From positions 1,088,001-1,152,000 of the forward strand of contig CBDANF010000002.1 of NCBI GenBank assembly GCA_965197475.1: 64,000 nt of DNA. The letters are read 5' to 3'. The stretch comes from Candidatus Poribacteria bacterium (GTDB lineage: Bacteria > Poribacteria > WGA-4E > WGA-3G). The notes under the pieces are model-generated. The model searched no databases. It had not been told where the DNA came from and was given only the letters and a program-made list of their open reading frames with translations. Of this stretch, positions 1 to 64,000 are shown one piece after another. Made by a program: the position numbers and the translations under genes. Numbering within the stretch: the first letter of the stretch is position 1; every line of letters starts with the position of its first letter.

Positions 1-466
1 GGCCTGGAATTACGCCTTTGCCAGCGGCGAGTCCATCTGCTTTGACAAAAACAGAGGTGTTGCTCGTTTTGATATAGGCTATTGCTTCATCAGCATCAAC
101 AAACGTTCGATACACTGCTGTCGGTATGTCGTTTTTCACCATCAACTGTTTGGCAAAATCCTTACTCCCTTCAAGCCGTGCAGCTTGTCTATCCGGACCG
201 AACGCTTTCAAGCCGCGTTCACGAAACGTATCAGCGATACCCGCTGCTAAAGGGGCTTCAGGACCGACGACCGTTAAGTCAATGTTTTCGGATTCAGCCC
301 AGTTTGCGAGTTGGGCAAAATCATCCCTCATCGGAATAGGTTCTGCGATTTGAGCGATGCCTGCGTTCCCAGGTGCACAGTAAATTTTTTCGACGAGTGG
401 ACTCTGCGCAATCTTCCAAACGAGGGTATGTTCGCGACCTCCCTGTCCAATAACCAAAATTTTCAA
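1..466 (-). CDS. purD: phosphoribosylamine-glycine ligase, N-terminal part (runs off window)
   Basis: Minus strand reads TTG-KILVIGQGGREHTLVWKIAQS...APGNAG...VKADGLAAGKGV, which are PurD motifs; AAGGA lies upstream. Not in the ORF track because truncated. Confidence 0.93.
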   Translation of the reverse strand, partial: MKILVIGQGGREHTLVWKIAQSPLVEKIYCAPGNAGIAQIAEPIPMRDDFAQLANWAESENIDLTVVGPEAPLAAGIADTFRERGLKAFGPDRQAARLEGSKDFAKQLMVKNDIPTAVYRTFVDADEAIAYIKTSNTSVFVKADGLAAGKGVIPG

Positions 467-784
467 CGTGATGTCCTTATCAGTCTATTATACGAACTTC
501 CAAATATGGAACAATTTTCAGGATTATAACTACAGCAGTTGCCCTTCAAGAAGGCGAGAATTTTATCAAGAGATTGTAAAACTTTTATTTTTCTGCTTAA
601 AACAATATTTTAACAAAGTTTCGTCAACAATTCAACAAAAAACTTCGTTAGAAGATATCAGCGTTTCAGCACAAGGCTTTTGAAACGAAACGCACCTCAT
701 TGCTGCTATCCTATTGTCAAATTTCAAGACCTTGTGCTACAATAGTGTTCAGTAATAGAAAACCACTTCCCATAGGAGGGTTAT

Positions 785-1912
785 ATGAAAATTGACAAAA
801 TAGAATCGTTTTTCATTGGAAACGGTTATGTGATCAGGATTCATACGGATACCGGTATTAGCGGTATCGGTCAGACAGCGTGTTGGGGATATCCAGAGGC
901 AGTTGAAAAGATTGTGAATACCTTTGAAAGATATCTCATCGGTCAGAATCCGATGCGCATTGAACATCACTGGCAATATCTCTACCGAATGGGTCCATTT
1001 AGAGGCACCGCATTGAGTGGGGCTATCAGTGCGGTTGACATTGCATTGTGGGATATCAAGGGTAAACATCTCGGTGTACCGATTTGGGAATTGTTAGGTG
1101 GAAACTGTCGAGATAAAATCCGATTGCACTTACTCGGTGGCGGAAGCACTCCAGAAACGATGTTTGAAGCGGCAAAAGCTGCTATAGAGGAAGGTTTTAC
1201 CGCGCTGAAGTTTGATCCGTTGGTCGGAAATTATCAGGATATGGCATTAGATCGGCTTGTGAAAACAGCGCGAGACCTCGTCGCTGCCGCAAGAGAAGGC
1301 GGGGGACCTGATCTTGATCTAATAGTTGAGGTGCATCGGAAACTGACACCGATGAACAGTATCGTATTGGAGTCGGCTTTGGCACCTTTCAATCTCTATT
1401 TCATTGAAGACCCGATTCAGATAGATACGATCACAACGCAAGCCGAATTAGCAAAGCGGATGACAAGTCCTGTCGGAAATGGTGAACGACTAACAACAAT
1501 CTGGGAATTCCGCGAACTTCTGGCAGCAGGGGGTCCTCAATATGTGCGTCCTGATGTTGGATTAGCAGGCGGTTTAACACACTGCAAAAAGATTGCTGCG
1601 ATTGCGGAGGCATACCACAGCGCGGTTGTCACACATAACTTCCTTGGCCCACTGATAACTGCTGCTTCGCTTCATTTAGATGCAAGCATTCCAAACTTTA
1701 TTACACAGGAATATACCAAAGGGGACGAATCGGATGCTTTTGCTGTCTACAAAGTTGCATATCAGCGAGAAGGTGGCTACATTCCGATTCCAGAAGTGCC
1801 TGGCTTAGGTGTTGAACTTGACGATAGTTTAATTGAAAAAACACCTTTTCAACCGATGAATACTGGGACAACACCTTTGCGTGAAGACGGTTCCGTTGCT
1901 TATGCGGTGTAA
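785..1912 (+). CDS. mandelate racemase/galactonate dehydratase-like enolase superfamily protein
   Basis: AISAVDIALWDIKGK, KFDP, EVHR, GER motifs. Confidence 0.9.
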   Translation: MKIDKIESFFIGNGYVIRIHTDTGISGIGQTACWGYPEAVEKIVNTFERYLIGQNPMRIEHHWQYLYRMGPFRGTALSGAISAVDIALWDIKGKHLGVPIWELLGGNCRDKIRLHLLGGGSTPETMFEAAKAAIEEGFTALKFDPLVGNYQDMALDRLVKTARDLVAAAREGGGPDLDLIVEVHRKLTPMNSIVLESALAPFNLYFIEDPIQIDTITTQAELAKRMTSPVGNGERLTTIWEFRELLAAGGPQYVRPDVGLAGGLTHCKKIAAIAEAYHSAVVTHNFLGPLITAASLHLDASIPNFITQEYTKGDESDAFAVYKVAYQREGGYIPIPEVPGLGVELDDSLIEKTPFQPMNTGTTPLREDGSVAYAV

Positions 1913-1986
1913 AATAGTGGCATGATAGGGCTGAGGCATATAGGCATTGCCTACAAAAATGGTGTGCAAAGTACAGGAGATAAAAG

Positions 1987-2787
1987 ATGAATGCTGATGA
2001 AAAATATCTATTTGATCTGAACGGTTATCTTATTGTAAAAAATGTGTTGTCACCAGAAGAGGTCGCATTAGCGAACGAGGCAATTGAAAAACATAGTGAA
2101 AACCTGCGTGTGCGTCCGCGTGAGCAAACGCTTGATGGGGGCTCTGAAGAATTAAGTGGGGAACGCGGTAGAGGGGAACGCGGCGGGATGCTCGGATGGG
2201 AGGAACCGTGGTGTAATCCGTTTCGGCACATGTTAGCACACCCTACACTTGTCCCATATCTCAATGTTATTTTGGGAAAAGGTTTCCGAATGGACCATCA
2301 AATGTTTCTCATCACGATGGATAAAGGGGCAGAAGGCTTTATTTTTCACGGGTCATCAGGCCCTGGGTTTGATCCGAATCAGTACTATATCTTTCGCGAT
2401 GGAAGGATGCACAACGGCTTGACTGTTGTCACATTTCAACTCACCGATGTGCCACCCGGTGCTGGTGGACTGATTGTTATACCGGGCAGCCATAAGAGTA
2501 ACTACCCTTGTCCACAAGAGATGCGTCTTTATCAGAAACATCAGGAACACATCCGTCAGCTTGTCTGTGATGCTGGCGATGCGATTATTTTTACTGAGGC
2601 AGTGACGCACGGGACGCTTCCGTGGACAGCAGACCATCCACGACGTTCAATTTTAACGCGTTACACTGCAGGTAATATGGCGTATGTACCTGCATATCCG
2701 GTGCCAGAATGGGCAAATGAACGGCAGCGCGCGGTTATGGAACCCCCATATCATTCTCGATTGAATCGTCCGACTTTGGATGAGTGA
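1987..2787 (+). CDS. phytanoyl-CoA dioxygenase (PhyH) family protein
   Basis: FDLNGYLIVKNVLS, IPGSHK, AGDAIIF..HG..W..RR. Confidence 0.88.
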   Translation: MNADEKYLFDLNGYLIVKNVLSPEEVALANEAIEKHSENLRVRPREQTLDGGSEELSGERGRGERGGMLGWEEPWCNPFRHMLAHPTLVPYLNVILGKGFRMDHQMFLITMDKGAEGFIFHGSSGPGFDPNQYYIFRDGRMHNGLTVVTFQLTDVPPGAGGLIVIPGSHKSNYPCPQEMRLYQKHQEHIRQLVCDAGDAIIFTEAVTHGTLPWTADHPRRSILTRYTAGNMAYVPAYPVPEWANERQRAVMEPPYHSRLNRPTLDE

Positions 2788-2904
2788 TCCAATTAACGCA
2801 TTTCGTCCTGTCTTTGCAACCGATGCATGGACAAGCACACAGACCGGTCACTATAAAGTATAGTAAAATACCAGAATGTTTAACTTACTACAAAAGGAAT
2901 ATCT

Positions 2905-3969
2905 ATGATGTCATCTTCAACAAGTGCGATTTTCGGTCTAATTTTTTTAGGATTAGCGAACGCTTCCGTTTTCTTGATGTTTAAATTATGGGGTTACCCG
3001 TTTAACAAGGAAACACATAAAAGTGAAGCACCCCGATCATTGGTGCTGCTGCATCGGTGCCTCGGTTATGCGTATGCAATACTCTATGTTTTTATGATGT
3101 GGTACATGGTGCCGCGCTTGTGGAACTACCAAGTGGAATTACCACCCCGCACTGTTGCACACTTGATGCTCGGTATTACTATCGGTGTGCTGATCCTGGT
3201 CAAGGTCGCTATCCTTCGATTTTTTCGGCATTTTGAGGAATCGATGCCGTATATCGGTGTATCCTTACTTATTTGCACCTATCTGTTGATAGGGTTATCA
3301 GTCCCATTCACATTCCGTGAAACTGTGCTTCGGACCCAAACACGAGCATATAGCGATGAAGGGATTGCGAGGACACGTCAATTGATTGAAACGGCTGAGT
3401 TACCGGCGGAGGCACCACTTGACGAACTTGCTTCAAAACGAAAACTGCGGGAAGGTCAACGTGTGTTGCAACACAAATGTGTTGTCTGCCACGATTTGCG
3501 TACGATTCTCGTCAAGCCACGCACACCACCAGATTGGGTGCGCTTAGTTCATCGCATGGCGATAAAACCCGTAATCGGTGAACCGATCACCCAAACAGAG
3601 GAATGGAGCGTCTCCACATATCTGATTGCAATCACACCCGACATCAAGACTGCAGTCAAACAGCAACGTGAAGAAAAGATGCGGGCCGATGAAGCAAAAG
3701 CAGCTCTTCAAATTGCGTCCACTACAATGGCAGATGAATCAACAACAATTGCAACAGCAGACAGCTACGATGAGGTGGGAGCAAAAGCACTCTTTGAGGA
3801 TAAATGCTCACAATGTCATGACCTATCCGATGCTATAGATTTTCCTCCACATTCTAAAGAGGAAACAACAGAGATTATCACTCGTATGATTGACAATGGA
3901 CTATATCTTGAAGAGGAAGATATTGAGTTGATTACGCGTTATATGAATGAAAACATTCTTGTAGAATGA
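2905..3969 (+). CDS. membrane-anchored diheme cytochrome c
   Basis: About 4 N-terminal TM helices; two CxxCH motifs (CVVCH, CSQCH), each followed by an RM distal-ligand candidate. Confidence 0.8.
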   Translation: MMSSSTSAIFGLIFLGLANASVFLMFKLWGYPFNKETHKSEAPRSLVLLHRCLGYAYAILYVFMMWYMVPRLWNYQVELPPRTVAHLMLGITIGVLILVKVAILRFFRHFEESMPYIGVSLLICTYLLIGLSVPFTFRETVLRTQTRAYSDEGIARTRQLIETAELPAEAPLDELASKRKLREGQRVLQHKCVVCHDLRTILVKPRTPPDWVRLVHRMAIKPVIGEPITQTEEWSVSTYLIAITPDIKTAVKQQREEKMRADEAKAALQIASTTMADESTTIATADSYDEVGAKALFEDKCSQCHDLSDAIDFPPHSKEETTEIITRMIDNGLYLEEEDIELITRYMNENILVE

Positions 3970-4008
3970 TTGTCATTACACTCATCGGAATATCATGGAG
4001 GACAAAAA

Positions 4009-4452
4009 ATGAAAACTTTTACACTTTCATCAGAGCACCTGATTAAAAAGCCCCTGGATGAGGTTTTTTCATTTTTTTCTGATGCACATAATCTAACAGA
4101 GATTACACCGCCACGGATGCATTTAGTAGTACTTACACCTCGTCCGATTGAGATGGAGGTTGGTACACGAATAGACTACCGTTTGAAACTTCGTGGTATT
4201 CCTATCCGATGGCAGAGCGAAATAACAGAATGGAATCCACCGCATTTTTTCGCAGATGAACAACGTAGGGGACCCTATCGCTGCTGGATACATAAGCACA
4301 CATTTGTTGAAACTGATGAGGGAACACTTGTAGGGGACGAGATAGAATATGCTGTGCCGGGAGGACAACTGATTAACAAACTTTTTGTTCGACCAGATAT
4401 AGAAAATATTTTTGAATATCGATCGGAAAAACTAAAGGAATTACTGAATTAA
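4009..4452 (+). CDS. SRPBCC (START-like) family protein
   Basis: FFSDAHNLTEITPP, F.DEQ..GPY..W.H.H.F; GGAGG RBS before ATG 4009. Confidence 0.85.
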   Translation: MKTFTLSSEHLIKKPLDEVFSFFSDAHNLTEITPPRMHLVVLTPRPIEMEVGTRIDYRLKLRGIPIRWQSEITEWNPPHFFADEQRRGPYRCWIHKHTFVETDEGTLVGDEIEYAVPGGQLINKLFVRPDIENIFEYRSEKLKELLN

Positions 4453-4904
4453 GTGTGCAACAAATGACGAAAACGCCCAAAATTGTCCGAATCTCAAAAA
4501 AAATTTGACATTTTTTGAGACTTACAAGTATAATATATGTACGTTAGGTAAAAGAAGACGATACGTGTGACATGGTTTGTAATAAATAACGTTGTTGACT
4601 ATATTTTTGCATAGGGAGATTTATTTACAGAAAAAATTAAACTGCTTCCAACTAAAGAAACTGGCTCATGTAAAGAATGAGTGCTAATGAAAAAGTTAAA
4701 CCCATGTGGCCACTGCGTTCATTGAAAACAACAGCACACATTCTTATACATGAGCGAAGAAACTTTTTATTGTCTTTGCGGGTGCTGCTGTTTTGTGTAA
4801 CACGCAAGCGAATGAACACAATACAGAATCCACCCGCTTATCCAAACATTGGAGATTACCACCTGCCCACAACGCAGGAAACCACCAATAAAGGAGAAAC
4901 GGAT

Positions 4905-6381
4905 ATGATGACATTCATAAAAGACTATTGGAAATCTTCTCTACTCGGTGCACTTGGCGCACTCGTGTTACTCTATATCGGACTTTTTATTTACGATGGA
5001 CTGACCCCGAGCGCAACACAAGAAGTAGTAGATACAGACACCCACAACGCCGCAAAACCACCTCCATCCGGTGCAAGACTTGCCGCGCGTATCTACCCCT
5101 CGAATCAAACGCGTGCGTACCAAGACAAATACCCGCCAAAACCGTGCACTGAAGAACATTGGACCTATCCTCCCCATTACATGTGCCATTCCTGCACCAC
5201 CACCACTCCCAACAGATGTCAAGACGCGCCTTATACAGCTACGGCGGAAAATGGTTGTTGCAGGAACATATTACGAGATACGAGATGGTGAAAAAGTTAT
5301 AACTGAGGCAGCATACAAAAGAAGGTATGACGTTCTCGTCGGCGATATGGAACCAGAGGATGCTGTCAACTTCCTTGAAACACACAGAATCTATAACCCC
5401 ATCATTTTGGACAAACTGGAACCTCGCCGTGCCATTGACTACTTCTATAAGGTGATGGTGCCTCAGAAAGAGAGAGAAGCTTACGCAAGAGGTGTTCTTG
5501 CCAGAGCCCCAGACAACCCGGATGCCCAAATGGTGCTGCTAAGTGCAGAACCGGATAACGCGACAGCGGCTGCGGGATACCGTAATATTGTCGCGAAGGA
5601 TCCTGAGAACTACCGTGCACGCAACGCATTAGGATACCGACTGCATTACGATCATCCAGAGGAGGCAATTCAGCACCTAAAGAAAGCGAACAACTTCAAC
5701 TCTGCAATCGGGTTTTTTAGTCTGGGATTGGCGTACGAACGACTCGGTGATGTCAAAACCGCATGGCTCTACTACAGAAAGCAGCAAACGATAAAGAACG
5801 GTGATCTCGTTGAAATACACAAACGGGCGATTGAAATGGGCAACCCGTTGTATAAGCCAATTTCGCAAACATCTTCCCCGATACCAGAATCCGATGCGAC
5901 ACCATTAGATATCGGGACATCACCACACGAAGAAACGTTCACTCCGGTGGCAGAAGAAACCCCTTGGTTACCGGAACTCTCATCCCAGGAACGCCACCCA
6001 TCGGAAAATCAACTGACAGACAAGGATAGCCAAAAAGCCACACGTGCAGAAGCCGTACGTGCAGAATTTCAACGACAGCAAGCCGCCGCACAACAGGAGC
6101 TTGACGATTTCCTGAAATGGGCGGAAAGCATCATGAATGCGGAAGATACTAATAACCTTGATGACTTCCTATCCAAGGAATTTGCGGCACACCTCAACGG
6201 CGGTGATGCACAATTTGCCCCGGAACGCACTGTCCGTGCCTACGAAATGATTGAACGGTACGGTCCTAAAGAGGGTTTACAACGGCTTAAGGAAAAGGAC
6301 CCTGAACTTGCGGAACAGATGGAACGTCTCATTGAAGCAAAACAACCATCTCGCCGTAATAACTCGCAAAACAGAAAATGA
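4905..6381 (+). pseudogene. membrane-anchored TPR protein, frameshifted; paralog of the array at 46.5-55.1 kb
   Basis: AAGGAG RBS, ATG 4905 and the TM helix lie in the 4677 frame; the TPR body lies in the 5071 frame, which has stops at 5026 and 5029. Shares DN...AGYRN.V...P...HPEEA with the array copies. Confidence 0.75.
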
Positions 6382-6440
6382 AGAATGTCCCAGTGTTTTA
6401 GATTTAACCATAAACCCATCATAGAAAAAAGGAGATTCAA

Positions 6441-8144
6441 ATGAGATTTACATGTATTTTAATCGGCATCTTGTGCCTTCTATGCCTTTTTAACCATGGA
6501 AACACCACCCTGGATGCACAGCAAACAACATCCATCCAGATCGAACAACCATATCTTGACCCAAATTGGCGGCCGGAAGCGGGCTACTCACTGACTTTTG
6601 AGATAAGAGTCACCGTGCCTGCTGATTTCTCCAGTGGGACGCTGATCGCAGAACTCCAGAATGTGACTCATTATGCAGGTAAAAGTGGAAATGTGACTGA
6701 CCCAGATGACAGAGTCGTGGACGGAGAGATTTCCGCAGCCGCAGATCTAAGACTATCTCAAACTACGGGTTGGTCGGGGAGCGAAAGTCAGCTCAGCCAC
6801 ACCCTCAGCGGAACGACAACGACGCAGACGATGACTCTGCAAGTTGACTGTGAAGACTACGCTGCCTATGGCGAATTAGTATTGACTGCATCCGGATCCG
6901 ACGGCGCATCCACCCCGGTTACCTACACATCCAACACGGTTACCGTAAAAATACCCAGAGATGAAAACGGCAATAAAATTGCCGATGGCTGGCAAAACGA
7001 CGGAGCCAAGAACTACGGACACGATGACGATAATGATAGCGGGCCAGCTTCCAATTCCAATGACGGTGATGGCATCACCGTCATTGATGAATACAGAGGA
7101 CTTACTCTCAACGGCACATGGACAGCTACCGATCCCAATGGGTGGGATATTTTTGTCCAACTTAGTTCTACTCTCACTGATCCCACTGATCCCACTGATC
7201 CCACTGACACCGGATATAGCACCGATAAAGCAGATGCTTTACCCATGACCGTCCATGATGTGTCGCCAATGCTGGTAGATTGCCTCGAAGGGGCTGTCTA
7301 TTCTTCTGGAATCGGAAGTCACGAGGTTTGCGCCATTAGACTTATTGCATACTCCGGAGAGGATTTTGGAGGTTGTGATTCTGCTACTTCAGCAGGATGT
7401 ATGTATGGGGGACCTCCCAGCATTTACTCAACTGGGTACATCAACCTAAATGTAATACAAAGGGGGATTAAATCCTATAGCGACGACATGGGTATAACTA
7501 TCAATAAAACCGATTATGTAAATGCTGTCATTGCACATGAAATCGGGCACGCTGTTAATCTTGGCCACTGTCCGAATATTGACTGTCCAGACTGTTTTGT
7601 GTGGGGATTAAATGATTGGCCTTCGCAATATGTAACGCAATTTGCTGCGCATCATGATTCAGACTACGATTTAGTACCCAACCCCGGCGGATATCATCCT
7701 CGACAGACTGAATATGGTGGCACACTTCCCGATAGAGGATATAGTAGTGAAAGAGGAGTACATATCCGACAAATCGAAGATATTAATGGGGACGGTGTTA
7801 TCAATATTTTGGACCTAAACGCAGTTGCATCAAAATATAATACTAATTTGTTCGACAAAGATTACAACATTCTTATGGATGTCAACAATGACGAAAGCAT
7901 TAATATTTTAGATTTGGTGCAGGTTGCATCGGCATTTGGTACAGCTTCCGAATTTCCACATCTACCTGAAGACGTTAATGATGACCGTGTTGTCAATATT
8001 TTGGACCTAATCATCGTTGCGTCAAACTTCGGCGAGAGCGGGACACATGTTGGAGATATTAACTGTGACGGCACCGTTGATATTTTAGATTTGGTGCGGG
8101 TCACAGCGGTATTTGGGAGTACGGTTCTCGCCCCTGAAGAATAG
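6441..8144 (+). CDS. secreted zinc metallopeptidase (HEIGHAVNLGH) with C-terminal dockerin type I repeats
   Basis: Signal peptide, HExxHxxxxxH motif, four DxNxDxxxxILDL repeats. Confidence 0.8.
   Translation: MRFTCILIGILCLLCLFNHGNTTLDAQQTTSIQIEQPYLDPNWRPEAGYSLTFEIRVTVPADFSSGTLIAELQNVTHYAGKSGNVTDPDDRVVDGEISAAADLRLSQTTGWSGSESQLSHTLSGTTTTQTMTLQVDCEDYAAYGELVLTASGSDGASTPVTYTSNTVTVKIPRDENGNKIADGWQNDGAKNYGHDDDNDSGPASNSNDGDGITVIDEYRGLTLNGTWTATDPNGWDIFVQLSSTLTDPTDPTDPTDTGYSTDKADALPMTVHDVSPMLVDCLEGAVYSSGIGSHEVCAIRLIAYSGEDFGGCDSATSAGCMYGGPPSIYSTGYINLNVIQRGIKSYSDDMGITINKTDYVNAVIAHEIGHAVNLGHCPNIDCPDCFVWGLNDWPSQYVTQFAAHHDSDYDLVPNPGGYHPRQTEYGGTLPDRGYSSERGVHIRQIEDINGDGVINILDLNAVASKYNTNLFDKDYNILMDVNNDESINILDLVQVASAFGTASEFPHLPEDVNDDRVVNILDLIIVASNFGESGTHVGDINCDGTVDILDLVRVTAVFGSTVLAPEE
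7176..7209 (+). repeat. 9-bp tandem repeat (cactgatcc) encoding TDPTDPTDPTD
   Basis: About 4 units visible in-frame. Confidence 0.8.
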
Positions 8145-8163
8145 CTGCGCAATCTATACTGTG

Positions 8164-8423
8164 TTGTCTGAATCTCGGATTGTACGGATTTCACGGAGGA
8201 CGCGGATTTTCTCAATTGCGATGTATACCTATCAGGACGGACGCATTCCCCCTTGATAAGGGGGTTAAAAAGTCGCTATTTCAGTGATTTAACCCCCTCC
8301 CCCACACGCTATTCGCTATGGGGACCCTTCCTTGTTATCAAGGGGACTTTAAGAGGAAGTGCGTAAGTTCTACCTATAATCCGCGAAATCTGCGTCATCC
8401 GTGAAAATCCGCGATTCAGACAA
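8164..8423. mobile_element. MITE-like element family B (ttgtctgaatc.cggatt...aatccgcgattcagacaa) with a nested family A MITE
   Basis: Terminal inverted repeats; related copies at about 53561-53782 and 55365-55586, and a half copy at about 8597-8632. Confidence 0.65.
8233..8372. mobile_element. MITE family A
   Basis: TIR caggacggacgca/tgcgtaagttcta; 5-bp TSD cctat. Confidence 0.85.
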
Positions 8424-8634
8424 GACAAGGTGCGGCGAATCAACGCCAAATGCGCTTATGGCATTTGGCGGGTTTCGCTATCGCTCTACCCGACCTACAG
8501 GTAGTTTATGTAGAAACGTGAAAAAATATAGCAGAAAAATCGAAAATTAAATAGCCCTATGTGGCAGCTGAAAATACTTGACATAACAAAGTCAAAAATC
8601 CGCGAAATCCGATTAATCCGCGATTCAGACAACG

Positions 8635-8662
8635 GTAGGTGCGGTTAGGAAACCGCACCTAC
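8635..8662. repeat. GTAG-type REP hairpin (gtaggtgcggtt..aaccgcacctac)
   Basis: Palindrome with GTAG end; related REPs at about 8470, 14790, 30167, 31145, 34664, 35007, 35445, 38500, 47747, 51704, 60709. Confidence 0.7.
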
Positions 8663-8715
8663 CGTGCGCGGTGAGCGTTCTGTACTTTCTTATGAGTAAA
8701 AGGAGATGGACGACC

Positions 8716-10821
8716 ATGAAGACCAAATTATTTTTGATTTTAGTGATTTTGTTTACAATACTTATATTTACTCTAAACACCTTTGCCCAAGATTCCCTGC
8801 AATGGCATCTACCCGAAGGTGCGAAAATGCGCCTCGGTAAAGGACAGATACATGAGATAGCATACTCTCCAGATGGCACGCGTTTTGCGGTAGGAAGTTC
8901 TATCGGAACTTGGCTCTACGATGCGGAAACTGGTGAGGAACTTGACCTACTCACGGTGCATACGGTTGCTGTCAGAAGCGTGGCGTTCAGTCCGGATGGA
9001 AAAAAAATCGCAAGTGGCAGTGAGGCTGGCACAATCCATCTGTGGGATGCCGACACAGGACAACTTCTCCGCGCACTTATAGGGCATACGAAAGGTGTTA
9101 TTAGTATAGCGTTCAGCCCGAATGGAAAAAAAATCGCAAGTAGCAGTTGGGACGATACAATCCGTCTGTGGGATACCGACGCAGGCACACCCCTTCACAC
9201 ACTCACAGGGCATATAGGTGTTGCAGGGCATATAGGTGCGGTCCGTAGCATAGCGTTCAGCCCGGATGGAAAAAAAATCGCAAGTGGCAGCACGGACAGA
9301 ACCATCCGTCTGTGGGATGTTAATACGGGACAACTTCTTCACACACTCATAGAGCATACGAATTATGTTGTTAGTGTAGCGTTCAGCCCGGATGGGAAAA
9401 CACTCGCAAGTGGCAGTTGGGACAGAACCATCCGTCTGTGGGATACCGATACAGGCACACTTCTCCGCACAATCACAATCACAGAGCGTATATGGGGGAT
9501 TTCACACGTCATATTTAGTCCGGATGGCAAGACAATCGCAGGTGGCATCACGGACAAAACCATCCGTCTGTGGGATGTTGATACGGGACAACTTCTCCAC
9601 ACACTCATAGGGCATACGAAAAGTGTTATTAGTGTAGCATTCAGCCCGGATGGGAAAACACTCGCAAGTGGCAGTTGGGACAGAACCATCCGTCTGTGGG
9701 ATACCGATACAGGAGAACCCCTCCGCACACTCACTTTGCCTTTGCATTTGTTTTTTGCCTCTACTAACGCTGTGTTCAGTCCGGATGGGAAAACACTCGC
9801 AAGTGGCAGCACGGACAAAACCATCCATCTGTGGGATGCCGACACAGGACAACTTCTCCGTACGCTCACAGGACATACGTTTTCGGTCCGCAGCATAGCG
9901 TTCAGTCCGGATGGAAAAAAACTCGTAAGTGGCGGTGAGCGCATTATCCGTCTGTGGGATATCGACACAGGCACACCCCTCCGCACACTCACAGGACACG
10001 CGTTTTCGGTCCGTAGCGTAGCATTCAGTCCAGATGGAAAAAAAATCGCAAGTGGCAGTACGGACAGAACCATCCGTCTGTGGGATGCGGACACAGGCAC
10101 ACCCCTCCGCACGCTCATAGGACATACGAATATTATCAATAGTGTAGTGTTCAGCCCGGATGGCAAGACAATCGCAAGTGGCAGTGATGATGGCACTATT
10201 CGTTTGTGGGATGCCGACACAGGCACACCCCTCCACACAATCACAGTGGAAAACCGTTTTATTAATAGTATCGCGTTCAGTCCAGATGGGAAAAAGATCG
10301 TAAGTAACGGTCGTATCCGCACTATCCATCTGTGGGATGCCGACACAGGCACATCCCTTCAAACAATCATACTGTCTCGAGTTCACACAGTTGGTTCGAT
10401 CAATATCAAGAGTGTCGCATTTAGCCCGGATGGCAGGACAATCGCAAGTGGTACTGGTTTCAATTATGGCGGTAGACAGGGAGACAACACTATTCATCTA
10501 TGGGATGCCGATACTGGAGAACATTTACGCACCTTCACAAGGCATGCATATCTTGTGGAGCACGTAACGTTTAGTCCGGATGGAAGCACGCTCGCAAGTG
10601 TAAGTGGGGATGGTACGGTGCTCCTGTGGGATATTGCACCTTCACAACTGTCCGAAGATATTAATGGGGACGGTGTTGTGAATATTCAAGATTTAGTTGC
10701 TGTGGCACAGGCTTTTGGCGAAGCGGAACCCGATCTCAACGGTGATGGTGTTGTGAATATTCAGGACTTGATCATTGTGGCATCGGCATTTGGGATGACG
10801 GTTGCCGCCCCTGAAGAATAG
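8716..10821 (+). CDS. secreted WD40-repeat protein with C-terminal dockerin
   Basis: Signal peptide, LPEGAKMRLGKG leader, about 14 highly similar SVAFSPDG..ASGS.D.TIRLWD repeats, EDINGDGVVNIQDL. Confidence 0.93.
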   Translation: MKTKLFLILVILFTILIFTLNTFAQDSLQWHLPEGAKMRLGKGQIHEIAYSPDGTRFAVGSSIGTWLYDAETGEELDLLTVHTVAVRSVAFSPDGKKIASGSEAGTIHLWDADTGQLLRALIGHTKGVISIAFSPNGKKIASSSWDDTIRLWDTDAGTPLHTLTGHIGVAGHIGAVRSIAFSPDGKKIASGSTDRTIRLWDVNTGQLLHTLIEHTNYVVSVAFSPDGKTLASGSWDRTIRLWDTDTGTLLRTITITERIWGISHVIFSPDGKTIAGGITDKTIRLWDVDTGQLLHTLIGHTKSVISVAFSPDGKTLASGSWDRTIRLWDTDTGEPLRTLTLPLHLFFASTNAVFSPDGKTLASGSTDKTIHLWDADTGQLLRTLTGHTFSVRSIAFSPDGKKLVSGGERIIRLWDIDTGTPLRTLTGHAFSVRSVAFSPDGKKIASGSTDRTIRLWDADTGTPLRTLIGHTNIINSVVFSPDGKTIASGSDDGTIRLWDADTGTPLHTITVENRFINSIAFSPDGKKIVSNGRIRTIHLWDADTGTSLQTIILSRVHTVGSINIKSVAFSPDGRTIASGTGFNYGGRQGDNTIHLWDADTGEHLRTFTRHAYLVEHVTFSPDGSTLASVSGDGTVLLWDIAPSQLSEDINGDGVVNIQDLVAVAQAFGEAEPDLNGDGVVNIQDLIIVASAFGMTVAAPEE

Positions 10822-10875
10822 CTGCGCAATCTATACGCTGTGTTTACAAGGACGAGTGTAAACCCGATAATCAAT

Positions 10876-11868
10876 CTATTTGTCAAGCCAGCTCATCATA
10901 CTCCGCAGATTTTTTCCAACTTCTTCAATTTGCAATTCTGCCTCTTGTCGGCGGAGCGCGCGCAGCACAGCCTGATTTGCTTGATTTTCAAGCACCCATT
11001 CTCGTGCAAAAATACCACCCTGCACGTCTTTTAAGATCTGACGCATCTTTTCCCGAACGCTATCGTCAATGAGTTGAGGACCACGCGTGAGGTCGCCATA
11101 TTCAGCGGTATTACTGACATCATTCCGCATCTTGCTCAATCCACCGGTATAGATTAGGTCAACAATCAGTTTCAATTCGTGTAGGCATTCAAAGTATGCC
11201 ATTTCAGGTTGATAACCCGCTTCAACGAGTGTATCAAAAGCGGCTTTAATGAGGGCAGCGGTGCCACCACATAGCACGGCTTGTTCACCAAAAAGGTCGG
11301 TTTCGGTTTCTTCACGAAATGTAGTTTCGATGACCCCAGCGCGTGTGCCGCCAATGCCTCTTGCATAAGCGAGTGCAATGTCGCGAGCGGCACCGGTTGT
11401 ATCTTGATGGATAGCGATGAGACACGGCACGCCACCGCCGCCTTCAAATACTTCGCGGACGAGGGAACCGGGACCCTTTGGCGCAATCATAGTGACATCA
11501 ATATCGTTGGCAGGCACAATCTGTCCGAAATGAACGCTGAACCCGTGCGATACCATCAGCATGTTTCCCGCCTGCATATTCGGTGCGATCTGCTCACGGT
11601 ATATGTCAGAATGTTTTTCATCAGGGATAAGAATCTGGACAATATCCGCCATCGCAGACGCTTCTTCAACTGTTTTGACGGTTATGCCTTCTGCTTCTGC
11701 GCGTGCTATTGAGCGACTGCCTTCGTATAAGCCAACAACAACGTCCGCGCCGCTGTCTTGAAGGTTGAGTACTTGTGCTCTACCTTGTGCACCATAACCG
11801 ATAATGGCGACGGTGCGTTCTTTCAGTAAATCAAAATTGGCATCGCTATCGTAATAAATTGTTGCCAT
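10876..11868 (-). CDS. ilvC: ketol-acid reductoisomerase
   Basis: [28 protein letters not shown]. Confidence 0.97.
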
Positions 11869-11914
11869 AAAGTTGGTCCTCTCTATTGTATCTCTAATGT
11901 GCTTTCAACAAATA

Positions 11915-12412
11915 CTATTTTGTAGCACCTCGCATCATCGCTACTTTGCCAGTGCGCGCTAACTCAAGGATACCGTACGTGTTGAAAATATCAATCGCCG
12001 CTTTCAACTTACCTTCATCACCTGTGATTTCAAGGACAAGGGAGGCAGGCTTCATATCAATAACCCGTCCTCGGAATACCTCCGCGACTTGTAGAATTTC
12101 GGTGCGTTTTTGAGGATCGTCGGTAGCAACCTTGATGAGAACAAGTTCACGTTCAACATGCGTTCCGGTGGAAAGGTCTGTAACCTCAATAACGTCAATC
12201 AACCTATTCAGATGCTGATAGATCTGATCAATTATTTGCGCATCCCCATGTGTAACAAGAGTCATGTGTGAGATACTCTTATCGTGGGTTTCAGCGACGT
12301 TGAGACTGTCAATATTAAAACCGCGCCCGCTGAAAAGTCCTGCGACGCGTGCAAGGACACCAAAACGGTTTTCGACCAAAACTGAAAAAATGTGCCGTTC
12401 TTCTGTACTCAT
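11915..12412 (-). CDS. ilvN: acetolactate synthase small subunit
   Basis: VENRFGVLARVAGLFSGRGFNIDSL ACT domain, ELARTG. Confidence 0.96.
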   Translation of the reverse strand: MSTEERHIFSVLVENRFGVLARVAGLFSGRGFNIDSLNVAETHDKSISHMTLVTHGDAQIIDQIYQHLNRLIDVIEVTDLSTGTHVERELVLIKVATDDPQKRTEILQVAEVFRGRVIDMKPASLVLEITGDEGKLKAAIDIFNTYGILELARTGKVAMMRGATK

Positions 12413-12541
12413 ATTTTCGTGGTATAAACTTTTGTACCGATAGCCAAAAAGGCAAATCGGTTTTTTGAATGTGAGAGGGAAAACTATTACCCTTCAGGAA
12501 CAACAAAAGAGTTTGTTTTCATACCTCTCACAGAAAATAAT

Positions 12542-14218
12542 TTAGGACAGTCCGCGGATAACATCTCCAAGCCCTTTCCCCGCAGGCACCATCGGAAACA
12601 CGTTCTCCTCTTCATCAACAATGAAGTCAATGACGACAGGACCGTCGTTAATTCCTTTTGCTTTCAGTAATGCGGGTTCGACATCTTCAGGGTGTTCAAC
12701 CCGAAGGCCGGTTGCACCGAATGCTTGTGCAAGCAAGGCGAAATCGGGGTTGTCATGGTAATCCACAGCGGAATAGCGTTTATTGTAGAACAGCTCCTGC
12801 CATTGCCGCACCATCCCTAAATACATATTGTTGATGATGAATATCTTAAGTGGTAACTTCATGGTAATTGCAGGCACCAATTCCTGAATGGTCATAATAT
12901 AGGAGCCATCGCCGTTGATATTGACAACGGTTTTGTCCGGGCATCCGAGTTGTGCGCCGATTGCAGCTGGAAGGCTGAAACCCATCGTACCGAGACCGCC
13001 TGAGTTGAGCCACTGTCGAGGTTCGGTAAATTTGAAATACTGTGCTGCCCACATCTGATGTTGCCCGACATCCGCTACAACAATCGCATCACTATAATGT
13101 TCATAAATCTGCTCTATGACATATTGCGGCATTACCTTATTGCCTTTTTGCTCGTATTCAAACGGATATTTCTGTTTCCATTCCTGAATTTGATTACGCC
13201 ACGGGTCAATATCTGCCGTATCAACCAACTTGTTTAATTCGGTAAGGACGTTTTTTGCATCGCCAACAATTGGAACATCTACTGGTACATTTTTCCCGAT
13301 ACAGGACGCATCAATATCAATGTGTATTTTTTTTGCGTTCGGTGCGAATTTATCAAGTTCACCGGTAACCCTGTCATCAAATCTTGCACCAATAGCGACA
13401 ACAAGATCAGCATCAGTGAAAGCATAATTCGCGCAGCAAGAACCGTGCATTCCGGGCATCTCCATCGCCAACGGATGCGTTTCGGGAAACGTGCCAAGTC
13501 CCATCAATGTGACGGTAATAGGTATACGTGTTTTGAGGGTTAACTCTCTGAGTTCCTCGCTTGCATTGGCAAGTACAACCCCACCGCCAGCATAAAGCAT
13601 CGGACATTTTGCTTCCTTAATCAACGCTGCGGCTTTGGCAATTTGTGCCGGATCACCATGCACTTGCGGTTTATAACTGCGAATATCGACTGTTTCAGGA
13701 TATTTAAACAGAGTCTCGTTATTCTGAGCATCTTTAGCAATGTCAATAATTACGGGACCTGGTTTCCCTGTACTCGCAATGTGGAATGCTTCTGCAACAA
13801 CATCGGCTACCTCATCACAACTTTTAATAAGGTAACTGTGTTTACAAATCGGGCGGGTTACGCCGATAACATCACATTCTTGAAAGGCATCGCTTCCAAT
13901 CCAATGGGTAAACACCTGCCCGGTAATCGCTACCATCGGAATTGAATCCATATAGGCAGTTGCGATTCCAGTCACAAGGTTAGTTGCGCCAGGACCGGAG
14001 GTAGCGAGTACAACCCCGACCTTCCCCGTGGCGCGAGCATATCCATCAGCAGCGTGAGAGGCTCCCTGCTCATGCCGCATCGGAATCAAATTCACTTCTG
14101 TTTCGTCGTACAGGGCATTAAAAATCGGCATTGCCGCGCCACCGTTAACACCGAAGATATATTCGACACCTTCACGTTTGAGACTATTAACCAGGATTCT
14201 CGCTCCTGAAAGTTCCAT
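12542..14218 (-). CDS. ilvB: acetolactate synthase large subunit
   Basis: RHEQGA, TSGPGATN, GLGTMGF, GDGS. Confidence 0.96.
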   Translation of the reverse strand: MELSGARILVNSLKREGVEYIFGVNGGAAMPIFNALYDETEVNLIPMRHEQGASHAADGYARATGKVGVVLATSGPGATNLVTGIATAYMDSIPMVAITGQVFTHWIGSDAFQECDVIGVTRPICKHSYLIKSCDEVADVVAEAFHIASTGKPGPVIIDIAKDAQNNETLFKYPETVDIRSYKPQVHGDPAQIAKAAALIKEAKCPMLYAGGGVVLANASEELRELTLKTRIPITVTLMGLGTFPETHPLAMEMPGMHGSCCANYAFTDADLVVAIGARFDDRVTGELDKFAPNAKKIHIDIDASCIGKNVPVDVPIVGDAKNVLTELNKLVDTADIDPWRNQIQEWKQKYPFEYEQKGNKVMPQYVIEQIYEHYSDAIVVADVGQHQMWAAQYFKFTEPRQWLNSGGLGTMGFSLPAAIGAQLGCPDKTVVNINGDGSYIMTIQELVPAITMKLPLKIFIINNMYLGMVRQWQELFYNKRYSAVDYHDNPDFALLAQAFGATGLRVEHPEDVEPALLKAKGINDGPVVIDFIVDEEENVFPMVPAGKGLGDVIRGLS

Positions 14219-14277
14219 GCCAATTTCCTCACAAACGGTAGTAGGCACATTCCGTTGTGCCTAAACTTGTTGAAAGT

Positions 14278-14318
14278 AAAAAACCCTCTCGTTCCAACTT
14301 TGGAGACGAGAAGGATTT
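14278..14318 (-). terminator. intrinsic terminator of the T-box leader
   Basis: Minus strand ccttctcgtctcca-aagt-tggaacgagagggtttttt. Confidence 0.75.
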
Positions 14319-14606
14319 GCTTACTATAGCACGTTTCGGCTTGCAATCATGCCGAAACCGACCTTACCGTGGTACCACTCCAATTCTCTCCCTCGTTTTC
14401 AGGAAATAAGGTTTAAAAACTCCCCGAAACAAGGAAAAGCACTCTTTGGGATGCGCTAACGGACATCACACCGACTAACCCTACTATATGTTCAGATTAG
14501 CAGCTCCGGGGCGACCTTCAGTCGTAGGAACTTGAGGCGACCTCTCAGCCTATGAGTCACCTTCTCTTGCAAGCCCGGAGGACCTACTCCTCCCCTTCAA
14601 CGCTTT
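14278..14606 (-). promoter_or_regulatory. T-box riboswitch leader of ilvBNC; probable Val specifier (GUC)
   Basis: Minus strand: AGCGTTGAAGGGGAGGAGTAG stem I start, AGAGA and GCTGAGA loops, GAAG-GTC-G (14515-14513), CCGTTA, T-box AATTGGAGTGGTACCACGG (14385-14367), terminator. Confidence 0.88.
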
Positions 14607-14916
14607 TTTGTAATCTATTTAATTTTATTATACACGCCGTTTTTGTTAACTACACGGGTGTTTCTGAAATCCTTTATTTTACGCTTTAATTATAACACAT
14701 CTAAATGAAAATGTCAAGAAAAAGGAGTACTTGCTCAGAGCCATTCAATTCTCCGGTAGTTGCTACCTTCTGATCACGGTCTTTCCACTGTAGGAGCGAC
14801 CTCCCGGTCGCGATTTAACCATCAAAATGCACAAAAACCGAAACAGAAAACCAATTGACGTAATTATTTACTTGTGCTATGTTTTAAACAGATTTTCTGT
14901 GCATGCGGAGGCAGAT

Positions 14917-15948
14917 ATGAAAGCAGCCCAATTTTACGGTGGGAAAGATATCAGGGTTGAAACGGTACCCGACCCAACACCTGAAGCAGGACAAGTACTT
15001 GTGAAAGTAGAAGCTGCTGGCATCTGTGGCAGCGATCTGCACGGATATCACCGTCAGCCGGACAAACCTTTGTCACCGCGCATCGGTGGACATGAATTAG
15101 CAGGGCAAATCGTTGACATAGGAGAAGATGTTACCGAACATAAAGTAGGGGAGCGTGTCGCAATTGAACCGATTGTCCCGTGTAACACTTGTCCAGAATG
15201 TTTAAACGGGTACTACAATATTTGTTCTAACTTGCGGCACCGTGGCGGCGGGTTTGCAGAGTATACGGTTGCACCCACATCAAATGCTTATTCCATTCCC
15301 GATAGTGTTTCCGTTGAGGGCGGTGCGTTGGCAGAGGTATATGCAGTTGCGGTGCATGCTGTCAATAGAGCGATGGTATCCCCTGGGGACCACGTTGCAA
15401 TTATTGGAAGCGGTCCTGTTGGCTTAACGATTGCACAGGTAGCGGATATTGCAGGGGCAACGTCCATCGCAGTTTTAGGGAAACCGGATGTCCCTATACA
15501 GATTGCACACAAAGCCGTAGGTGCTGTGCCTATAAATGTGGATAAAACTGATACTGTGGCAGCTATTATGGATTGGAGCAACGGGCGCGGGGCTGATGTT
15601 GTTTTTGAAGCAGTCGGCGGCAAGGCAAATACATTGGAGCAGGCTACGCAGATCGCCGCAAAAAGAGGACGCGTCTGCATGGTAGGTGGGCATGGTGCAC
15701 CCCTCACCTTTTCAGAAAGGTTTGCTCGAAGTCGAGAACTTACCATCATCTGGTCATTCTGTTACGGCAGGCGCGGCGGTAAAACCGAGTTCCAAATCGC
15801 TATTGATCTGCTTGCTGCTGGCAAACTTGATCCAAGTCCATTGGTTACACACCGATTCAACTTAGACAAGATTACGCAAGCCTTTGCCGTTGCAGCGGGA
15901 CGTGATGAACACGGGTCTGTCAAAGTTCTTGTAATGCCTAATAATTAA
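14917..15948 (+). CDS. zinc-dependent alcohol/polyol dehydrogenase (MDR family)
   Basis: GICGSDLH, GHE, CxxCxxC..C, GSGPVG. Confidence 0.92.
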   Translation: MKAAQFYGGKDIRVETVPDPTPEAGQVLVKVEAAGICGSDLHGYHRQPDKPLSPRIGGHELAGQIVDIGEDVTEHKVGERVAIEPIVPCNTCPECLNGYYNICSNLRHRGGGFAEYTVAPTSNAYSIPDSVSVEGGALAEVYAVAVHAVNRAMVSPGDHVAIIGSGPVGLTIAQVADIAGATSIAVLGKPDVPIQIAHKAVGAVPINVDKTDTVAAIMDWSNGRGADVVFEAVGGKANTLEQATQIAAKRGRVCMVGGHGAPLTFSERFARSRELTIIWSFCYGRRGGKTEFQIAIDLLAAGKLDPSPLVTHRFNLDKITQAFAVAAGRDEHGSVKVLVMPNN

Positions 15949-15958
15949 CGGAGGTAAA

Positions 15959-16597
15959 ATGGAAAATCTTAAATCACTTATTTTTGTCGGAACAGAAGGT
16001 CGTTATCACGACCATGTAGGAAACGGACAGTACTTAACAACTATGCTTAATGATACCGATAACATAGAAGCCGATTTCTCACGAGACTACGATGTGCTGG
16101 TCTCCGATGGGCTTGACACATATCAAACTGTGCTTTTCTATACCGATGTTGGTAAATTTACAGCCGCACAGGAGGCAGGTTTGTTGAACTATATCCGATC
16201 AGGTGGGGGATTTTTTGGTCTGCACACCGCAGCTGCTTCCTTCAGGGAATCTGCGCCATATCACGACATGCTTAACGGATTTTTCAACGGACATAGCCCT
16301 TATATGGACTTCACTGTTAATGTGAACGACTCTGGACATCCAATCACAAAAGGGTTAACCGATTTTGAGGTGAAAGATGAACTCTACTATCTAAAACATA
16401 ACCCTGACACTTCACACCATCTAATGCAAGCGTATGACAACACGAAGGACGAAACACACGTCATGGCTTTCCACCATACGTACGGCGAGGGCAGAGTCTT
16501 CTATTTCGCGTTAGGACATGATATGGTTGTGCTTGAAAATCCAAGTTTTCAGGAAGTTATACGCAGGGGCGTTCTGTGGGTAGGAAATCAGATTTAA
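15959..16597 (+). CDS. ThuA-like domain protein
   Basis: GGGFFGLH, HPI..GL.DF...DELY, GEGRVFY.ALGH. Confidence 0.88.
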   Translation: MENLKSLIFVGTEGRYHDHVGNGQYLTTMLNDTDNIEADFSRDYDVLVSDGLDTYQTVLFYTDVGKFTAAQEAGLLNYIRSGGGFFGLHTAAASFRESAPYHDMLNGFFNGHSPYMDFTVNVNDSGHPITKGLTDFEVKDELYYLKHNPDTSHHLMQAYDNTKDETHVMAFHHTYGEGRVFYFALGHDMVVLENPSFQEVIRRGVLWVGNQI

Positions 16598-16638
16598 AAT
16601 GGAAAGGACAACACTATAAATAAAGACTATATTTTCAA

Positions 16639-17583
16639 CTAACTATAAGTGTACTTAGGTTGTTGGGTAAGGATTTCATCAGCCACAGCGATATCTCTAT
16701 GAATTTGTTGGACTAAAGCATGCATATTTGAGAATTTGCGTTCACTGCGAATTTTTTCAATAAAGAATATTTCAATAATTTCGCCATATATGGTCTCGTC
16801 AAAATTAAATAAATGGCTCTCTACCTGAAATTTTGTCCCATTAAAAGTCGGTCGGATTCCGATGTTCAACACACCATCTAACCAGCGTTTCGCTAATTTT
16901 GCACGAATCGCATATACACCGTTCGGTGGGCAAAGTTGTTCACCCGTTTCGATATTCGCGGTAGAAAAACCGAGTTGTCTACCGCGCCCGTCCCCGCGCA
17001 CGATAGTCCCGCTCAAAGAATAGGTTCTTCCTAATAGTTGCGATGCTAAACCGAGATCACCTCTCGCTATCGCTTGTCGGATACGTGTGCTATGCACTGG
17101 TAAACCATTTAACTCAGTCGGTGGAACAATCGTAACGCCAAATTCAGACTGGTGTCCCATAGCCTCTAAAAGCTGCGCATTCCCTTCCCGATCTTTTCCA
17201 AATTGGCACGCATAGCCAACAACCACGTGTTTGGCGCGACACAATTCAAGCAAAATACCATTCACAAAAGTATCCGGAGACATTGATGCGATCCGCTCGT
17301 TGAAGTTTACAAAAATTGCTATATCTATCCCGAGTTGTTCAAGGATTTCGACGCGTTTAGGCAAACACATTAAAACGGGCGGGCATTTTTCAGGAGCGAG
17401 AAACGCCAAAGGATGTGGATAAAACCCGACGAGAACACTCGCCAGTTTATCAGCATTGGCACGCGCACGAACTGTTTTGAGAACCTCTTGGTGACCAATA
17501 TGTAATCCGTCGAATACCCCAAACGTAGCTACTGAGTCCCGTGTCAATTCGGGGATGGACTCCAAATTATAATAGGTTTGCAA
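16639..17583 (-). CDS. ribF: bifunctional riboflavin kinase/FAD synthetase
   Basis: FDGLHIGH, GRGRQLGFSTAN, NIGIRPTF. Confidence 0.96.
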   Translation of the reverse strand: MQTYYNLESIPELTRDSVATFGVFDGLHIGHQEVLKTVRARANADKLASVLVGFYPHPLAFLAPEKCPPVLMCLPKRVEILEQLGIDIAIFVNFNERIASMSPDTFVNGILLELCRAKHVVVGYACQFGKDREGNAQLLEAMGHQSEFGVTIVPPTELNGLPVHSTRIRQAIARGDLGLASQLLGRTYSLSGTIVRGDGRGRQLGFSTANIETGEQLCPPNGVYAIRAKLAKRWLDGVLNIGIRPTFNGTKFQVESHLFNFDETIYGEIIEIFFIEKIRSERKFSNMHALVQQIHRDIAVADEILTQQPKYTYS

Positions 17584-17626
17584 AATTCTTCTCCACGAGT
17601 TGATGTCTATTGGTCATTCTATATAT

Positions 17627-18607
17627 TCAACGATTTTCTTGAATATGCCGTTTCGCACTTGTCACAAGCATCGTTATGGCAGAAGTATATGGAAGATTGA
17701 TACGACATCCTGAGGCACGTTCGTGTCCGCCACCTTTAAATTCAGCGACGAGTGCCGCAACATCAACACGACCTTTGCTGCGTAGGCTTACTTTAGTGTT
17801 GCCATCTGGTAGTTCGCAAATACAAATAGCTACCTCAACACTCTCAATTGCTTGAATCTGATTGACAAAACCTTCCACATCATCCAATGTTGTTTTGGTT
17901 TCATTCAACATTGACTGTGTAACCAAAATCCAAGCTATTTTACCATCAGAAGTAAGTTCTAATGTCCGCAGAGTTTGCCCCAACAGATGGATTTTCTCCA
18001 GTGACACATGCTCATAAACCTTGCGGTAAACCTCATCAGGCGCGAAGTCACCGATCCCAATCAAATCTGCCGCTATTCGATGTGTTTCCGGTGTCGCATT
18101 GCTATAACGAAAACAACCGGTATCAAACATTAATCCAGTATATAGACACAATGCAGATGCTGCATCAATCGGGATGTGTGTGGATTTAATAAACTTGTAA
18201 ATAATTTCGGCTGTTGACGAGGCAGTGGTCACAATAATGTTGTAATCTCCGAAAGCCTCCGCAGTAATATGATGGTCAATGTTTACAACAACGTGCGTCG
18301 GTATCAGGCAGTTGCAGAGGAAAGTTCCTATCCGTTCCCGCGAACTTGCGTCTAAAATCACTAATATCTCTGGACTATACTCAACAGATGCTTCCGCATT
18401 TTCAATAATATCCCAATTCGGAAGAAACTGGTACTTTTTCGGAACCGAATCTGTATTATAGATTTTTACGGTTTTCCCTAAATTCTTCAGAAATAGGTAT
18501 AACGCTAATTCGGAACCGATCGCATCACCATCCGGATTAACGTGTGTGGAAATTGCAAACGTCTGATATTGTTCAAATAGGGTAAGGAGCGCACGAAAAC
18601 TATCCAT
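17627..18607 (-). CDS. nrnA: DHH/DHHA1 phosphoesterase (nanoRNase/pAp phosphatase)
   Basis: HVNPDGDAIGS, IDHH, DTG.F, GGGH..ASG. Confidence 0.9.
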   Translation of the reverse strand: MDSFRALLTLFEQYQTFAISTHVNPDGDAIGSELALYLFLKNLGKTVKIYNTDSVPKKYQFLPNWDIIENAEASVEYSPEILVILDASSRERIGTFLCNCLIPTHVVVNIDHHITAEAFGDYNIIVTTASSTAEIIYKFIKSTHIPIDAASALCLYTGLMFDTGCFRYSNATPETHRIAADLIGIGDFAPDEVYRKVYEHVSLEKIHLLGQTLRTLELTSDGKIAWILVTQSMLNETKTTLDDVEGFVNQIQAIESVEVAICICELPDGNTKVSLRSKGRVDVAALVAEFKGGGHERASGCRINLPYTSAITMLVTSAKRHIQENR

Positions 18608-18611
18608 CTAA

Positions 18612-18989
18612 TTAAATGTCTTGTGCTGAACTTTCCGGCTCTTCTTCATCCTCAATTTGCTTGAGAAGTCCATCAATTTTCATGAGATGGTCCACCGAAT
18701 CATCTAAATTAAACCGGAGTTCCGGTGAATATTTGAGTGTCAAACGACGACTGATCTCGCGTCTGAGGAACCCAGCAGCACTTTTAAGTCCTGCAAGGGT
18801 TGCTTCCTTCTGTTCTAAACTGCCGATAACACTCACCTTCACATCAACATATTTGAGGTCAGAGGAAACTTCTACGTGGGTGACGGTACAAAAGGCGACA
18901 CGCGGGTCTTTCACAACACGTTGAATAACCTCGCTCAACTCTCTCTGAATAAGAGCACTCACCCTGTCCTGTCTTCTATTTTCTAACAT
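18612..18989 (-). CDS. rbfA: ribosome-binding factor A
   Basis: VKDPR, V.VSSDL, L.SAAGFLR, PELRF. Confidence 0.95.
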   Translation of the reverse strand: MLENRRQDRVSALIQRELSEVIQRVVKDPRVAFCTVTHVEVSSDLKYVDVKVSVIGSLEQKEATLAGLKSAAGFLRREISRRLTLKYSPELRFNLDDSVDHLMKIDGLLKQIEDEEEPESSAQDI

Positions 18990-19136
18990 GCTCGCTGACC
19001 TTTCTGGTTTCGGATGAATTACACACTATCATATAAATCCCTTGTAATTTTACACTTTATGCATCCCTTTGTACAAGTTCTCTATTTATTGCTCCTGTCT
19101 TTGCGTGCGATTTCGCACACCACGACACCTCTTTTA

Positions 19137-19421
19137 TTAGAAGAAAAAATCTGTTTCATAATCAACCAAAACGACTGACGTGTTTTCCTCAATGAATTTA
19201 ACGCTCTTCGCTAAAATTTGATTCAAAAATTTTACTTCATTCGCTACTGAAACTATTCCTAAAACAGCAGACTGATGCACATCTTGTGCTTCTATTTCGG
19301 CAATTGCGACATTAAATCGATTTTTGAGACGAGCAATTAGACTTTTGATTACCCTGCGTTTATCCTTGAGGGATTGACTCTCTGGCAGATATAACTTTAT
19401 TTTACAAACCCCGATGTGCAT
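19137..19421 (-). CDS. DUF503 (YlxP-like) protein
   Basis: SLKDKR.V.KS...RL..RFNVAIAE; typical position in the infB operon. Confidence 0.9.
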   Translation of the reverse strand: MHIGVCKIKLYLPESQSLKDKRRVIKSLIARLKNRFNVAIAEIEAQDVHQSAVLGIVSVANEVKFLNQILAKSVKFIEENTSVVLVDYETDFFF

Positions 19422-19470
19422 CTCTCTATTTGCCTATTTTCTGTAGTGGAACGCTCGCGCCAATTCTCAC

Positions 19471-20106
19471 TTATCCATCCAGATCACAACCGATGAAATT
19501 CCTAATTTGTGACAGCAGCGATGAGTTCTGCCTGTAATTTCAGAGGTTTTTGATGGGAATGCTCTTTCGTTTCTTTTCGTTCACGCCAAACGTCAGGAAT
19601 GTTGTGTATTTTCCAAACTCCTTTAGCCCTTTTCGGTTGCTTCTGTAGCACTACACAATACTCACACACTCGTCTGCTTCTATACCCCATTCCAAATCTT
19701 TCCTTATCCCAAACAATCAAATCCACTACATCTAACTGCGTAGCATCAAACCAGTTATTGAAATCTTGGCATAGATGAAACTTATCAATCCACAGAAATA
19801 GATGTCCAGATGGATAAGAACGTTATTAATACCTCTAATGAATTCTTTAATGATCTCTTCGGTCATTTGTATCAATGAGCATCTACGTTTCTCCCAGCTT
19901 TTTCCCTCATTGCCGTAATTCATTTTATCAAGCACACCTCTATACTGCGGATCAAGAAACGCTACAGGGATTGATTCATGTGGTAGATGAGATAAGAACT
20001 TCACACCATCCATCTTCAACCTTGAATTCGGTTTAAGAAAATCAGGCAAGTCAATGGAAGGAGATTTTACTTCCCGCTCAGTCGAAAAAACGTTGTTTGT
20101 AGGCAT
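19471..20106 (-). pseudogene. degenerate N4-C/N6-A DNA methyltransferase
   Basis: FLDPQY catalytic motif; frameshift near 19810; H.HQKP..L motif then a stop; out-of-frame RNFIGCDLDG* tail; SAM-binding motif I missing. Confidence 0.82.
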
Positions 20107-20309
20107 ATCAAGTGTTTCACGAATAAGCGTTATATTCTTATCGGTTTTACTCTTGATGGTTGAAAAAGTAATGAGGACTACATTGCCGATCACTTAATAT
20201 AGTAGGGATTCCATCAGTATGTCAACTTTGAATTATCAATCTTAACAACGTTTGAAATAAACTTAAGGATACGAATATAAGGTAGATTTCAGCAAGGTGT
20301 GAACCTATT

Positions 20310-22379
20310 TTAAAGAGTCCTTGCGACCTGTTCGTGGACATAACATTCTAACACATCCCCAACTTTTATGTCGTCAAATTCGTCAATACCGATCCCACAT
20401 TCATAATTAGCTTGTACTTCGTTGACGTTGTCTTTAAAACGTCGCAGTGAGTCAACCTTTCCTTCATAAATCAACCGGTTTTCGCGCAGCACACGCAGAG
20501 GTTGGTTAAAAGTGATTCTACCCCAGTTGACATAACTTCCTGCGACTAATCCGATACGCGGTGCTTTGAAGATTTCCCTCACTTCAGCCCGTCCGATAAT
20601 TACTTCCCTAACCTCTGGCTCTAACAAGCCTTCCATTGCTGAGCGGATGTCGGAGATAATGTCATAAATAACCGTATAGGTGCGAACATCAATCCCTTCG
20701 ATTTCGGTCGCTTTAACTGCTTCTGTGGTGGGGTAAACGTTGAATCCAACAACGATAGCATCAGACGCGGAAGCAAGCAAGATATCTGTCTCAGTGATAC
20801 CGCCAGTGGCTTCGTGAATGATGTTTATTTTTACTTCCGGCGCGCTCAATTTTAGCAAGGATTCCGAGATGGCTTGAACGGAACCCTGCACATCTCCCTT
20901 AACAATGACATTCAATTCCTTGATTTCACCTTCTTGGATCTGTTGGAATAGGTCATCAAGACTAATATGGCTATGTGTGCCAAGTTTGGAAATACGGTAT
21001 TTATCTTGCCGTTCTTCGCTTATAGAGCGAGCATCCTTTTCGGAATCGACAGCAAAAAATAGGTCTCCTGCTTCCGGCACACCTGTAAATCCAAGTACTT
21101 CCACAGGCGTAGATGGCGCGGCTTCCTTGATTCGTCTACCGTCATCACTCATCATCGCTCTAACTCTTCCGGAGTAGCGACCAGAGACGAATGCATCGCC
21201 AACTTTCAAGGTGCCACTCTGCACTAAAACGGTCGCAACTGCGCCACGACCTTTATCTACTTGTGCCTCAATTACAACACCACGGGCAGGTTTATTCGGG
21301 TTCGCTTTTAATTCTAACAAGGCAGCTTCAAGGAGGAGCATTTCCAACAATAATTCTATTCCGGTGCCTTCGATTGCCGATATCTCTACACAGATAGTTT
21401 GACCACCCCAATCTTCTGGGACCAATTCGTTTTCAACCAACTGCTGTTTGACATAGTCGGAGCGTGCCCCAGGCACATCAATTTTGTTTATTGCAATTAC
21501 AATCGGAACTTTGGCTGCTTTAGCGTGGTTAATTGCCTCAATCGTCTGTGGCATTACGCCATCATCAGCGGCAACTATAAGAACGACTATATCTGTTGCT
21601 TGTGCACCGCGTGCGCGCATAGCCGTGAATGCCGCATGTCCAGGTGTATCAAGAAAAACAATGCTTCCATTTTCTAATTCAACGTGGTAAGCACCGATAT
21701 GTTGTGTGATATTTCCTGCCTCGGATTCACTTACGTTTGATTCACGGATACAATCCAAAAGCGAGGTTTTACCGTGGTCAACGTGTCCCATAATTGTGAT
21801 AACAGGGGCACGCGGCACCAACGAATCAGGAAGGTCTTCTTCATCTAATAGTAGTTTTTCCTCTAACGTCTTTTCCTGCAAAACTTCAAAGCCGAAATGT
21901 TCTCCTAAGACTAACAGCGTTTGGTAATCTAAACTTTGGTTAATCGTTGCCATCACCTTTAATTTCATCAACTGCATAATCAATTGGTTTGATTGTAAAT
22001 TAAGCATTGATGCGAGTGTGCTGACTGTCACCCCCTCTTGAACCTGCATGGGAGCATCTGCAGGTGTTTCTTTTTCAGGCTCAACAGGTGTTTCTTTTTC
22101 AGGCTCAACAGGCATTTCTTCTTCAGGTATGATGTTAACGTCTTTTTCTTGATCTTGACTTATTTCTTGCTCGGGATCTAATTCGGACTCAATTAGCATA
22201 ATTGTTTCCGGATCCAAAGTACTCATGTGATTTTTAATGGAAACGCCTAAGTCTTTCAGCACTTTGATAAGTTCCTTGCTGGTCAATCCGTGGCGTTTCG
22301 CCAATTCATAGACTCGGACATTTTGACTCTGTGTTATTTTTTGATTAGTTTCAGCTGGTTGCTGTCTCTGTTTTTTCAT
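20310..22379 (-). CDS. infB: translation initiation factor IF-2
   Basis: [20 protein letters not shown]. Confidence 0.98.
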
Positions 22380-22659
22380 CGGCGATTATCTCCTTGTCAA
22401 GGAGTGCCTGTTTGAATTCGGCAATAACCGATTTCGACAGTTGCACTCGTAGCAATGCGTTTATCCGCTTAGGCACTTTAAAAGCTCTTTCAATACAAGA
22501 CTTAGAACGACAGACATAAGCTCCACGTCCGGGAAGTTTTTTTAATTTTTCTATCTCTAAAGCCTCACCTGTGCAACACACAAAACGGATTAATGTTTTT
22601 TGTGGAAATTTACAAAGGCATCCAATACACGTGCGAATGGGTGCTTTAACTCTTTTCAT
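22351..22659 (-). CDS. ylxR: YlxR/DUF448 family protein
   Basis: PIRTCIGC, GRGAYVC; lies between nusA and infB. Confidence 0.9.
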   Translation of the reverse strand: MKRVKAPIRTCIGCLCKFPQKTLIRFVCCTGEALEIEKLKKLPGRGAYVCRSKSCIERAFKVPKRINALLRVQLSKSVIAEFKQALLDKEIIADEKTETATS

Positions 22660-22737
22660 TGATTAGTTGCGGGCGACAGAGCACTTCAAACAAATTTCGA
22701 TAGTGGAAAGCCACAAACATATAGGTTTGCGTGCCTG

Positions 22738-24081
22738 TCAATTTTCTTCAGATTCAGAGTCTTGATCTAATTCAGATTCAGAGTCTTGATCTAATTCAGG
22801 TTCGGTAACGGTTTCGGACTCTACGGTATTCTCCGGGTTAGTATCTTCTGATGTTACCTCAACGGCGACTTCAGAAATCGTCTCTTCCTCAGTCTCTGCA
22901 GCATTGACATCCAAAGACATCTCTTCAGTATCTTCAGATGGAGTATCCTGCTCTGGTTCCGTCTCCACAGCGTCAGTTATATCCTCTTTAAATAACGTAT
23001 CCAATGAAACAGGGGCTTCGGATTCACTTTTTATGTCAATGTTCCATCCGGTCAATTTCGCGGCAAGCCTCGCATTCTGTCCTCGTCTACCAATGGCGAG
23101 AGACAATTGGTCATCTGGGACTACGACGATCGCACTCATATCTGCTTCGTTGAGTTCAACCCTGCGAATACGTTCCGCTGGTTTTAAAGCGTTAGTGATA
23201 AAGACGCGCGGATCCTCGTTCCATGCAAGGAAATCAATTTTTTCGTTCTTCAGTTCACGTACCATAGTCCGAACTCGGGAACCTCTAACACCTACACAGG
23301 TTCCAACAGCATCTATCCCCTCTTCGTTTGCGATAACGGCAACTTTCGCGCGGTGTCCAGGCTCACGGGCAACCGCCATCACACGAACTTGACCTTCATA
23401 TACTTCTGGAACTTCATGTTCACATAACATAGCAATCAGGTCCGGATGCGTTCGGGATACGACAATTTGCTCTCCTGTTACTGTATTTTTTACTTCTAAG
23501 ATGAGACACCGCAGGGAATCACCGCGATTATACCGGTGAGATGGAGGTATCTGACTCGATGGCAACAGTGCCTCGGCTCGCAAGACATCTGTCCGCTCCA
23601 AATCAACGACAGCATTCGGTCCATCATATCGCTGTAAGTATCCAACGATAATCTCACCTTCACGCCCTTCAAATTCGTTGTAAATCTGTTCACGTTCGGC
23701 TTCTCTGAGTTTGCCAAGTAGAATCTGACGTCCCAATTGCGCTTGAATCCGACCAAATTCTTCAGGGCTAATTTGGACTTCTAACGAGTCACCAATCTCT
23801 ACATTTGGATCAAGTTTTTGTGCTTCCTCAATGGGGATCTCTGTTGAGAAATCTTGCATAATATCAACAACTTTTTTCGGGACGTGGCATTTTATTTCTT
23901 CCTGGTCAAGCTGGATATCTATTGATACTTTAGCCTCTGGGCCGTAGTGTCGCAAAGCGATTACACGCAAAGCATCTTCAATTGCCTTGACAAAAACATC
24001 CTCAGGTAAGTCAGTGTGTCCCATCATTTGCCGAATAGAGTGTTGTAAACTTTCTCTTCTTTCTGGTGTTTTTTGCTTCAT
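22738..24081 (-). CDS. nusA: transcription termination/antitermination factor NusA
   Basis: FGRIQAQ, AREPG.RAKVAV, SLAIGRRGQNARLA; acidic tail with a 24-bp repeat. Confidence 0.97.
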   Translation of the reverse strand: MKQKTPERRESLQHSIRQMMGHTDLPEDVFVKAIEDALRVIALRHYGPEAKVSIDIQLDQEEIKCHVPKKVVDIMQDFSTEIPIEEAQKLDPNVEIGDSLEVQISPEEFGRIQAQLGRQILLGKLREAEREQIYNEFEGREGEIIVGYLQRYDGPNAVVDLERTDVLRAEALLPSSQIPPSHRYNRGDSLRCLILEVKNTVTGEQIVVSRTHPDLIAMLCEHEVPEVYEGQVRVMAVAREPGHRAKVAVIANEEGIDAVGTCVGVRGSRVRTMVRELKNEKIDFLAWNEDPRVFITNALKPAERIRRVELNEADMSAIVVVPDDQLSLAIGRRGQNARLAAKLTGWNIDIKSESEAPVSLDTLFKEDITDAVETEPEQDTPSEDTEEMSLDVNAAETEEETISEVAVEVTSEDTNPENTVESETVTEPELDQDSESELDQDSESEEN

Positions 24082-24130
24082 AGTTCTCCTACATCATGGC
24101 GCAACTTGTAAGTCAATATACGCCAACTGA

Positions 24131-24592
24131 TCACCAGACCAGTTGAATGTACCCTTTACAAATTCGCGAGATTTCAATATGGACGGTTTTACCCGATGTT
24201 TGTTCCAAAACGACAGATGCGTCTACGACTTCTAATACTTGTCCTTCCACTTCAAACACCTGTCCATTGTGCGAAGTGGTTTCAATTTGAACGGTTCTGC
24301 CGAGATTCCGCTGGAAATCCGCTGCTGTTTTTAACGGACGGTCAACCCCTGGTGAAGCGATTTCAAGCTGTTTATATCCATCTAATATCTGGTGAACCTC
24401 CAAAATTGGACGAACAGCGTCGTCAACAGCTTTACAATCGGATACTGAAAGACCCCCCGCTTTATGGATCAATAACCTGAGTGTTTGGTTTTTGCGGCTC
24501 CCTGCTGTCTCCACGGCTACTAATTCAAACCCATCTGTTTGAAGGAAGGGTGTCAACATCTCTGCAACGGTAGTTTCAATATCTCCAGGCAT
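24131..24592 (-). CDS. rimP: ribosome maturation factor RimP
   Basis: LEIASPGVDRPL; upstream of nusA; start MPGD at 24592. Confidence 0.93.
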   Translation of the reverse strand: MPGDIETTVAEMLTPFLQTDGFELVAVETAGSRKNQTLRLLIHKAGGLSVSDCKAVDDAVRPILEVHQILDGYKQLEIASPGVDRPLKTAADFQRNLGRTVQIETTSHNGQVFEVEGQVLEVVDASVVLEQTSGKTVHIEISRICKGYIQLVW

Positions 24593-25030
24593 TTTTTTAC
24601 CCTCTATAAAATAAAAAACGCGATTGTTCTCGGTTGTGGAGAGTCCTCGCGGTTCTTCTTTAGCAGTTTGCCAATTCCCTTTAAATGGGAGCAGACCACT
24701 GCTTTTAACACTACATGAACAGTAGTATTTCAAATTTGACCTGCAAGCCTGTAAATTAGTATGATAACACTTTCCTTTGTGGGAATCAAGTCAAATTCAA
24801 GATCCACGTTAATGTGTTTAGAAAAACCTAATAACTTCACCGATACGTCCTTTGAAAACGGTTTTAGTTTAAGACGTTAATTCATATAGTAAGTTTAATC
24901 TATGTACAAACTTTTGTCAAGATTTATTTTTTCCGAGAAAGAAGTATTTTCAAAACAACCTCAGATGTGTAAAGATTTAGCGTTATAATAAAACTTTTCA
25001 CTTTTCAATAGCACATGTTATACTATCTAT

Positions 25031-25645
25031 ATGAGTATGTTTCGCGAACATTGGATCGGCGGATTGACTGCCTACAGCACCTTTTTTGTGGTTTCACTTG
25101 TAGCAACAATCTCCGTTTCAATTTTATACGGGTTACCATTTAATTGGAATCCAACTATTTCAACGGATCCATTGGAAATCCTTGGATGTTTTGCCATTGG
25201 GTTGCTGTTTGGGTTGTGGCCCGATGTAGATATTACGAGTAAGAGCCAAAAAATCTTTTATAGTGTCCTGTTTGCTCTGAATGCTTCGCTCATTTTTTTC
25301 CTGCACAGGTACTTAGAGGCGGCACTTTTAGGGTTATTTGCAATGCTCCCAATTCTTAGCAAGCATCGCGGATGGACTCACTCCAAGATTACGATGATTC
25401 TGTTGCCAAGTCTGTTTATAGTGATTCCGATCTATGCGGAGTATCCGAATTGGGGAACTGGGTGGGAAAAACTGACTGATTTGTTTGACTCGTTGGTGAC
25501 GTGGGAAAAACTTGGAGATACGCTGCGAAACGGTCTCGCGTTCTATGTGGCAGGATTGATTGGATATGCATCACATCTATACCTGGATGGTATCTTATTC
25601 CGTTCACGCAAAGCACAACGGCGGAAAGCACGTGCAAAACAATGA
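25031..25645 (+). CDS. membrane-bound metal-dependent hydrolase (YdjM/DUF2227-like)
   Basis: H..GG, WPDVD, HRGWTHS, SHL..D with TM helices. Confidence 0.85.
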   Translation: MSMFREHWIGGLTAYSTFFVVSLVATISVSILYGLPFNWNPTISTDPLEILGCFAIGLLFGLWPDVDITSKSQKIFYSVLFALNASLIFFLHRYLEAALLGLFAMLPILSKHRGWTHSKITMILLPSLFIVIPIYAEYPNWGTGWEKLTDLFDSLVTWEKLGDTLRNGLAFYVAGLIGYASHLYLDGILFRSRKAQRRKARAKQ

Positions 25646-26937
25646 ATAAAGCAATACGCAACACTCAGAAATTATGTGCCAATCCTTTGATGCAGACGCT
25701 GTACGCTTTTGCTAAGGCGCGTGAGATTCAACTCTACCTTGTAGGCGGCAGTGTGCGGGATTTGTTGTTAAATAGACCAACAACAGATTTCGATTTCACG
25801 CTGAAATCAAATACCATTCAATTTGCTAAAATGTTCGCTGACAGTATCCGTGCGCCCTTCGTTCCGCTTGAGGAGCAACCGCCTACCGCTCGCGTTATTG
25901 TTAGAACACCCCATCTTGTCCGGACTCAATTGAGCATAGATTTCACACAATTTAGAGCTGCATCTCTGACAGATGACCTGCGTTTGCGCGACCTAACAAT
26001 CAATGCAATGGCAATTCCACTTGAATCGGTTATGGAATCAGGTTGTCCTGAAGTGATTGATCCATGCAACGGCACAAATGACCTTGCGACACGCCTTCTC
26101 AGGTTTCCGAGTGAACAGGTCGTTCGTGATGATCCGCTACGCCTCATGCGAATTTATCGATTCGCTGCACAGTTGGATTTTGAAATATGTCAAAAATCCC
26201 TTGGACTGGTGCAAAAACATCAAAATTTATTACCAAATGTTTCAAAGGAACGGATTCGCGATGAATTTTTGAAAATTCTCAACATTGGGAAAGCAAAAAT
26301 CTATTTACAGCGAATGCTTGAGATTGGTCTGTTAGCACACGTTTTTCCAAATATAGAACAGACACATGCCTTGTGGCACCCGTTAGAAAACTTTGAGGAC
26401 AACCCAATTCCTGAATCGCTTTGCTTCTATGAAGATGAAATCAATACCTATCTCAATGAAGAATTAGGTTTAGAAGCGAACCGACAGTCATTAATTAAGC
26501 TCTGCCTACTTCTGCAGGAAAATCTTGGAGAAATTGGTAAACAACTTCGACTGAGTCGAAAGGCATTGCAATTTATGAAATGTCTCGTTACGGAATATCA
26601 GCAACTTACAGATAGGGAATTGACAAAGAAAGAGATAATCAATTTTTTGAGAACTTCTGCATCCGATTGGTGGGGCGTACTTCTGTTTTCGGCTGCCAAA
26701 CATCCGATTTCCGCACAAGTCCTGACGCAAATCGTAGATACCTACTACGAACATCTACTGCCAATTCTCAAGCAGGGACGACTTATTACGGGGGAAGATC
26801 TGATTCAGGAGTTCCAACTGAAGGAGGGAAGAGAAATTGGGATGCTGTTAAAGCAAATTGAGGAACGGCAGTTCAATGGTGAGATTCGGACGCGGGCTGA
26901 AGCACTTGCTGCCGTGGAGGCGTTACTTCGTAAATAA
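25642..26937 (+). CDS. class II tRNA nucleotidyltransferase (probably CC-adding)
   Basis: VGGSVRD..L....DFDF, RDLTINAMA, DDPLR.MR..RF, ERIRDEF. Confidence 0.88.
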   Translation: MNKAIRNTQKLCANPLMQTLYAFAKAREIQLYLVGGSVRDLLLNRPTTDFDFTLKSNTIQFAKMFADSIRAPFVPLEEQPPTARVIVRTPHLVRTQLSIDFTQFRAASLTDDLRLRDLTINAMAIPLESVMESGCPEVIDPCNGTNDLATRLLRFPSEQVVRDDPLRLMRIYRFAAQLDFEICQKSLGLVQKHQNLLPNVSKERIRDEFLKILNIGKAKIYLQRMLEIGLLAHVFPNIEQTHALWHPLENFEDNPIPESLCFYEDEINTYLNEELGLEANRQSLIKLCLLLQENLGEIGKQLRLSRKALQFMKCLVTEYQQLTDRELTKKEIINFLRTSASDWWGVLLFSAAKHPISAQVLTQIVDTYYEHLLPILKQGRLITGEDLIQEFQLKEGREIGMLLKQIEERQFNGEIRTRAEALAAVEALLRK

Positions 26938-26945
26938 GGCAATTC

Positions 26946-27620
26946 CTATAAATCTGCTTGGCGTTTGCGCAGAAATTTTGGAATGAGAGAAACCAAAAGT
27001 ATGAGAACAGCAGCGATGGACAGATAAATGAAAGTTTTCGACAGACTCCCTTCGCCACTTACAAGCGCACCGCCAATTTGAACATACGCGATAGTACCGG
27101 GCAGCATAAAAATTGCTGAAACGAGGACATAAGTCGGAAACTTAATTTTGGTTAAACCGTATGCATAGTTTTGTAAATTAAAGGGGAAGATAGGTACCAA
27201 CCGCGTGAACATCAAGATCCGCCACCCTTCCTGTTCCACCTTTTCATCTATTTTTTGGAATTGAACGTTACCTGACACCCACTTTTCAACAAGTTCTCGT
27301 GCTACGTAACGTGCAACCAGGAAGGCGAGGGAAACCCCAATAACCGCACCAACCCAAACATAAACAACACCCCATACCGGACCGAATGCGATGCCTGCGA
27401 TCACTGTTACCGCAAGACCCGGTAAAAAGAAAAGTGTCGCAACAATGTACAAGCAGATGTAGACCAACGGCGCGATTATGCCGAAGTCCGAAACCCATTC
27501 TTTAATTTTGTGGACATTCTTAAGATCAATGTACTCGGTTATTCCGTAATATCTTAACAGGAAATAGATTACTGCCATAACGCCAACAGCGATAGTGAGT
27601 TTAATCACCTTACTTTTCAT
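26946..27620 (-). CDS. TVP38/TMEM64 (VTT/DedA-like) membrane protein
   Basis: RLVPIFPFNLQNYAYGLT. Confidence 0.9.
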   Translation of the reverse strand: MKSKVIKLTIAVGVMAVIYFLLRYYGITEYIDLKNVHKIKEWVSDFGIIAPLVYICLYIVATLFFLPGLAVTVIAGIAFGPVWGVVYVWVGAVIGVSLAFLVARYVARELVEKWVSGNVQFQKIDEKVEQEGWRILMFTRLVPIFPFNLQNYAYGLTKIKFPTYVLVSAIFMLPGTIAYVQIGGALVSGEGSLSKTFIYLSIAAVLILLVSLIPKFLRKRQADL

Positions 27621-29079
27621 TTATTTTGGCAATTGCCTCCAAATAGGCTTTAATCTGTGAGCGGTATCGCACCGGAATTTGATCGTTTTCAATAGCTTGC
27701 GCATACTCACGTTGTGCTGTAAGAATCACATCACTAAACAGTAGATAGTCAGGTTCAGTTCCAGTATTCCCCGCGTTTCCAGTGAAAACCCTTGTAATGT
27801 TTTGGGTATCTGGTGCAGTCTCTGAATTTAATTTGAGTTCATTACCAGCAATCTGCAACGACGGTGTTTCATCGCCAGAGAGCGGTTTTTTAGTAGTGTT
27901 ATCGTCGGCGGGTGGTGTCGCGTCATCGCCAGAGGGTGAAAAATCGGATGCATCGCCTGACGCTTGTGTGCCTTGTGTCTCTTGATTCCCCGATTCTTCA
28001 CCGGGGGCACCATCGCTACTGGCAACCCCACCGGTAGACTGATCGGTTTCAATTCCCGCCAATGCAATATCTTTTCGGCTCTCTGTAAGTTGTGCTTCAA
28101 GATGATTGAGTTGCTCAAGTTGAAGAAGGGCATCCACGATGTTCTTCAATGTGTCAGGTGAAACTGTCTTACCCTGAATCTGGTCCAACGCTTGATTTAG
28201 TCTTCCTTGCGGCACACTCTCTGCCAATTTTGTGAAAAGTTTTTCGAGTTCAGCGCGAAGTTCATGCGGGAGTTCATCTTGCCGTGTCAGACGTTCAAGT
28301 TCGTCTGCAAGTGCGGTGGTATCCATGCCTTTAAAGTGTTGTGTTCCTTGTGTTGCCTGCGCTATAGCCGACTCATCCGGAAATTCCGATTTCTGTTTCC
28401 GCACCTCACTATTTAATGCACGCAAATCTTCATGTGCAGTGGCAACATTTTTAGCGTTTTTCAACCTTTTTATCGTTTTGCTAATCTTTTCTCGGATAAT
28501 CGGGTTGTTGATATTTGCAAGTTCATCTGATAGGTTTTCAATTGCCTTGTCAATCGCTTCATGTTCTGTGGCTGTTAGCGGCTGAGGAAGTTCATATTGG
28601 CGAGGCACAACAAAAGAGAGGGCAATTATTAACATCGGAATCGAAATCCACTTCAGCAATGGCGGTGGTGTGTACGGTACTATCTTTGATTTATCTACGT
28701 TCGCAATACCTGTAACGGAATCGTGAATTTGCAGTTGCGTCAGTTCACCTTGTCGGTTTTCTTGTATCAATTCTAACGATGTGCTGACACGTTCCTTGAG
28801 TGTCAAATGCTCATCAACAAAACCTGCAATGTCAGACAGCGTTTTACGGTGTCTGAAACCGAAACAGATACCGAACAGAATTGCCCCGATAAACACCAAA
28901 AGCGCGCCAAGTGTCATAGAAAACGGAAAAAGGACGAGACGAATTCCGATGGACAGCACGGCAAGAAAGCACATTGCAAAAAAGACAGCTGTTGACACTG
29001 TCCGAAAGATTGTTTGTATGCGCGCTCGTGTTTGAAGCGTTTTTAGGCAGTTTATGATGGCATGTCTTGGGTCTTCCAT
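27610..29079 (-). CDS. hypothetical membrane protein with coiled coil and low-complexity linker
   Basis: 3 TM segments, L.ERVSTSLE, C-terminal IP..YR..IKAYLE. Confidence 0.7.
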   Translation of the reverse strand: MEDPRHAIINCLKTLQTRARIQTIFRTVSTAVFFAMCFLAVLSIGIRLVLFPFSMTLGALLVFIGAILFGICFGFRHRKTLSDIAGFVDEHLTLKERVSTSLELIQENRQGELTQLQIHDSVTGIANVDKSKIVPYTPPPLLKWISIPMLIIALSFVVPRQYELPQPLTATEHEAIDKAIENLSDELANINNPIIREKISKTIKRLKNAKNVATAHEDLRALNSEVRKQKSEFPDESAIAQATQGTQHFKGMDTTALADELERLTRQDELPHELRAELEKLFTKLAESVPQGRLNQALDQIQGKTVSPDTLKNIVDALLQLEQLNHLEAQLTESRKDIALAGIETDQSTGGVASSDGAPGEESGNQETQGTQASGDASDFSPSGDDATPPADDNTTKKPLSGDETPSLQIAGNELKLNSETAPDTQNITRVFTGNAGNTGTEPDYLLFSDVILTAQREYAQAIENDQIPVRYRSQIKAYLEAIAKINEK

Positions 29080-30089
29080 TTCATCTTCTCCGTAGCAGCA
29101 AAAACCATCTCAGGTTTGATAGCATTGAGATTTTGGCGTGCAACAGCAGCATGTTCGTCCCACTCTTTAGGTGATAGCGTTTTCATAAGCTTGCAATCCT
29201 GTCGTGCAATCACAGTATGTTTGTCCCACGGTGGGCCCCACTGAGTCGGACTTGACCCACCAAAAAGTGCAATCGTTGGGGTTTTCACTGCTGTGCTCAG
29301 ATGCATCGGTCCCGTATCGTTGCTGATATAGAGATGACACCGTTCTAAAAGCGCAGCAAGTTGCATTGGTGTTGTATCGTTAGCAATAATCGGTGAATAT
29401 TCCATCTGTGCCGCTACTTGATGTGAGAGTTCACCTTCTCGCGGTCCTGTTGTTATGATGATATGTGCACCGGACGCATCATGAAGCATATTGCCGAGAA
29501 TAGCAAAGTTATCCACGGACCACCGACGGTAAAACGTTGCAGCCCCTGGATTGAGACCAATAATAGGCTTGCCATCATTCAGATTTCGACTTTTAAGAAA
29601 ATTATTGCCCCATGTCTTACCCGCATCATCAACAAAAACCTCAGGCTCATCATCTGTAACTTCAATATCAAGCGCACGCACAACATCAAGATAACGTTGC
29701 GTTTCATGTTGTGCAGTATTATTCGGTACTGAGATGTGCAAAAGCCTTTTCCCACCAGTCCTGGTTTCGAACCCTACGCGGAACGGAATTCTGGCAAGGA
29801 ATGTGTGAAGCACCAAGCGGAAGGTTGGTTGTAAAACTACCGCCATATCAAACTTTCTTCTGACAAGTTGATAAATAAGTTTTGGTACTGAAGACTGATA
29901 AGTTAAAACCTCATTCAAGTGTGGGTTTGCGGATACTAAATCCTCTCGTGTCGGTGCTACCATGTATGCGATGTAGGCATCTCGGAAATGTTGACGTAAG
30001 GCTCGGATGACAGGTGTTGTTAATACCGTTTCCCCCAGCGGTGCAAGCCTGATGATTAAGATGCGTTTTATCTGCTCAGGTGCAAACAT
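29052..30089 (-). CDS. glycosyltransferase family 9 (heptosyltransferase-like)
   Basis: ILIIRL..LGE.VL.TP, NPGA, SNDTGPMHL. Confidence 0.92.
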   Translation of the reverse strand: MFAPEQIKRILIIRLAPLGETVLTTPVIRALRQHFRDAYIAYMVAPTREDLVSANPHLNEVLTYQSSVPKLIYQLVRRKFDMAVVLQPTFRLVLHTFLARIPFRVGFETRTGGKRLLHISVPNNTAQHETQRYLDVVRALDIEVTDDEPEVFVDDAGKTWGNNFLKSRNLNDGKPIIGLNPGAATFYRRWSVDNFAILGNMLHDASGAHIIITTGPREGELSHQVAAQMEYSPIIANDTTPMQLAALLERCHLYISNDTGPMHLSTAVKTPTIALFGGSSPTQWGPPWDKHTVIARQDCKLMKTLSPKEWDEHAAVARQNLNAIKPEMVFAATEKMKWKTQDMPS

Positions 30090-30138
30090 CTTGAATTCTT
30101 CTATTCCTACCAATTGCTAATTTCTTTTCGTCACGGTA

Positions 30139-30232
30139 TAATACCAAATTAACTTGATCCCACTCGGTAGGTGCGGTTTCTAACCGCACCTAATACCAAG
30201 AAAAATGAGATAAATGCCGTTAATTTGATATA
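30139..30232. repeat. small inverted-repeat element enclosing a REP hairpin
   Basis: ataccaaattaac...gttaatttgatat ends around gtaggtgcggtttctaaccgcaccta. Confidence 0.5.
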
Positions 30233-30259
30233 ATAACTCAAAACGGACAGTGAGTCAAG

Positions 30260-30988
30260 ATGAAATCATACATCCACACATTAAAAGAAAAGTATCTTCA
30301 AGGTTGGGAACGCCAAACAACAGTAGTTTTGCTTGCTTCTGCTGTGCTGTTGACATTGCATAGAAAATATAGCCGGACAGGGATTTTTCGCACGCATTTA
30401 GCAGCGTATTTTGATAATCTGCCGTTGGTAGAAAGTCACCCTTACTATTACTGGTTTTTGACAACGGGACTCACATTGTTTCTAATTCCACTTCTTGTTG
30501 CTTTATTCGGGACAAAACAGCGACTGAGCGATTACGGAATTCGTTTGGGAAAGCAGAAACTCGGTTGGGGCGTGACATTTGCGGCATGGATTCTGATGAT
30601 ACCTGTGGTTATCATAGCAGTTAAAGTGTATCCCCCTTTTTTAGAAAAGTATCCGTTCTGCAAGGCAGTCGCAAGTAGTTGGTTAGTGTTTCTACCCTAT
30701 CAACTCGCTTATGGTGTTTACATGTTTTCGTGGGAATTTTTCTTCCGCGGATTTATGCTCTTTGGTTTGGAACGAAAATTCGGGAAGTACAGCATCTTAA
30801 TTCAGACCATTCCGTTCGCGGTGATGCACTTTTCCAAGCCGTTACCAGAAGCACTCGGTTCAATCATTGCAGGTGTATTGCTCGGTGTGCTCGCATTGGA
30901 AACCCGTTCTTTTATCTATGGCGCGGCGATTCACTGGCTCGTTGCTATGACAATGGATACAGTATGTGTTATCATTTCGAGCATTTAA
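30260..30988 (+). CDS. CPBP (Abi/CAAX) intramembrane metalloprotease
   Basis: WEFFFRG, F...H..K, H.L motifs and TM helices. Confidence 0.88.
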   Translation: MKSYIHTLKEKYLQGWERQTTVVLLASAVLLTLHRKYSRTGIFRTHLAAYFDNLPLVESHPYYYWFLTTGLTLFLIPLLVALFGTKQRLSDYGIRLGKQKLGWGVTFAAWILMIPVVIIAVKVYPPFLEKYPFCKAVASSWLVFLPYQLAYGVYMFSWEFFFRGFMLFGLERKFGKYSILIQTIPFAVMHFSKPLPEALGSIIAGVLLGVLALETRSFIYGAAIHWLVAMTMDTVCVIISSI

Positions 30989-31300
30989 CATGGTATTTCA
31001 TTAAATAATACGATTTTGTGTTATACTGAAAAAGACTAATAAAACGGGTTGTGTTAGTTAACATTTGGTATGTTTATATTTCACATGTTTGTTTCGTTTG
31101 GGTTTGAATTCCGCAACTATTCCGATTCCTGACGACATCTAAAGGTAGGAGGGAACTCCGATTCCCGATACCGTGTCGCGATTCGGAGATCGCTCGGACA
31201 GAATATGAACAGTTGTGAAGAACAACAAAACTATTACGTAACTAGCACAAGTCGTTAATAAAAGAAAATCCTTTATAATCATCAATACCTTCGCCAATTA

Positions 31301-32653
31301 TCATGGGTTTAATTTTGGTTGGGTGTGATGAATAGCACCGATTGCTCCCAGATGTTGTGCGATTTGTTCAATAACAATAGGTTCAGGTTTTTGCGGAAGT
31401 ATTTTTAATATTTCAAGTAAATACTTCAACCCGCGGTAGCGTGCTTTAAGGTCTAAAACACTATACTCGGTATTCTCACAACGGAATATATCTGTGAGTT
31501 TCACACTCACAGATACCATAAACATTGATAAGTTTGCTGCATTGTTCACGGGTGTTTTATTGACATTCATAAAATCTTGTCCTCCCCAATACTGTTTCGC
31601 ATCCCGGAAGTTGAACTCAATTTGAAAACGAAGGGAATAATAATCCATCATTTTTTCAGCGTCTAACGCCAAATCAGAACTGAACAATAAGACGTGTGCT
31701 TGTTGTTTCGTGGTCAGGTTCGTCTTGAGAATGCAAACTACATTTAGAAGGTCTGCGAACTTTTTGTAGCGTAGCTGAGTTTGATACACTTCGGTTCTCA
31801 GATCTCCCTGTGTGTCGGCAGAGACACAGTATTTAGCGTCAATCTGTCGTGGGTTGAAACGCTCTCCGTAGATGCGTGGGTGTCCTTGTCCGGCGTAAGG
31901 TGTTGTCGGTGGAAAGGACAGCGCAGCATCTGTGCGTAGTTTTGAAATGAGGTGTAGTCCACATTGTTTTACCATTTGTAGCGCATTATTATGTCCGAAA
32001 AATCCATCAAGCACAAAATAACGGAGTGGGATCCAGTCGCCAACCATTTGTAGCAGTGCCTTGACCATTGTTTGAAGTTGTTTCAACACATCGGTAAGCA
32101 CGACATCGTTTTTGTTCCGGTTTCGGCTCCCTTTTGGGCGTCCGCGTTTGTGTTTTGGTGTGGTTGCCTCGGTGTTTTTACGATGTTCGGATGCACAAAC
32201 TCCCGGATTTGACGATGAAGTGCCACGCACGATTTGCTCCATAACCATCGGATAGGAACGCCTTTGATTGACACTCACTAAGGATACGGCTAAAAACGCT
32301 AAACCGGGGATCGCTTTTCCGGACAATGAGGAAAAGAAACGGGATAAACCATAAGTAGAGTTTCCCGATTTTGATACGACTACTTCGTCTCCTGCGAGGA
32401 TATAGTCACTTTCACGATCAAGCAGATGCGTGCGAAAAAACATCCAGCAAATAGTCGTCCAAGGCAGAACATTGTTGAAAAAGCGTTGTCCGGTGCGGTA
32501 GCTGCCTCCTTGTGATGTCCAACGCGATATATTTCGCATGGTGACCCGCCCAGTCATCGCAAGCAGTGCAAGGACAACTTGGCAAAACTGTCGGATCGGC
32601 GTTGCAGATAAATGTGGAATAAAAACATTAAACAGTGCTATAATTTCAGGCAT
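31301..32653 (-). CDS. DDE transposase (IS4-like, YREK signature)
   Basis: GDE, LDG.F, YSLRFQIEFNFRDAK. Confidence 0.92.
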   Translation of the reverse strand: MPEIIALFNVFIPHLSATPIRQFCQVVLALLAMTGRVTMRNISRWTSQGGSYRTGQRFFNNVLPWTTICWMFFRTHLLDRESDYILAGDEVVVSKSGNSTYGLSRFFSSLSGKAIPGLAFLAVSLVSVNQRRSYPMVMEQIVRGTSSSNPGVCASEHRKNTEATTPKHKRGRPKGSRNRNKNDVVLTDVLKQLQTMVKALLQMVGDWIPLRYFVLDGFFGHNNALQMVKQCGLHLISKLRTDAALSFPPTTPYAGQGHPRIYGERFNPRQIDAKYCVSADTQGDLRTEVYQTQLRYKKFADLLNVVCILKTNLTTKQQAHVLLFSSDLALDAEKMMDYYSLRFQIEFNFRDAKQYWGGQDFMNVNKTPVNNAANLSMFMVSVSVKLTDIFRCENTEYSVLDLKARYRGLKYLLEILKILPQKPEPIVIEQIAQHLGAIGAIHHTQPKLNP

Positions 32654-32705
32654 GGGTGATTGTCCTTTCTAAGTTATGTTTAACTGTTATAACTTGTAAA
32701 CTGTT

Positions 32706-32857
32706 CAGGACGGACGCATTTCCTCTTAAAGTCCCCCTGATAAGGGGGACTTAGGGGGCGGGCCCCATAGCGATAGCGTCCGGGGAGATAAAATACCAAA
32801 ATTCTGCTTATTTAACCCCCCTAACCCCCCTTATCAAGGGGGAATGCGTCCGTCCTG
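32706..32857. mobile_element. MITE family A nested in the IS end
   Basis: TIR caggacggacgca/tgcgtccgtcctg; TSD ctgtt. Confidence 0.88.
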
Positions 32858-32952
32858 CTGTTATAACTTTAGGACAAACGCCCAATTTATTCAACTATTT
32901 TTGGCGAAGGTATTGAATCATAATTAAAGAAATATACAAGGAGGTTGCAAAA

Positions 32953-34437
32953 ATGAAGGTTTTTGCATTGTTTTTGAGTGTACTAATGATAGTGGCATTT
33001 ATAGGTGGATGTGATGAAGGAATGGATATGATGAAACCAGCAATGGAAGATCATACCGCACCAAAATCACCAATGGAACCTGAAGCAAAACCGCCAGTAG
33101 ACCCAGGGATGATGGGTGGTATGAAAAAACCAGAAGAACCCACAACACCCGATCAGGATCTTGAACCACCAGCAGTAACAGAAGTCACCTATTACACCGA
33201 TCAACAGCTGACTACTGAACTGACAGGCACCGTCGAAGAAGGGACGACAATATATACCAAAATAATATTTTCTGAGCCGATGCAGTTTGTTGTCTCAGAC
33301 AACAAAAACGCACGGCCAGTAATAAGTTTTGTAATAGAAAGCAAGGCAGCCCGATTTCAAGTGAAACCACACGACACATCTGAGAAAAATTTCAAAAGCG
33401 GTGACTGCAAACCGCTTGGAAATAGCACTAACGAATTCATTTGTAAATACACAACACAAGCAGACGATGACGGTGTATTTGCTATACAAGTCGACAGTGT
33501 CAATGCGGACAAGAGTGGCAACACACTTACCACTGATTACATAAGCGATGCTACTCTGATACTTCAGCCAGCAGAGATACAGGAAATGGGAGAGCCAGAT
33601 CCTGATGATCAACCGGTACGCCCGGGTGAATCCGCTCTGTCCGAAGAGGAAGCACGGGAAAAGGCCCATGGGATTGCACGGGAACTGTATCCGCTGTACG
33701 TGGAGGCAAGAAGAACAGGAAGGCGCGAACTGTACGAAAAACGCAATACGGCATTCAAGGAAAAAACAGGGCTTGAATTCGCACCCCTCGTACGAGCACT
33801 CGGAAAAATACAGCGTCAAGAAGATCCGACAGCCAAAGAGTTCTACGCAATGGGAAAGAATTCTCCCATGCAAATGATCGCCGAGTACCTGTATCTTTTC
33901 TATCGGTACCCGGAAAAAACAGAAGCCGAACTCCTTGAACTCTTCCGCCAGGCAGCACGAAACGGAGCAACAACCGTAGACAGAGAACAAGTCAAACTTC
34001 TTTTCGAAGAACCTCCGGATCCGCTCTATGAAGAAGCAAAGCGCATATCGGAGCGTCTGTTCCATATCTACGGTGATCTATGGAAAAAAGAGCTTGAAAA
34101 CCCATCACCTGACTTCCTCACAACCGTGAGCGAAGCGTTTGTGGAGGAAACAGGCATTGCGTGGTTTACTAGCACCCTGGTATTCGACCATCTTCCGAAT
34201 TGGTACCTACTTGAACACCCAGAGGACAAAGAATACCTGAAAATTGTCAGAACTTACGGAGAACAAGCAAAAATACTTGTTACAGAATTCCTCTATGTCA
34301 TTTTCAGCCACCCGGAAGAGAATGTTCTGTGGGTACTGCTTGACCCACATTTCAGAGAACATGTGCGGAACAAGGACCTCTTTGATGAGACGAGAATACA
34401 AAATGGAGAGTACGTTGTTGAAGAAGAATATTATTGA
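32953..34437 (+). CDS. putative lipoprotein: Pro/Met-rich linker, Ig-like domain, two C-terminal helical repeats
   Basis: Lipobox-like IGGC at residue 20; PPAVTEVTY..IIFSEPM; repeated EEA...AF.E.TG...E(Y/F)LY....PE. Confidence 0.7.
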   Translation: MKVFALFLSVLMIVAFIGGCDEGMDMMKPAMEDHTAPKSPMEPEAKPPVDPGMMGGMKKPEEPTTPDQDLEPPAVTEVTYYTDQQLTTELTGTVEEGTTIYTKIIFSEPMQFVVSDNKNARPVISFVIESKAARFQVKPHDTSEKNFKSGDCKPLGNSTNEFICKYTTQADDDGVFAIQVDSVNADKSGNTLTTDYISDATLILQPAEIQEMGEPDPDDQPVRPGESALSEEEAREKAHGIARELYPLYVEARRTGRRELYEKRNTAFKEKTGLEFAPLVRALGKIQRQEDPTAKEFYAMGKNSPMQMIAEYLYLFYRYPEKTEAELLELFRQAARNGATTVDREQVKLLFEEPPDPLYEEAKRISERLFHIYGDLWKKELENPSPDFLTTVSEAFVEETGIAWFTSTLVFDHLPNWYLLEHPEDKEYLKIVRTYGEQAKILVTEFLYVIFSHPEENVLWVLLDPHFREHVRNKDLFDETRIQNGEYVVEEEYY

Positions 34438-34460
34438 CATCTCACGTACTGATCAACCAA

Positions 34461-34493
34461 AACGACCTGTGTAGTACAACACAGGTCGTTTTT
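34461..34493 (+). terminator. intrinsic terminator
   Basis: aaacgacctgtgt-agtaca-acacaggtcgttttt. Confidence 0.8.
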
Positions 34494-34743
34494 CTATACC
34501 CAACACAGCATCACTGCATTGTTACCCACAAACATGCTTTACGTACAGACATCATCTGCAGAAAATGCGAATAATACCAAATTGACGAGATTTGTCTTAT
34601 TTTTCTGGGCAGACAGCGCGTTTACATGGAGATTAAGTATTTAAATCGGTAATCCAAGGCCCGGTAGGTGCAGTTTCATGAAGTTTGCGCTACAAATGCA
34701 GATAAGGAATTTGACGGTAAACCGCACCAGTTTTCAAAATTGT

Positions 34744-34864
34744 CAGGACGGACGCATTCCCCCTTGATAAGGGGGGTTAGGGGGGTTAAATAAGCAGAAT
34801 TTTGGTATTTTAACCCCCTAACCCCCTTATCAGGGGGACTTTAAGAGAAAATGCGTAAGTCCTG
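34744..34864. mobile_element. MITE family A
   Basis: TIRs and TSD attgt. Confidence 0.88.
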
Positions 34865-35010
34865 ATTGTTATACCAAGCTCACGTTAAAACTAAATAATC
34901 CTGGGAAACTAAATTTCCGTATTGTGTGTATTCAACAATTATGCTATAATCCCACTATATCTGATAAATAATACCATTTCTAATTGACAAATTGTCATAA
35001 CATATTGTAG

Positions 35011-35369
35011 GTCGGGTTGAGCTTGCGAAACCCGACATGGCACTATAAAAAGTCGGGTTTCGCTATCGCTTCTACCTGGCCTACGAAATAATAGACATTA
35101 TAATGATTTAATCGTCCGTCCCTGATATCACTAAGACCGAAATATAGTCTAAACGCTAATGGCTTGTCCGTCGGGTAGAGTTTGCGAAACCCGACATGTT
35201 TGTTCTGAATGTCAAGTGTTCAGATGGTGGAAGTTACCGTTTTATAGATTGCGAAATCTCCTATATTATCTCTGGAACCCTGATATTGTCGGGTTGAGCT
35301 TGCGAAACCCGACATGGCACTATAAAAAGTCGGGTTTCGCTATCGCTTCTACCTGGCCTACGAAATAAT
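35011..35369. repeat. REP cluster with an 82-bp direct repeat (35011-35092, 35288-35369)
   Basis: gtcgggttgagcttgcgaaacccgac...ggcctacgaaataat is duplicated; partial unit at about 35170. Confidence 0.85.
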
Positions 35370-35370
35370 G

Positions 35371-35528
35371 TAGAGCGTATCTCATAAATCTTATGTAGGA
35401 CGAGGTCTCTGGGTTTCCTCGTCATGTCTTGAGAACGGAAACAACGGGCGGGCACAGAGACCCGCCCCTACGATGAAGTTGGATTCTCTGAAGGGAAACG
35501 TGTTTAACGATTTATGAGATAGACTGTA
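35371..35528. mobile_element. MITE-like element enclosing a REP pair
   Basis: Inverted ends tagagcgtatctcataaatc / gatttatgagatagactgta. Confidence 0.6.
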
Positions 35529-35624
35529 GTATTATCATATAGAAATGGTATAACATCTATAACAGATTATTCTAATTCCCTCTGCTAACGTGGCACTGGG
35601 GAAATATCCATAAGGAGCAAAATT

Positions 35625-36839
35625 GTGGAAAAACAGTTCAAAGTTCGTGCTGCACATTGCGATTATCGTGCAACCGAAGAAGAGATCTACCAGACTCTCC
35701 GCCGCATCACCGACCCGCTTACCCAAGCTTGGAAGCCGATAGAAGATGCCAAAAAGGTCGTTATCAAATTCAACATGATGAAACCACATGAACGCATTAT
35801 CTATTTTGAGGGACGTCGCCGCGAATTAGTTGACGATGCTGTGTGCAGTGCCTTACTGCGATTGATAAAAGAGCGGACGACAGCGCAACTCATCGCTACA
35901 GATACAAACCCATATACTCACGGACATCGGATGCCGCCCGGTTTCAACTACGAACACCATCTCAAGGAATTCGATGTGCAATTTGTCGATTCAAACCTAC
36001 CGCCGTTTAAAGTCTACGATGTTCCGGGAGGTGGTTCTATGTTTGACCGATATACGTTGAGTGCATGTTTTGACGATGCAGATGCGGTCATTTCCGTAGC
36101 AAAGATGAAAAATCACGCCTTTATGGGCATCACTTTATGCACTAAGAATCTCTTCGGTTTGCCACCGATGCTGCTCCCTGAAGGTAGAACGCGAAGTTAC
36201 TATCACCACCTTATCCGTCTATCCTACGTCCTACCAGACCTTGCCCTGATTACAAAGCCGTGTCTCAATATTATCGATGCGCTGACAGGACAGTGGGGAC
36301 GCGAGTGGGGTGGTGAAGGCAGAATCTGCAACGCACTTATTGCAGGTGATCATCCAATTTCTACAGACACCGTCGGCATGCACTTGATGGGACATGACCC
36401 TGCATCCGATTGGCCCACGCCCCCCTTCAAACGCGATCGAAACCATATTCTCATCGCTGCACAACGCGGATACGGCACTGTTGACTTAAACGAGATCGAT
36501 TGGGAAAGCGAGGTTAAAGCACCTCTGGCGGAATTCGATTCGGTGGAAACGGATACCCTAGAAACGGTCGCCAATTGGCGGCGCACGACATGTGAACAAG
36601 GGTTAGTTTATCTCGAAAACCAGAAAGACATGATTGACCGATATCGCGGAAATTTCGTCTACCTGCAGGGTGGTGAAGTTGTATGGAGCGGTCCAGATCC
36701 TTCAAATCTGGGAAGTCGCCGTCAACTCAGTGGAGATAAGAAGGACAGCGCGCTCTGGCTCAAACTTGTTGACGCAGAGGAACACGAAGCGGAACGGTTT
36801 AATGTCTATGAGGAGTGCCTAAAAGCCTTTGCAGCGTAA
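35625..36839 (+). CDS. DUF362 domain protein
   Basis: VVIKFN, ISVAKMKNH....TL..KNLFG, IIDAL.G. Confidence 0.85.
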   Translation: MEKQFKVRAAHCDYRATEEEIYQTLRRITDPLTQAWKPIEDAKKVVIKFNMMKPHERIIYFEGRRRELVDDAVCSALLRLIKERTTAQLIATDTNPYTHGHRMPPGFNYEHHLKEFDVQFVDSNLPPFKVYDVPGGGSMFDRYTLSACFDDADAVISVAKMKNHAFMGITLCTKNLFGLPPMLLPEGRTRSYYHHLIRLSYVLPDLALITKPCLNIIDALTGQWGREWGGEGRICNALIAGDHPISTDTVGMHLMGHDPASDWPTPPFKRDRNHILIAAQRGYGTVDLNEIDWESEVKAPLAEFDSVETDTLETVANWRRTTCEQGLVYLENQKDMIDRYRGNFVYLQGGEVVWSGPDPSNLGSRRQLSGDKKDSALWLKLVDAEEHEAERFNVYEECLKAFAA

Positions 36840-36907
36840 AATATAGAATTGCCACAGCAAATATGTTATACTGACATTGTAAACTGAGAGAAGTCTTATA
36901 GGAACTT

Positions 36908-37028
36908 CAGGACTTACGCAATGTGTTTAAAAGTCCCCTTGATAAGGGGGATTTAGGGGGTTAAAAGCACAAATTCTGCCTATTTAACCCCCCTAACCCC
37001 CTTATCAAGGGGGAATGCGTAAGTCCTG
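36908..37028. mobile_element. MITE family A
   Basis: TIR caggacttacgca; 6-bp flanking duplication gaactt. Confidence 0.88.
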
Positions 37029-37039
37029 GAACTTATTAA

Positions 37040-37513
37040 ATGGTGAAAGATAAAGAGGAGAAAACTGACATAGACCAAGAACAGGAGATTGTGCAGATTC
37101 TTGGTATTAGGCGAAAATGGTTAGACGTAGCATTAAAAATCTATTCCGTTATCTTTTGTGCTTATTCTTTTTTTGTTATTCGCGAAGGGTTTAGCATCGG
37201 AAAACCGATAATGGAGGCATCAGAGGCTATCGTTGTCCATCTCGCCGCTTTTAGTGTCGTTGAAACAATGGGCCTCATTGTACTATTTCAAGGAGCAGAT
37301 TTTCTCATGTATTTAACAGAAATATTTAGAGCGAAACTTCAAAGAAAGGTTGAAAAAGCCAGGATTGAAGGCAAAGCTGAAGGTAAAGATGAAGGCAAAG
37401 CTGAAGTCTACAAGGCAGTAGATGCCTGGAATAAGCGGCGGTTGGAAGCCGAAGCAAAGGGACTCCCTTTTGATGAACCACCTCCGACAAATTCACAAGA
37501 AGAATCTGAATAA
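37040..37513 (+). CDS. hypothetical membrane protein with EGKAEG repeats
   Basis: 2 TM helices; EGKAEGKDEGKAE...WNKRRLEAEAKGLPFDEPPP tail. Confidence 0.65.
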   Translation: MVKDKEEKTDIDQEQEIVQILGIRRKWLDVALKIYSVIFCAYSFFVIREGFSIGKPIMEASEAIVVHLAAFSVVETMGLIVLFQGADFLMYLTEIFRAKLQRKVEKARIEGKAEGKDEGKAEVYKAVDAWNKRRLEAEAKGLPFDEPPPTNSQEESE

Positions 37514-37570
37514 CAGCATCGGAATTTAGTTGTGCCTTTTCGCATTTTATATTGACATAGGAAAATTCAG

Positions 37571-38311
37571 ATGGGTATCACCGAGGTACAAAAGAAGCAA
37601 TTAGATGAGTAAGGATGCATCGTCATTCCGGATGTGCTTTCCGACGAAGAAATCAAGATGTATAAAACCGATATTCTTCGGTTAGCCGAGCAGGAAAAAC
37701 AGGACGGTTCGGCACTTCGCCACACAAACGGATACGGTCAACATGTGCGTTGGTTGATGAATAAGGGCAAGATTTATGAGCGGCTCGTCGCACATCCCAA
37801 GGTGATGCCTTTCTTTGAACATCTACTTGGTGCAGATTACACACTAAGCACCCTCACCTCTAACATCATTGATCCGGGTGCTCCCGATGGTGGGTATCAC
37901 GTTGACAGCGTTTTAGGTGGAATGCTGGAACCGCTGCCCAGCTTTCCGTTAGTCGCCAACAGTCTCTGGCTACTTGACGATTTTACACCAGAAAACGGCG
38001 GCACGCGCCATGTACCGGGTATTCACCTTCAACAGATAAAACCGCCCCCAGGCACCACACATCACCCTGATGAAGTGCGTCTCTCTGCACCAAAAGGCTC
38101 CGTATTTCTGTTCAACGGCGCAGTCTGGCATTCAGCAGGTGCTAACCAAACCGATCAACAGCGTATCGCCCTCATCTGTTTCTGTTGTCGCTCTTTTGTA
38201 AAACCGATGTTTGACTTTGTGCATTACCTTGAACCAGATGTAGTTGAACGCGCTACACCAACAATGCGTAGAATTTATGGATTTGATTCTCAACCGAGAC
38301 CGCCAGATTAA
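37571..38311 (+). pseudogene. PhyH family dioxygenase with an in-frame TAA near the N-terminus
   Basis: MGITEVQKKQLDE*GCIVIPDVLS; TAA at 37610-37612; HVD and H..G.N motifs downstream. Confidence 0.75.
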
Positions 38312-38431
38312 CCTTAGCACTAATTGTAGTTGTATATCAACTATTTAAAAGTTCCTTGACTTATTCTGCTTTCCATGTAATAATTAACTGTTAAAAATAT
38401 ATTTATAATTGAAAGTTCCGTTAGAATCAAT

Positions 38432-38572
38432 TAGGGTCATTTAGTTTAGGTTTTCAGAATGCCACATTAGGACTTAGCGCGCTATAATTCGCGTATATCG
38501 GGGTTACAAACCCCTCCCACAAGAATAATTCACGCTGAATTTCAAGAAACCGCGGAAAACTAAATAGCCCTG
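38432..38572. mobile_element. MITE (different family) with a 9-bp TSD
   Basis: Ends tagggtcatttagttt / aaactaaatagccctg flanked by agaatcaat on both sides; internal REP hairpin. Confidence 0.8.
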
Positions 38573-38714
38573 AGAATCAATCTAGAGACTTAAAATATTT
38601 TACAACCTTTGGTATTCTTTTATATTTGTTACGTAATAAAAAGACGGTAATTGCCCAGTAATTCTTTATCATACGCCTTTGAATCAGATTGACCTGACAC
38701 GGAGGACACTCAGC

Positions 38715-38993
38715 ATGGCAAATACAATTCCCAGTGACCAAGTGCTCCTGACTATACCCATGCGCCGAGTTGTGGAACTTGCAGCCGCTCAATTAGCTTC
38801 TGTCATCGCTGAATCAATGAGTTTTAGTGACAAGCAGATTGAAGATATACAATCGGCGATGCTTGAATTCTGCATTAACGCCTTTGAGCATAGCAAAAGC
38901 CCGAATCAGAAGGCATTCATTGAGTTCATCATAAGGATAAACGAATTGAAATTCAAAATTACAGACCAGGGAATTGACATCATACGCATATAA
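38715..38993 (+). pseudogene. truncated duplicate of the anti-sigma factor kinase (RsbW-like)
   Basis: Matches the 39028 gene up to ITDQG, then ends; own GGAGG RBS. Confidence 0.78.
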
Positions 38994-39027
38994 ATCGGAT
39001 TGTTCTAAACAAGGAGGATAACGCAAC

Positions 39028-39462
39028 GTGGCAAATCAAATTTCCAATGACCAAGTGCTCCTGACTATACCGATGCGCCCAGATATGGAACTTGTAGCCG
39101 CTAAATCCGCTTCTGTTATCGCTGAATCAATGAGTTTTAGCGAACAGCAGATTGAAGAAATTCAAATGGCTACAATTGAATCCTGTATTAACGCATTTGA
39201 GCATAGCAACAGTGCAGATCAAAAGGTATTTATTGAGTTTATTATGAGAGCACATGAATTGGAATTCAAAATTACAGACCAGGGAGTCGGCTTTGCCCCT
39301 GAAAACCGACCAAAACGTAGAAATAGTCAACCAGATTTGCATTCAGACATGCGGAAGCGCGGATGGGGGTTAGAAATTATACATGCTCTCATGGATAGTG
39401 TACACATTATGAGCGGAGAAGACGGAACAACAATCACCATGGTTAAGTGTAAGACTGCGTAA
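39028..39462 (+). CDS. anti-sigma factor Ser/Thr kinase (RsbW/SpoIIAB-like)
   Basis: E..INAFEH, DQGVGF, RGWGL.II..LMD, GT.I.M. Confidence 0.92.
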   Translation: MANQISNDQVLLTIPMRPDMELVAAKSASVIAESMSFSEQQIEEIQMATIESCINAFEHSNSADQKVFIEFIMRAHELEFKITDQGVGFAPENRPKRRNSQPDLHSDMRKRGWGLEIIHALMDSVHIMSGEDGTTITMVKCKTA

Positions 39463-39502
39463 ACATCTGCATAGACTGCTTTGATTTTCAAGGAGGAAAA
39501 GT

Positions 39503-39847
39503 TTGGCAAATAAATTTGATATTCAGATTCGTGCTGAGCAGCAGTACGCCGTACTAGAAACAGCAGGATACCTAAATGACGCGCTCGGAGAAGACCTGTC
39601 AAAGAGAGCGCAAGAACTCATTGAGAAAGGATATACCCAACTGGTAATCAATTTGGATAAAACAGCATTGATTAACAGCATCGGCATCTCCATTCTGATA
39701 GAAATTATTGAGGCACTTGAGGAACGGAACGGAACGTTGAATTTCTGCGGGTTGTCCGCAACACAGGAACGTACTTTTCGTATGATGGCAATCGCAAAAT
39801 ACGCAGGAATCTTTCCTGATGAAAAGACAGCTATCGCGAATTTTTAG
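39503..39847 (+). CDS. STAS anti-anti-sigma factor (RsbV/SpoIIAA-like)
   Basis: INL.....INSIGISIL phosphoacceptor motif. Confidence 0.9.
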   Translation: MANKFDIQIRAEQQYAVLETAGYLNDALGEDLSKRAQELIEKGYTQLVINLDKTALINSIGISILIEIIEALEERNGTLNFCGLSATQERTFRMMAIAKYAGIFPDEKTAIANF

Positions 39848-39953
39848 CGAACACTCAACTAAACATACTAACTGATATACCTGGACCGTCAAAACCACCG
39901 TTCTTTACCAAAACGGGTTGACAGGATTGAATGCCTACCGAAAGTATAAAGAC

Positions 39954-40075
39954 CAGGACTTACGCATTCCCCTTGATAAGGGGGATTAGGGGGGTTAAAT
40001 AGGCAGAATTTAGTGCTTTTAACCCCCCTAATCCCCCTTATCAAGGGGACTTTTAAACACATTGCGTAAGTCCTG
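39954..40075. mobile_element. MITE family A
   Basis: TIRs and TSD aagac; lies inside the rsb-like operon. Confidence 0.88.
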
Positions 40076-40096
40076 AAGACAAAGGAACAATCCGAC

Positions 40097-41977
40097 ATGC
40101 ACCTAAGTTCAGCAGAAGAAACTATACAAAGGTTAATATTCAGCTTATCCGAACTGGAGCAATTAGGTCGGACGCTTATCTCTGGACACAGCAACTTTAA
40201 TGTTTCAAGTAAAACCTATCTTCGAATTGCGCTCGGCACCCTTCAGGTAACTCGAGGTGCTATTCTCTGTTACCATCCTACAGATAATTACCTGACCGTT
40301 GCTGCCTCAACTCCTGAGGTAGAAGCCCCACCAATTGATATTGAACCAGACGAAGTTGATAGTTTACTACAGTGTGCGTTTGTTGAGTTAAACGCTCCGC
40401 CAACAAACCTAAAAGATTTCATTGATCGAAACGTTGAATTACTGAATGGCAATGTGGAGCATCGTCTGTGGGTCCCCTTAAAAATCCATGACGAATTTCT
40501 TGGAATCCTGAGTTTAGGAAAATTTTTAGGACGTGCTAAGTTAGAAGCATGGGAACAGGAGCTTCTCACCATTCTTGCACACCAAATTTCAATCGCAATC
40601 GCATATTCCAGGAATGTTGAAGAGATACAAAATGAAAAATTTCGGTTGTTTATGTTGGCTGAAAGTGCACCGCAAATATGCCAATTATTGAAACCAGAAG
40701 ATGCCGCGGAGCAGGTAGTCAATCAAGCTGTGGCACTCCTTGATGCAAATGTCGGCGGACTCATGTTAATGCACCCACAGCAAAAACTGCAATTAGAATA
40801 TGCTTACCCTCCCGAAGTTCTGATTTCAGAAAACGAAGACCAAGACGGAAAAAGTTCTTTCTCTATTTCGTTAGAAGATGTAGAAGCGAGTGCACCGGAA
40901 GCAAATGAGGCAACAGCATTAGACATGTTAGTTGGTGTTGTCAGACAAGGCAGGACAGACCGCCGCTCCGCTAAAACACATACCTTTCTCGGTGCAAGAA
41001 ACTTGATGGCGGGTCCGATACAGGGACGCGACGGTGATATTTTAGGCGTGCTCATTGTGGGGGACAAAGAAGAACGCGGTGGAAGAATCGCTAAGTTTAC
41101 TGATGAAGATGAAATCCTCCTTGATTCTTTTGCTAAACAAGCAGGTGTGGCAATTGAAAACGCGCGTCTACATCAAGAGGCACTTGAAGCACGCCAATTA
41201 CAAGCGGAAATGGAGGAAGCTCGGAAAATCCAAGAAAACCTGATACCTGATACACTTCCTGACATACCGGGATATGAAGTTGCTGGACATTACGAACCGC
41301 GCGGTCCCGTCGGTGGCGATTACTTCGACTGTATTGAACTACCTACTGGTGGATGGGGGCTTGCTATTGCTGATGTCTCAGGCAAAGGGATGCAAGCAGC
41401 CCTTTTGATGGCAACACTTCGGGCAGGACTCCTCTCAGAACTATCAAGATCAAGAGTTCATGAAGACGAATCCATAGATATGAAGAATGAACTCATTGAC
41501 ATGGCAATGACACTGAATTCGCTACTTTACGTCAGTGGAACGGAGGAAAAATATGCTACGTTCTTCTATAGCCATCTTAATCCAGAAACAGACGTAATGA
41601 CATCACTGAATGGCGGACACAATCCACCATTGATCGTAAAAAACGATGGAAACATCGTGTGGCTTGGGGAAGAGGTCGGTGGACTGCCGCTCGGAATGTT
41701 TCCGAATGATATGGTGCCACTGATCGCAAAATATGAGGCTGAACAGGTAAAACTCGAAAGTGGCGATCTTATCATCTTCTATACCGACGGTGTTACCGAA
41801 ACCGTCAACGTTGCGGATGAGTATTATGATGAAGAACGTCTTGAACAGGTCGCGAAAACATGCCACGATGGTGATGCCTCGCATATATGTAACATTATCT
41901 ATCGGGCGGTAATGGACTTTCAGGGAGACGCGGATCAATTTGACGATTTAACCCTGCTTGTCCTGCGCAAGAAATAG
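40097..41977 (+). CDS. GAF-GAF-PP2C (RsbU/SpoIIE-like) phosphatase
   Basis: GGDYFD, ADVSGKG, NGGHNPP, YTDGVTE, DDLTL. Confidence 0.93.
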   Translation: MHLSSAEETIQRLIFSLSELEQLGRTLISGHSNFNVSSKTYLRIALGTLQVTRGAILCYHPTDNYLTVAASTPEVEAPPIDIEPDEVDSLLQCAFVELNAPPTNLKDFIDRNVELLNGNVEHRLWVPLKIHDEFLGILSLGKFLGRAKLEAWEQELLTILAHQISIAIAYSRNVEEIQNEKFRLFMLAESAPQICQLLKPEDAAEQVVNQAVALLDANVGGLMLMHPQQKLQLEYAYPPEVLISENEDQDGKSSFSISLEDVEASAPEANEATALDMLVGVVRQGRTDRRSAKTHTFLGARNLMAGPIQGRDGDILGVLIVGDKEERGGRIAKFTDEDEILLDSFAKQAGVAIENARLHQEALEARQLQAEMEEARKIQENLIPDTLPDIPGYEVAGHYEPRGPVGGDYFDCIELPTGGWGLAIADVSGKGMQAALLMATLRAGLLSELSRSRVHEDESIDMKNELIDMAMTLNSLLYVSGTEEKYATFFYSHLNPETDVMTSLNGGHNPPLIVKNDGNIVWLGEEVGGLPLGMFPNDMVPLIAKYEAEQVKLESGDLIIFYTDGVTETVNVADEYYDEERLEQVAKTCHDGDASHICNIIYRAVMDFQGDADQFDDLTLLVLRKK

Positions 41978-41989
41978 GAAGCCAAAACT

Positions 41990-42952
41990 ATGCAACAGAG
42001 AACAGAAGGACGTCGATTCTTAAATCCCACAATCCTCGCTCAAATTGGCAATCTTGAACTTATTGCTAAATTTGTTGTAGAAGGATTCATATCAGGATTA
42101 CACAAAAGCCCATACCACGGGTTTAGTGTTGAGTTTTCGCAATACAGGCAATATATGCCAGGGGACGACACGAAACACATCGACTGGAAAGTTTACGGCA
42201 GAACTGACCGGTACTACATCAAACAGTTTGAGGAAGAGACCAATCTAAACTGCTATATCCTATTAGATACCAGCCAATCTATGGCACATCCATCCCCTGA
42301 GGATTTACAAGAAATAGACGCGTCTCAACAAACTGAGACATCTGGAGATGTAGGCCCCTTATCAAAACTCCGCTATGCCAGTTTCCTTATCGCCTCACTC
42401 TCATATTTTATGGCAAAACAACGAGATGCCGTCGGATTCGCTTATTTTGATGAAAAAGTACATCAGTATCTACCTGCGCGGAGTAGTGCCTCACACATGC
42501 ATTCCATCTTATTGACATTGGAAAACCTTCAAACGGCAAAAGAAACCCGAATTGGCGAACCGCTACACCAAATCGCAGAACGGTTGACGAAACGCGGATT
42601 AGTAATTCTCATTTCCGACCTTTATGATGAAAACCCCGATGAGGTAATTGAAGGACTTGAACACCTCCGTTATGATGGGCACGAAGTTATTGTTTTTCAC
42701 CTACTATCCGAACAAGAAGTAGAATTTGAGTTTGAAAAACTTATCCGTTTCGTTGATGCTGAAAATGACCAAGAAATTATTACGACACCGCAGGTTATTC
42801 GCGAGAGTTATCTCAGCAATTTCAACGATTTTATTAACCATTATAGGACAGCGTTGAACCAATCGGATATTGATTACAACCTGATAAATACGTCAACCCC
42901 GATTGACCGCTCGCTTTCATCATATCTCGCAAAACGGCAAGGCTTTATATAA
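41990..42952 (+). CDS. DUF58 (MoxR-associated) protein
   Basis: G.SVEFSQYRQY.PGDD...IDWK, LLDTSQSM, ISDL. Confidence 0.92.
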   Translation: MQQRTEGRRFLNPTILAQIGNLELIAKFVVEGFISGLHKSPYHGFSVEFSQYRQYMPGDDTKHIDWKVYGRTDRYYIKQFEEETNLNCYILLDTSQSMAHPSPEDLQEIDASQQTETSGDVGPLSKLRYASFLIASLSYFMAKQRDAVGFAYFDEKVHQYLPARSSASHMHSILLTLENLQTAKETRIGEPLHQIAERLTKRGLVILISDLYDENPDEVIEGLEHLRYDGHEVIVFHLLSEQEVEFEFEKLIRFVDAENDQEIITTPQVIRESYLSNFNDFINHYRTALNQSDIDYNLINTSTPIDRSLSSYLAKRQGFI

Positions 42953-42998
42953 AAGTAGAATGCACACACCGTGTGCCGAAGCCGAAGGAGAAAACACA

Positions 42999-45095
42999 AT
43001 GGGTTTTTTAGCAGGAGCGTTTGCTATTGCAGGTGCTGTAGGTGCATCTATTCCGCTCATAATCCACTTACTGAACAGGGAACGTGCGCGCCGACTTATC
43101 TTTAGTACTGTTCGTTTCATCCAGATGTCACATCAAACCAACGTGCAACGTCATAGGCTGAAACGGCTGCTTCTTCTACTTATGCGAATCTTGATGTTGA
43201 TACTCCTTGGCCTCGCCTTTGCACGACCTTTTATAGCGGCTGATCCTACAAATGCCCCCGTATTAGGCGGTGTGCGGAATGCGGTTATCATTTTGGATAC
43301 ATCCTATAGCATGCAATATGAAGACGTTTTTGCTCGTGCTAAAAAAGAGGCTATCAACCGTCTTGACGGTTTAGAGAGTGCCGATGCAGTTGCGCTTATC
43401 CTGTCTGCGGACAAAGCAAGGAAAGTTTTGCCCATTGAAACTGAGCATAATCATATCAGAACAACCATTGAAAGTTCAGAACCTACCTACTTTACGACAG
43501 ATTACCTTGACGCTATCCAAACTGCTGATGAAATACTTAAGGGTGTTTCGGTCGGTCAAAAACAGATATACCTTATCGCAGATTTGCAGAAAAACGGATG
43601 GGAAAACTTCCTTGAAACTGATCGGCTTAGCCCTGATGTAGACATTGAATTTGTTGATGTAGCCGTAGAACAACCCGACAACCGCGCAATTACGGGCATA
43701 AACGTCCCACCTATCGTTCTCGTTGAACAAAAGGATACCGAATTGGTGGCACGTGTACACAATTTCGGAACTGAACGGATCGAGAATCTACCTGTAAGCC
43801 TATTTATTGATGATAATAAAGTCGAAACGACTCAATTGGATATTGAACCTAATGACAGCACGGATGCCGCCTTTAAAATGAAAATAGATCTACAATCGGA
43901 GTCAGTACATGCGGGTTGGGTTGAAATTGATACTGATGCTTTGAAAGTTGATAACCGATACTATTTCACTGTGCAAAGCATGAGGTCCATTAAAGTGCAC
44001 TGCGTCAACGGCGAACAGAAAAGATCTGACATCGAAGATGAAACCTTCTTTTTGGCAAGAGCTCTCATAAACGTTGGCGATGAAGGAACACCTATCGATT
44101 ACACAGAATCTACCACATTTCCGTCCGCGGCTTCCCTGAAGAAATACGATGTGCTTATCCTTGCGAATGTTAAACAATTCACAGCAGCTGAGGCAGAAAG
44201 ATTGAAAACTTATGTGGATACGGGCGGCGGACTAATTATCGCTCTTGGGGATAAAGTTGATTCAAGTGTTTACCAGCAACACCTTGGCGGTACGGATAAC
44301 TCTCTAATGCCTTGTACCCTAATGCAAGCTGTCGGTGATCCTATTGGTAAGGATGAGTTCCAAGTAATCGCAAGTGTTGATTATCGCCATCCTATTTTCA
44401 TGCCGTTTAGCAATCCGAACCATGGCGATTTTGGCAAAGGGAGGTTTTATAAATATTTTCAGGCTGCCCTTACATCAGAAGCAACAGTTATCGCTGCTTT
44501 TGATGGTGGAAACCCCGCGCTACTTGAAAAAATTTACGGCAACGGACGCGTTCTCTGTTTTACTTCAACGATCGATCGTGAGTGGAACGATCTGCCGATA
44601 CATGCTGTCTATCTGCCATTTCTACACGAGACAATCAAATATCTTGCCTTAAAACAAGCTGGCAAAGTCCCTAACTATCGCGTTGGTGATGGTGTAGAAT
44701 ACAACGGGTCTCAAGATGCTGCTGGTAAAGAGATAGCCGTTTTCGACCCAGACCGCAAAGAAACACGGATGACATTGAATGAACAAGGGAGTCTCTTTTA
44801 TGAAAATACGGAACATCCCGGCATCTATTCCGTGCATCGTTCGGGTGAGCCACGACACTATTTTGTTGTCAATGTTGATACCCGCGAGTCAGACCTAACA
44901 CCACGTGATCCAGAAGAGTTGACCAGCATGCTTGTCGGTTCTACTGAAGTTGACCGTGCGCCGGCTAAACCTACACCTGAAGTTAAAAGAAAATATGAAG
45001 AAGATGTTGAGAAAAATCAAGGTATTGCAACTTATCTTCTTTTAGCAGTTTTCGCCTTAGCAATAACAGAAATGTTCCTCGCGAATCGGGTATAG
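42999..45095 (+). CDS. BatA-type N-terminal double-TM VWA domain protein
   Basis: PLIIHLL, LAFARP, LDTSYSM MIDAS, C-terminal TM. Confidence 0.88.
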   Translation: MGFLAGAFAIAGAVGASIPLIIHLLNRERARRLIFSTVRFIQMSHQTNVQRHRLKRLLLLLMRILMLILLGLAFARPFIAADPTNAPVLGGVRNAVIILDTSYSMQYEDVFARAKKEAINRLDGLESADAVALILSADKARKVLPIETEHNHIRTTIESSEPTYFTTDYLDAIQTADEILKGVSVGQKQIYLIADLQKNGWENFLETDRLSPDVDIEFVDVAVEQPDNRAITGINVPPIVLVEQKDTELVARVHNFGTERIENLPVSLFIDDNKVETTQLDIEPNDSTDAAFKMKIDLQSESVHAGWVEIDTDALKVDNRYYFTVQSMRSIKVHCVNGEQKRSDIEDETFFLARALINVGDEGTPIDYTESTTFPSAASLKKYDVLILANVKQFTAAEAERLKTYVDTGGGLIIALGDKVDSSVYQQHLGGTDNSLMPCTLMQAVGDPIGKDEFQVIASVDYRHPIFMPFSNPNHGDFGKGRFYKYFQAALTSEATVIAAFDGGNPALLEKIYGNGRVLCFTSTIDREWNDLPIHAVYLPFLHETIKYLALKQAGKVPNYRVGDGVEYNGSQDAAGKEIAVFDPDRKETRMTLNEQGSLFYENTEHPGIYSVHRSGEPRHYFVVNVDTRESDLTPRDPEELTSMLVGSTEVDRAPAKPTPEVKRKYEEDVEKNQGIATYLLLAVFALAITEMFLANRV

Positions 45096-45219
45096 TTGCC
45101 GATATGGTGTCTTATTTAGTATCTTTAGATTCTGTTTCAAAGGCGTAAATTAGAAACAGTTTCAACGAAAAACATTTTTAGGTGAGTTTACAATGAAATG
45201 TAGGAGGTAATGTAAACAA

Positions 45220-46143
45220 ATGGGTCCTGAAACAACAGAACGAATTGATGTTCCAAATATTGTATCCAATAAGGAATGTCAATTTTTTATTGAAAACGGC
45301 TACCTTGTCGTGCCTAACTTGCTATCCGAAAGTGAGGTTGAAGAAATCAGGCAAGACACAACCACGCTTGCTCGCGGCGGCTATGAATGTGATAGCCTTA
45401 AACCGCTTCCAGATAACGTTACCGACGAAGATGCAATCGGCAGAATTCTTTGCATCCATCAACCCCATTTTGTTAGCGATACTATTGAAGAGTACGTCAA
45501 ACACCCAAAAATCTGCGGAATTTTGAGCCAAATTACTGCTGCACACCTGCCATTTTGGGATGGTAGTGTAAAGTGTATGCAATCAATGCTCTTCGTCAAA
45601 CCGCCTAATTTTCAGGGACAGGCGTGGCATCAAGATGAAATCTACATCCCTACGCGCGACCGTTCCTTAATCGGTGCGTGGATTGCTATGGATGATGCCA
45701 CGGTTGAGAACGGATGTTTGTGGGTGCTTCCGGGTTCACATCGGCAAGGTTACCTATATCCGCAACGCAACCACGAAAATCCTGACGAATTTGACTTCGC
45801 TCAAGAAAGTTATGGATTTGACGGTTCTGAGGAAGTACCCGTCGAAGTGACAACGGGTACGCTTGTCTTTTTTAACGGTTATCTGCTGCACCGTTCCCGT
45901 AAAAATCGTGGAGATACATTCCGACGTGTGCTTGTTAGCCACTACTGTAATTCATGGTCTCTACTGCCGTGGTCAATTCGGGAAGGGGAACGTCCTGCAA
46001 GTGCTGATCGGCGATGCATTACTCCGGTATCGGGTGTTGATCCTTATGCTTGGAAAGGTTACGATGATCCGCCTAAAAACGTAGGGTTGCGAACGTGCAA
46101 AGCGATTAGTGAATTACCACCTATCACACAGGAAAGTGAGTGA
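45220..46143 (+). CDS. phytanoyl-CoA dioxygenase (PhyH) family protein
   Basis: WHQD, WIAMDDATVENGCL.V.PGSH, LLHRS. Confidence 0.92.
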   Translation: MGPETTERIDVPNIVSNKECQFFIENGYLVVPNLLSESEVEEIRQDTTTLARGGYECDSLKPLPDNVTDEDAIGRILCIHQPHFVSDTIEEYVKHPKICGILSQITAAHLPFWDGSVKCMQSMLFVKPPNFQGQAWHQDEIYIPTRDRSLIGAWIAMDDATVENGCLWVLPGSHRQGYLYPQRNHENPDEFDFAQESYGFDGSEEVPVEVTTGTLVFFNGYLLHRSRKNRGDTFRRVLVSHYCNSWSLLPWSIREGERPASADRRCITPVSGVDPYAWKGYDDPPKNVGLRTCKAISELPPITQESE

Positions 46144-46352
46144 AACCGATGACGACACAACAAGCTTCTGAGCTACAGAATACATTGGAAACCATGTTAA
46201 ACCGTATCGCTGCGGGAGACGATATTACTGAACAACTTCTTAGGATTGAGCAGTTGTCTACTGACATTGAATCAACTGTGCCCACAATGCTTAAGCACTA
46301 TCTGCAACGGAAAAGTTATACAAAAGCGTTAGATTTTCTTAAAGATATGTAA
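46140..46352 (+). CDS. small hypothetical protein
   Basis: Overlaps the PhyH stop; ends L.HYLQRKSYTKALDFL. Confidence 0.65.
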   Translation: MKPMTTQQASELQNTLETMLNRIAAGDDITEQLLRIEQLSTDIESTVPTMLKHYLQRKSYTKALDFLKDM

Positions 46353-46488
46353 GGATATTGCCCAAATAGGAATTTTCCACTTTCTTGCTTAACTTTATAC
46401 TTTTTGGTATTTTGCTATAATATCCCATACACATTCACAAACTTTGAGGTTATCACCTCATCCATCTAACAAATAAGAAGAAATTCAC

Positions 46489-47637
46489 ATGAAAACTGTC
46501 TTGAAAGAAATCATAACAAGCCGAACTGTTATCGTAACCTTCATTGGCTGCCTGATATTTTTAGGCACACTACAACTATTAGTCGTCAAAGGGTGTAATA
46601 ATGAAGCTGGCAAAAGTATAATAAATGAGCTGCATCCATATATATCGGAAGCAGACCTACATTCAACCGAACCGATAGCAGTTCCGCCTTTTCCTGAACC
46701 CTCACTGGAGGGACTTGTGGCACAACTGAAAGCGGAACTTGGGCTTACCGATGCTGAGATAGCAGAGACTGCGGAACTTATAGCGAAAGAACGCGTACTT
46801 GACATCGTAAACTACATGGACAGTCGCCGTGGTCCCGAAGCGAGGCAGGTTGCGTGGGAACAACGTAAGCGACTCGCTGTTGCGAAACCTGAACTGCTAT
46901 GGACACCCGGCTTCGTCTTACCTCCCACACTTGATGTAATGGAGCTAAGAGATACATCTTTATATAACTACAACACGAAAGAAGGGGACGATTTTACAGT
47001 CACCGAAGAACAAAACCAAAGAATTTATGATCTGCGAGGCCAAGCACAGAGAGGTGAAATTTCTTCGGAAGAATATCGTAGAGAAGGCGGGAAAATTCAG
47101 GTGGAGAACCTTGATCCCCTAACCGCTGCGAAGCATTTTCTAACATATTCAAGCGTAGGTTCCATAAAGGCAGAACTTGGCATTGAATACGCCGAGCGCG
47201 CCATTAATGAAAACCCCAATTCTTTTGAGGCACATCATGTCTGGACATTCTGCAACCGCATGTTCTATTTGGGAACAGACAACGAGAAAGTGATAGCAGG
47301 GTACCGCAATCTGGTTGACAGATTCCCGAATTCCTCCATTGCACTTCAAGATCTGAGTTGGGCACTGTATCATTTGTATTCGGGCCCGGATTTGTATGCC
47401 TACCCAGAGGAGGCACTCGATGCTGTCCAACGCGCAATTCAACTTGATGACCGCATTGAACGAAATAATCAATTATTAGCTCGTAGTTATCATAAACTCG
47501 GGGAATATGAAAAAGCACTTGCTGTTTACCAAGGAATGTCCGAAGTATTCTATGGTCACGCAGGTGGGCTTCTCACACCTATTTATGAGCTTCAACGCAA
47601 AGTTTACAATCAACGGCAGCAACAACAAGGCGAATAA
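46489..47637 (+). CDS. membrane-anchored TPR protein, array copy 1
   Basis: N-terminal TM then KGC; TPR-like helices; near-identical to copies 2-4. Confidence 0.85.
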   Translation: MKTVLKEIITSRTVIVTFIGCLIFLGTLQLLVVKGCNNEAGKSIINELHPYISEADLHSTEPIAVPPFPEPSLEGLVAQLKAELGLTDAEIAETAELIAKERVLDIVNYMDSRRGPEARQVAWEQRKRLAVAKPELLWTPGFVLPPTLDVMELRDTSLYNYNTKEGDDFTVTEEQNQRIYDLRGQAQRGEISSEEYRREGGKIQVENLDPLTAAKHFLTYSSVGSIKAELGIEYAERAINENPNSFEAHHVWTFCNRMFYLGTDNEKVIAGYRNLVDRFPNSSIALQDLSWALYHLYSGPDLYAYPEEALDAVQRAIQLDDRIERNNQLLARSYHKLGEYEKALAVYQGMSEVFYGHAGGLLTPIYELQRKVYNQRQQQQGE

Positions 47638-47676
47638 TGTCAAAGAGAAACAGAAACCGTAACAATCAGGAAAGTG

Positions 47677-47811
47677 TAGTGCTTTGTCAAGTTTATATTT
47701 ATGGGTACAAGCCGCGATTAGAAGATCGCTTCTACAGAACCTGAAAAGTAGGAAGGAACTCCGATTCCCGACTATGTCACGACTCACCATTTGAAAGTGG
47801 ACATAACAGTA
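47677..47811. repeat. imperfect inverted-repeat element with REP (also about 51634-51768)
   Basis: tagtgctttgtcaagttt / aaagtggacataacagta ends. Confidence 0.45.
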
Positions 47812-47955
47812 GAGGTTTTTAATACTAACCGCCACTGCCACTACAATATCTTTTATATTATTACAAAAAGGAATTTAAACATGCCAAAAACTATAACTTT
47901 ACGCAATAAGTAGTTTTGGACTTGCAAAAAACATGTGAAAAAGTGTGATAAACCC

Positions 47956-47984
47956 TTGTGTAGACAAGGTTTATATGGTATAAT
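47956..47984 (+). promoter_or_regulatory. sigma70-type promoter of the transposase
   Basis: TTGTGT-17 bp-TATAAT with extended TG. Confidence 0.65.
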
Positions 47985-47991
47985 ATAGATA

Positions 47992-48063
47992 AGAAAAAAG
48001 GGAGGTTGTAGCCTCCCAATTAACCCAAAAAGCAGAGTTGCTTTCTGAAGGTTCTAATCTTAT
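47992..48063 (-). ncRNA. candidate antisense sRNA in the IS1595 leader
   Basis: Minus-strand promoter TTGCTT-18-(TGA)TATAAT (48098-48069) and terminator gggaggctacaacctccc-tttttt. Confidence 0.55.
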
Positions 48064-48121
48064 CTGATATTATATCAGAAATCCGTCAGAAAAAGCAACT
48101 CCTATTTCAAGGAGTTATCTG

Positions 48122-49003
48122 ATGGATTTAATCAAGGTCATGGAACGTTTCCCCGATCAAGAGAGTTGTATTGCACATTTAGAGAAGATTCGTTGGCGAG
48201 GTAAACCTGTGTGTCCGCATTGTGAAAGCGATCATATAGGAGAACGGACAGAAACAGAAATCGGTCGTATCGGTCGTTGGAACTGCCACGAGTGCCAAGT
48301 GAGTTTCAAGGTGACGTGCAGGTCGGTGTTTCACGGGACAAAGATAGCGTTACAGAAGTGGTTTTTGGCTATTTCGTTGATAACGAATGCGAAGAAAAGT
48401 TTGTCAAGGCATCAACTGGCGCGCGATTTAGACTTGAATCAAAAGACAGCATGGTTTATGATGGCACGTATTCGTGCTGAAATGGCAAAGAAAGGCGGGG
48501 CTTTACTACAAGGTATCATTGAAGCAGATGAGACCTATATTGGCGGTAAACCTCGTAAAAAGAACAAACGTGAAGATGATGAACCACATAAACGTGGCAG
48601 AGGAACGGAGAAAACTGCTATAATAGGAGCAGTGCAACGTGGGGGTAGGGTTGTCGCACAGGTGGCACATAACCTCACAGGACGCACTATCCTTGAGTTT
48701 ATTCGGAGTGCTGTAAACCTAAAGGACTCGGAACTAATAACCGATGAGTATCAGGCTTACAACGCTATTGGAAAGGAAATGAAGCACGCTGTTATCAACC
48801 ACAAGGTGCAGTTTGCTGATGGTGATACACATACAAACACGATTGAAGGGTTCTGGTCACTACTCAAACGGGCTTGGTATGGACAGCATCACCATTATCA
48901 GACAGGATACACACCGCTGTATGTGGCGGAAGCGTGCTATAAGTATAACTATAGGAGCGTTGACAGCTTGTTTGTCAAGTTTGTCAACGAAAGTATGTTG
49001 TGA
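48122..49003 (+). CDS. IS1595-family transposase
   Basis: CPHC..CHEC zinc ribbon, EADETY, TDE, NTIEGFW. Confidence 0.95.
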   Translation: MDLIKVMERFPDQESCIAHLEKIRWRGKPVCPHCESDHIGERTETEIGRIGRWNCHECQVSFKVTCRSVFHGTKIALQKWFLAISLITNAKKSLSRHQLARDLDLNQKTAWFMMARIRAEMAKKGGALLQGIIEADETYIGGKPRKKNKREDDEPHKRGRGTEKTAIIGAVQRGGRVVAQVAHNLTGRTILEFIRSAVNLKDSELITDEYQAYNAIGKEMKHAVINHKVQFADGDTHTNTIEGFWSLLKRAWYGQHHHYQTGYTPLYVAEACYKYNYRSVDSLFVKFVNESML

Positions 49004-49233
49004 GAGAAGTTAGAGATTCTATGGCAGATGTATTGAGTCAGCACGGACTAGATAAGAAAAGTGATAGTCCTTCAAGATCTGCTCTTTCTGAAACAGAATT
49101 CTTTGAAGAATTTTGTATCGTTGCTGAATATTTCATCGATGCATTTCACAGGTATGTTGAAGAATTCAGGACTGCCGATAATGTTCCTCAGACAAAACAT
49201 TCTGGGAAAACAAGTGAGCTTGACACCGGTTGA
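49000..49233 (+). CDS. small hypothetical IS passenger
   Basis: GTG overlaps the transposase stop. Confidence 0.4.
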   Translation: MREVRDSMADVLSQHGLDKKSDSPSRSALSETEFFEEFCIVAEYFIDAFHRYVEEFRTADNVPQTKHSGKTSELDTG

Positions 49234-49438
49234 GTGCGTCCATAAAATTATCAAAAGTGGTTAACATTTCCTCTTTTGATTTGAATTCTAACACCATTTT
49301 TGCGCGTTCTTTGTGATGTATGTAGATGTAGAAACTACTTTTTGCGCTTATGTGGCGTTCTTCAGTTTCAATTCTCTGACACATAGCCAAGTTTAATGCT
49401 TTTCTTTCATTATTTTCGGTATATTCAACGAAAAACAT
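49166..49438 (-). CDS. hypothetical IS passenger
   Basis: AAGGAG RBS upstream; 90 aa. Confidence 0.6.
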   Translation of the reverse strand: MFFVEYTENNERKALNLAMCQRIETEERHISAKSSFYIYIHHKERAKMVLEFKSKEEMLTTFDNFMDALNRCQAHLFSQNVLSEEHYRQS

Positions 49439-49493
49439 GATTTTAATCTCCTTTGGAGTTAGAGGGGACAGGGTCCCCTCGTTGTCAGAGTTG

Positions 49494-49868
49494 TTATAAG
49501 TATTCGGGGATTACTTCTGACACGCTGGTTATTGCTACAGCAATAGATAGTTCACTCTTTAAGCTCCATGTCGAGCATATAAGTGAGACAACAATCATAC
49601 GTAAACCAAAAGGTTCAGATGGTTCACCAAGAGTTGCTGTATGCAAAATGCATTCGGTAAATTCATCGCGCTTTTCATTGGGCACACCAAAGGTGAGAGC
49701 AAACCCTCTAATAATCGTTTCATACAATTGCTTTTTGGGAGTATCAGAAGGGTTTAGATCACGCAAGGTTTCATAATGTGTCAATGCAAGACGAGGGAAT
49801 TCCCTTATAAGCCACTTATCTCTATCTTTGTGTTTCCTGCGTTCTTTCCAATCTGAAAACAAAGACAT
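49494..49868 (-). CDS. hypothetical IS passenger
   Basis: AAGGAG RBS upstream; 124 aa. Confidence 0.65.
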   Translation of the reverse strand: MSLFSDWKERRKHKDRDKWLIREFPRLALTHYETLRDLNPSDTPKKQLYETIIRGFALTFGVPNEKRDEFTECILHTATLGEPSEPFGLRMIVVSLICSTWSLKSELSIAVAITSVSEVIPEYL

Positions 49869-49988
49869 AATAGTCTCCTTGTGTAAAAGGGAGTGGTTTC
49901 AGCGATGTAATAAGCTAAATGCAAAGCGATTATTATGTCGCTGATTCTATAAATATGATGTTAACTGTTTGGTTCACGAGAACTATAC

Positions 49989-50073
49989 ACACGAAACTTT
50001 CCAATGTTACTTGGTTATGGTAGAGACCGCGCCTTGCGACGCGGGTAACATTCTCTACCAAAGTTTTCGTGAT
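49989..50073 (-). ncRNA. candidate structured RNA leader
   Basis: Nested stems with a GCAA tetraloop just downstream of TTGACA-17-TATCCT (50108-50080). Confidence 0.5.
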
Positions 50074-50203
50074 GTTAATAGGATACTATACTGGCAGGAT
50101 TTTGTCAAGTAAAAAATTTGAGAAAAATTTTCAAGTCCAAAACTACTCATTGCGTAACTTTATGTCTAACACTTGTCACTGAGTAGAAAATGGATATATC
50201 TTA

Positions 50204-50326
50204 CAGGACGGACGCATTCCCCCTTGATAAGGGGGGTTAGGGGGGTTAAATAAGCAGAATTTTGGTATTTTAACCCCCTAAATCCCCCTTATCAGCGGGA
50301 CTTTAAGAGGAAATGCGTCCGTCCTG
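50204..50326. mobile_element. MITE family A
   Basis: TIRs and TSD tctta. Confidence 0.88.
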
Positions 50327-50445
50327 TCTTAGTTTTCATAGAAACACGATAAATGCTGGGACAACCGCAGGGTGCTAATTTTTCACGTGATAAAAAAGAG
50401 AAACGTGGTATAATTTACTAAAATCAAAAATGCGGAGGAATTCCC

Positions 50446-51594
50446 ATGAAAACCTTCTTGAAAGAAATCATAATGAGTCGTCCTGTGATTATTACCTTCA
50501 TTGGCTGCCTACTCTTTTTCGGATCGCTTCTACTTTTTGTAATCAAAGGGTGTAATAATGAAGCTGGCAAGAGTATAATAAACGAGATCCATCCATATAT
50601 ATCGGAAGCAGACCTACGTTCGACCGAACCGATAGCAGTTGCGCCTTTTCCTGAACCCTCACTGGAGGGACTTGTGGCACAACTGAAAGCGGAACTTGGG
50701 CTTACCGATGCTGAGATAGCAGAGACTGCGGAACTTATAGCGAAAGAACGCGAACTTGACATCGTAAACTACATGGACAGTCGCCGTGGCGTAGCAGCGA
50801 GGCAGACTGCGTGGGAACAACGTAAGCGACTCGCTGTTGCGAAACCTGAACTTCTATGGACCCCCGGTTTCGTCTTACCGCCCGCACTTGATGTGATGGA
50901 GTTAAGAGATATATCTTTATATAACTACGATACGAAAGCGGGGGACGATTTCACAATTACCTCAGAACAACGGCAAAGAATGTCTAACCTGCGAAGCCAA
51001 GCACAGAGAGGTGAAATTTCTGATGAAGAATATAGTAGAGAAGCTGGGAAAATTGCGGTTGAGAACCTTGATCCCTTAACTGCTGCAAAGCATTTTCTAA
51101 CGCATGCAGGCGTAGGTTCCATAGATGCTGAACTCGGTATTGAATACGCCGAGCGCGCCATTAATGAAAACCCCGATTCCTTTGAGGCACATCATGTCTG
51201 GACATTCTGCAACCGCATGTTCTATTTGGGAACAGACAACGAGAAAGTGATAGCAGGGTACCGCAATCTGGTTGACAGATTCCCGAATTCCTCCATTGCA
51301 CTTCAAGATCTGAGTTGGGCACTGTATCATTTGTATTCGGGCCCGGATTTGTATGCCTACCCAGAGGAGGCACTCGATGCTGTCCAACGCGCAATTCAAC
51401 TTGATGACCGCATTGAACGAAATAATCAATTATTAGCTCGTAGTTATCATAAACTCGGGGAATATGAAAAAGCACTTGCTGTTTACCAAGGAATGTCCGA
51501 AGTATTCTATGGTCGCGCAGGTGGGCTTCTCACACCTATTTATGAGCTTCAACGCAAAGTTTACAATCAACGGCAGCAACAACAAGGCGAATAA
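50446..51594 (+). CDS. membrane-anchored TPR protein, array copy 2
   Basis: 382 aa paralog; GGAGG RBS. Confidence 0.85.
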   Translation: MKTFLKEIIMSRPVIITFIGCLLFFGSLLLFVIKGCNNEAGKSIINEIHPYISEADLRSTEPIAVAPFPEPSLEGLVAQLKAELGLTDAEIAETAELIAKERELDIVNYMDSRRGVAARQTAWEQRKRLAVAKPELLWTPGFVLPPALDVMELRDISLYNYDTKAGDDFTITSEQRQRMSNLRSQAQRGEISDEEYSREAGKIAVENLDPLTAAKHFLTHAGVGSIDAELGIEYAERAINENPDSFEAHHVWTFCNRMFYLGTDNEKVIAGYRNLVDRFPNSSIALQDLSWALYHLYSGPDLYAYPEEALDAVQRAIQLDDRIERNNQLLARSYHKLGEYEKALAVYQGMSEVFYGRAGGLLTPIYELQRKVYNQRQQQQGE

Positions 51595-51837
51595 TGTCAA
51601 AGAGAAACAGAAACCGTAACAATCAGGAAAGTGTAGTGCTTTGTCAAGTTTATATTTATGGGTATAAGCCGCGATTAGAAGATCGCTTCTACAGAACCTG
51701 AAAAGTAGGAGGGAACTCCGATTCCCGACTATGTCACGACTCACCATTTGAAAGTGGACATAACAGTAGAGGTTTTTAATACTAACCGCCACTGCCACTA
51801 CAATATCTTTTATATTATTACAAAAAGGAATTTAAAC

Positions 51838-51882
51838 ATGCCAAAAACTATAACTTTATGTCTAACACTTGTCACTGAGTAG
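51838..51882 (+). pseudogene. 5' stub of a peptidase gene (MPKTITLCLTLVTE*)
   Basis: RBS and start resemble the peptidase start MSKTIIFCLTF at 55650; the same stub at 47881 is split by IS1595. Confidence 0.65.
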
Positions 51883-51899
51883 AAAATGGATATATCTTA

Positions 51900-52023
51900 C
51901 AGGACGGACGCATTCCCCCTTGATAAGGGGGGTTAGGGGGGTTAAAAGTCCTTATTTTTGGTGTTTTTAACCCCCTAAATCCCCCTTATCAGGGGGACTT
52001 TAAGAGGAAATGCGTCCGTCCTG
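51900..52023. mobile_element. MITE family A
   Basis: TIRs and TSD tctta; same site as 50204, duplicated with the array. Confidence 0.88.
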
Positions 52024-52142
52024 TCTTAGTTTTCATAGAAACACGATAAATGCTGGGACAACCGCAGGGTGCTAATTTTTCACGTGATAAAAAAGAGAAA
52101 CGTGGTATAATTTACTAAAATCAAAAATGCGGAGGAATTCCC

Positions 52143-53291
52143 ATGAAAACTGTCTTGAAAGAAATCATAATGAGCCGTCCTGTTATTATTACCTTCATTG
52201 GCTGCCTACTCTTTTTCGGTTCACTGCTGCTTTTTGTAATCAAAGGGTGTAATAATGAAGCTGGCAAAAGTATAATAAACGAGATCCATCCCTATATATC
52301 GGAAGCAGACCTTAACTCAACTGAACCGATAGCAGTTGCGCCTTTTCCTGAACCCTCACTGGAGGGACTTGTGGCACAACTGAAAGCGGAACTTGGGCTT
52401 ACCGATGCGGAGATAGCAGCGGATGCGGAACTTATAGCGAAAGAACGCGAACTTGACATCGTAAACTACATGGACAGTCGCCGTGGTTCCGAAGCGAGGC
52501 AGGCTGCGTGGGAACAACGTAAGCGACTCGCTGTTGCGAAACCTGAACTGCTATGGACACCCGGCTTCGTCTTACCGCCCGCACTTGATGTAATGGAGTT
52601 AAAAGATATATCTTTATATAACTACGATACGAAACAAGGTGAAGATTTTACAATCACCTCAGAACAACAGCAAAGAATCTATGAACAGCGAGACAAAGCA
52701 AGGAGAGATGAAATTTCTTCGGAAGAATCTCGTAGAGAAGCTGGGAAAATTCGGGTGGAGAACCTTGATCCCTTAACTGCTGCGAAGCATTTTCTAACAT
52801 ATTCAGGCGTAGGTTCCGTAAACGCAGAACTCGGTATTGAATACGCCGAGCGCGCCATTAATGAAAACCCCGATTCCTTTGAGGCACATCATGTCTGGAC
52901 ATTCTGCAACCGCATGTTCTATTTGGGAACAGACAACGAGAAAGTGATAGCAGGGTACCGCAATCTGGTTGACAGATTCCCGAATTCCTCCATTGCACTT
53001 CAAGATCTGAGTTGGGCACTGTATCATTTGTATTCGGGCCCGGATTTGTATGCCTACCCAGAGGAGGCACTCGATGCTGTCCAACGCGCAATTCAACTTG
53101 ATGACCGCATTGAACGAAATAATCAATTATTAGCTCGTTGTTATCATAATCTTGGCGAGTATGAAAAAGCACTTGCTGTTTACCAAGGGATGTCCGAAGT
53201 ATACTATGGTCATGGTGGGGGTCTTCTCACACCTATTTATCAGCTGCAACGCAAAGTTTACAATCAACGGCAGCAACAACAAGGCGAATAA
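52143..53291 (+). CDS. membrane-anchored TPR protein, array copy 3
   Basis: 382 aa paralog. Confidence 0.85.
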   Translation: MKTVLKEIIMSRPVIITFIGCLLFFGSLLLFVIKGCNNEAGKSIINEIHPYISEADLNSTEPIAVAPFPEPSLEGLVAQLKAELGLTDAEIAADAELIAKERELDIVNYMDSRRGSEARQAAWEQRKRLAVAKPELLWTPGFVLPPALDVMELKDISLYNYDTKQGEDFTITSEQQQRIYEQRDKARRDEISSEESRREAGKIRVENLDPLTAAKHFLTYSGVGSVNAELGIEYAERAINENPDSFEAHHVWTFCNRMFYLGTDNEKVIAGYRNLVDRFPNSSIALQDLSWALYHLYSGPDLYAYPEEALDAVQRAIQLDDRIERNNQLLARCYHNLGEYEKALAVYQGMSEVYYGHGGGLLTPIYQLQRKVYNQRQQQQGE

Positions 53292-53340
53292 TGTCAAAGA
53301 GAAACAGAAACCGTAACAATCAGGGACTGACGCTGCAAAA

Positions 53341-53813
53341 TAGACATTATAACGTTTTCAGGACGGACGCATTTTTTCTTAAAGTCCCACTGATAAGGGG
53401 GATTTAGGGGGTTAAAAACACCAAAATAAGGACTTTTAACCCCCCTAACCCCCCTTATCAAGGGGGAATGCGTAAGTCCTGGTTTTAATTGTGAGTTATT
53501 ATTGGTCTATGGTCCAATCTTATGTTCGTCCGTTGGGTAGATTAGGTGTCGCGCGCAACTTTCTGAATCGCGGATTATCGCGGATTACACCAAATCAACG
53601 GTATGAATGCCTTTTTGGCATTCCCCGGATTTCACGGATTATTGGACACTGGTGACAACAAGTCGTTTTCATAATGTGATGTCAATAACAGAAGCCGTCC
53701 ATCCATCCGTTGAATGTGCGGATACAAGACTCATAAAATCCGCGCAATCCGATAAATCCGCGTAAATCCGCGATTCTGACAACACAACGCCGATTAAATC
53801 ATTATAATGTCTA
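53341..53813. mobile_element. composite nested repeat element containing MITE A (53359-53481, TSD gtttt) and family B
   Basis: Inverted ends tagacattataa / ttataatgtcta; matching copy at 55145-55617. Confidence 0.7.
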
Positions 53814-53845
53814 ATCTTTATGTTACCACAAAAAGGAGTTTAATC

Positions 53846-53902
53846 ATGTCAAAAACTATAATTTTTTGTTTAACTTTCTTACTTATCGGTATTTTGCTAT
53901 AA
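53846..53902 (+). pseudogene. 5' stub of the peptidase gene (MSKTIIFCLTFLLIGILL*)
   Basis: First 45 nt identical to 55650-55694, then joins the TPR promoter sequence. Confidence 0.8.
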
Positions 53903-53970
53903 TATCCCATACGCATTCACAAACATTGAAGTTATCACCTCATCTGTACCACAAAAAAGGAGAAATTCAC

Positions 53971-55095
53971 ATGAAAACTGTCTTGAAAGAAATCATAATG
54001 AGTCGTCCTGTTATTATTACCTTCATTGGCTGCCTACTCTTTTTCGGTTCACTGCTGCTTTTTGTAATCAAAGGGTGTAATAATGAAGCTGGCAAGAGTA
54101 TAATAAACGAGATCCATCCCTATATATCGGAAGCAGACCTTAACTCAACCGAACCGATAGCAGTTCCGCCTTTTCCTGAACCCTCACTGGAGGGACTTGT
54201 GGCACAACTGAAAGCGGAACTTGGGCTTACCGATGCGGAGATAGCAGCGGATGCGGAACTTATAGCGAAAGAACGCGAACTTGACATCGTAAACTACATG
54301 GACAGTCGCCGTGGTTCCGAAGCGAGGCAGGCTGCGTGGGAACAACGTAAGCGACTCGCTGTTGCGAAACCTGAACTGCTATGGACACCCGGCTTCGTCT
54401 TACCGCCCGCACTTGATGTAATGGAGTTAAGAGATATATCTTTATATAACTACGATACGAAACAAGGTGAAGATTTTACAATTACCTCAGAACAACGGCA
54501 AAGAATGTCTAACCTGCGAAACCAAGCACAGAGAGGTGAAATTTCTGATGAAGAATATAGTAGAGAAGCTGGGAAAATTCGGGTTGAGAACCTTGATCCC
54601 TTAACTGCTGCGAAGTATTTTCTAACATATTCAAGCGTAGGTTCCATAAAAGCAGAACTCGGTATTGAATACGCCGAGCGCGCCATTAATGAAAACCCCA
54701 ATTCCTTTGAGGCACATCATGTCTGGGCACTCTGCAACCGCGAGTATTATTTTCAAACAGACAATGAGAAAACAATAGAGGGGTTCCGCAATCTGGTTAA
54801 CAGATTTCCGAACTCCTCCATCGCACTTCAAGAACTTTGTTTGATAACCCGTTTCACCCACCCGGAGGAGGCACTTGATGCCGTCCAACGCGCAATTCAA
54901 CTTGATGACCGCATTGAACGAAATAATGAATTATTAGCTCATTGTTATCATAAACTCGGGGAATATGAGAAGGCACTTGCTGTTTACCAAGGAATGTCTG
55001 AAGTATACTATGGACACGGTGGTGGTCTTCTCACCTTTATTTATCAACTTCAACGCAAAGTTTACAATCAGCGGCAGCAACAACAAGGCGAATAA
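53971..55095 (+). CDS. membrane-anchored TPR protein, array copy 4 (374 aa, divergent TPR segment)
   Basis: AAGGAG RBS before ATG 53971; 8 aa shorter than copies 1-3. Confidence 0.85.
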   Translation: MKTVLKEIIMSRPVIITFIGCLLFFGSLLLFVIKGCNNEAGKSIINEIHPYISEADLNSTEPIAVPPFPEPSLEGLVAQLKAELGLTDAEIAADAELIAKERELDIVNYMDSRRGSEARQAAWEQRKRLAVAKPELLWTPGFVLPPALDVMELRDISLYNYDTKQGEDFTITSEQRQRMSNLRNQAQRGEISDEEYSREAGKIRVENLDPLTAAKYFLTYSSVGSIKAELGIEYAERAINENPNSFEAHHVWALCNREYYFQTDNEKTIEGFRNLVNRFPNSSIALQELCLITRFTHPEEALDAVQRAIQLDDRIERNNELLAHCYHKLGEYEKALAVYQGMSEVYYGHGGGLLTFIYQLQRKVYNQRQQQQGE

Positions 55096-55144
55096 TGTCA
55101 AAGAGAAACAGAAACCGTAACAATCAGGGACTGACGCTGCAAAA

Positions 55145-55617
55145 TAGACATTATAACGTTTTCAGGACGGACGCATTTTTTCTTAAAGTCCCACTGATAA
55201 GGGGGATTTAGGGGGTTAAAAACACCAAAATAAGGACTTTTAACCCCCCTAACCCCCCTTATCAAGGGGGAATGCGTAAGTCCTGGTTTTAATTGTGAGT
55301 TATTATTGGTCTATGGTCCAATCTTATGTTCGTCCGTTGGGTAGATTAGGTGTCGCGCGCAACTTTCTGAATCGCGGATTATCGCGGATTACACCAAATC
55401 AACGGTATGAATGCCTTTTTGGCATTCCCCGGATTTCACGGATTATTGGACACTGGTGACAACAAGTCGTTTTCATAATGTGATGTCAATAACAGAAGCC
55501 GTCCATCCATCCGTTGAATGTGCGGATACAAGACTCATAAAATCCGCGCAATCCGATAAATCCGCGTAAATCCGCGATTCTGACAACACAACGCCGATTA
55601 AATCATTATAATGTCTA
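55145..55617. mobile_element. composite nested repeat element with MITE A (55163-55285)
   Basis: Copy of 53341-53813. Confidence 0.7.
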
Positions 55618-55649
55618 ATCTTTATGTTACCACAAAAAGGAGTTTAATC

Positions 55650-58619
55650 ATGTCAAAAACTATAATTTTTTGTTTAACTTTCTTACTTATCGGTGTCTTT
55701 GCCGCAACGGACATCGCACAAGCACAGACGTTGACGATAAGCCCTAAAAATCAAGATACATACAACGACTGGGAACCAACGAATGGGGGCACCCTCACTT
55801 TTACTGTCAACGTTAGCAACTTATCTGCTGCGAATATCACTGGCGGTAAAATCAGTTTTGACTTTGAGACGGTGTCGAGGTGGCATGGGATCTGTATGAA
55901 TGACGGAGAATGTAAAGCCCCAGAAGACCCAGACCTCTACTTTGACAGCACTCAGACGACCTATACTGCGCCACGCTGGCAACAATCGAGCGAATCTTCA
56001 GACAGCAGCACTTCACCAAGAGTAGATGCTGTGTGGAATTCGAGTGATAATCTCAATAACTTTTCAATTGATGTCAAAGTACTATGCAGGGATTACGGTG
56101 CATTCGGTATCCTTCGGGTAAAACTCTATAAAAGCACCTCATCTTCATCCTATGTATTTGTAAAGGAAGTTGGAATCGTCATCCCGAAAGATGACAATGG
56201 CAATTATATGGCAGACAAAAGCGACACAAAATATGGGTATACAAACCCAGCCATTGATGCTGAATCCGGTCCTGATGATGGATCAGGTGTTGAGGAAAAT
56301 AACAACTATGGAGATGGACTCGTCGAATTTGAGGAATACCGTGGGGCTATGATAGACGGGGTGCATAAACGTCTCAAGCCAACGGAGAAAGACATTTTCG
56401 TCTATAGCCAGTTCACCACTTTAGGCATTGGTGATGCATCCAACTTGCCCAGCACGACCTTTAAAGTGCATGAGATACGGATACGTGAAACGAAAGATGA
56501 AGACGATGATCGAACGGTAAACTACAATTCTTTAGGCACCCCAACCCAGTTCGGTGCAGTGGATGCGTGGCGTGTGCAAAATACAAAGGCTCTCTGGATA
56601 ACTCCCACGTCTTCAGGTACCTACTTAGGAATAGTAAGTGCGGTTGCTGCGCCTCCTGATGTAGAATCAGTTAAAATCAATGAAACAAACATTAGAAATT
56701 ACCTTACCAGTATCCAGAACGGTACGCCCCGGACAAACCTAACAGCAAATCAGTTCATTCGTTTTGTTATCGGGCATGAAATGGGACATGGGGTAGCAGT
56801 TAACCATCCTTGGCACACACCCGTCCCTTCCGGTTCTTCTAATCCGCCTGTTGATGGTGGTTGGTATGGTTTTAGTGGTAATCTTTCGCATATACGCACT
56901 CCGAGTATAGTTGCGGCTTTGCTATCACATTTTGATAGTTATTGGAATGTCAATACGGCTCCAGCAAAATGGACGATACCTGTCAACAGCTATACGGATG
57001 ATTTGCCACTGGATAGTTCCGCATCAAGTTTTAAGTATCAGTACGGTTCTACTATTATGGATTATCCAATACCTTTTAGCGACATAACTGACGCGAATAA
57101 TAACACAATAGATAGAGAAGGTATTTTCCCCGCGTCAACTTTTCATAGTCTCCACAATTGGGAATATCAATTGCTGGGTGATGGTGTGGCATCTCAGGAA
57201 ACTGCTGAGTGGACACGTCGCACCGTTTCTGCGGATCCATCCAGCGAGGCAAACTTTGGAGATTCAGCCAATTCGGGTAATGGTGATAGCACTGATGGGA
57301 GTAATGGCGGTAGCACAGAAACTAATGGCGATAGCACAGAAACTAATGGTGATAGCACAGAAACTAATGGCGGTAGCACAGAAACTAATGGTGATAGCAC
57401 AGAAACTAATGGTGATAGCACAGAAACTACTAGTGATGGCACAGAAACTAATGGCGGTGGCACAAGCACTACACCGCCAGGTGCACCGAGAGATTTGCTC
57501 GTCTCATCAGAAGGTGATGGTCAGGTCAGTTTATCATGGACAGCCCCAACCGATACAGGGAGTTCTTCAATTGACAATTATGAATATCAGTATAGCGAAA
57601 GCAGCCCCGAGAGTTGGAGCGGTTGGATATCAACGGGTAACGATGGAAACTCTATAACTGGTACGAGTGTAGATGTTACGGGGTTGACCAACGATACGGA
57701 ATACAAGTTCCAGGTGCGCGCCGTGAGTAGCGCGGGAGAGAGCCCAGAATCAGACACAGTGACCGGAAGCCCCCAAGCACCGGTCATAATAACAGTGCCC
57801 GCAGCCCCTGCTTGGAGTGATATACCGGATCCGTATAACCTTACCGTTGGTGATTATTTTTGTTTAGACTTGAGTAGTTATGTGTCTGGGAGCCCGACTA
57901 TAGCCAGGACTTTGGGTAGGATACCTGCTGGATTATCCCTTAGTAATGGTGTCTTGAGTGGAACGGTGACAACGGTTGAAACTCGGTATCTTAAGTTTAC
58001 GGCGACCAATCTCGGAGGTTCCGTACAAAGTGAGTGGGTTGATATCGTTGTAACTGCCGCCTCTACGCCAACGGTGACAGTGCCTGTTTGGAGCGATATA
58101 CCGGATCCGTACAATCTTATCGTTGGTGATTATTTTAGTTTAGACTTGAATAGTTATGTGTCTGGGAGCCTGACTATAACCAAGAACGCTGGTGCTATAC
58201 CTGCGGGGTTGTCACTGAGTAATGGTGTCCTGAGTGGCACGGTCACAACCGTTGAAAGTCGGGGTCTCCAATTTACTGCGACAAATACCGAAGGGTCCGC
58301 ACAGAGCGAATGGGTCCAAATTGTCGTTACTGCCGCCTCTACGCCAACGGTGACAGCCCCTGTTTGGAGTGATATACCGGATCCGTACACCCTTACTGTT
58401 GGTGATTATTTTAGTTTAGACTTGAATAGTTATGTGACGGGAAGTCTGACTATAACCAAGAACGCTGGTGCTATACCTGCGGGGTTGTCACTGAGTAATG
58501 GCATCCTGAATGGCACGGTGACAACCGTTGAAGATCGCAGTATCCAATTTACTGCGACCAATTCTGCAGGTTCCGCACAAAGTGAATGGGTTAATATCAC
58601 CGTTCAAGCTGCTCAATGA
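55650..58619 (+). CDS. secreted zinc metallopeptidase (HEMGHGVAVNH) with STETNG linker, FN3 domain and three Ig-like repeats
   Basis: AAGGAG RBS, signal peptide ending AQA, STIMDY Met-turn candidate, LSWTAP..GLTN.TEY.F.VRAV, three P.WSDIPDPY...PAGLSLSNG units. Confidence 0.83.
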   Translation: MSKTIIFCLTFLLIGVFAATDIAQAQTLTISPKNQDTYNDWEPTNGGTLTFTVNVSNLSAANITGGKISFDFETVSRWHGICMNDGECKAPEDPDLYFDSTQTTYTAPRWQQSSESSDSSTSPRVDAVWNSSDNLNNFSIDVKVLCRDYGAFGILRVKLYKSTSSSSYVFVKEVGIVIPKDDNGNYMADKSDTKYGYTNPAIDAESGPDDGSGVEENNNYGDGLVEFEEYRGAMIDGVHKRLKPTEKDIFVYSQFTTLGIGDASNLPSTTFKVHEIRIRETKDEDDDRTVNYNSLGTPTQFGAVDAWRVQNTKALWITPTSSGTYLGIVSAVAAPPDVESVKINETNIRNYLTSIQNGTPRTNLTANQFIRFVIGHEMGHGVAVNHPWHTPVPSGSSNPPVDGGWYGFSGNLSHIRTPSIVAALLSHFDSYWNVNTAPAKWTIPVNSYTDDLPLDSSASSFKYQYGSTIMDYPIPFSDITDANNNTIDREGIFPASTFHSLHNWEYQLLGDGVASQETAEWTRRTVSADPSSEANFGDSANSGNGDSTDGSNGGSTETNGDSTETNGDSTETNGGSTETNGDSTETNGDSTETTSDGTETNGGGTSTTPPGAPRDLLVSSEGDGQVSLSWTAPTDTGSSSIDNYEYQYSESSPESWSGWISTGNDGNSITGTSVDVTGLTNDTEYKFQVRAVSSAGESPESDTVTGSPQAPVIITVPAAPAWSDIPDPYNLTVGDYFCLDLSSYVSGSPTIARTLGRIPAGLSLSNGVLSGTVTTVETRYLKFTATNLGGSVQSEWVDIVVTAASTPTVTVPVWSDIPDPYNLIVGDYFSLDLNSYVSGSLTITKNAGAIPAGLSLSNGVLSGTVTTVESRGLQFTATNTEGSAQSEWVQIVVTAASTPTVTAPVWSDIPDPYTLTVGDYFSLDLNSYVTGSLTITKNAGAIPAGLSLSNGILNGTVTTVEDRSIQFTATNSAGSAQSEWVNITVQAAQ
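57312..57458 (+). repeat. 21-bp tandem repeat encoding STETNG(D/G)
   Basis: agcacagaaactaatgg.g.t, 5 near-perfect units plus 2 degenerate units. Confidence 0.9.
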
Positions 58620-58832
58620 CTTGACATTCCTACTGCGGATTTAACGATGACGCGCAATCAATCTTTTAGTTTGGATCTGGATAATTATCTGGTAAACGAT
58701 ATAACGCCAACAATAACTTACGTTGGTCCTTTGCTATCAGGTATAAGTTGAGCAATGGTATCTTATGCAGAACCCCGGGGCACAGACACAAGCTTATTAG
58801 TCGTTTTTGAGGTAACCAACACACGGTTCTGT
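58617..58832 (+). pseudogene. degenerate fourth Ig-like repeat after the peptidase stop
   Basis: In-frame *LDIPTADLTMTRNQSFSLDLDNY...; out-of-frame LSNGIL and VFEVTN. Confidence 0.65.
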
Positions 58833-58836
58833 ATTA

Positions 58837-58991
58837 TAGTAAAATCTGTAATTATCTGGACACTGCTGTAGCGTCCACTTTCAGTTTGCGCAAGGACGAC
58901 ACAAACTAAAAGTTTGTGCTACAAAATATGCGGTAGGAACTGTTTCCCAACTGGACCGATAACAATGTCCAAGTAATTCTAAAATCTACTA
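58837..58991. mobile_element. MITE-like element flanked by TA
   Basis: Inverted ends tagtaaaatctgtaattatctggaca / tgtccaagtaattctaaaatctacta. Confidence 0.6.
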
Positions 58992-59161
58992 TAAAATTGG
59001 AAGAGATTACCGTTAACGATTAGCCTTGACAAATCCTTAAGTTCTGTGATATAGTCTGTGCTACAGTTCTACTAATAAAGTAGTACCAACTTTTTATAGA
59101 CATTGCTTTTGAGCATAAACTTCTGTTGAGTCACAGATTAAAACTTGAAAATGAGGATTAC

Positions 59162-59920
59162 ATGATCAGAGAAGATGGACGAAAAACAGATGAGATGCGT
59201 CCTGTTACCATTAGCCGGAATTATATAAAGCATGCTGAGGGAGCTATTCTTATAGCAACTGGGGATACGAAGGTGATTTGCACCGCATCTGTTGAAGAAC
59301 GCCAGCCGAGATTTATGCGGGACCAGAACATCCGACATAAAGGTTGGGTCACTGCCGAGTATTCAATGCTACCGCGTTCCACTTCTCAACGCATGCAACG
59401 CGAAGCATCGCAAGGCAGGCTTGGCGGGCGAACACAGGAAATTCAACGCCTAATCGGCAGATCACTCCGCGCTGCTGTTGACCTTGATTCATTAGGTGAA
59501 AGAACAATCTGGTTGGACTGCGATGTGATTCAAGCCGATGGTGGCACCCGTACCGCAGCAATTACAGGTGCATTTATGGCACTCTGGGATGCCTGCAAAA
59601 GTCTGCAAAACCAAGGCAAGATTGATGAACTGCCTATCTCTGACAATATCGCTGCAACCAGTGTTGGGATTATCAATGGAATCCCTATGCTTGATCTCTG
59701 CTATACTGAGGACTCGGCTGCCGATGTTGATATGAACATTGTGATGACAGGAAATGGAAAGTTCATTGAGATTCAAGGCACCGCTGAACAAGACCCATTT
59801 TCACGTGAAGATTGTGACCAATTGTTTGACCTATCTGTCAGCGGTATTCAACAACTCATCCGCTTACAGAACCGAATGATGCTTGAGAACCTTGATGAAG
59901 CTAGTTTTGGCAACCCGTAA
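59162..59920 (+). CDS. rph: ribonuclease PH
   Basis: [40 protein letters not shown]. Confidence 0.97.
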
Positions 59921-60539
59921 CCTCGGAAAAGTAAATGAGCTTACGGCAATGCTTAACACCGACCAACAACATCAGAATATTCAGATTCTCTCGCTTCAGG
60001 ATTTTCCTGATGCGCCAGAGGTCATTGAGGACGGTGGGACATATCAAGAAAACGCCGCAAAGAAAGCTACAGTCATTGCTGATTACACCGGGTACCGCAC
60101 GCTTGCTGATGACGCGGGCTTAGAGGTTGATGCTCTCGGTGGTGCACCAGGTGTTCACTCTAAACGATGGGCAGGTGATGATGTCACTGATGCAATTCGC
60201 GTTCAAAAATTGCTTGAAGCTTTGGAAGGCCTCTCTAATCGGAACGCACGATTTGTTGCAGCAATTGCTATCGCAGAACCTACTTCAACGAATAGCAGTT
60301 ATTCTGGGAGCAATGCCTTACAGCAGTCAAGTACTTCTTCGTCAAAAAGGGTACAGGTTGTTGTTGGTAAATGCGAAGGGCACATAATCCATGCTCCTGC
60401 TGGGGACAGCGGTTTTGGATACGATCCGATCTTTGTTCCTATCGGTTATGAGAAAACTTTTGCTGAATTGGGCGATGCAATCAAAAACCGAATCAGCCAT
60501 AGAAGTGAAGCATTGCGATTGGCACTCAAATTATTATAA
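59895..60539 (+). CDS. rdgB: RdgB/HAM1 non-canonical purine NTP pyrophosphatase
   Basis: [28 protein letters not shown]. Confidence 0.95.
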
Positions 60540-60540
60540 T

Positions 60541-60662
60541 TAGGACTTACGCGTTTCCTCTTAAAGTCCCCTTGATAAGGGGGATTTAGGGGGTTAAATA
60601 ACTGAAATAGCGACTTTTTTGGTGAAATATATTGCTTTTGGACACAATTTGCGTGAGTCCTG
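60541..60662. mobile_element. MITE family A (variant)
   Basis: taggacttacgcg...tgcgtgagtcctg; TSD ataat. Confidence 0.85.
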
Positions 60663-60783
60663 ATAATATAAAGCATCTGTAAGAACTGTACTAATTACAT
60701 TCATCTTTGTAGGAGGGCTTTGTAAGCCTGATTTATATACGCTACAATAGAATTATATTTTGCTGATAGGAGAAAGGAATTTA

Positions 60784-61341
60784 ATGGCAGCACTAAACGA
60801 TTTACGAAACGGATTAGTCATCCGACTTAACAATATTGTCTACACGATTGTAGACTGTGAACATGTGAAACCCGGAAAAGGAGGAGCATTCGCTCGAACC
60901 AAGATTAAACGAGTTCGGGATGGGGCAGTCCTTGACCGCACCTTTCGCACAAACGAAACTATTGAAACAGTCCGACTCACCGACCATGAGATGCAGTTTC
61001 TCTATAGTGAAGGTGAGATGCTGTGGTTTATGGATAACGAAACTTTTGACCAACACGAGTTTCCCGTAGCACTGCTTGGGGATAGTGTGAAATTTTTAAA
61101 AGAGAGTGAAACTGTAACGGTTAAAATGGATGGTACTACGCCGCTTGCTGTTGAACTGCCGACTTTTGTTGAACTCCAAATTGTTGAAACTGATCCCGGT
61201 TTACGAGGCGACACTGTCAGCGGTGGTACAAAACCAGCAAAATTAGAAACAGGTGCTGTGGTAAATGTCCCGCTCTTCGTTAAAAATGAAACCACAATCA
61301 AAGTTGACACTCGGACGGGGAAATATGTTGAAAGGGTTTAA
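60784..61341 (+). CDS. efp: elongation factor P
   Basis: HVKPGKGGAF, PG.RGDT, KPA.LETG, VPLF. Confidence 0.97.
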   Translation: MAALNDLRNGLVIRLNNIVYTIVDCEHVKPGKGGAFARTKIKRVRDGAVLDRTFRTNETIETVRLTDHEMQFLYSEGEMLWFMDNETFDQHEFPVALLGDSVKFLKESETVTVKMDGTTPLAVELPTFVELQIVETDPGLRGDTVSGGTKPAKLETGAVVNVPLFVKNETTIKVDTRTGKYVERV

Positions 61342-61344
61342 AAC

Positions 61345-61860
61345 ATGAAGCAAAACAAGCAAAGTGAGAACCTTGACTCCGCTGCTGATACAGATGTTAG
61401 CTCCGACGAAATTACAAACCTCGGTGTTGGTTCTGATCCGATCCTACAACGTCTTGAACAACTCATCGCAATCGCAGAGCAGTCGGATTTGGCAACGGTT
61501 CGGATTCGAGAAGGTGAAGTTGAAATAGAAATTTCACGCGTAACTACTCAACCTGTACCAACCGCACAAGCCAATACGAATACCACCGCACCCGCCCTTG
61601 TCACTGGCGACCAATCGGGAGACGACATAATTCGATCGCCAATGCCCGCGCGTTTCTATCGCGCACCAGCACCTGATGAACCCCCATTTATTGAAGTCGG
61701 TGATACTGTTACAGCCGGTGCTTCCTTATCTACGCTTGAAGTTATGAAAACTTACAACGATGTTGAGGCTCCTTTCAATTGTGAAATCCTCGAAATTCTT
61801 GTTGAAGATGGTGAAGCAGTTGAATACAATCAGGCTCTCTTTCGAGTGAGGCAAACCTAA
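61345..61860 (+). CDS. accB: acetyl-CoA carboxylase biotin carboxyl carrier protein
   Basis: SPM...FYRAP.P, EVMK biotin site, VEYNQALF. Confidence 0.9.
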   Translation: MKQNKQSENLDSAADTDVSSDEITNLGVGSDPILQRLEQLIAIAEQSDLATVRIREGEVEIEISRVTTQPVPTAQANTNTTAPALVTGDQSGDDIIRSPMPARFYRAPAPDEPPFIEVGDTVTAGASLSTLEVMKTYNDVEAPFNCEILEILVEDGEAVEYNQALFRVRQT

Positions 61861-61864
61861 AACT

Positions 61865-63223
61865 ATGTTTCAAAAAATACTGATCGCAAACCGCGGTGAG
61901 ATAGCTATCCGTATTATCCGTGCCTGTAAGGATATGGGTATTAGGACTGTTGCTATATTTTCTACAGCAGATAGAGACGCGCTCCACGTCCAGTACGCCG
62001 ATGAATCCTACTGTATCGGACCGCCACCTTCAACCGAAAGTTATCTTAAATATGCGAACATCACTGCTGTTGCTGACTTTGCCAATGTTGATGCGATACA
62101 CCCAGGGGCCGGGTTTCTCGCTGAAGATGCACAGTTCGCTGAAATTTGTGAAGCACACCAAATAAAATTTATTGGTCCTTCCATTAGCGATCTCAAAACT
62201 ATGGGCGACAAAGTTCGAGCGTTAGAGGCAGTCGCAAAAGCAGGTTTGAAACTCGTTCCCGGTAGCCAAAGTAGGAAACAGAAGAAAGATAAAAATGCGA
62301 CCGTTGAAACAGCTGAGGAAGCAGCCGAATTGGCTGAAAAGATCGGATACCCGGTCGGAATCAAAGCATCCGCAGGCGGCGGCGGTCGTGGTATTCGCAT
62401 CGCACTCAATCGTCCCAGCCTGTTCAACCTATTTCACACGGCAAAATCCGAGAGCGAAGCCGCTTTTGGCAACGGTGATGTCTATATCGAAAAATGGATT
62501 GAAGAGGCACGGCATATTGAAGTCCAAATATTGGGGGATACTCACGGCAATGTCGTCCACCTTGGGGAACGCGAATGCTCTATCCAACGCAGACAGCAGA
62601 AATTGCTTGAAGAAGCCCCCGCCGCATCTATACCCTCTAAACTCTGTAATGAAATCTGTAAAGCAGCTGTTAAAGCCGCTAAATCAATCGGATACTCAAA
62701 TGCTGGTACAATTGAGTTTGTTGTTGATAAAGATGGAAATTTCTATTTCCTTGAGATGAATACACGGATTCAGGTCGAACACACCATCACTGAGAGTATC
62801 ACCGGTATTGATTTGATTAAGGAACAGATCCGATTGGCAATGGGAGAAGAACTCGGATACAACCAATCTGATATCCGCATCAGCGGACACGCTATTGAAT
62901 GCAGAATCAATGCTGAAGACCCCGCAAATCAGTTTATGCCTTCACCAGGGTTAGTTACAGATTATCAACCTCCCGGTGGTATCGGTATTCGGGTTGACGG
63001 GTATATCTACACCGGTTATACGGTTCCCCCGCACTATGATTCGCTTGTTGGGAAATTAATCGCTACTGGTAGAGACCGAAACGAAGCCATTGCACGTTTG
63101 AAACGGGCACTTTCCGAATTTAAAATTGAAGGCATAAAAACCACAATTCCACTCCATCAAAGAATCCTAAATGACGAGCGGTTTCTAAACAGAACCATTT
63201 TCACCAATTTCCTACAAACATGA
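61865..63223 (+). CDS. accC: acetyl-CoA carboxylase biotin carboxylase
   Basis: LIANRGEIA, GGGGRG, ERECSIQRR, EMNTRIQVEH. Confidence 0.96.
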   Translation: MFQKILIANRGEIAIRIIRACKDMGIRTVAIFSTADRDALHVQYADESYCIGPPPSTESYLKYANITAVADFANVDAIHPGAGFLAEDAQFAEICEAHQIKFIGPSISDLKTMGDKVRALEAVAKAGLKLVPGSQSRKQKKDKNATVETAEEAAELAEKIGYPVGIKASAGGGGRGIRIALNRPSLFNLFHTAKSESEAAFGNGDVYIEKWIEEARHIEVQILGDTHGNVVHLGERECSIQRRQQKLLEEAPAASIPSKLCNEICKAAVKAAKSIGYSNAGTIEFVVDKDGNFYFLEMNTRIQVEHTITESITGIDLIKEQIRLAMGEELGYNQSDIRISGHAIECRINAEDPANQFMPSPGLVTDYQPPGGIGIRVDGYIYTGYTVPPHYDSLVGKLIATGRDRNEAIARLKRALSEFKIEGIKTTIPLHQRILNDERFLNRTIFTNFLQT

Positions 63224-64000
63224 TGACATCAATTGGTCAAACCACTGAGGAAGTAAACCCTGAATTTACTACACTGGTAGAAAGATTCAGGCATCTTGTC
63301 TTACACCTTCTTATCTTTGTCAGAAAAATCCTAAAAAAGGTAAAACAATATAAAATAGTGGATAGATGGCGCATTAAAAACTATATGTGTTCCATCGCCG
63401 CTCTCATAGTCCTCCTGATTCCAGTAACTACAAATGCTGCTACCTTCGTTGATGTGACAAATGCAGCAGACATTGATTTTCAACATTCAAACGGTACCCG
63501 CTCCAGTTTACTTCCAGAAGATATGGGATCAGGAGCTGGCTTTGCCGATATAGATAACGATGGTGATCTTGATCTCTACATTGTAAATATCCCCGGTGCA
63601 TTCAAGGGAATGTCATCCAAAAAATCCGCTACTCAATCTGCGAATATGCTGTATCGTAACAACGGCAACGGCACCTTTACTGACATCACAGATTCCGCGA
63701 ACGTTGGAGACACTGGATACGGCATGGGATGTGTCTTTGCAGATTACAATGGGGATGGCAACGTTGACCTCTATGTGACAAACTACGGTGAAAATGTGCT
63801 CTATCATAACAACGGAGACAGCACCTTTACCGATGTGACAAAAACTGCTGGAGTCGGGTGTCCATTGTGGAGTACCGGTGCCGCTTTTGCTGATTACGAT
63901 GGCGATAACGATTTAGACCTCTACGTTTGTAACTACGTTAACTATGATCTTGAGAAATTCCAACAGAAGAAAGCGGAATCAGAACAATTCGGAAAATTAG
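63220..64000 (+). CDS. FG-GAP repeat (CRTAC1/ASPIC-UnbV-like) protein, partial; start uncertain (63220, 63358 or 63385)
   Basis: FVDVT, ADIDNDGDLDLYIVN, LYRNNGNGTFTDIT, ADYNGDG; frame open to the window end. Confidence 0.85.
   Translation, partial: MMTSIGQTTEEVNPEFTTLVERFRHLVLHLLIFVRKILKKVKQYKIVDRWRIKNYMCSIAALIVLLIPVTTNAATFVDVTNAADIDFQHSNGTRSSLLPEDMGSGAGFADIDNDGDLDLYIVNIPGAFKGMSSKKSATQSANMLYRNNGNGTFTDITDSANVGDTGYGMGCVFADYNGDGNVDLYVTNYGENVLYHNNGDSTFTDVTKTAGVGCPLWSTGAAFADYDGDNDLDLYVCNYVNYDLEKFQQKKAESEQFGKL

Follow-up and report, generated by a model that had tools for sequence, protein, structure and literature searches.

A TPR protein gene and a predicted zinc protease gene at one locus

In the window, the whole stretch of 64,000 nucleotides analysed here, a TPR protein gene is followed by a peptidase gene on the forward strand at 4905–8144; a TPR gene array with a second peptidase gene lies at 46–58 kb (Table 1).

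Table 1. Features of the two TPR–peptidase loci, in window positions
Feature	Position	Strand	Evidence or remark
Leader motif	4843..4864	+	common to 53920-53940
TPR gene, 5' part	4905..5070	+	start codon, hydrophobic anchor segment, beginning of Pro-rich linker
Frameshift site	5066..5075	+	His/Trp motif of several intact paralogs deleted here
TPR gene, body	5071..6381	+	AlphaFold model, pLDDT 82.3; TPR fold matches
Helical/TPR domain of body	about 5305-5835	+	AlphaFold model
Low-confidence linker of body	about 5869-6015	+	AlphaFold model
C-terminal helical domain of body	about 6022-6342	+	AlphaFold model
Peptidase gene	6441..8144	+	signal-peptide-like start; model pLDDT 91.6; fold searches
Ig/cohesin-like beta domain	about 6516-6956	+	model, fold searches
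Metzincin-fold domain	about 7134-7685	+	model, fold searches
Zinc motif HEIGHAVNLGH (HExxHxxxxxH)	7536..7568	+	sequence, column conservation
Met-turn position, Val in this copy	7599..7601	+	alignment A4
Dockerin repeats	about 7776-8120	+	Pfam Dockerin_1, E 2e-11
Four B-type TPR genes, array	46489..55095	+	82-92% identical, lipobox-like Cys
IS1595 transposase interrupting the array	48122-49003		
Second window peptidase gene	55611..58619	+	same core, then low-complexity linker, Fn3, putative Ig repeats

The TPR gene at 4905–6381 (+ strand), which has a predicted membrane anchor, is frameshifted at 5070/5071, so that the hydrophobic anchor and the TPR body lie in separate frames; the frame opened at 4905 reaches its stop at 5291. 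In paralogs on contig C3 the anchor part and the body form one continuous frame. An assembly error was ruled out, because the identical junction is carried by a paralog in the same genome (G000:C2:588841) and recurs unchanged in contigs of two runs, X1 (possibly the source sample) and X9, one of them from another study. Contigs of runs X4 and X14 have five extra bases at the junction and read in frame. Contigs from RNA libraries (X9, X14), which cannot show transcription, cover both genes piecewise.

Pfam TPR matches to the body were weak and under cut-off. In a fold search with the protein model, in which the C-terminal helical domain was barely queried alone, the top 50 matches were TPR-type proteins, and the top matches included no lipase-foldase or SRPBCC entry, which tells against neither fold. 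Paralogs of the locus are 76–85% identical, and the body compared with five paralogs gave dN/dS values of 0.23–0.28. Within this subfamily dN is lower for the TPR protein (0.05–0.14) than for the peptidase (0.23–0.45).

Upstream, the leader motif is possibly a decayed small ORF. It matched no RNA family in an Rfam search, nor was it among the 20 genome copies found with a profile of small Cys-rich peptides (13 peptides from upstream of several TPR genes). Looking at a paralog by eye had suggested a remnant of such a peptide gene.

The product of 6441–8144 is a predicted zinc protease of metzincin fold, with putative zinc-dependent proteolysis. An Asp-rich segment lies between its Ig-like and metzincin-fold domains. 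The model of the catalytic domain (residues 207–394) matched ADAM8 (Z 10.2, rmsd 3.8, 152 aligned), several other ADAM/MMP chains (Z 8.5–10) and archaemetzincin (Z 9.1, rmsd 4.0, 149 aligned); sequence matches in the PDB reached E values of 6e-5 to 3e-4. Neither cut-off for archaemetzincin M54 was reached (Pfam 20.1 vs 24.4 bits, NCBIfam 19.9 vs 145), and Pfam and NCBIfam contain no curated model for the family, which comprises 3256 clusters at 50% identity. The H, E, H and H columns of the zinc motif are kept in 105, 104, 107 and 97 of the 115 rows of alignment A4, and at motif position 8 Asn (55 rows, this copy included) is commoner than Gly (23 rows). The third His of the metzincin motif is present; the Met-turn is found in the family (Met in 89 of the 96 filled rows, Val in 2) and has been lost in this copy. 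While the Ig domain and the peptidase core are constant across the family, the non-catalytic tails vary (dockerin, Fn3/Ig or Cys-rich).

At two loci of the genome, 4905–8144 and C2:588841, the peptidase ORF is intact and the TPR gene of the pair is frameshifted. As the anchor has been lost by the frameshift and the Met of the Met-turn is lost as well, the 4905–8144 copy is probably in decay, or else intact paralogs stand in for it.

The two loci of the window are homologous

An earlier note on this DNA had described 4830–8144 as a second, diverged TPR–peptidase locus, and the protein motifs it quoted are all present in the translations. The TPR body aligned with the last array copy (53971–55095) by BLASTP (E 1e-7, 22% over 189 aa), and profile–profile comparison gave a probability of 99.1 (E 1e-18, 133 columns). 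As a control for generic TPR similarity, a profile built from 34 A-type rows of other genomes was scored against 41,127 ORFs of the genome. The four array copies of the window reached 59–74 bits and the best generic TPR 33.6 bits; the 17 listed B-type copies ranged from 34 to 74 bits, and the weakest of them therefore barely exceed background. The two peptidases aligned with E 1e-20 (25% over 403 aa), and the alignment extends beyond HExxH to the N-terminal domain and the Asp-rich blocks. An iterated peptidase profile settled on 22 genome ORFs, all family members. The similarity thus goes beyond that of generic TPR and HExxH proteins. The proposed likeness of the 5' leaders was also borne out: among 5000 random 150-mers of the genome 5 reached the score of the match between 4843–4864 and 53920–53940, and among 5000 shuffles 2 did; the corresponding region ahead of array copy 1 matched more weakly (99/5000).

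Three points of the earlier description had to be changed. The genome holds about 20 such loci rather than two; the TPR gene is not intact, as it starts at 4905 and is broken by the frameshift; and the C-terminal helical domain of its product is absent from the array copies. Within the array, where dN/dS between TPR copies is 0.29–0.42, copy 4 follows a 352-nt duplicate that has a peptidase 5' stub at its end.

TPR and peptidase genes are inherited together

In the Poribacteria-type genus a TPR gene of the family lies at most 700 nt upstream of 59 of 63 peptidase 5' ends. These comprise 43 from other genomes, chosen by the peptidase alone (41 with the TPR gene), and 20 from the source genome (18 with it). 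Of the four exceptions, three are immediately preceded by an ORF that its text marks as IS-like, and in the fourth the TPR gene lies downstream. The TPR and peptidase trees, whose congruence the note had proposed as a check, agree (Mantel rho 0.54, 41 pairs), a value reached in none of 5000 free and none of 5000 within-genome permutations. TPR and peptidase genes therefore adjoin, are co-inherited and have diversified as matched subfamilies; the agreement of the trees is co-inheritance and says nothing of binding. The pairing is recurrent, as the note had held. Its reading of retained order as functional coupling stands on these numbers, not on two loci alone, and it had missed both the one-sidedness of the pairing and the broken TPR copy.

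No fused TPR–peptidase protein was found among the top 150 representatives or in a weak search of longer proteins. Prediction of a complex between peptidase core and TPR body scored 0.00 in two runs, a value that counts neither for nor against binding. A search of the open-licence literature found no paper on the pair.

TPR genes outnumber peptidase genes and persist without them

The source genome has 37 TPR ORFs vs 13 full-length peptidases, and 40 genomes of the genus gave 249 TPR vs 125 peptidase matches; TPR counts take in frameshift pieces and peptidase counts take in stubs. The gene after the 37 TPR ORFs is a full peptidase in 11 cases, another TPR in 10, a broken peptidase in 8 and nothing in 8. 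Both families occur in 24 of the 40 genomes, the TPR family only in 9, the peptidase only in none and neither in 7. At 20 TPR sites of other genomes, 18 were without any peptidase piece and two had stubs or broken genes only.

Orphan TPR genes at one site shared by four genomes gave dN/dS of 0.22–0.36 at dS 0.38–1.43; two orphan pairs are relaxed (0.65–0.66). This pattern suggests that orphans are kept under purifying selection, although pairwise dN/dS may average over a partnered past. Pairwise dN/dS gave no sign of positive selection on the array copies. In no TPR set did pairwise dN/dS exceed 1 (one pair gave 1.0 at dS 0.08), and because, in addition, the TPR protein of the 4905–8144 subfamily evolves at a lower rate than its peptidase, the data do not establish an arms race.

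TPR arrays and peptidase stubs accumulate at fixed sites, and arrays of diverged TPR genes stand beside a single peptidase gene. Array units are separated by nine extra guaB 3' ends (92–99% identical), several fused to peptidase stubs. An orphan TPR gene and a stub of the source genome match the intact pair of another genome, G005 (60% and 49% identity). The cassette copies are mosaic in structure, and IS elements interrupt many of them.

We favour, with confidence evenly balanced against doubt, a predicted secreted zinc protease with a cognate TPR inhibitor or immunity protein and orphan immunity arrays. The locus would be one copy of a genus-wide cassette encoding a protease and a TPR protein that binds and blocks it. 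Since the protease gene almost always stands behind the TPR gene and spare TPR genes are kept after protease loss, each TPR protein probably blocks a matching protease and so protects the cell, both from the enzymes it makes itself and from those of its relatives. The predicted make-up of the peptidase is a signal peptide followed by an Ig-like domain, a domain of metzincin fold and tails that vary; the TPR protein is predicted to be held at the membrane, in the A type through an N-terminal helix and in the B type through a lipid anchor. It may keep the protease inactive in the envelope and neutralise matching proteases of neighbouring relatives in the sponge. The protease might act on envelope proteins of competitors or on host matrix. 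The pattern of TPR genes collected and kept after peptidase loss is observed; the mechanism would be that cassettes of relatives are captured again and again at the fixed sites. Potempins (PMC9890683) and homogeneous polyimmunity loci (PMC3482391) are precedents for this reading, whereas the TPR fold, unlike that of potempins, speaks against it. As a putative inhibitor, a frameshifted TPR protein beside an intact peptidase needs cover by a paralog or a weak enzyme.

Type II secretion and GspC-like genes

The source genome encodes one secretin and one type II secretion (T2SS) ATPase, in a cluster ordered gspE-F-G-H-I-J-K-L-?-D. No GspC match was found inside this cluster; outside it are 12 GspC-like genes and two stubs. 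At 60 loci examined, 18 GspC-like genes flank TPR–peptidase pairs, 10 of them matching Pfam T2SSC (TM helix and HR domain, PF11356) weakly (best E 1e-5); one of five GspC-like matches of the genome was above cut-off. The 4905–8144 locus has none. Export of the protease might run through the single type II machine, helped in many loci by the cassette-borne GspC-like protein. By eye, a second cassette with other cargo (L093) shows an M15 peptidase-like motif, with no Pfam, NCBIfam or PDB match.

GspC-like neighbours and a transmembrane anchor would be just as much in place for a secretion chaperone, the main alternative. In that case the TPR protein would be a dedicated membrane-tethered folding and export chaperone, of the kind of CpaB or the lipase foldases, that hands the protease to the T2SS with the GspC-like adaptor of the cassette, which we consider rather unlikely. 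An N-terminal anchor, Pro-rich linker and helical body beside a secreted enzyme is the pattern described in PMC4713064. The lone T2SS without a GspC match in its cluster, the GspC-like genes elsewhere and the slower change of the TPR protein agree with it. A chaperone is useless without its client, yet TPR genes outnumber peptidase genes about 2:1 and stay under selection even where the search of a genome turned up no peptidase. The missing GspC-like gene at 4905–8144 also argues against it, as does the TPR partner in Bacteroidota, a phylum in which type II secretion is mostly absent.

Peptidase partners in other phyla

Outside the phylum, the peptidase gene is immediately followed by a conserved gene for an exported Ig+TPR protein at 33 of 49 loci, many of them from Bacteroidota. 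The comparison did not show homology of this partner with the genus TPR family: it is no closer than generic TPRs (71 columns, probability 95.6), and no genus TPR family member was among its top 45 matches. At loci L121, L123, L132, L136 and L139 of other phyla it is the TPR partner, not the peptidase, that carries the dockerin, Ig or MBG tails, as for two parts of one displayed complex.

This arrangement, like the diverged TPR arrays beside a single peptidase, would suit a permanent surface enzyme of two parts, with the TPR protein anchoring the protease and selecting substrates and with spare TPR proteins as exchangeable specificity subunits. NlpI–Prc and the fused BepA are precedents. We judge it improbable, since it leaves the nine TPR-only genomes unexplained and no fused form was found among the top 150 representatives or in the weak search of longer proteins. 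Less probable still is a TPR role of its own (for example sponge host contact, which has been proposed for eukaryote-like repeat proteins), the pair staying together mainly through block copying of the cassette: Poribacteria are rich in TPR proteins linked to host interaction, as described in PMC3909097, and selected orphans and mosaic, IS-cut copies fit, yet none of the 40 genomes is peptidase-only, the deep subfamilies match, and a separately built TPR partner accompanies the same peptidase in other phyla.

The inhibitor reading can be extended, as a doubtful possibility, to protease warfare among sponge Poribacteria, with a new metzincin family, a T2SS whose GspC travels with the cargo, TPR immunity stockpiled from rivals, and a peptidase–TPR partnership that arose at least twice across phyla. 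If the inhibitor reading is right, TPR proteins would be a new kind among the inhibitors known for bacterial metalloproteases, a first concrete candidate conflict system would be available for an abundant, uncultured sponge symbiont, and some "eukaryote-like" symbiont TPR proteins, usually read as host-contact tools, would be defence against fellow bacteria. Nature provides dozens of cognate and non-cognate pairs, so that specificity can be assayed directly in vitro.

Comparison with known systems

The peptidase resembles adamalysin/ADAM, serralysin and archaemetzincin M54 in HExxHxxxxxH, the Met-turn of the family and the fold match (ADAM8, archaemetzincin). Unlike known metzincins, it falls under every curated cut-off, prefers Asn to Gly at motif position 8, and has an obligatory Ig-like domain and Asp-rich segment ahead of the catalytic domain. 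As in Mtz–Tim of Listeria, described in PMC8235301, a secreted metzincin gene stands beside a lipoprotein gene; Tim, however, is TIMP-like and reportedly cleaved by the enzyme, and its locus is single and phage-derived.

In the CpaA–CpaB and LipA–LipB/Lif systems, as presented in PMC4713064, a partner with an N-terminal transmembrane segment is likewise encoded beside the enzyme (CpaA is a metallopeptidase) in a genome with a T2SS. CpaB was assigned an SRPBCC domain and is encoded downstream, whereas the partner here is modelled as TPR, lies upstream and is in large surplus.

Tandem partner paralogs, partners kept without enzyme, enzyme stubs and strain-to-strain variation at fixed sites are shared with the homogeneous polyimmunity loci described in PMC3482391. 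The classical polymorphic toxins of that account are reversed here, the catalytic domain being constant and the tails variable, and the partner, unlike theirs, lies upstream. Among 12 of 93 matching places in PMC3482391, none describes a TPR protein giving immunity to a metallopeptidase.

Compared with the KLIKK/potempin system of Tannerella forsythia as described in PMC9890683, the partner is a TPR protein of 300–560 residues, modelled all-helical, instead of a beta-barrel of 98–132 residues; KLIKK enzymes use type IX secretion, and the TPR family has orphan arrays and a putative inhibitory role. In both systems the gene for the peptidase, here predicted to be secreted, comes right after that for a membrane-anchored protein, the anchor of the TPR partner being a prediction from its sequence pattern. 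Further likenesses to that account are that a genome has several paralogous pairs and that B-type TPR partners have a lipobox-like Cys, as in potempins.

Homology and co-inheritance of the TPR-peptidase pair

An earlier note had described 4830-8144 as a second, diverged TPR-peptidase locus, and suggested that the pairing is recurrent and its members functionally coupled. The protein blocks quoted there for both pairs were present in the translations. The TPR body of the locus (4905-8144) was akin to an array copy (E 1e-7; in a profile-profile comparison, both TPR types aligned along 133 columns with a probability of 99.1), and its peptidase was homologous to that behind the array (E 1e-20 over 403 residues). 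This similarity exceeded the generic level: a profile of A-type partners (34 rows, from other genomes only) gave the window's array copies, which are B-type, 59-74 bits versus 33.6 for the best generic TPR, while an iterated peptidase profile gathered 22 of 41,127 ORFs, every one a family member. The leader similarity also held, its match level being reached by 5 of 5000 random 150-mers.

In the peptidase model (pLDDT 91.6), residues 1-147 formed an Ig/cohesin-like sandwich; an Asp-rich segment followed, and then a metzincin-fold domain, which matched ADAM8 in a fold search with the model (Z 10.2, rmsd 3.8, 152 aligned). No curated peptidase cut-off of Pfam or NCBIfam was passed. Tails differed between paralogs (dockerin, Fn3, putative Ig, Cys-rich). 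The TPR partner model (pLDDT 82.3) had two helical domains, a TPR-type one and a C-terminal one, joined by a disordered linker. By sequence pattern, A-type partners carry an N-terminal hydrophobic helix that looks uncleaved; in most partners of the B type a lipobox-like Cys is present and the C-terminal domain is missing.

Recurrence of the pairing was borne out: a family TPR gene lay at most 700 nt upstream of 59 of 63 peptidase 5' ends, counted over 40 regions around the best of 103 matches outside the source genome, 20 regions of the source genome and the window. Of the 40 genomes of the genus, 24 carried the peptidase; in a sample of 151 from the phylum it was present in 38, spread over 9 of 22 genera. 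For the 41 pairs that were complete (two of the 43 had short TPR pieces and were set aside), TPR and peptidase distance matrices correlated with rho 0.54, a value reached in 0 of 5000 permutations, and likewise in none when shuffling was confined to genomes. Deep clades were common to both FastTree trees, with a support of 99 for the B-type clade in each. This shows that TPR gene and peptidase gene are inherited as a unit; physical contact is not implied. The order was reversed, peptidase then TPR, in one locus (L068, genome G016), and orphan TPR genes (without peptidase) of that subfamily occurred in G002, G022 and G052. Two pairs of the source genome were apparently split by rearrangement between insertion sequence copies (C3:3704334/C3:3718048 and C2:639449/C3:3932033).

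State of the locus

The source genome comprises 5.7 Mb in three contigs, the window being C2:1088001-1152000, and the sequencing runs that contain the stretch and bear a readable label are sponge metagenomes. The frameshift in the TPR gene is natural: an identical junction occurs in the paralog at C2:588841, and contigs of two runs (X1, X9) cross the site unchanged. Paralogs on C3 were continuous across the junction, and contigs of X4 and X14 carried five extra bases there, reading in frame. The lesion is probably recent, since dN/dS of the TPR body was still 0.23-0.28 against five paralogs. Identity along the locus was mosaic: 97-100% with the C2:588k copy at 5000-5200, 6000-6200 and 6300-6700, 98-99% with the C2:640k copy at 5800-6000, and 99% with the C3:3704k copy at 6900-7000. 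This pattern suggests that dispersed copies have undergone gene conversion with one another. The Met-turn Met, present in 89 of 96 filled alignment rows, is replaced by Val in this peptidase. We read this copy as probably decaying or dependent on paralogs.

Directly behind the peptidase lies a gene for a WD40 protein with a dockerin-like tail; this order was repeated in the dockerin subfamily (L033, L049, L051, L052, L053, L055), and the TPR-peptidase-WD40 arrangement also occurred in a Candidatus Poribacteria record (L102). A TPR homologue, P0186, is likewise assigned to Poribacteria by its source. On these grounds, together with the sponge metagenomes, the organism is taken to be a sponge Poribacterium.

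Coordinates of the features (bare positions, window; C2 and C3, contigs of the source genome)
Feature	Position	Strand	Remarks
TPR gene	4905; 5071-6381		start with hydrophobic segment; body in another frame
Peptidase gene	6441-8144		signal-peptide-like start, dockerin repeats
Zinc motif HEIGHAVNLGH	7536-7568		in peptidase gene
WD40 gene	8671-10821
T-box leader	14351-14609	-	93.7 bits; upstream of acetolactate synthase-ilvC operon
Lipoprotein-like ORF, 494 aa	32953-34437		no Pfam match, no relation to TPR family
Palindromic repeats	8257-8303, 32694-32863, 34695-34866, 36896-37036, 39946-40080, 50155-50326, 51851-52023, 53347-53492, 55151-55296, 60529-60608		dispersed family; also between array units
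Sole type II secretion cluster (L092)	C2:571644-585332		gspE, F, G, H, I, J, K, PilM-like L, one unassigned gene, D
Cassette L093	C3:579679-583436		repeated at 586623-590368
Further operons	C3:335999-339970 (L094), C3:193780-197524, C3:1343867-1346791		unassigned secreted proteins next to anchored ones
Small membrane peptides, other sites	C3:1755696-1768468, C2:1190415-1194507
guaB-nuoI site	C3:203300-211800 (L038), C2:331558-349388 (L031)		split across two contigs; further loci L061, L064, L076, L080, L152

Accessory genes and export

Across 60 loci, 18 GspC-like genes flanked pairs, and a gene for a small Cys-rich membrane peptide stood upstream of several; neither was detected at 4905-8144. 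The source genome has a single secretin and a single type II secretion ATPase, both in one cluster, with a TPR-peptidase pair 3.5 kb away. This cluster contained no GspC match, and 12 GspC-like genes are dispersed in the genome. We infer that the peptidase may be exported through this machine.

Cassette L093 is built on the same frame, with genes for a small Cys peptide, an anchored helical protein, a secreted protein and a GspC-like protein. Its partner is a different, non-TPR one, and its cargo, also different, has a motif that by eye resembles an M15-type peptidase, without match in Pfam, NCBIfam or PDB. Among the further operons, those at 193-197 kb and 1345 kb of C3 matched the C-terminal helical domain weakly, and a GspC-like gene closes L094. 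The small membrane peptides, which contain Cys and Pro, form a family of about 20 in the source genome; nine TPR or cassette genes have one upstream, and six stand in tandem at a site with no peptidase nearby.

TPR surplus and probable capture sites

The source genome holds 37 TPR-family ORFs versus 13 full-length peptidases. Across the 40 genomes of the genus, 24 had both, nine TPR only, none peptidase only and seven neither; TPR matches outnumbered peptidase matches in 29 genomes and fell below them in two. Completeness is 93-95% in three TPR-only genomes (G020, G021, G022), each of them a single contig. A further 20 TPR sites were chosen so as to include peptidase-free genomes: 18 lacked any peptidase piece, two had stubs or broken genes only, and by eye no other secreted cargo lay directly behind the TPR. 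Orphans at one site common to four genomes had dN/dS of 0.22-0.36 (dS 0.38-1.43), B-type orphans 0.18-0.24, and two younger orphan pairs 0.65-0.66.

At the guaB-nuoI site, a probable hot spot of capture, 3' ends of guaB recur together with TPR genes and with stubs of peptidase and GspC genes. Its arrays held nine extra guaB 3' ends (92-99% identity), several fused to peptidase stubs at differing points. One orphan TPR plus stub of the source genome matches an intact pair in G005, and G003 carries four TPRs with only a broken peptidase at the site of the window's array (L151). The simplest account would be repeated capture of a relative's cassette, truncating the resident peptidase while the resident TPR is kept; the arrays of this site may also stem from old tandem duplication.

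Partner in other phyla

The peptidase core gathered 3256 representatives at E 0.001. In 49 loci of other phyla, taken from the matches listed, no family TPR lay upstream of the peptidase. Downstream of it, 33 of them had a conserved gene that encodes a signal peptide, a beta-rich N-terminal part and TPRs (13 of the 33 were seeds of the profile; of the 16 without match, four have <600 nt of sequence left). The TPRs of this partner resemble the Poribacteria family no more than generic TPRs do. A requirement for an exported TPR partner thus appears in two separately built forms. The undescribed downstream family (L097-L144) occurs in Bacteroidota, Acidobacteriota, Planctomycetota, Gammaproteobacteria and others; it combines signal peptide, beta-rich domain and two TPRs, and some members have Ig, MBG or dockerin tails.

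Putative function and comparison with known systems

We give about an even chance to the TPR protein being a cognate inhibitor or immunity protein of the peptidase. In none of 40 genomes was the enzyme found alone, whereas the partner is hoarded where the enzyme is missing; this fits the pattern described for immunity genes in PMC3482391. Against this, two broken TPRs adjoin intact peptidase ORFs, the TPR changes more slowly than the peptidase, and there is no sign of positive selection. A secretion chaperone for the peptidase (cf. PMC4713064) is unlikely: it would account for the anchor as well as for the GspC genes, yet leaves the orphan TPRs unexplained. That both proteins form a two-part surface enzyme is still less probable, and an independent TPR function with block copying of the pair is the least probable of all.

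The logic of an inhibitor or immunity pair is already known; the families and their combination are absent from the main texts of the open-access literature searched, although the supplements of PMC3482391 could list them. The accessible text of Kamke 2014 (PMC3909097) reports abundant TPR proteins, with zero occurrences of 'peptidase' or 'protease'. A tested precedent is found in the potempins, where, according to PMC9890683, an anchored inhibitor is encoded upstream of a secreted peptidase, as the predicted anchored partner is in the TPR-peptidase cassette; the potempin PotA shields surface proteins and is dispensable for secretion.
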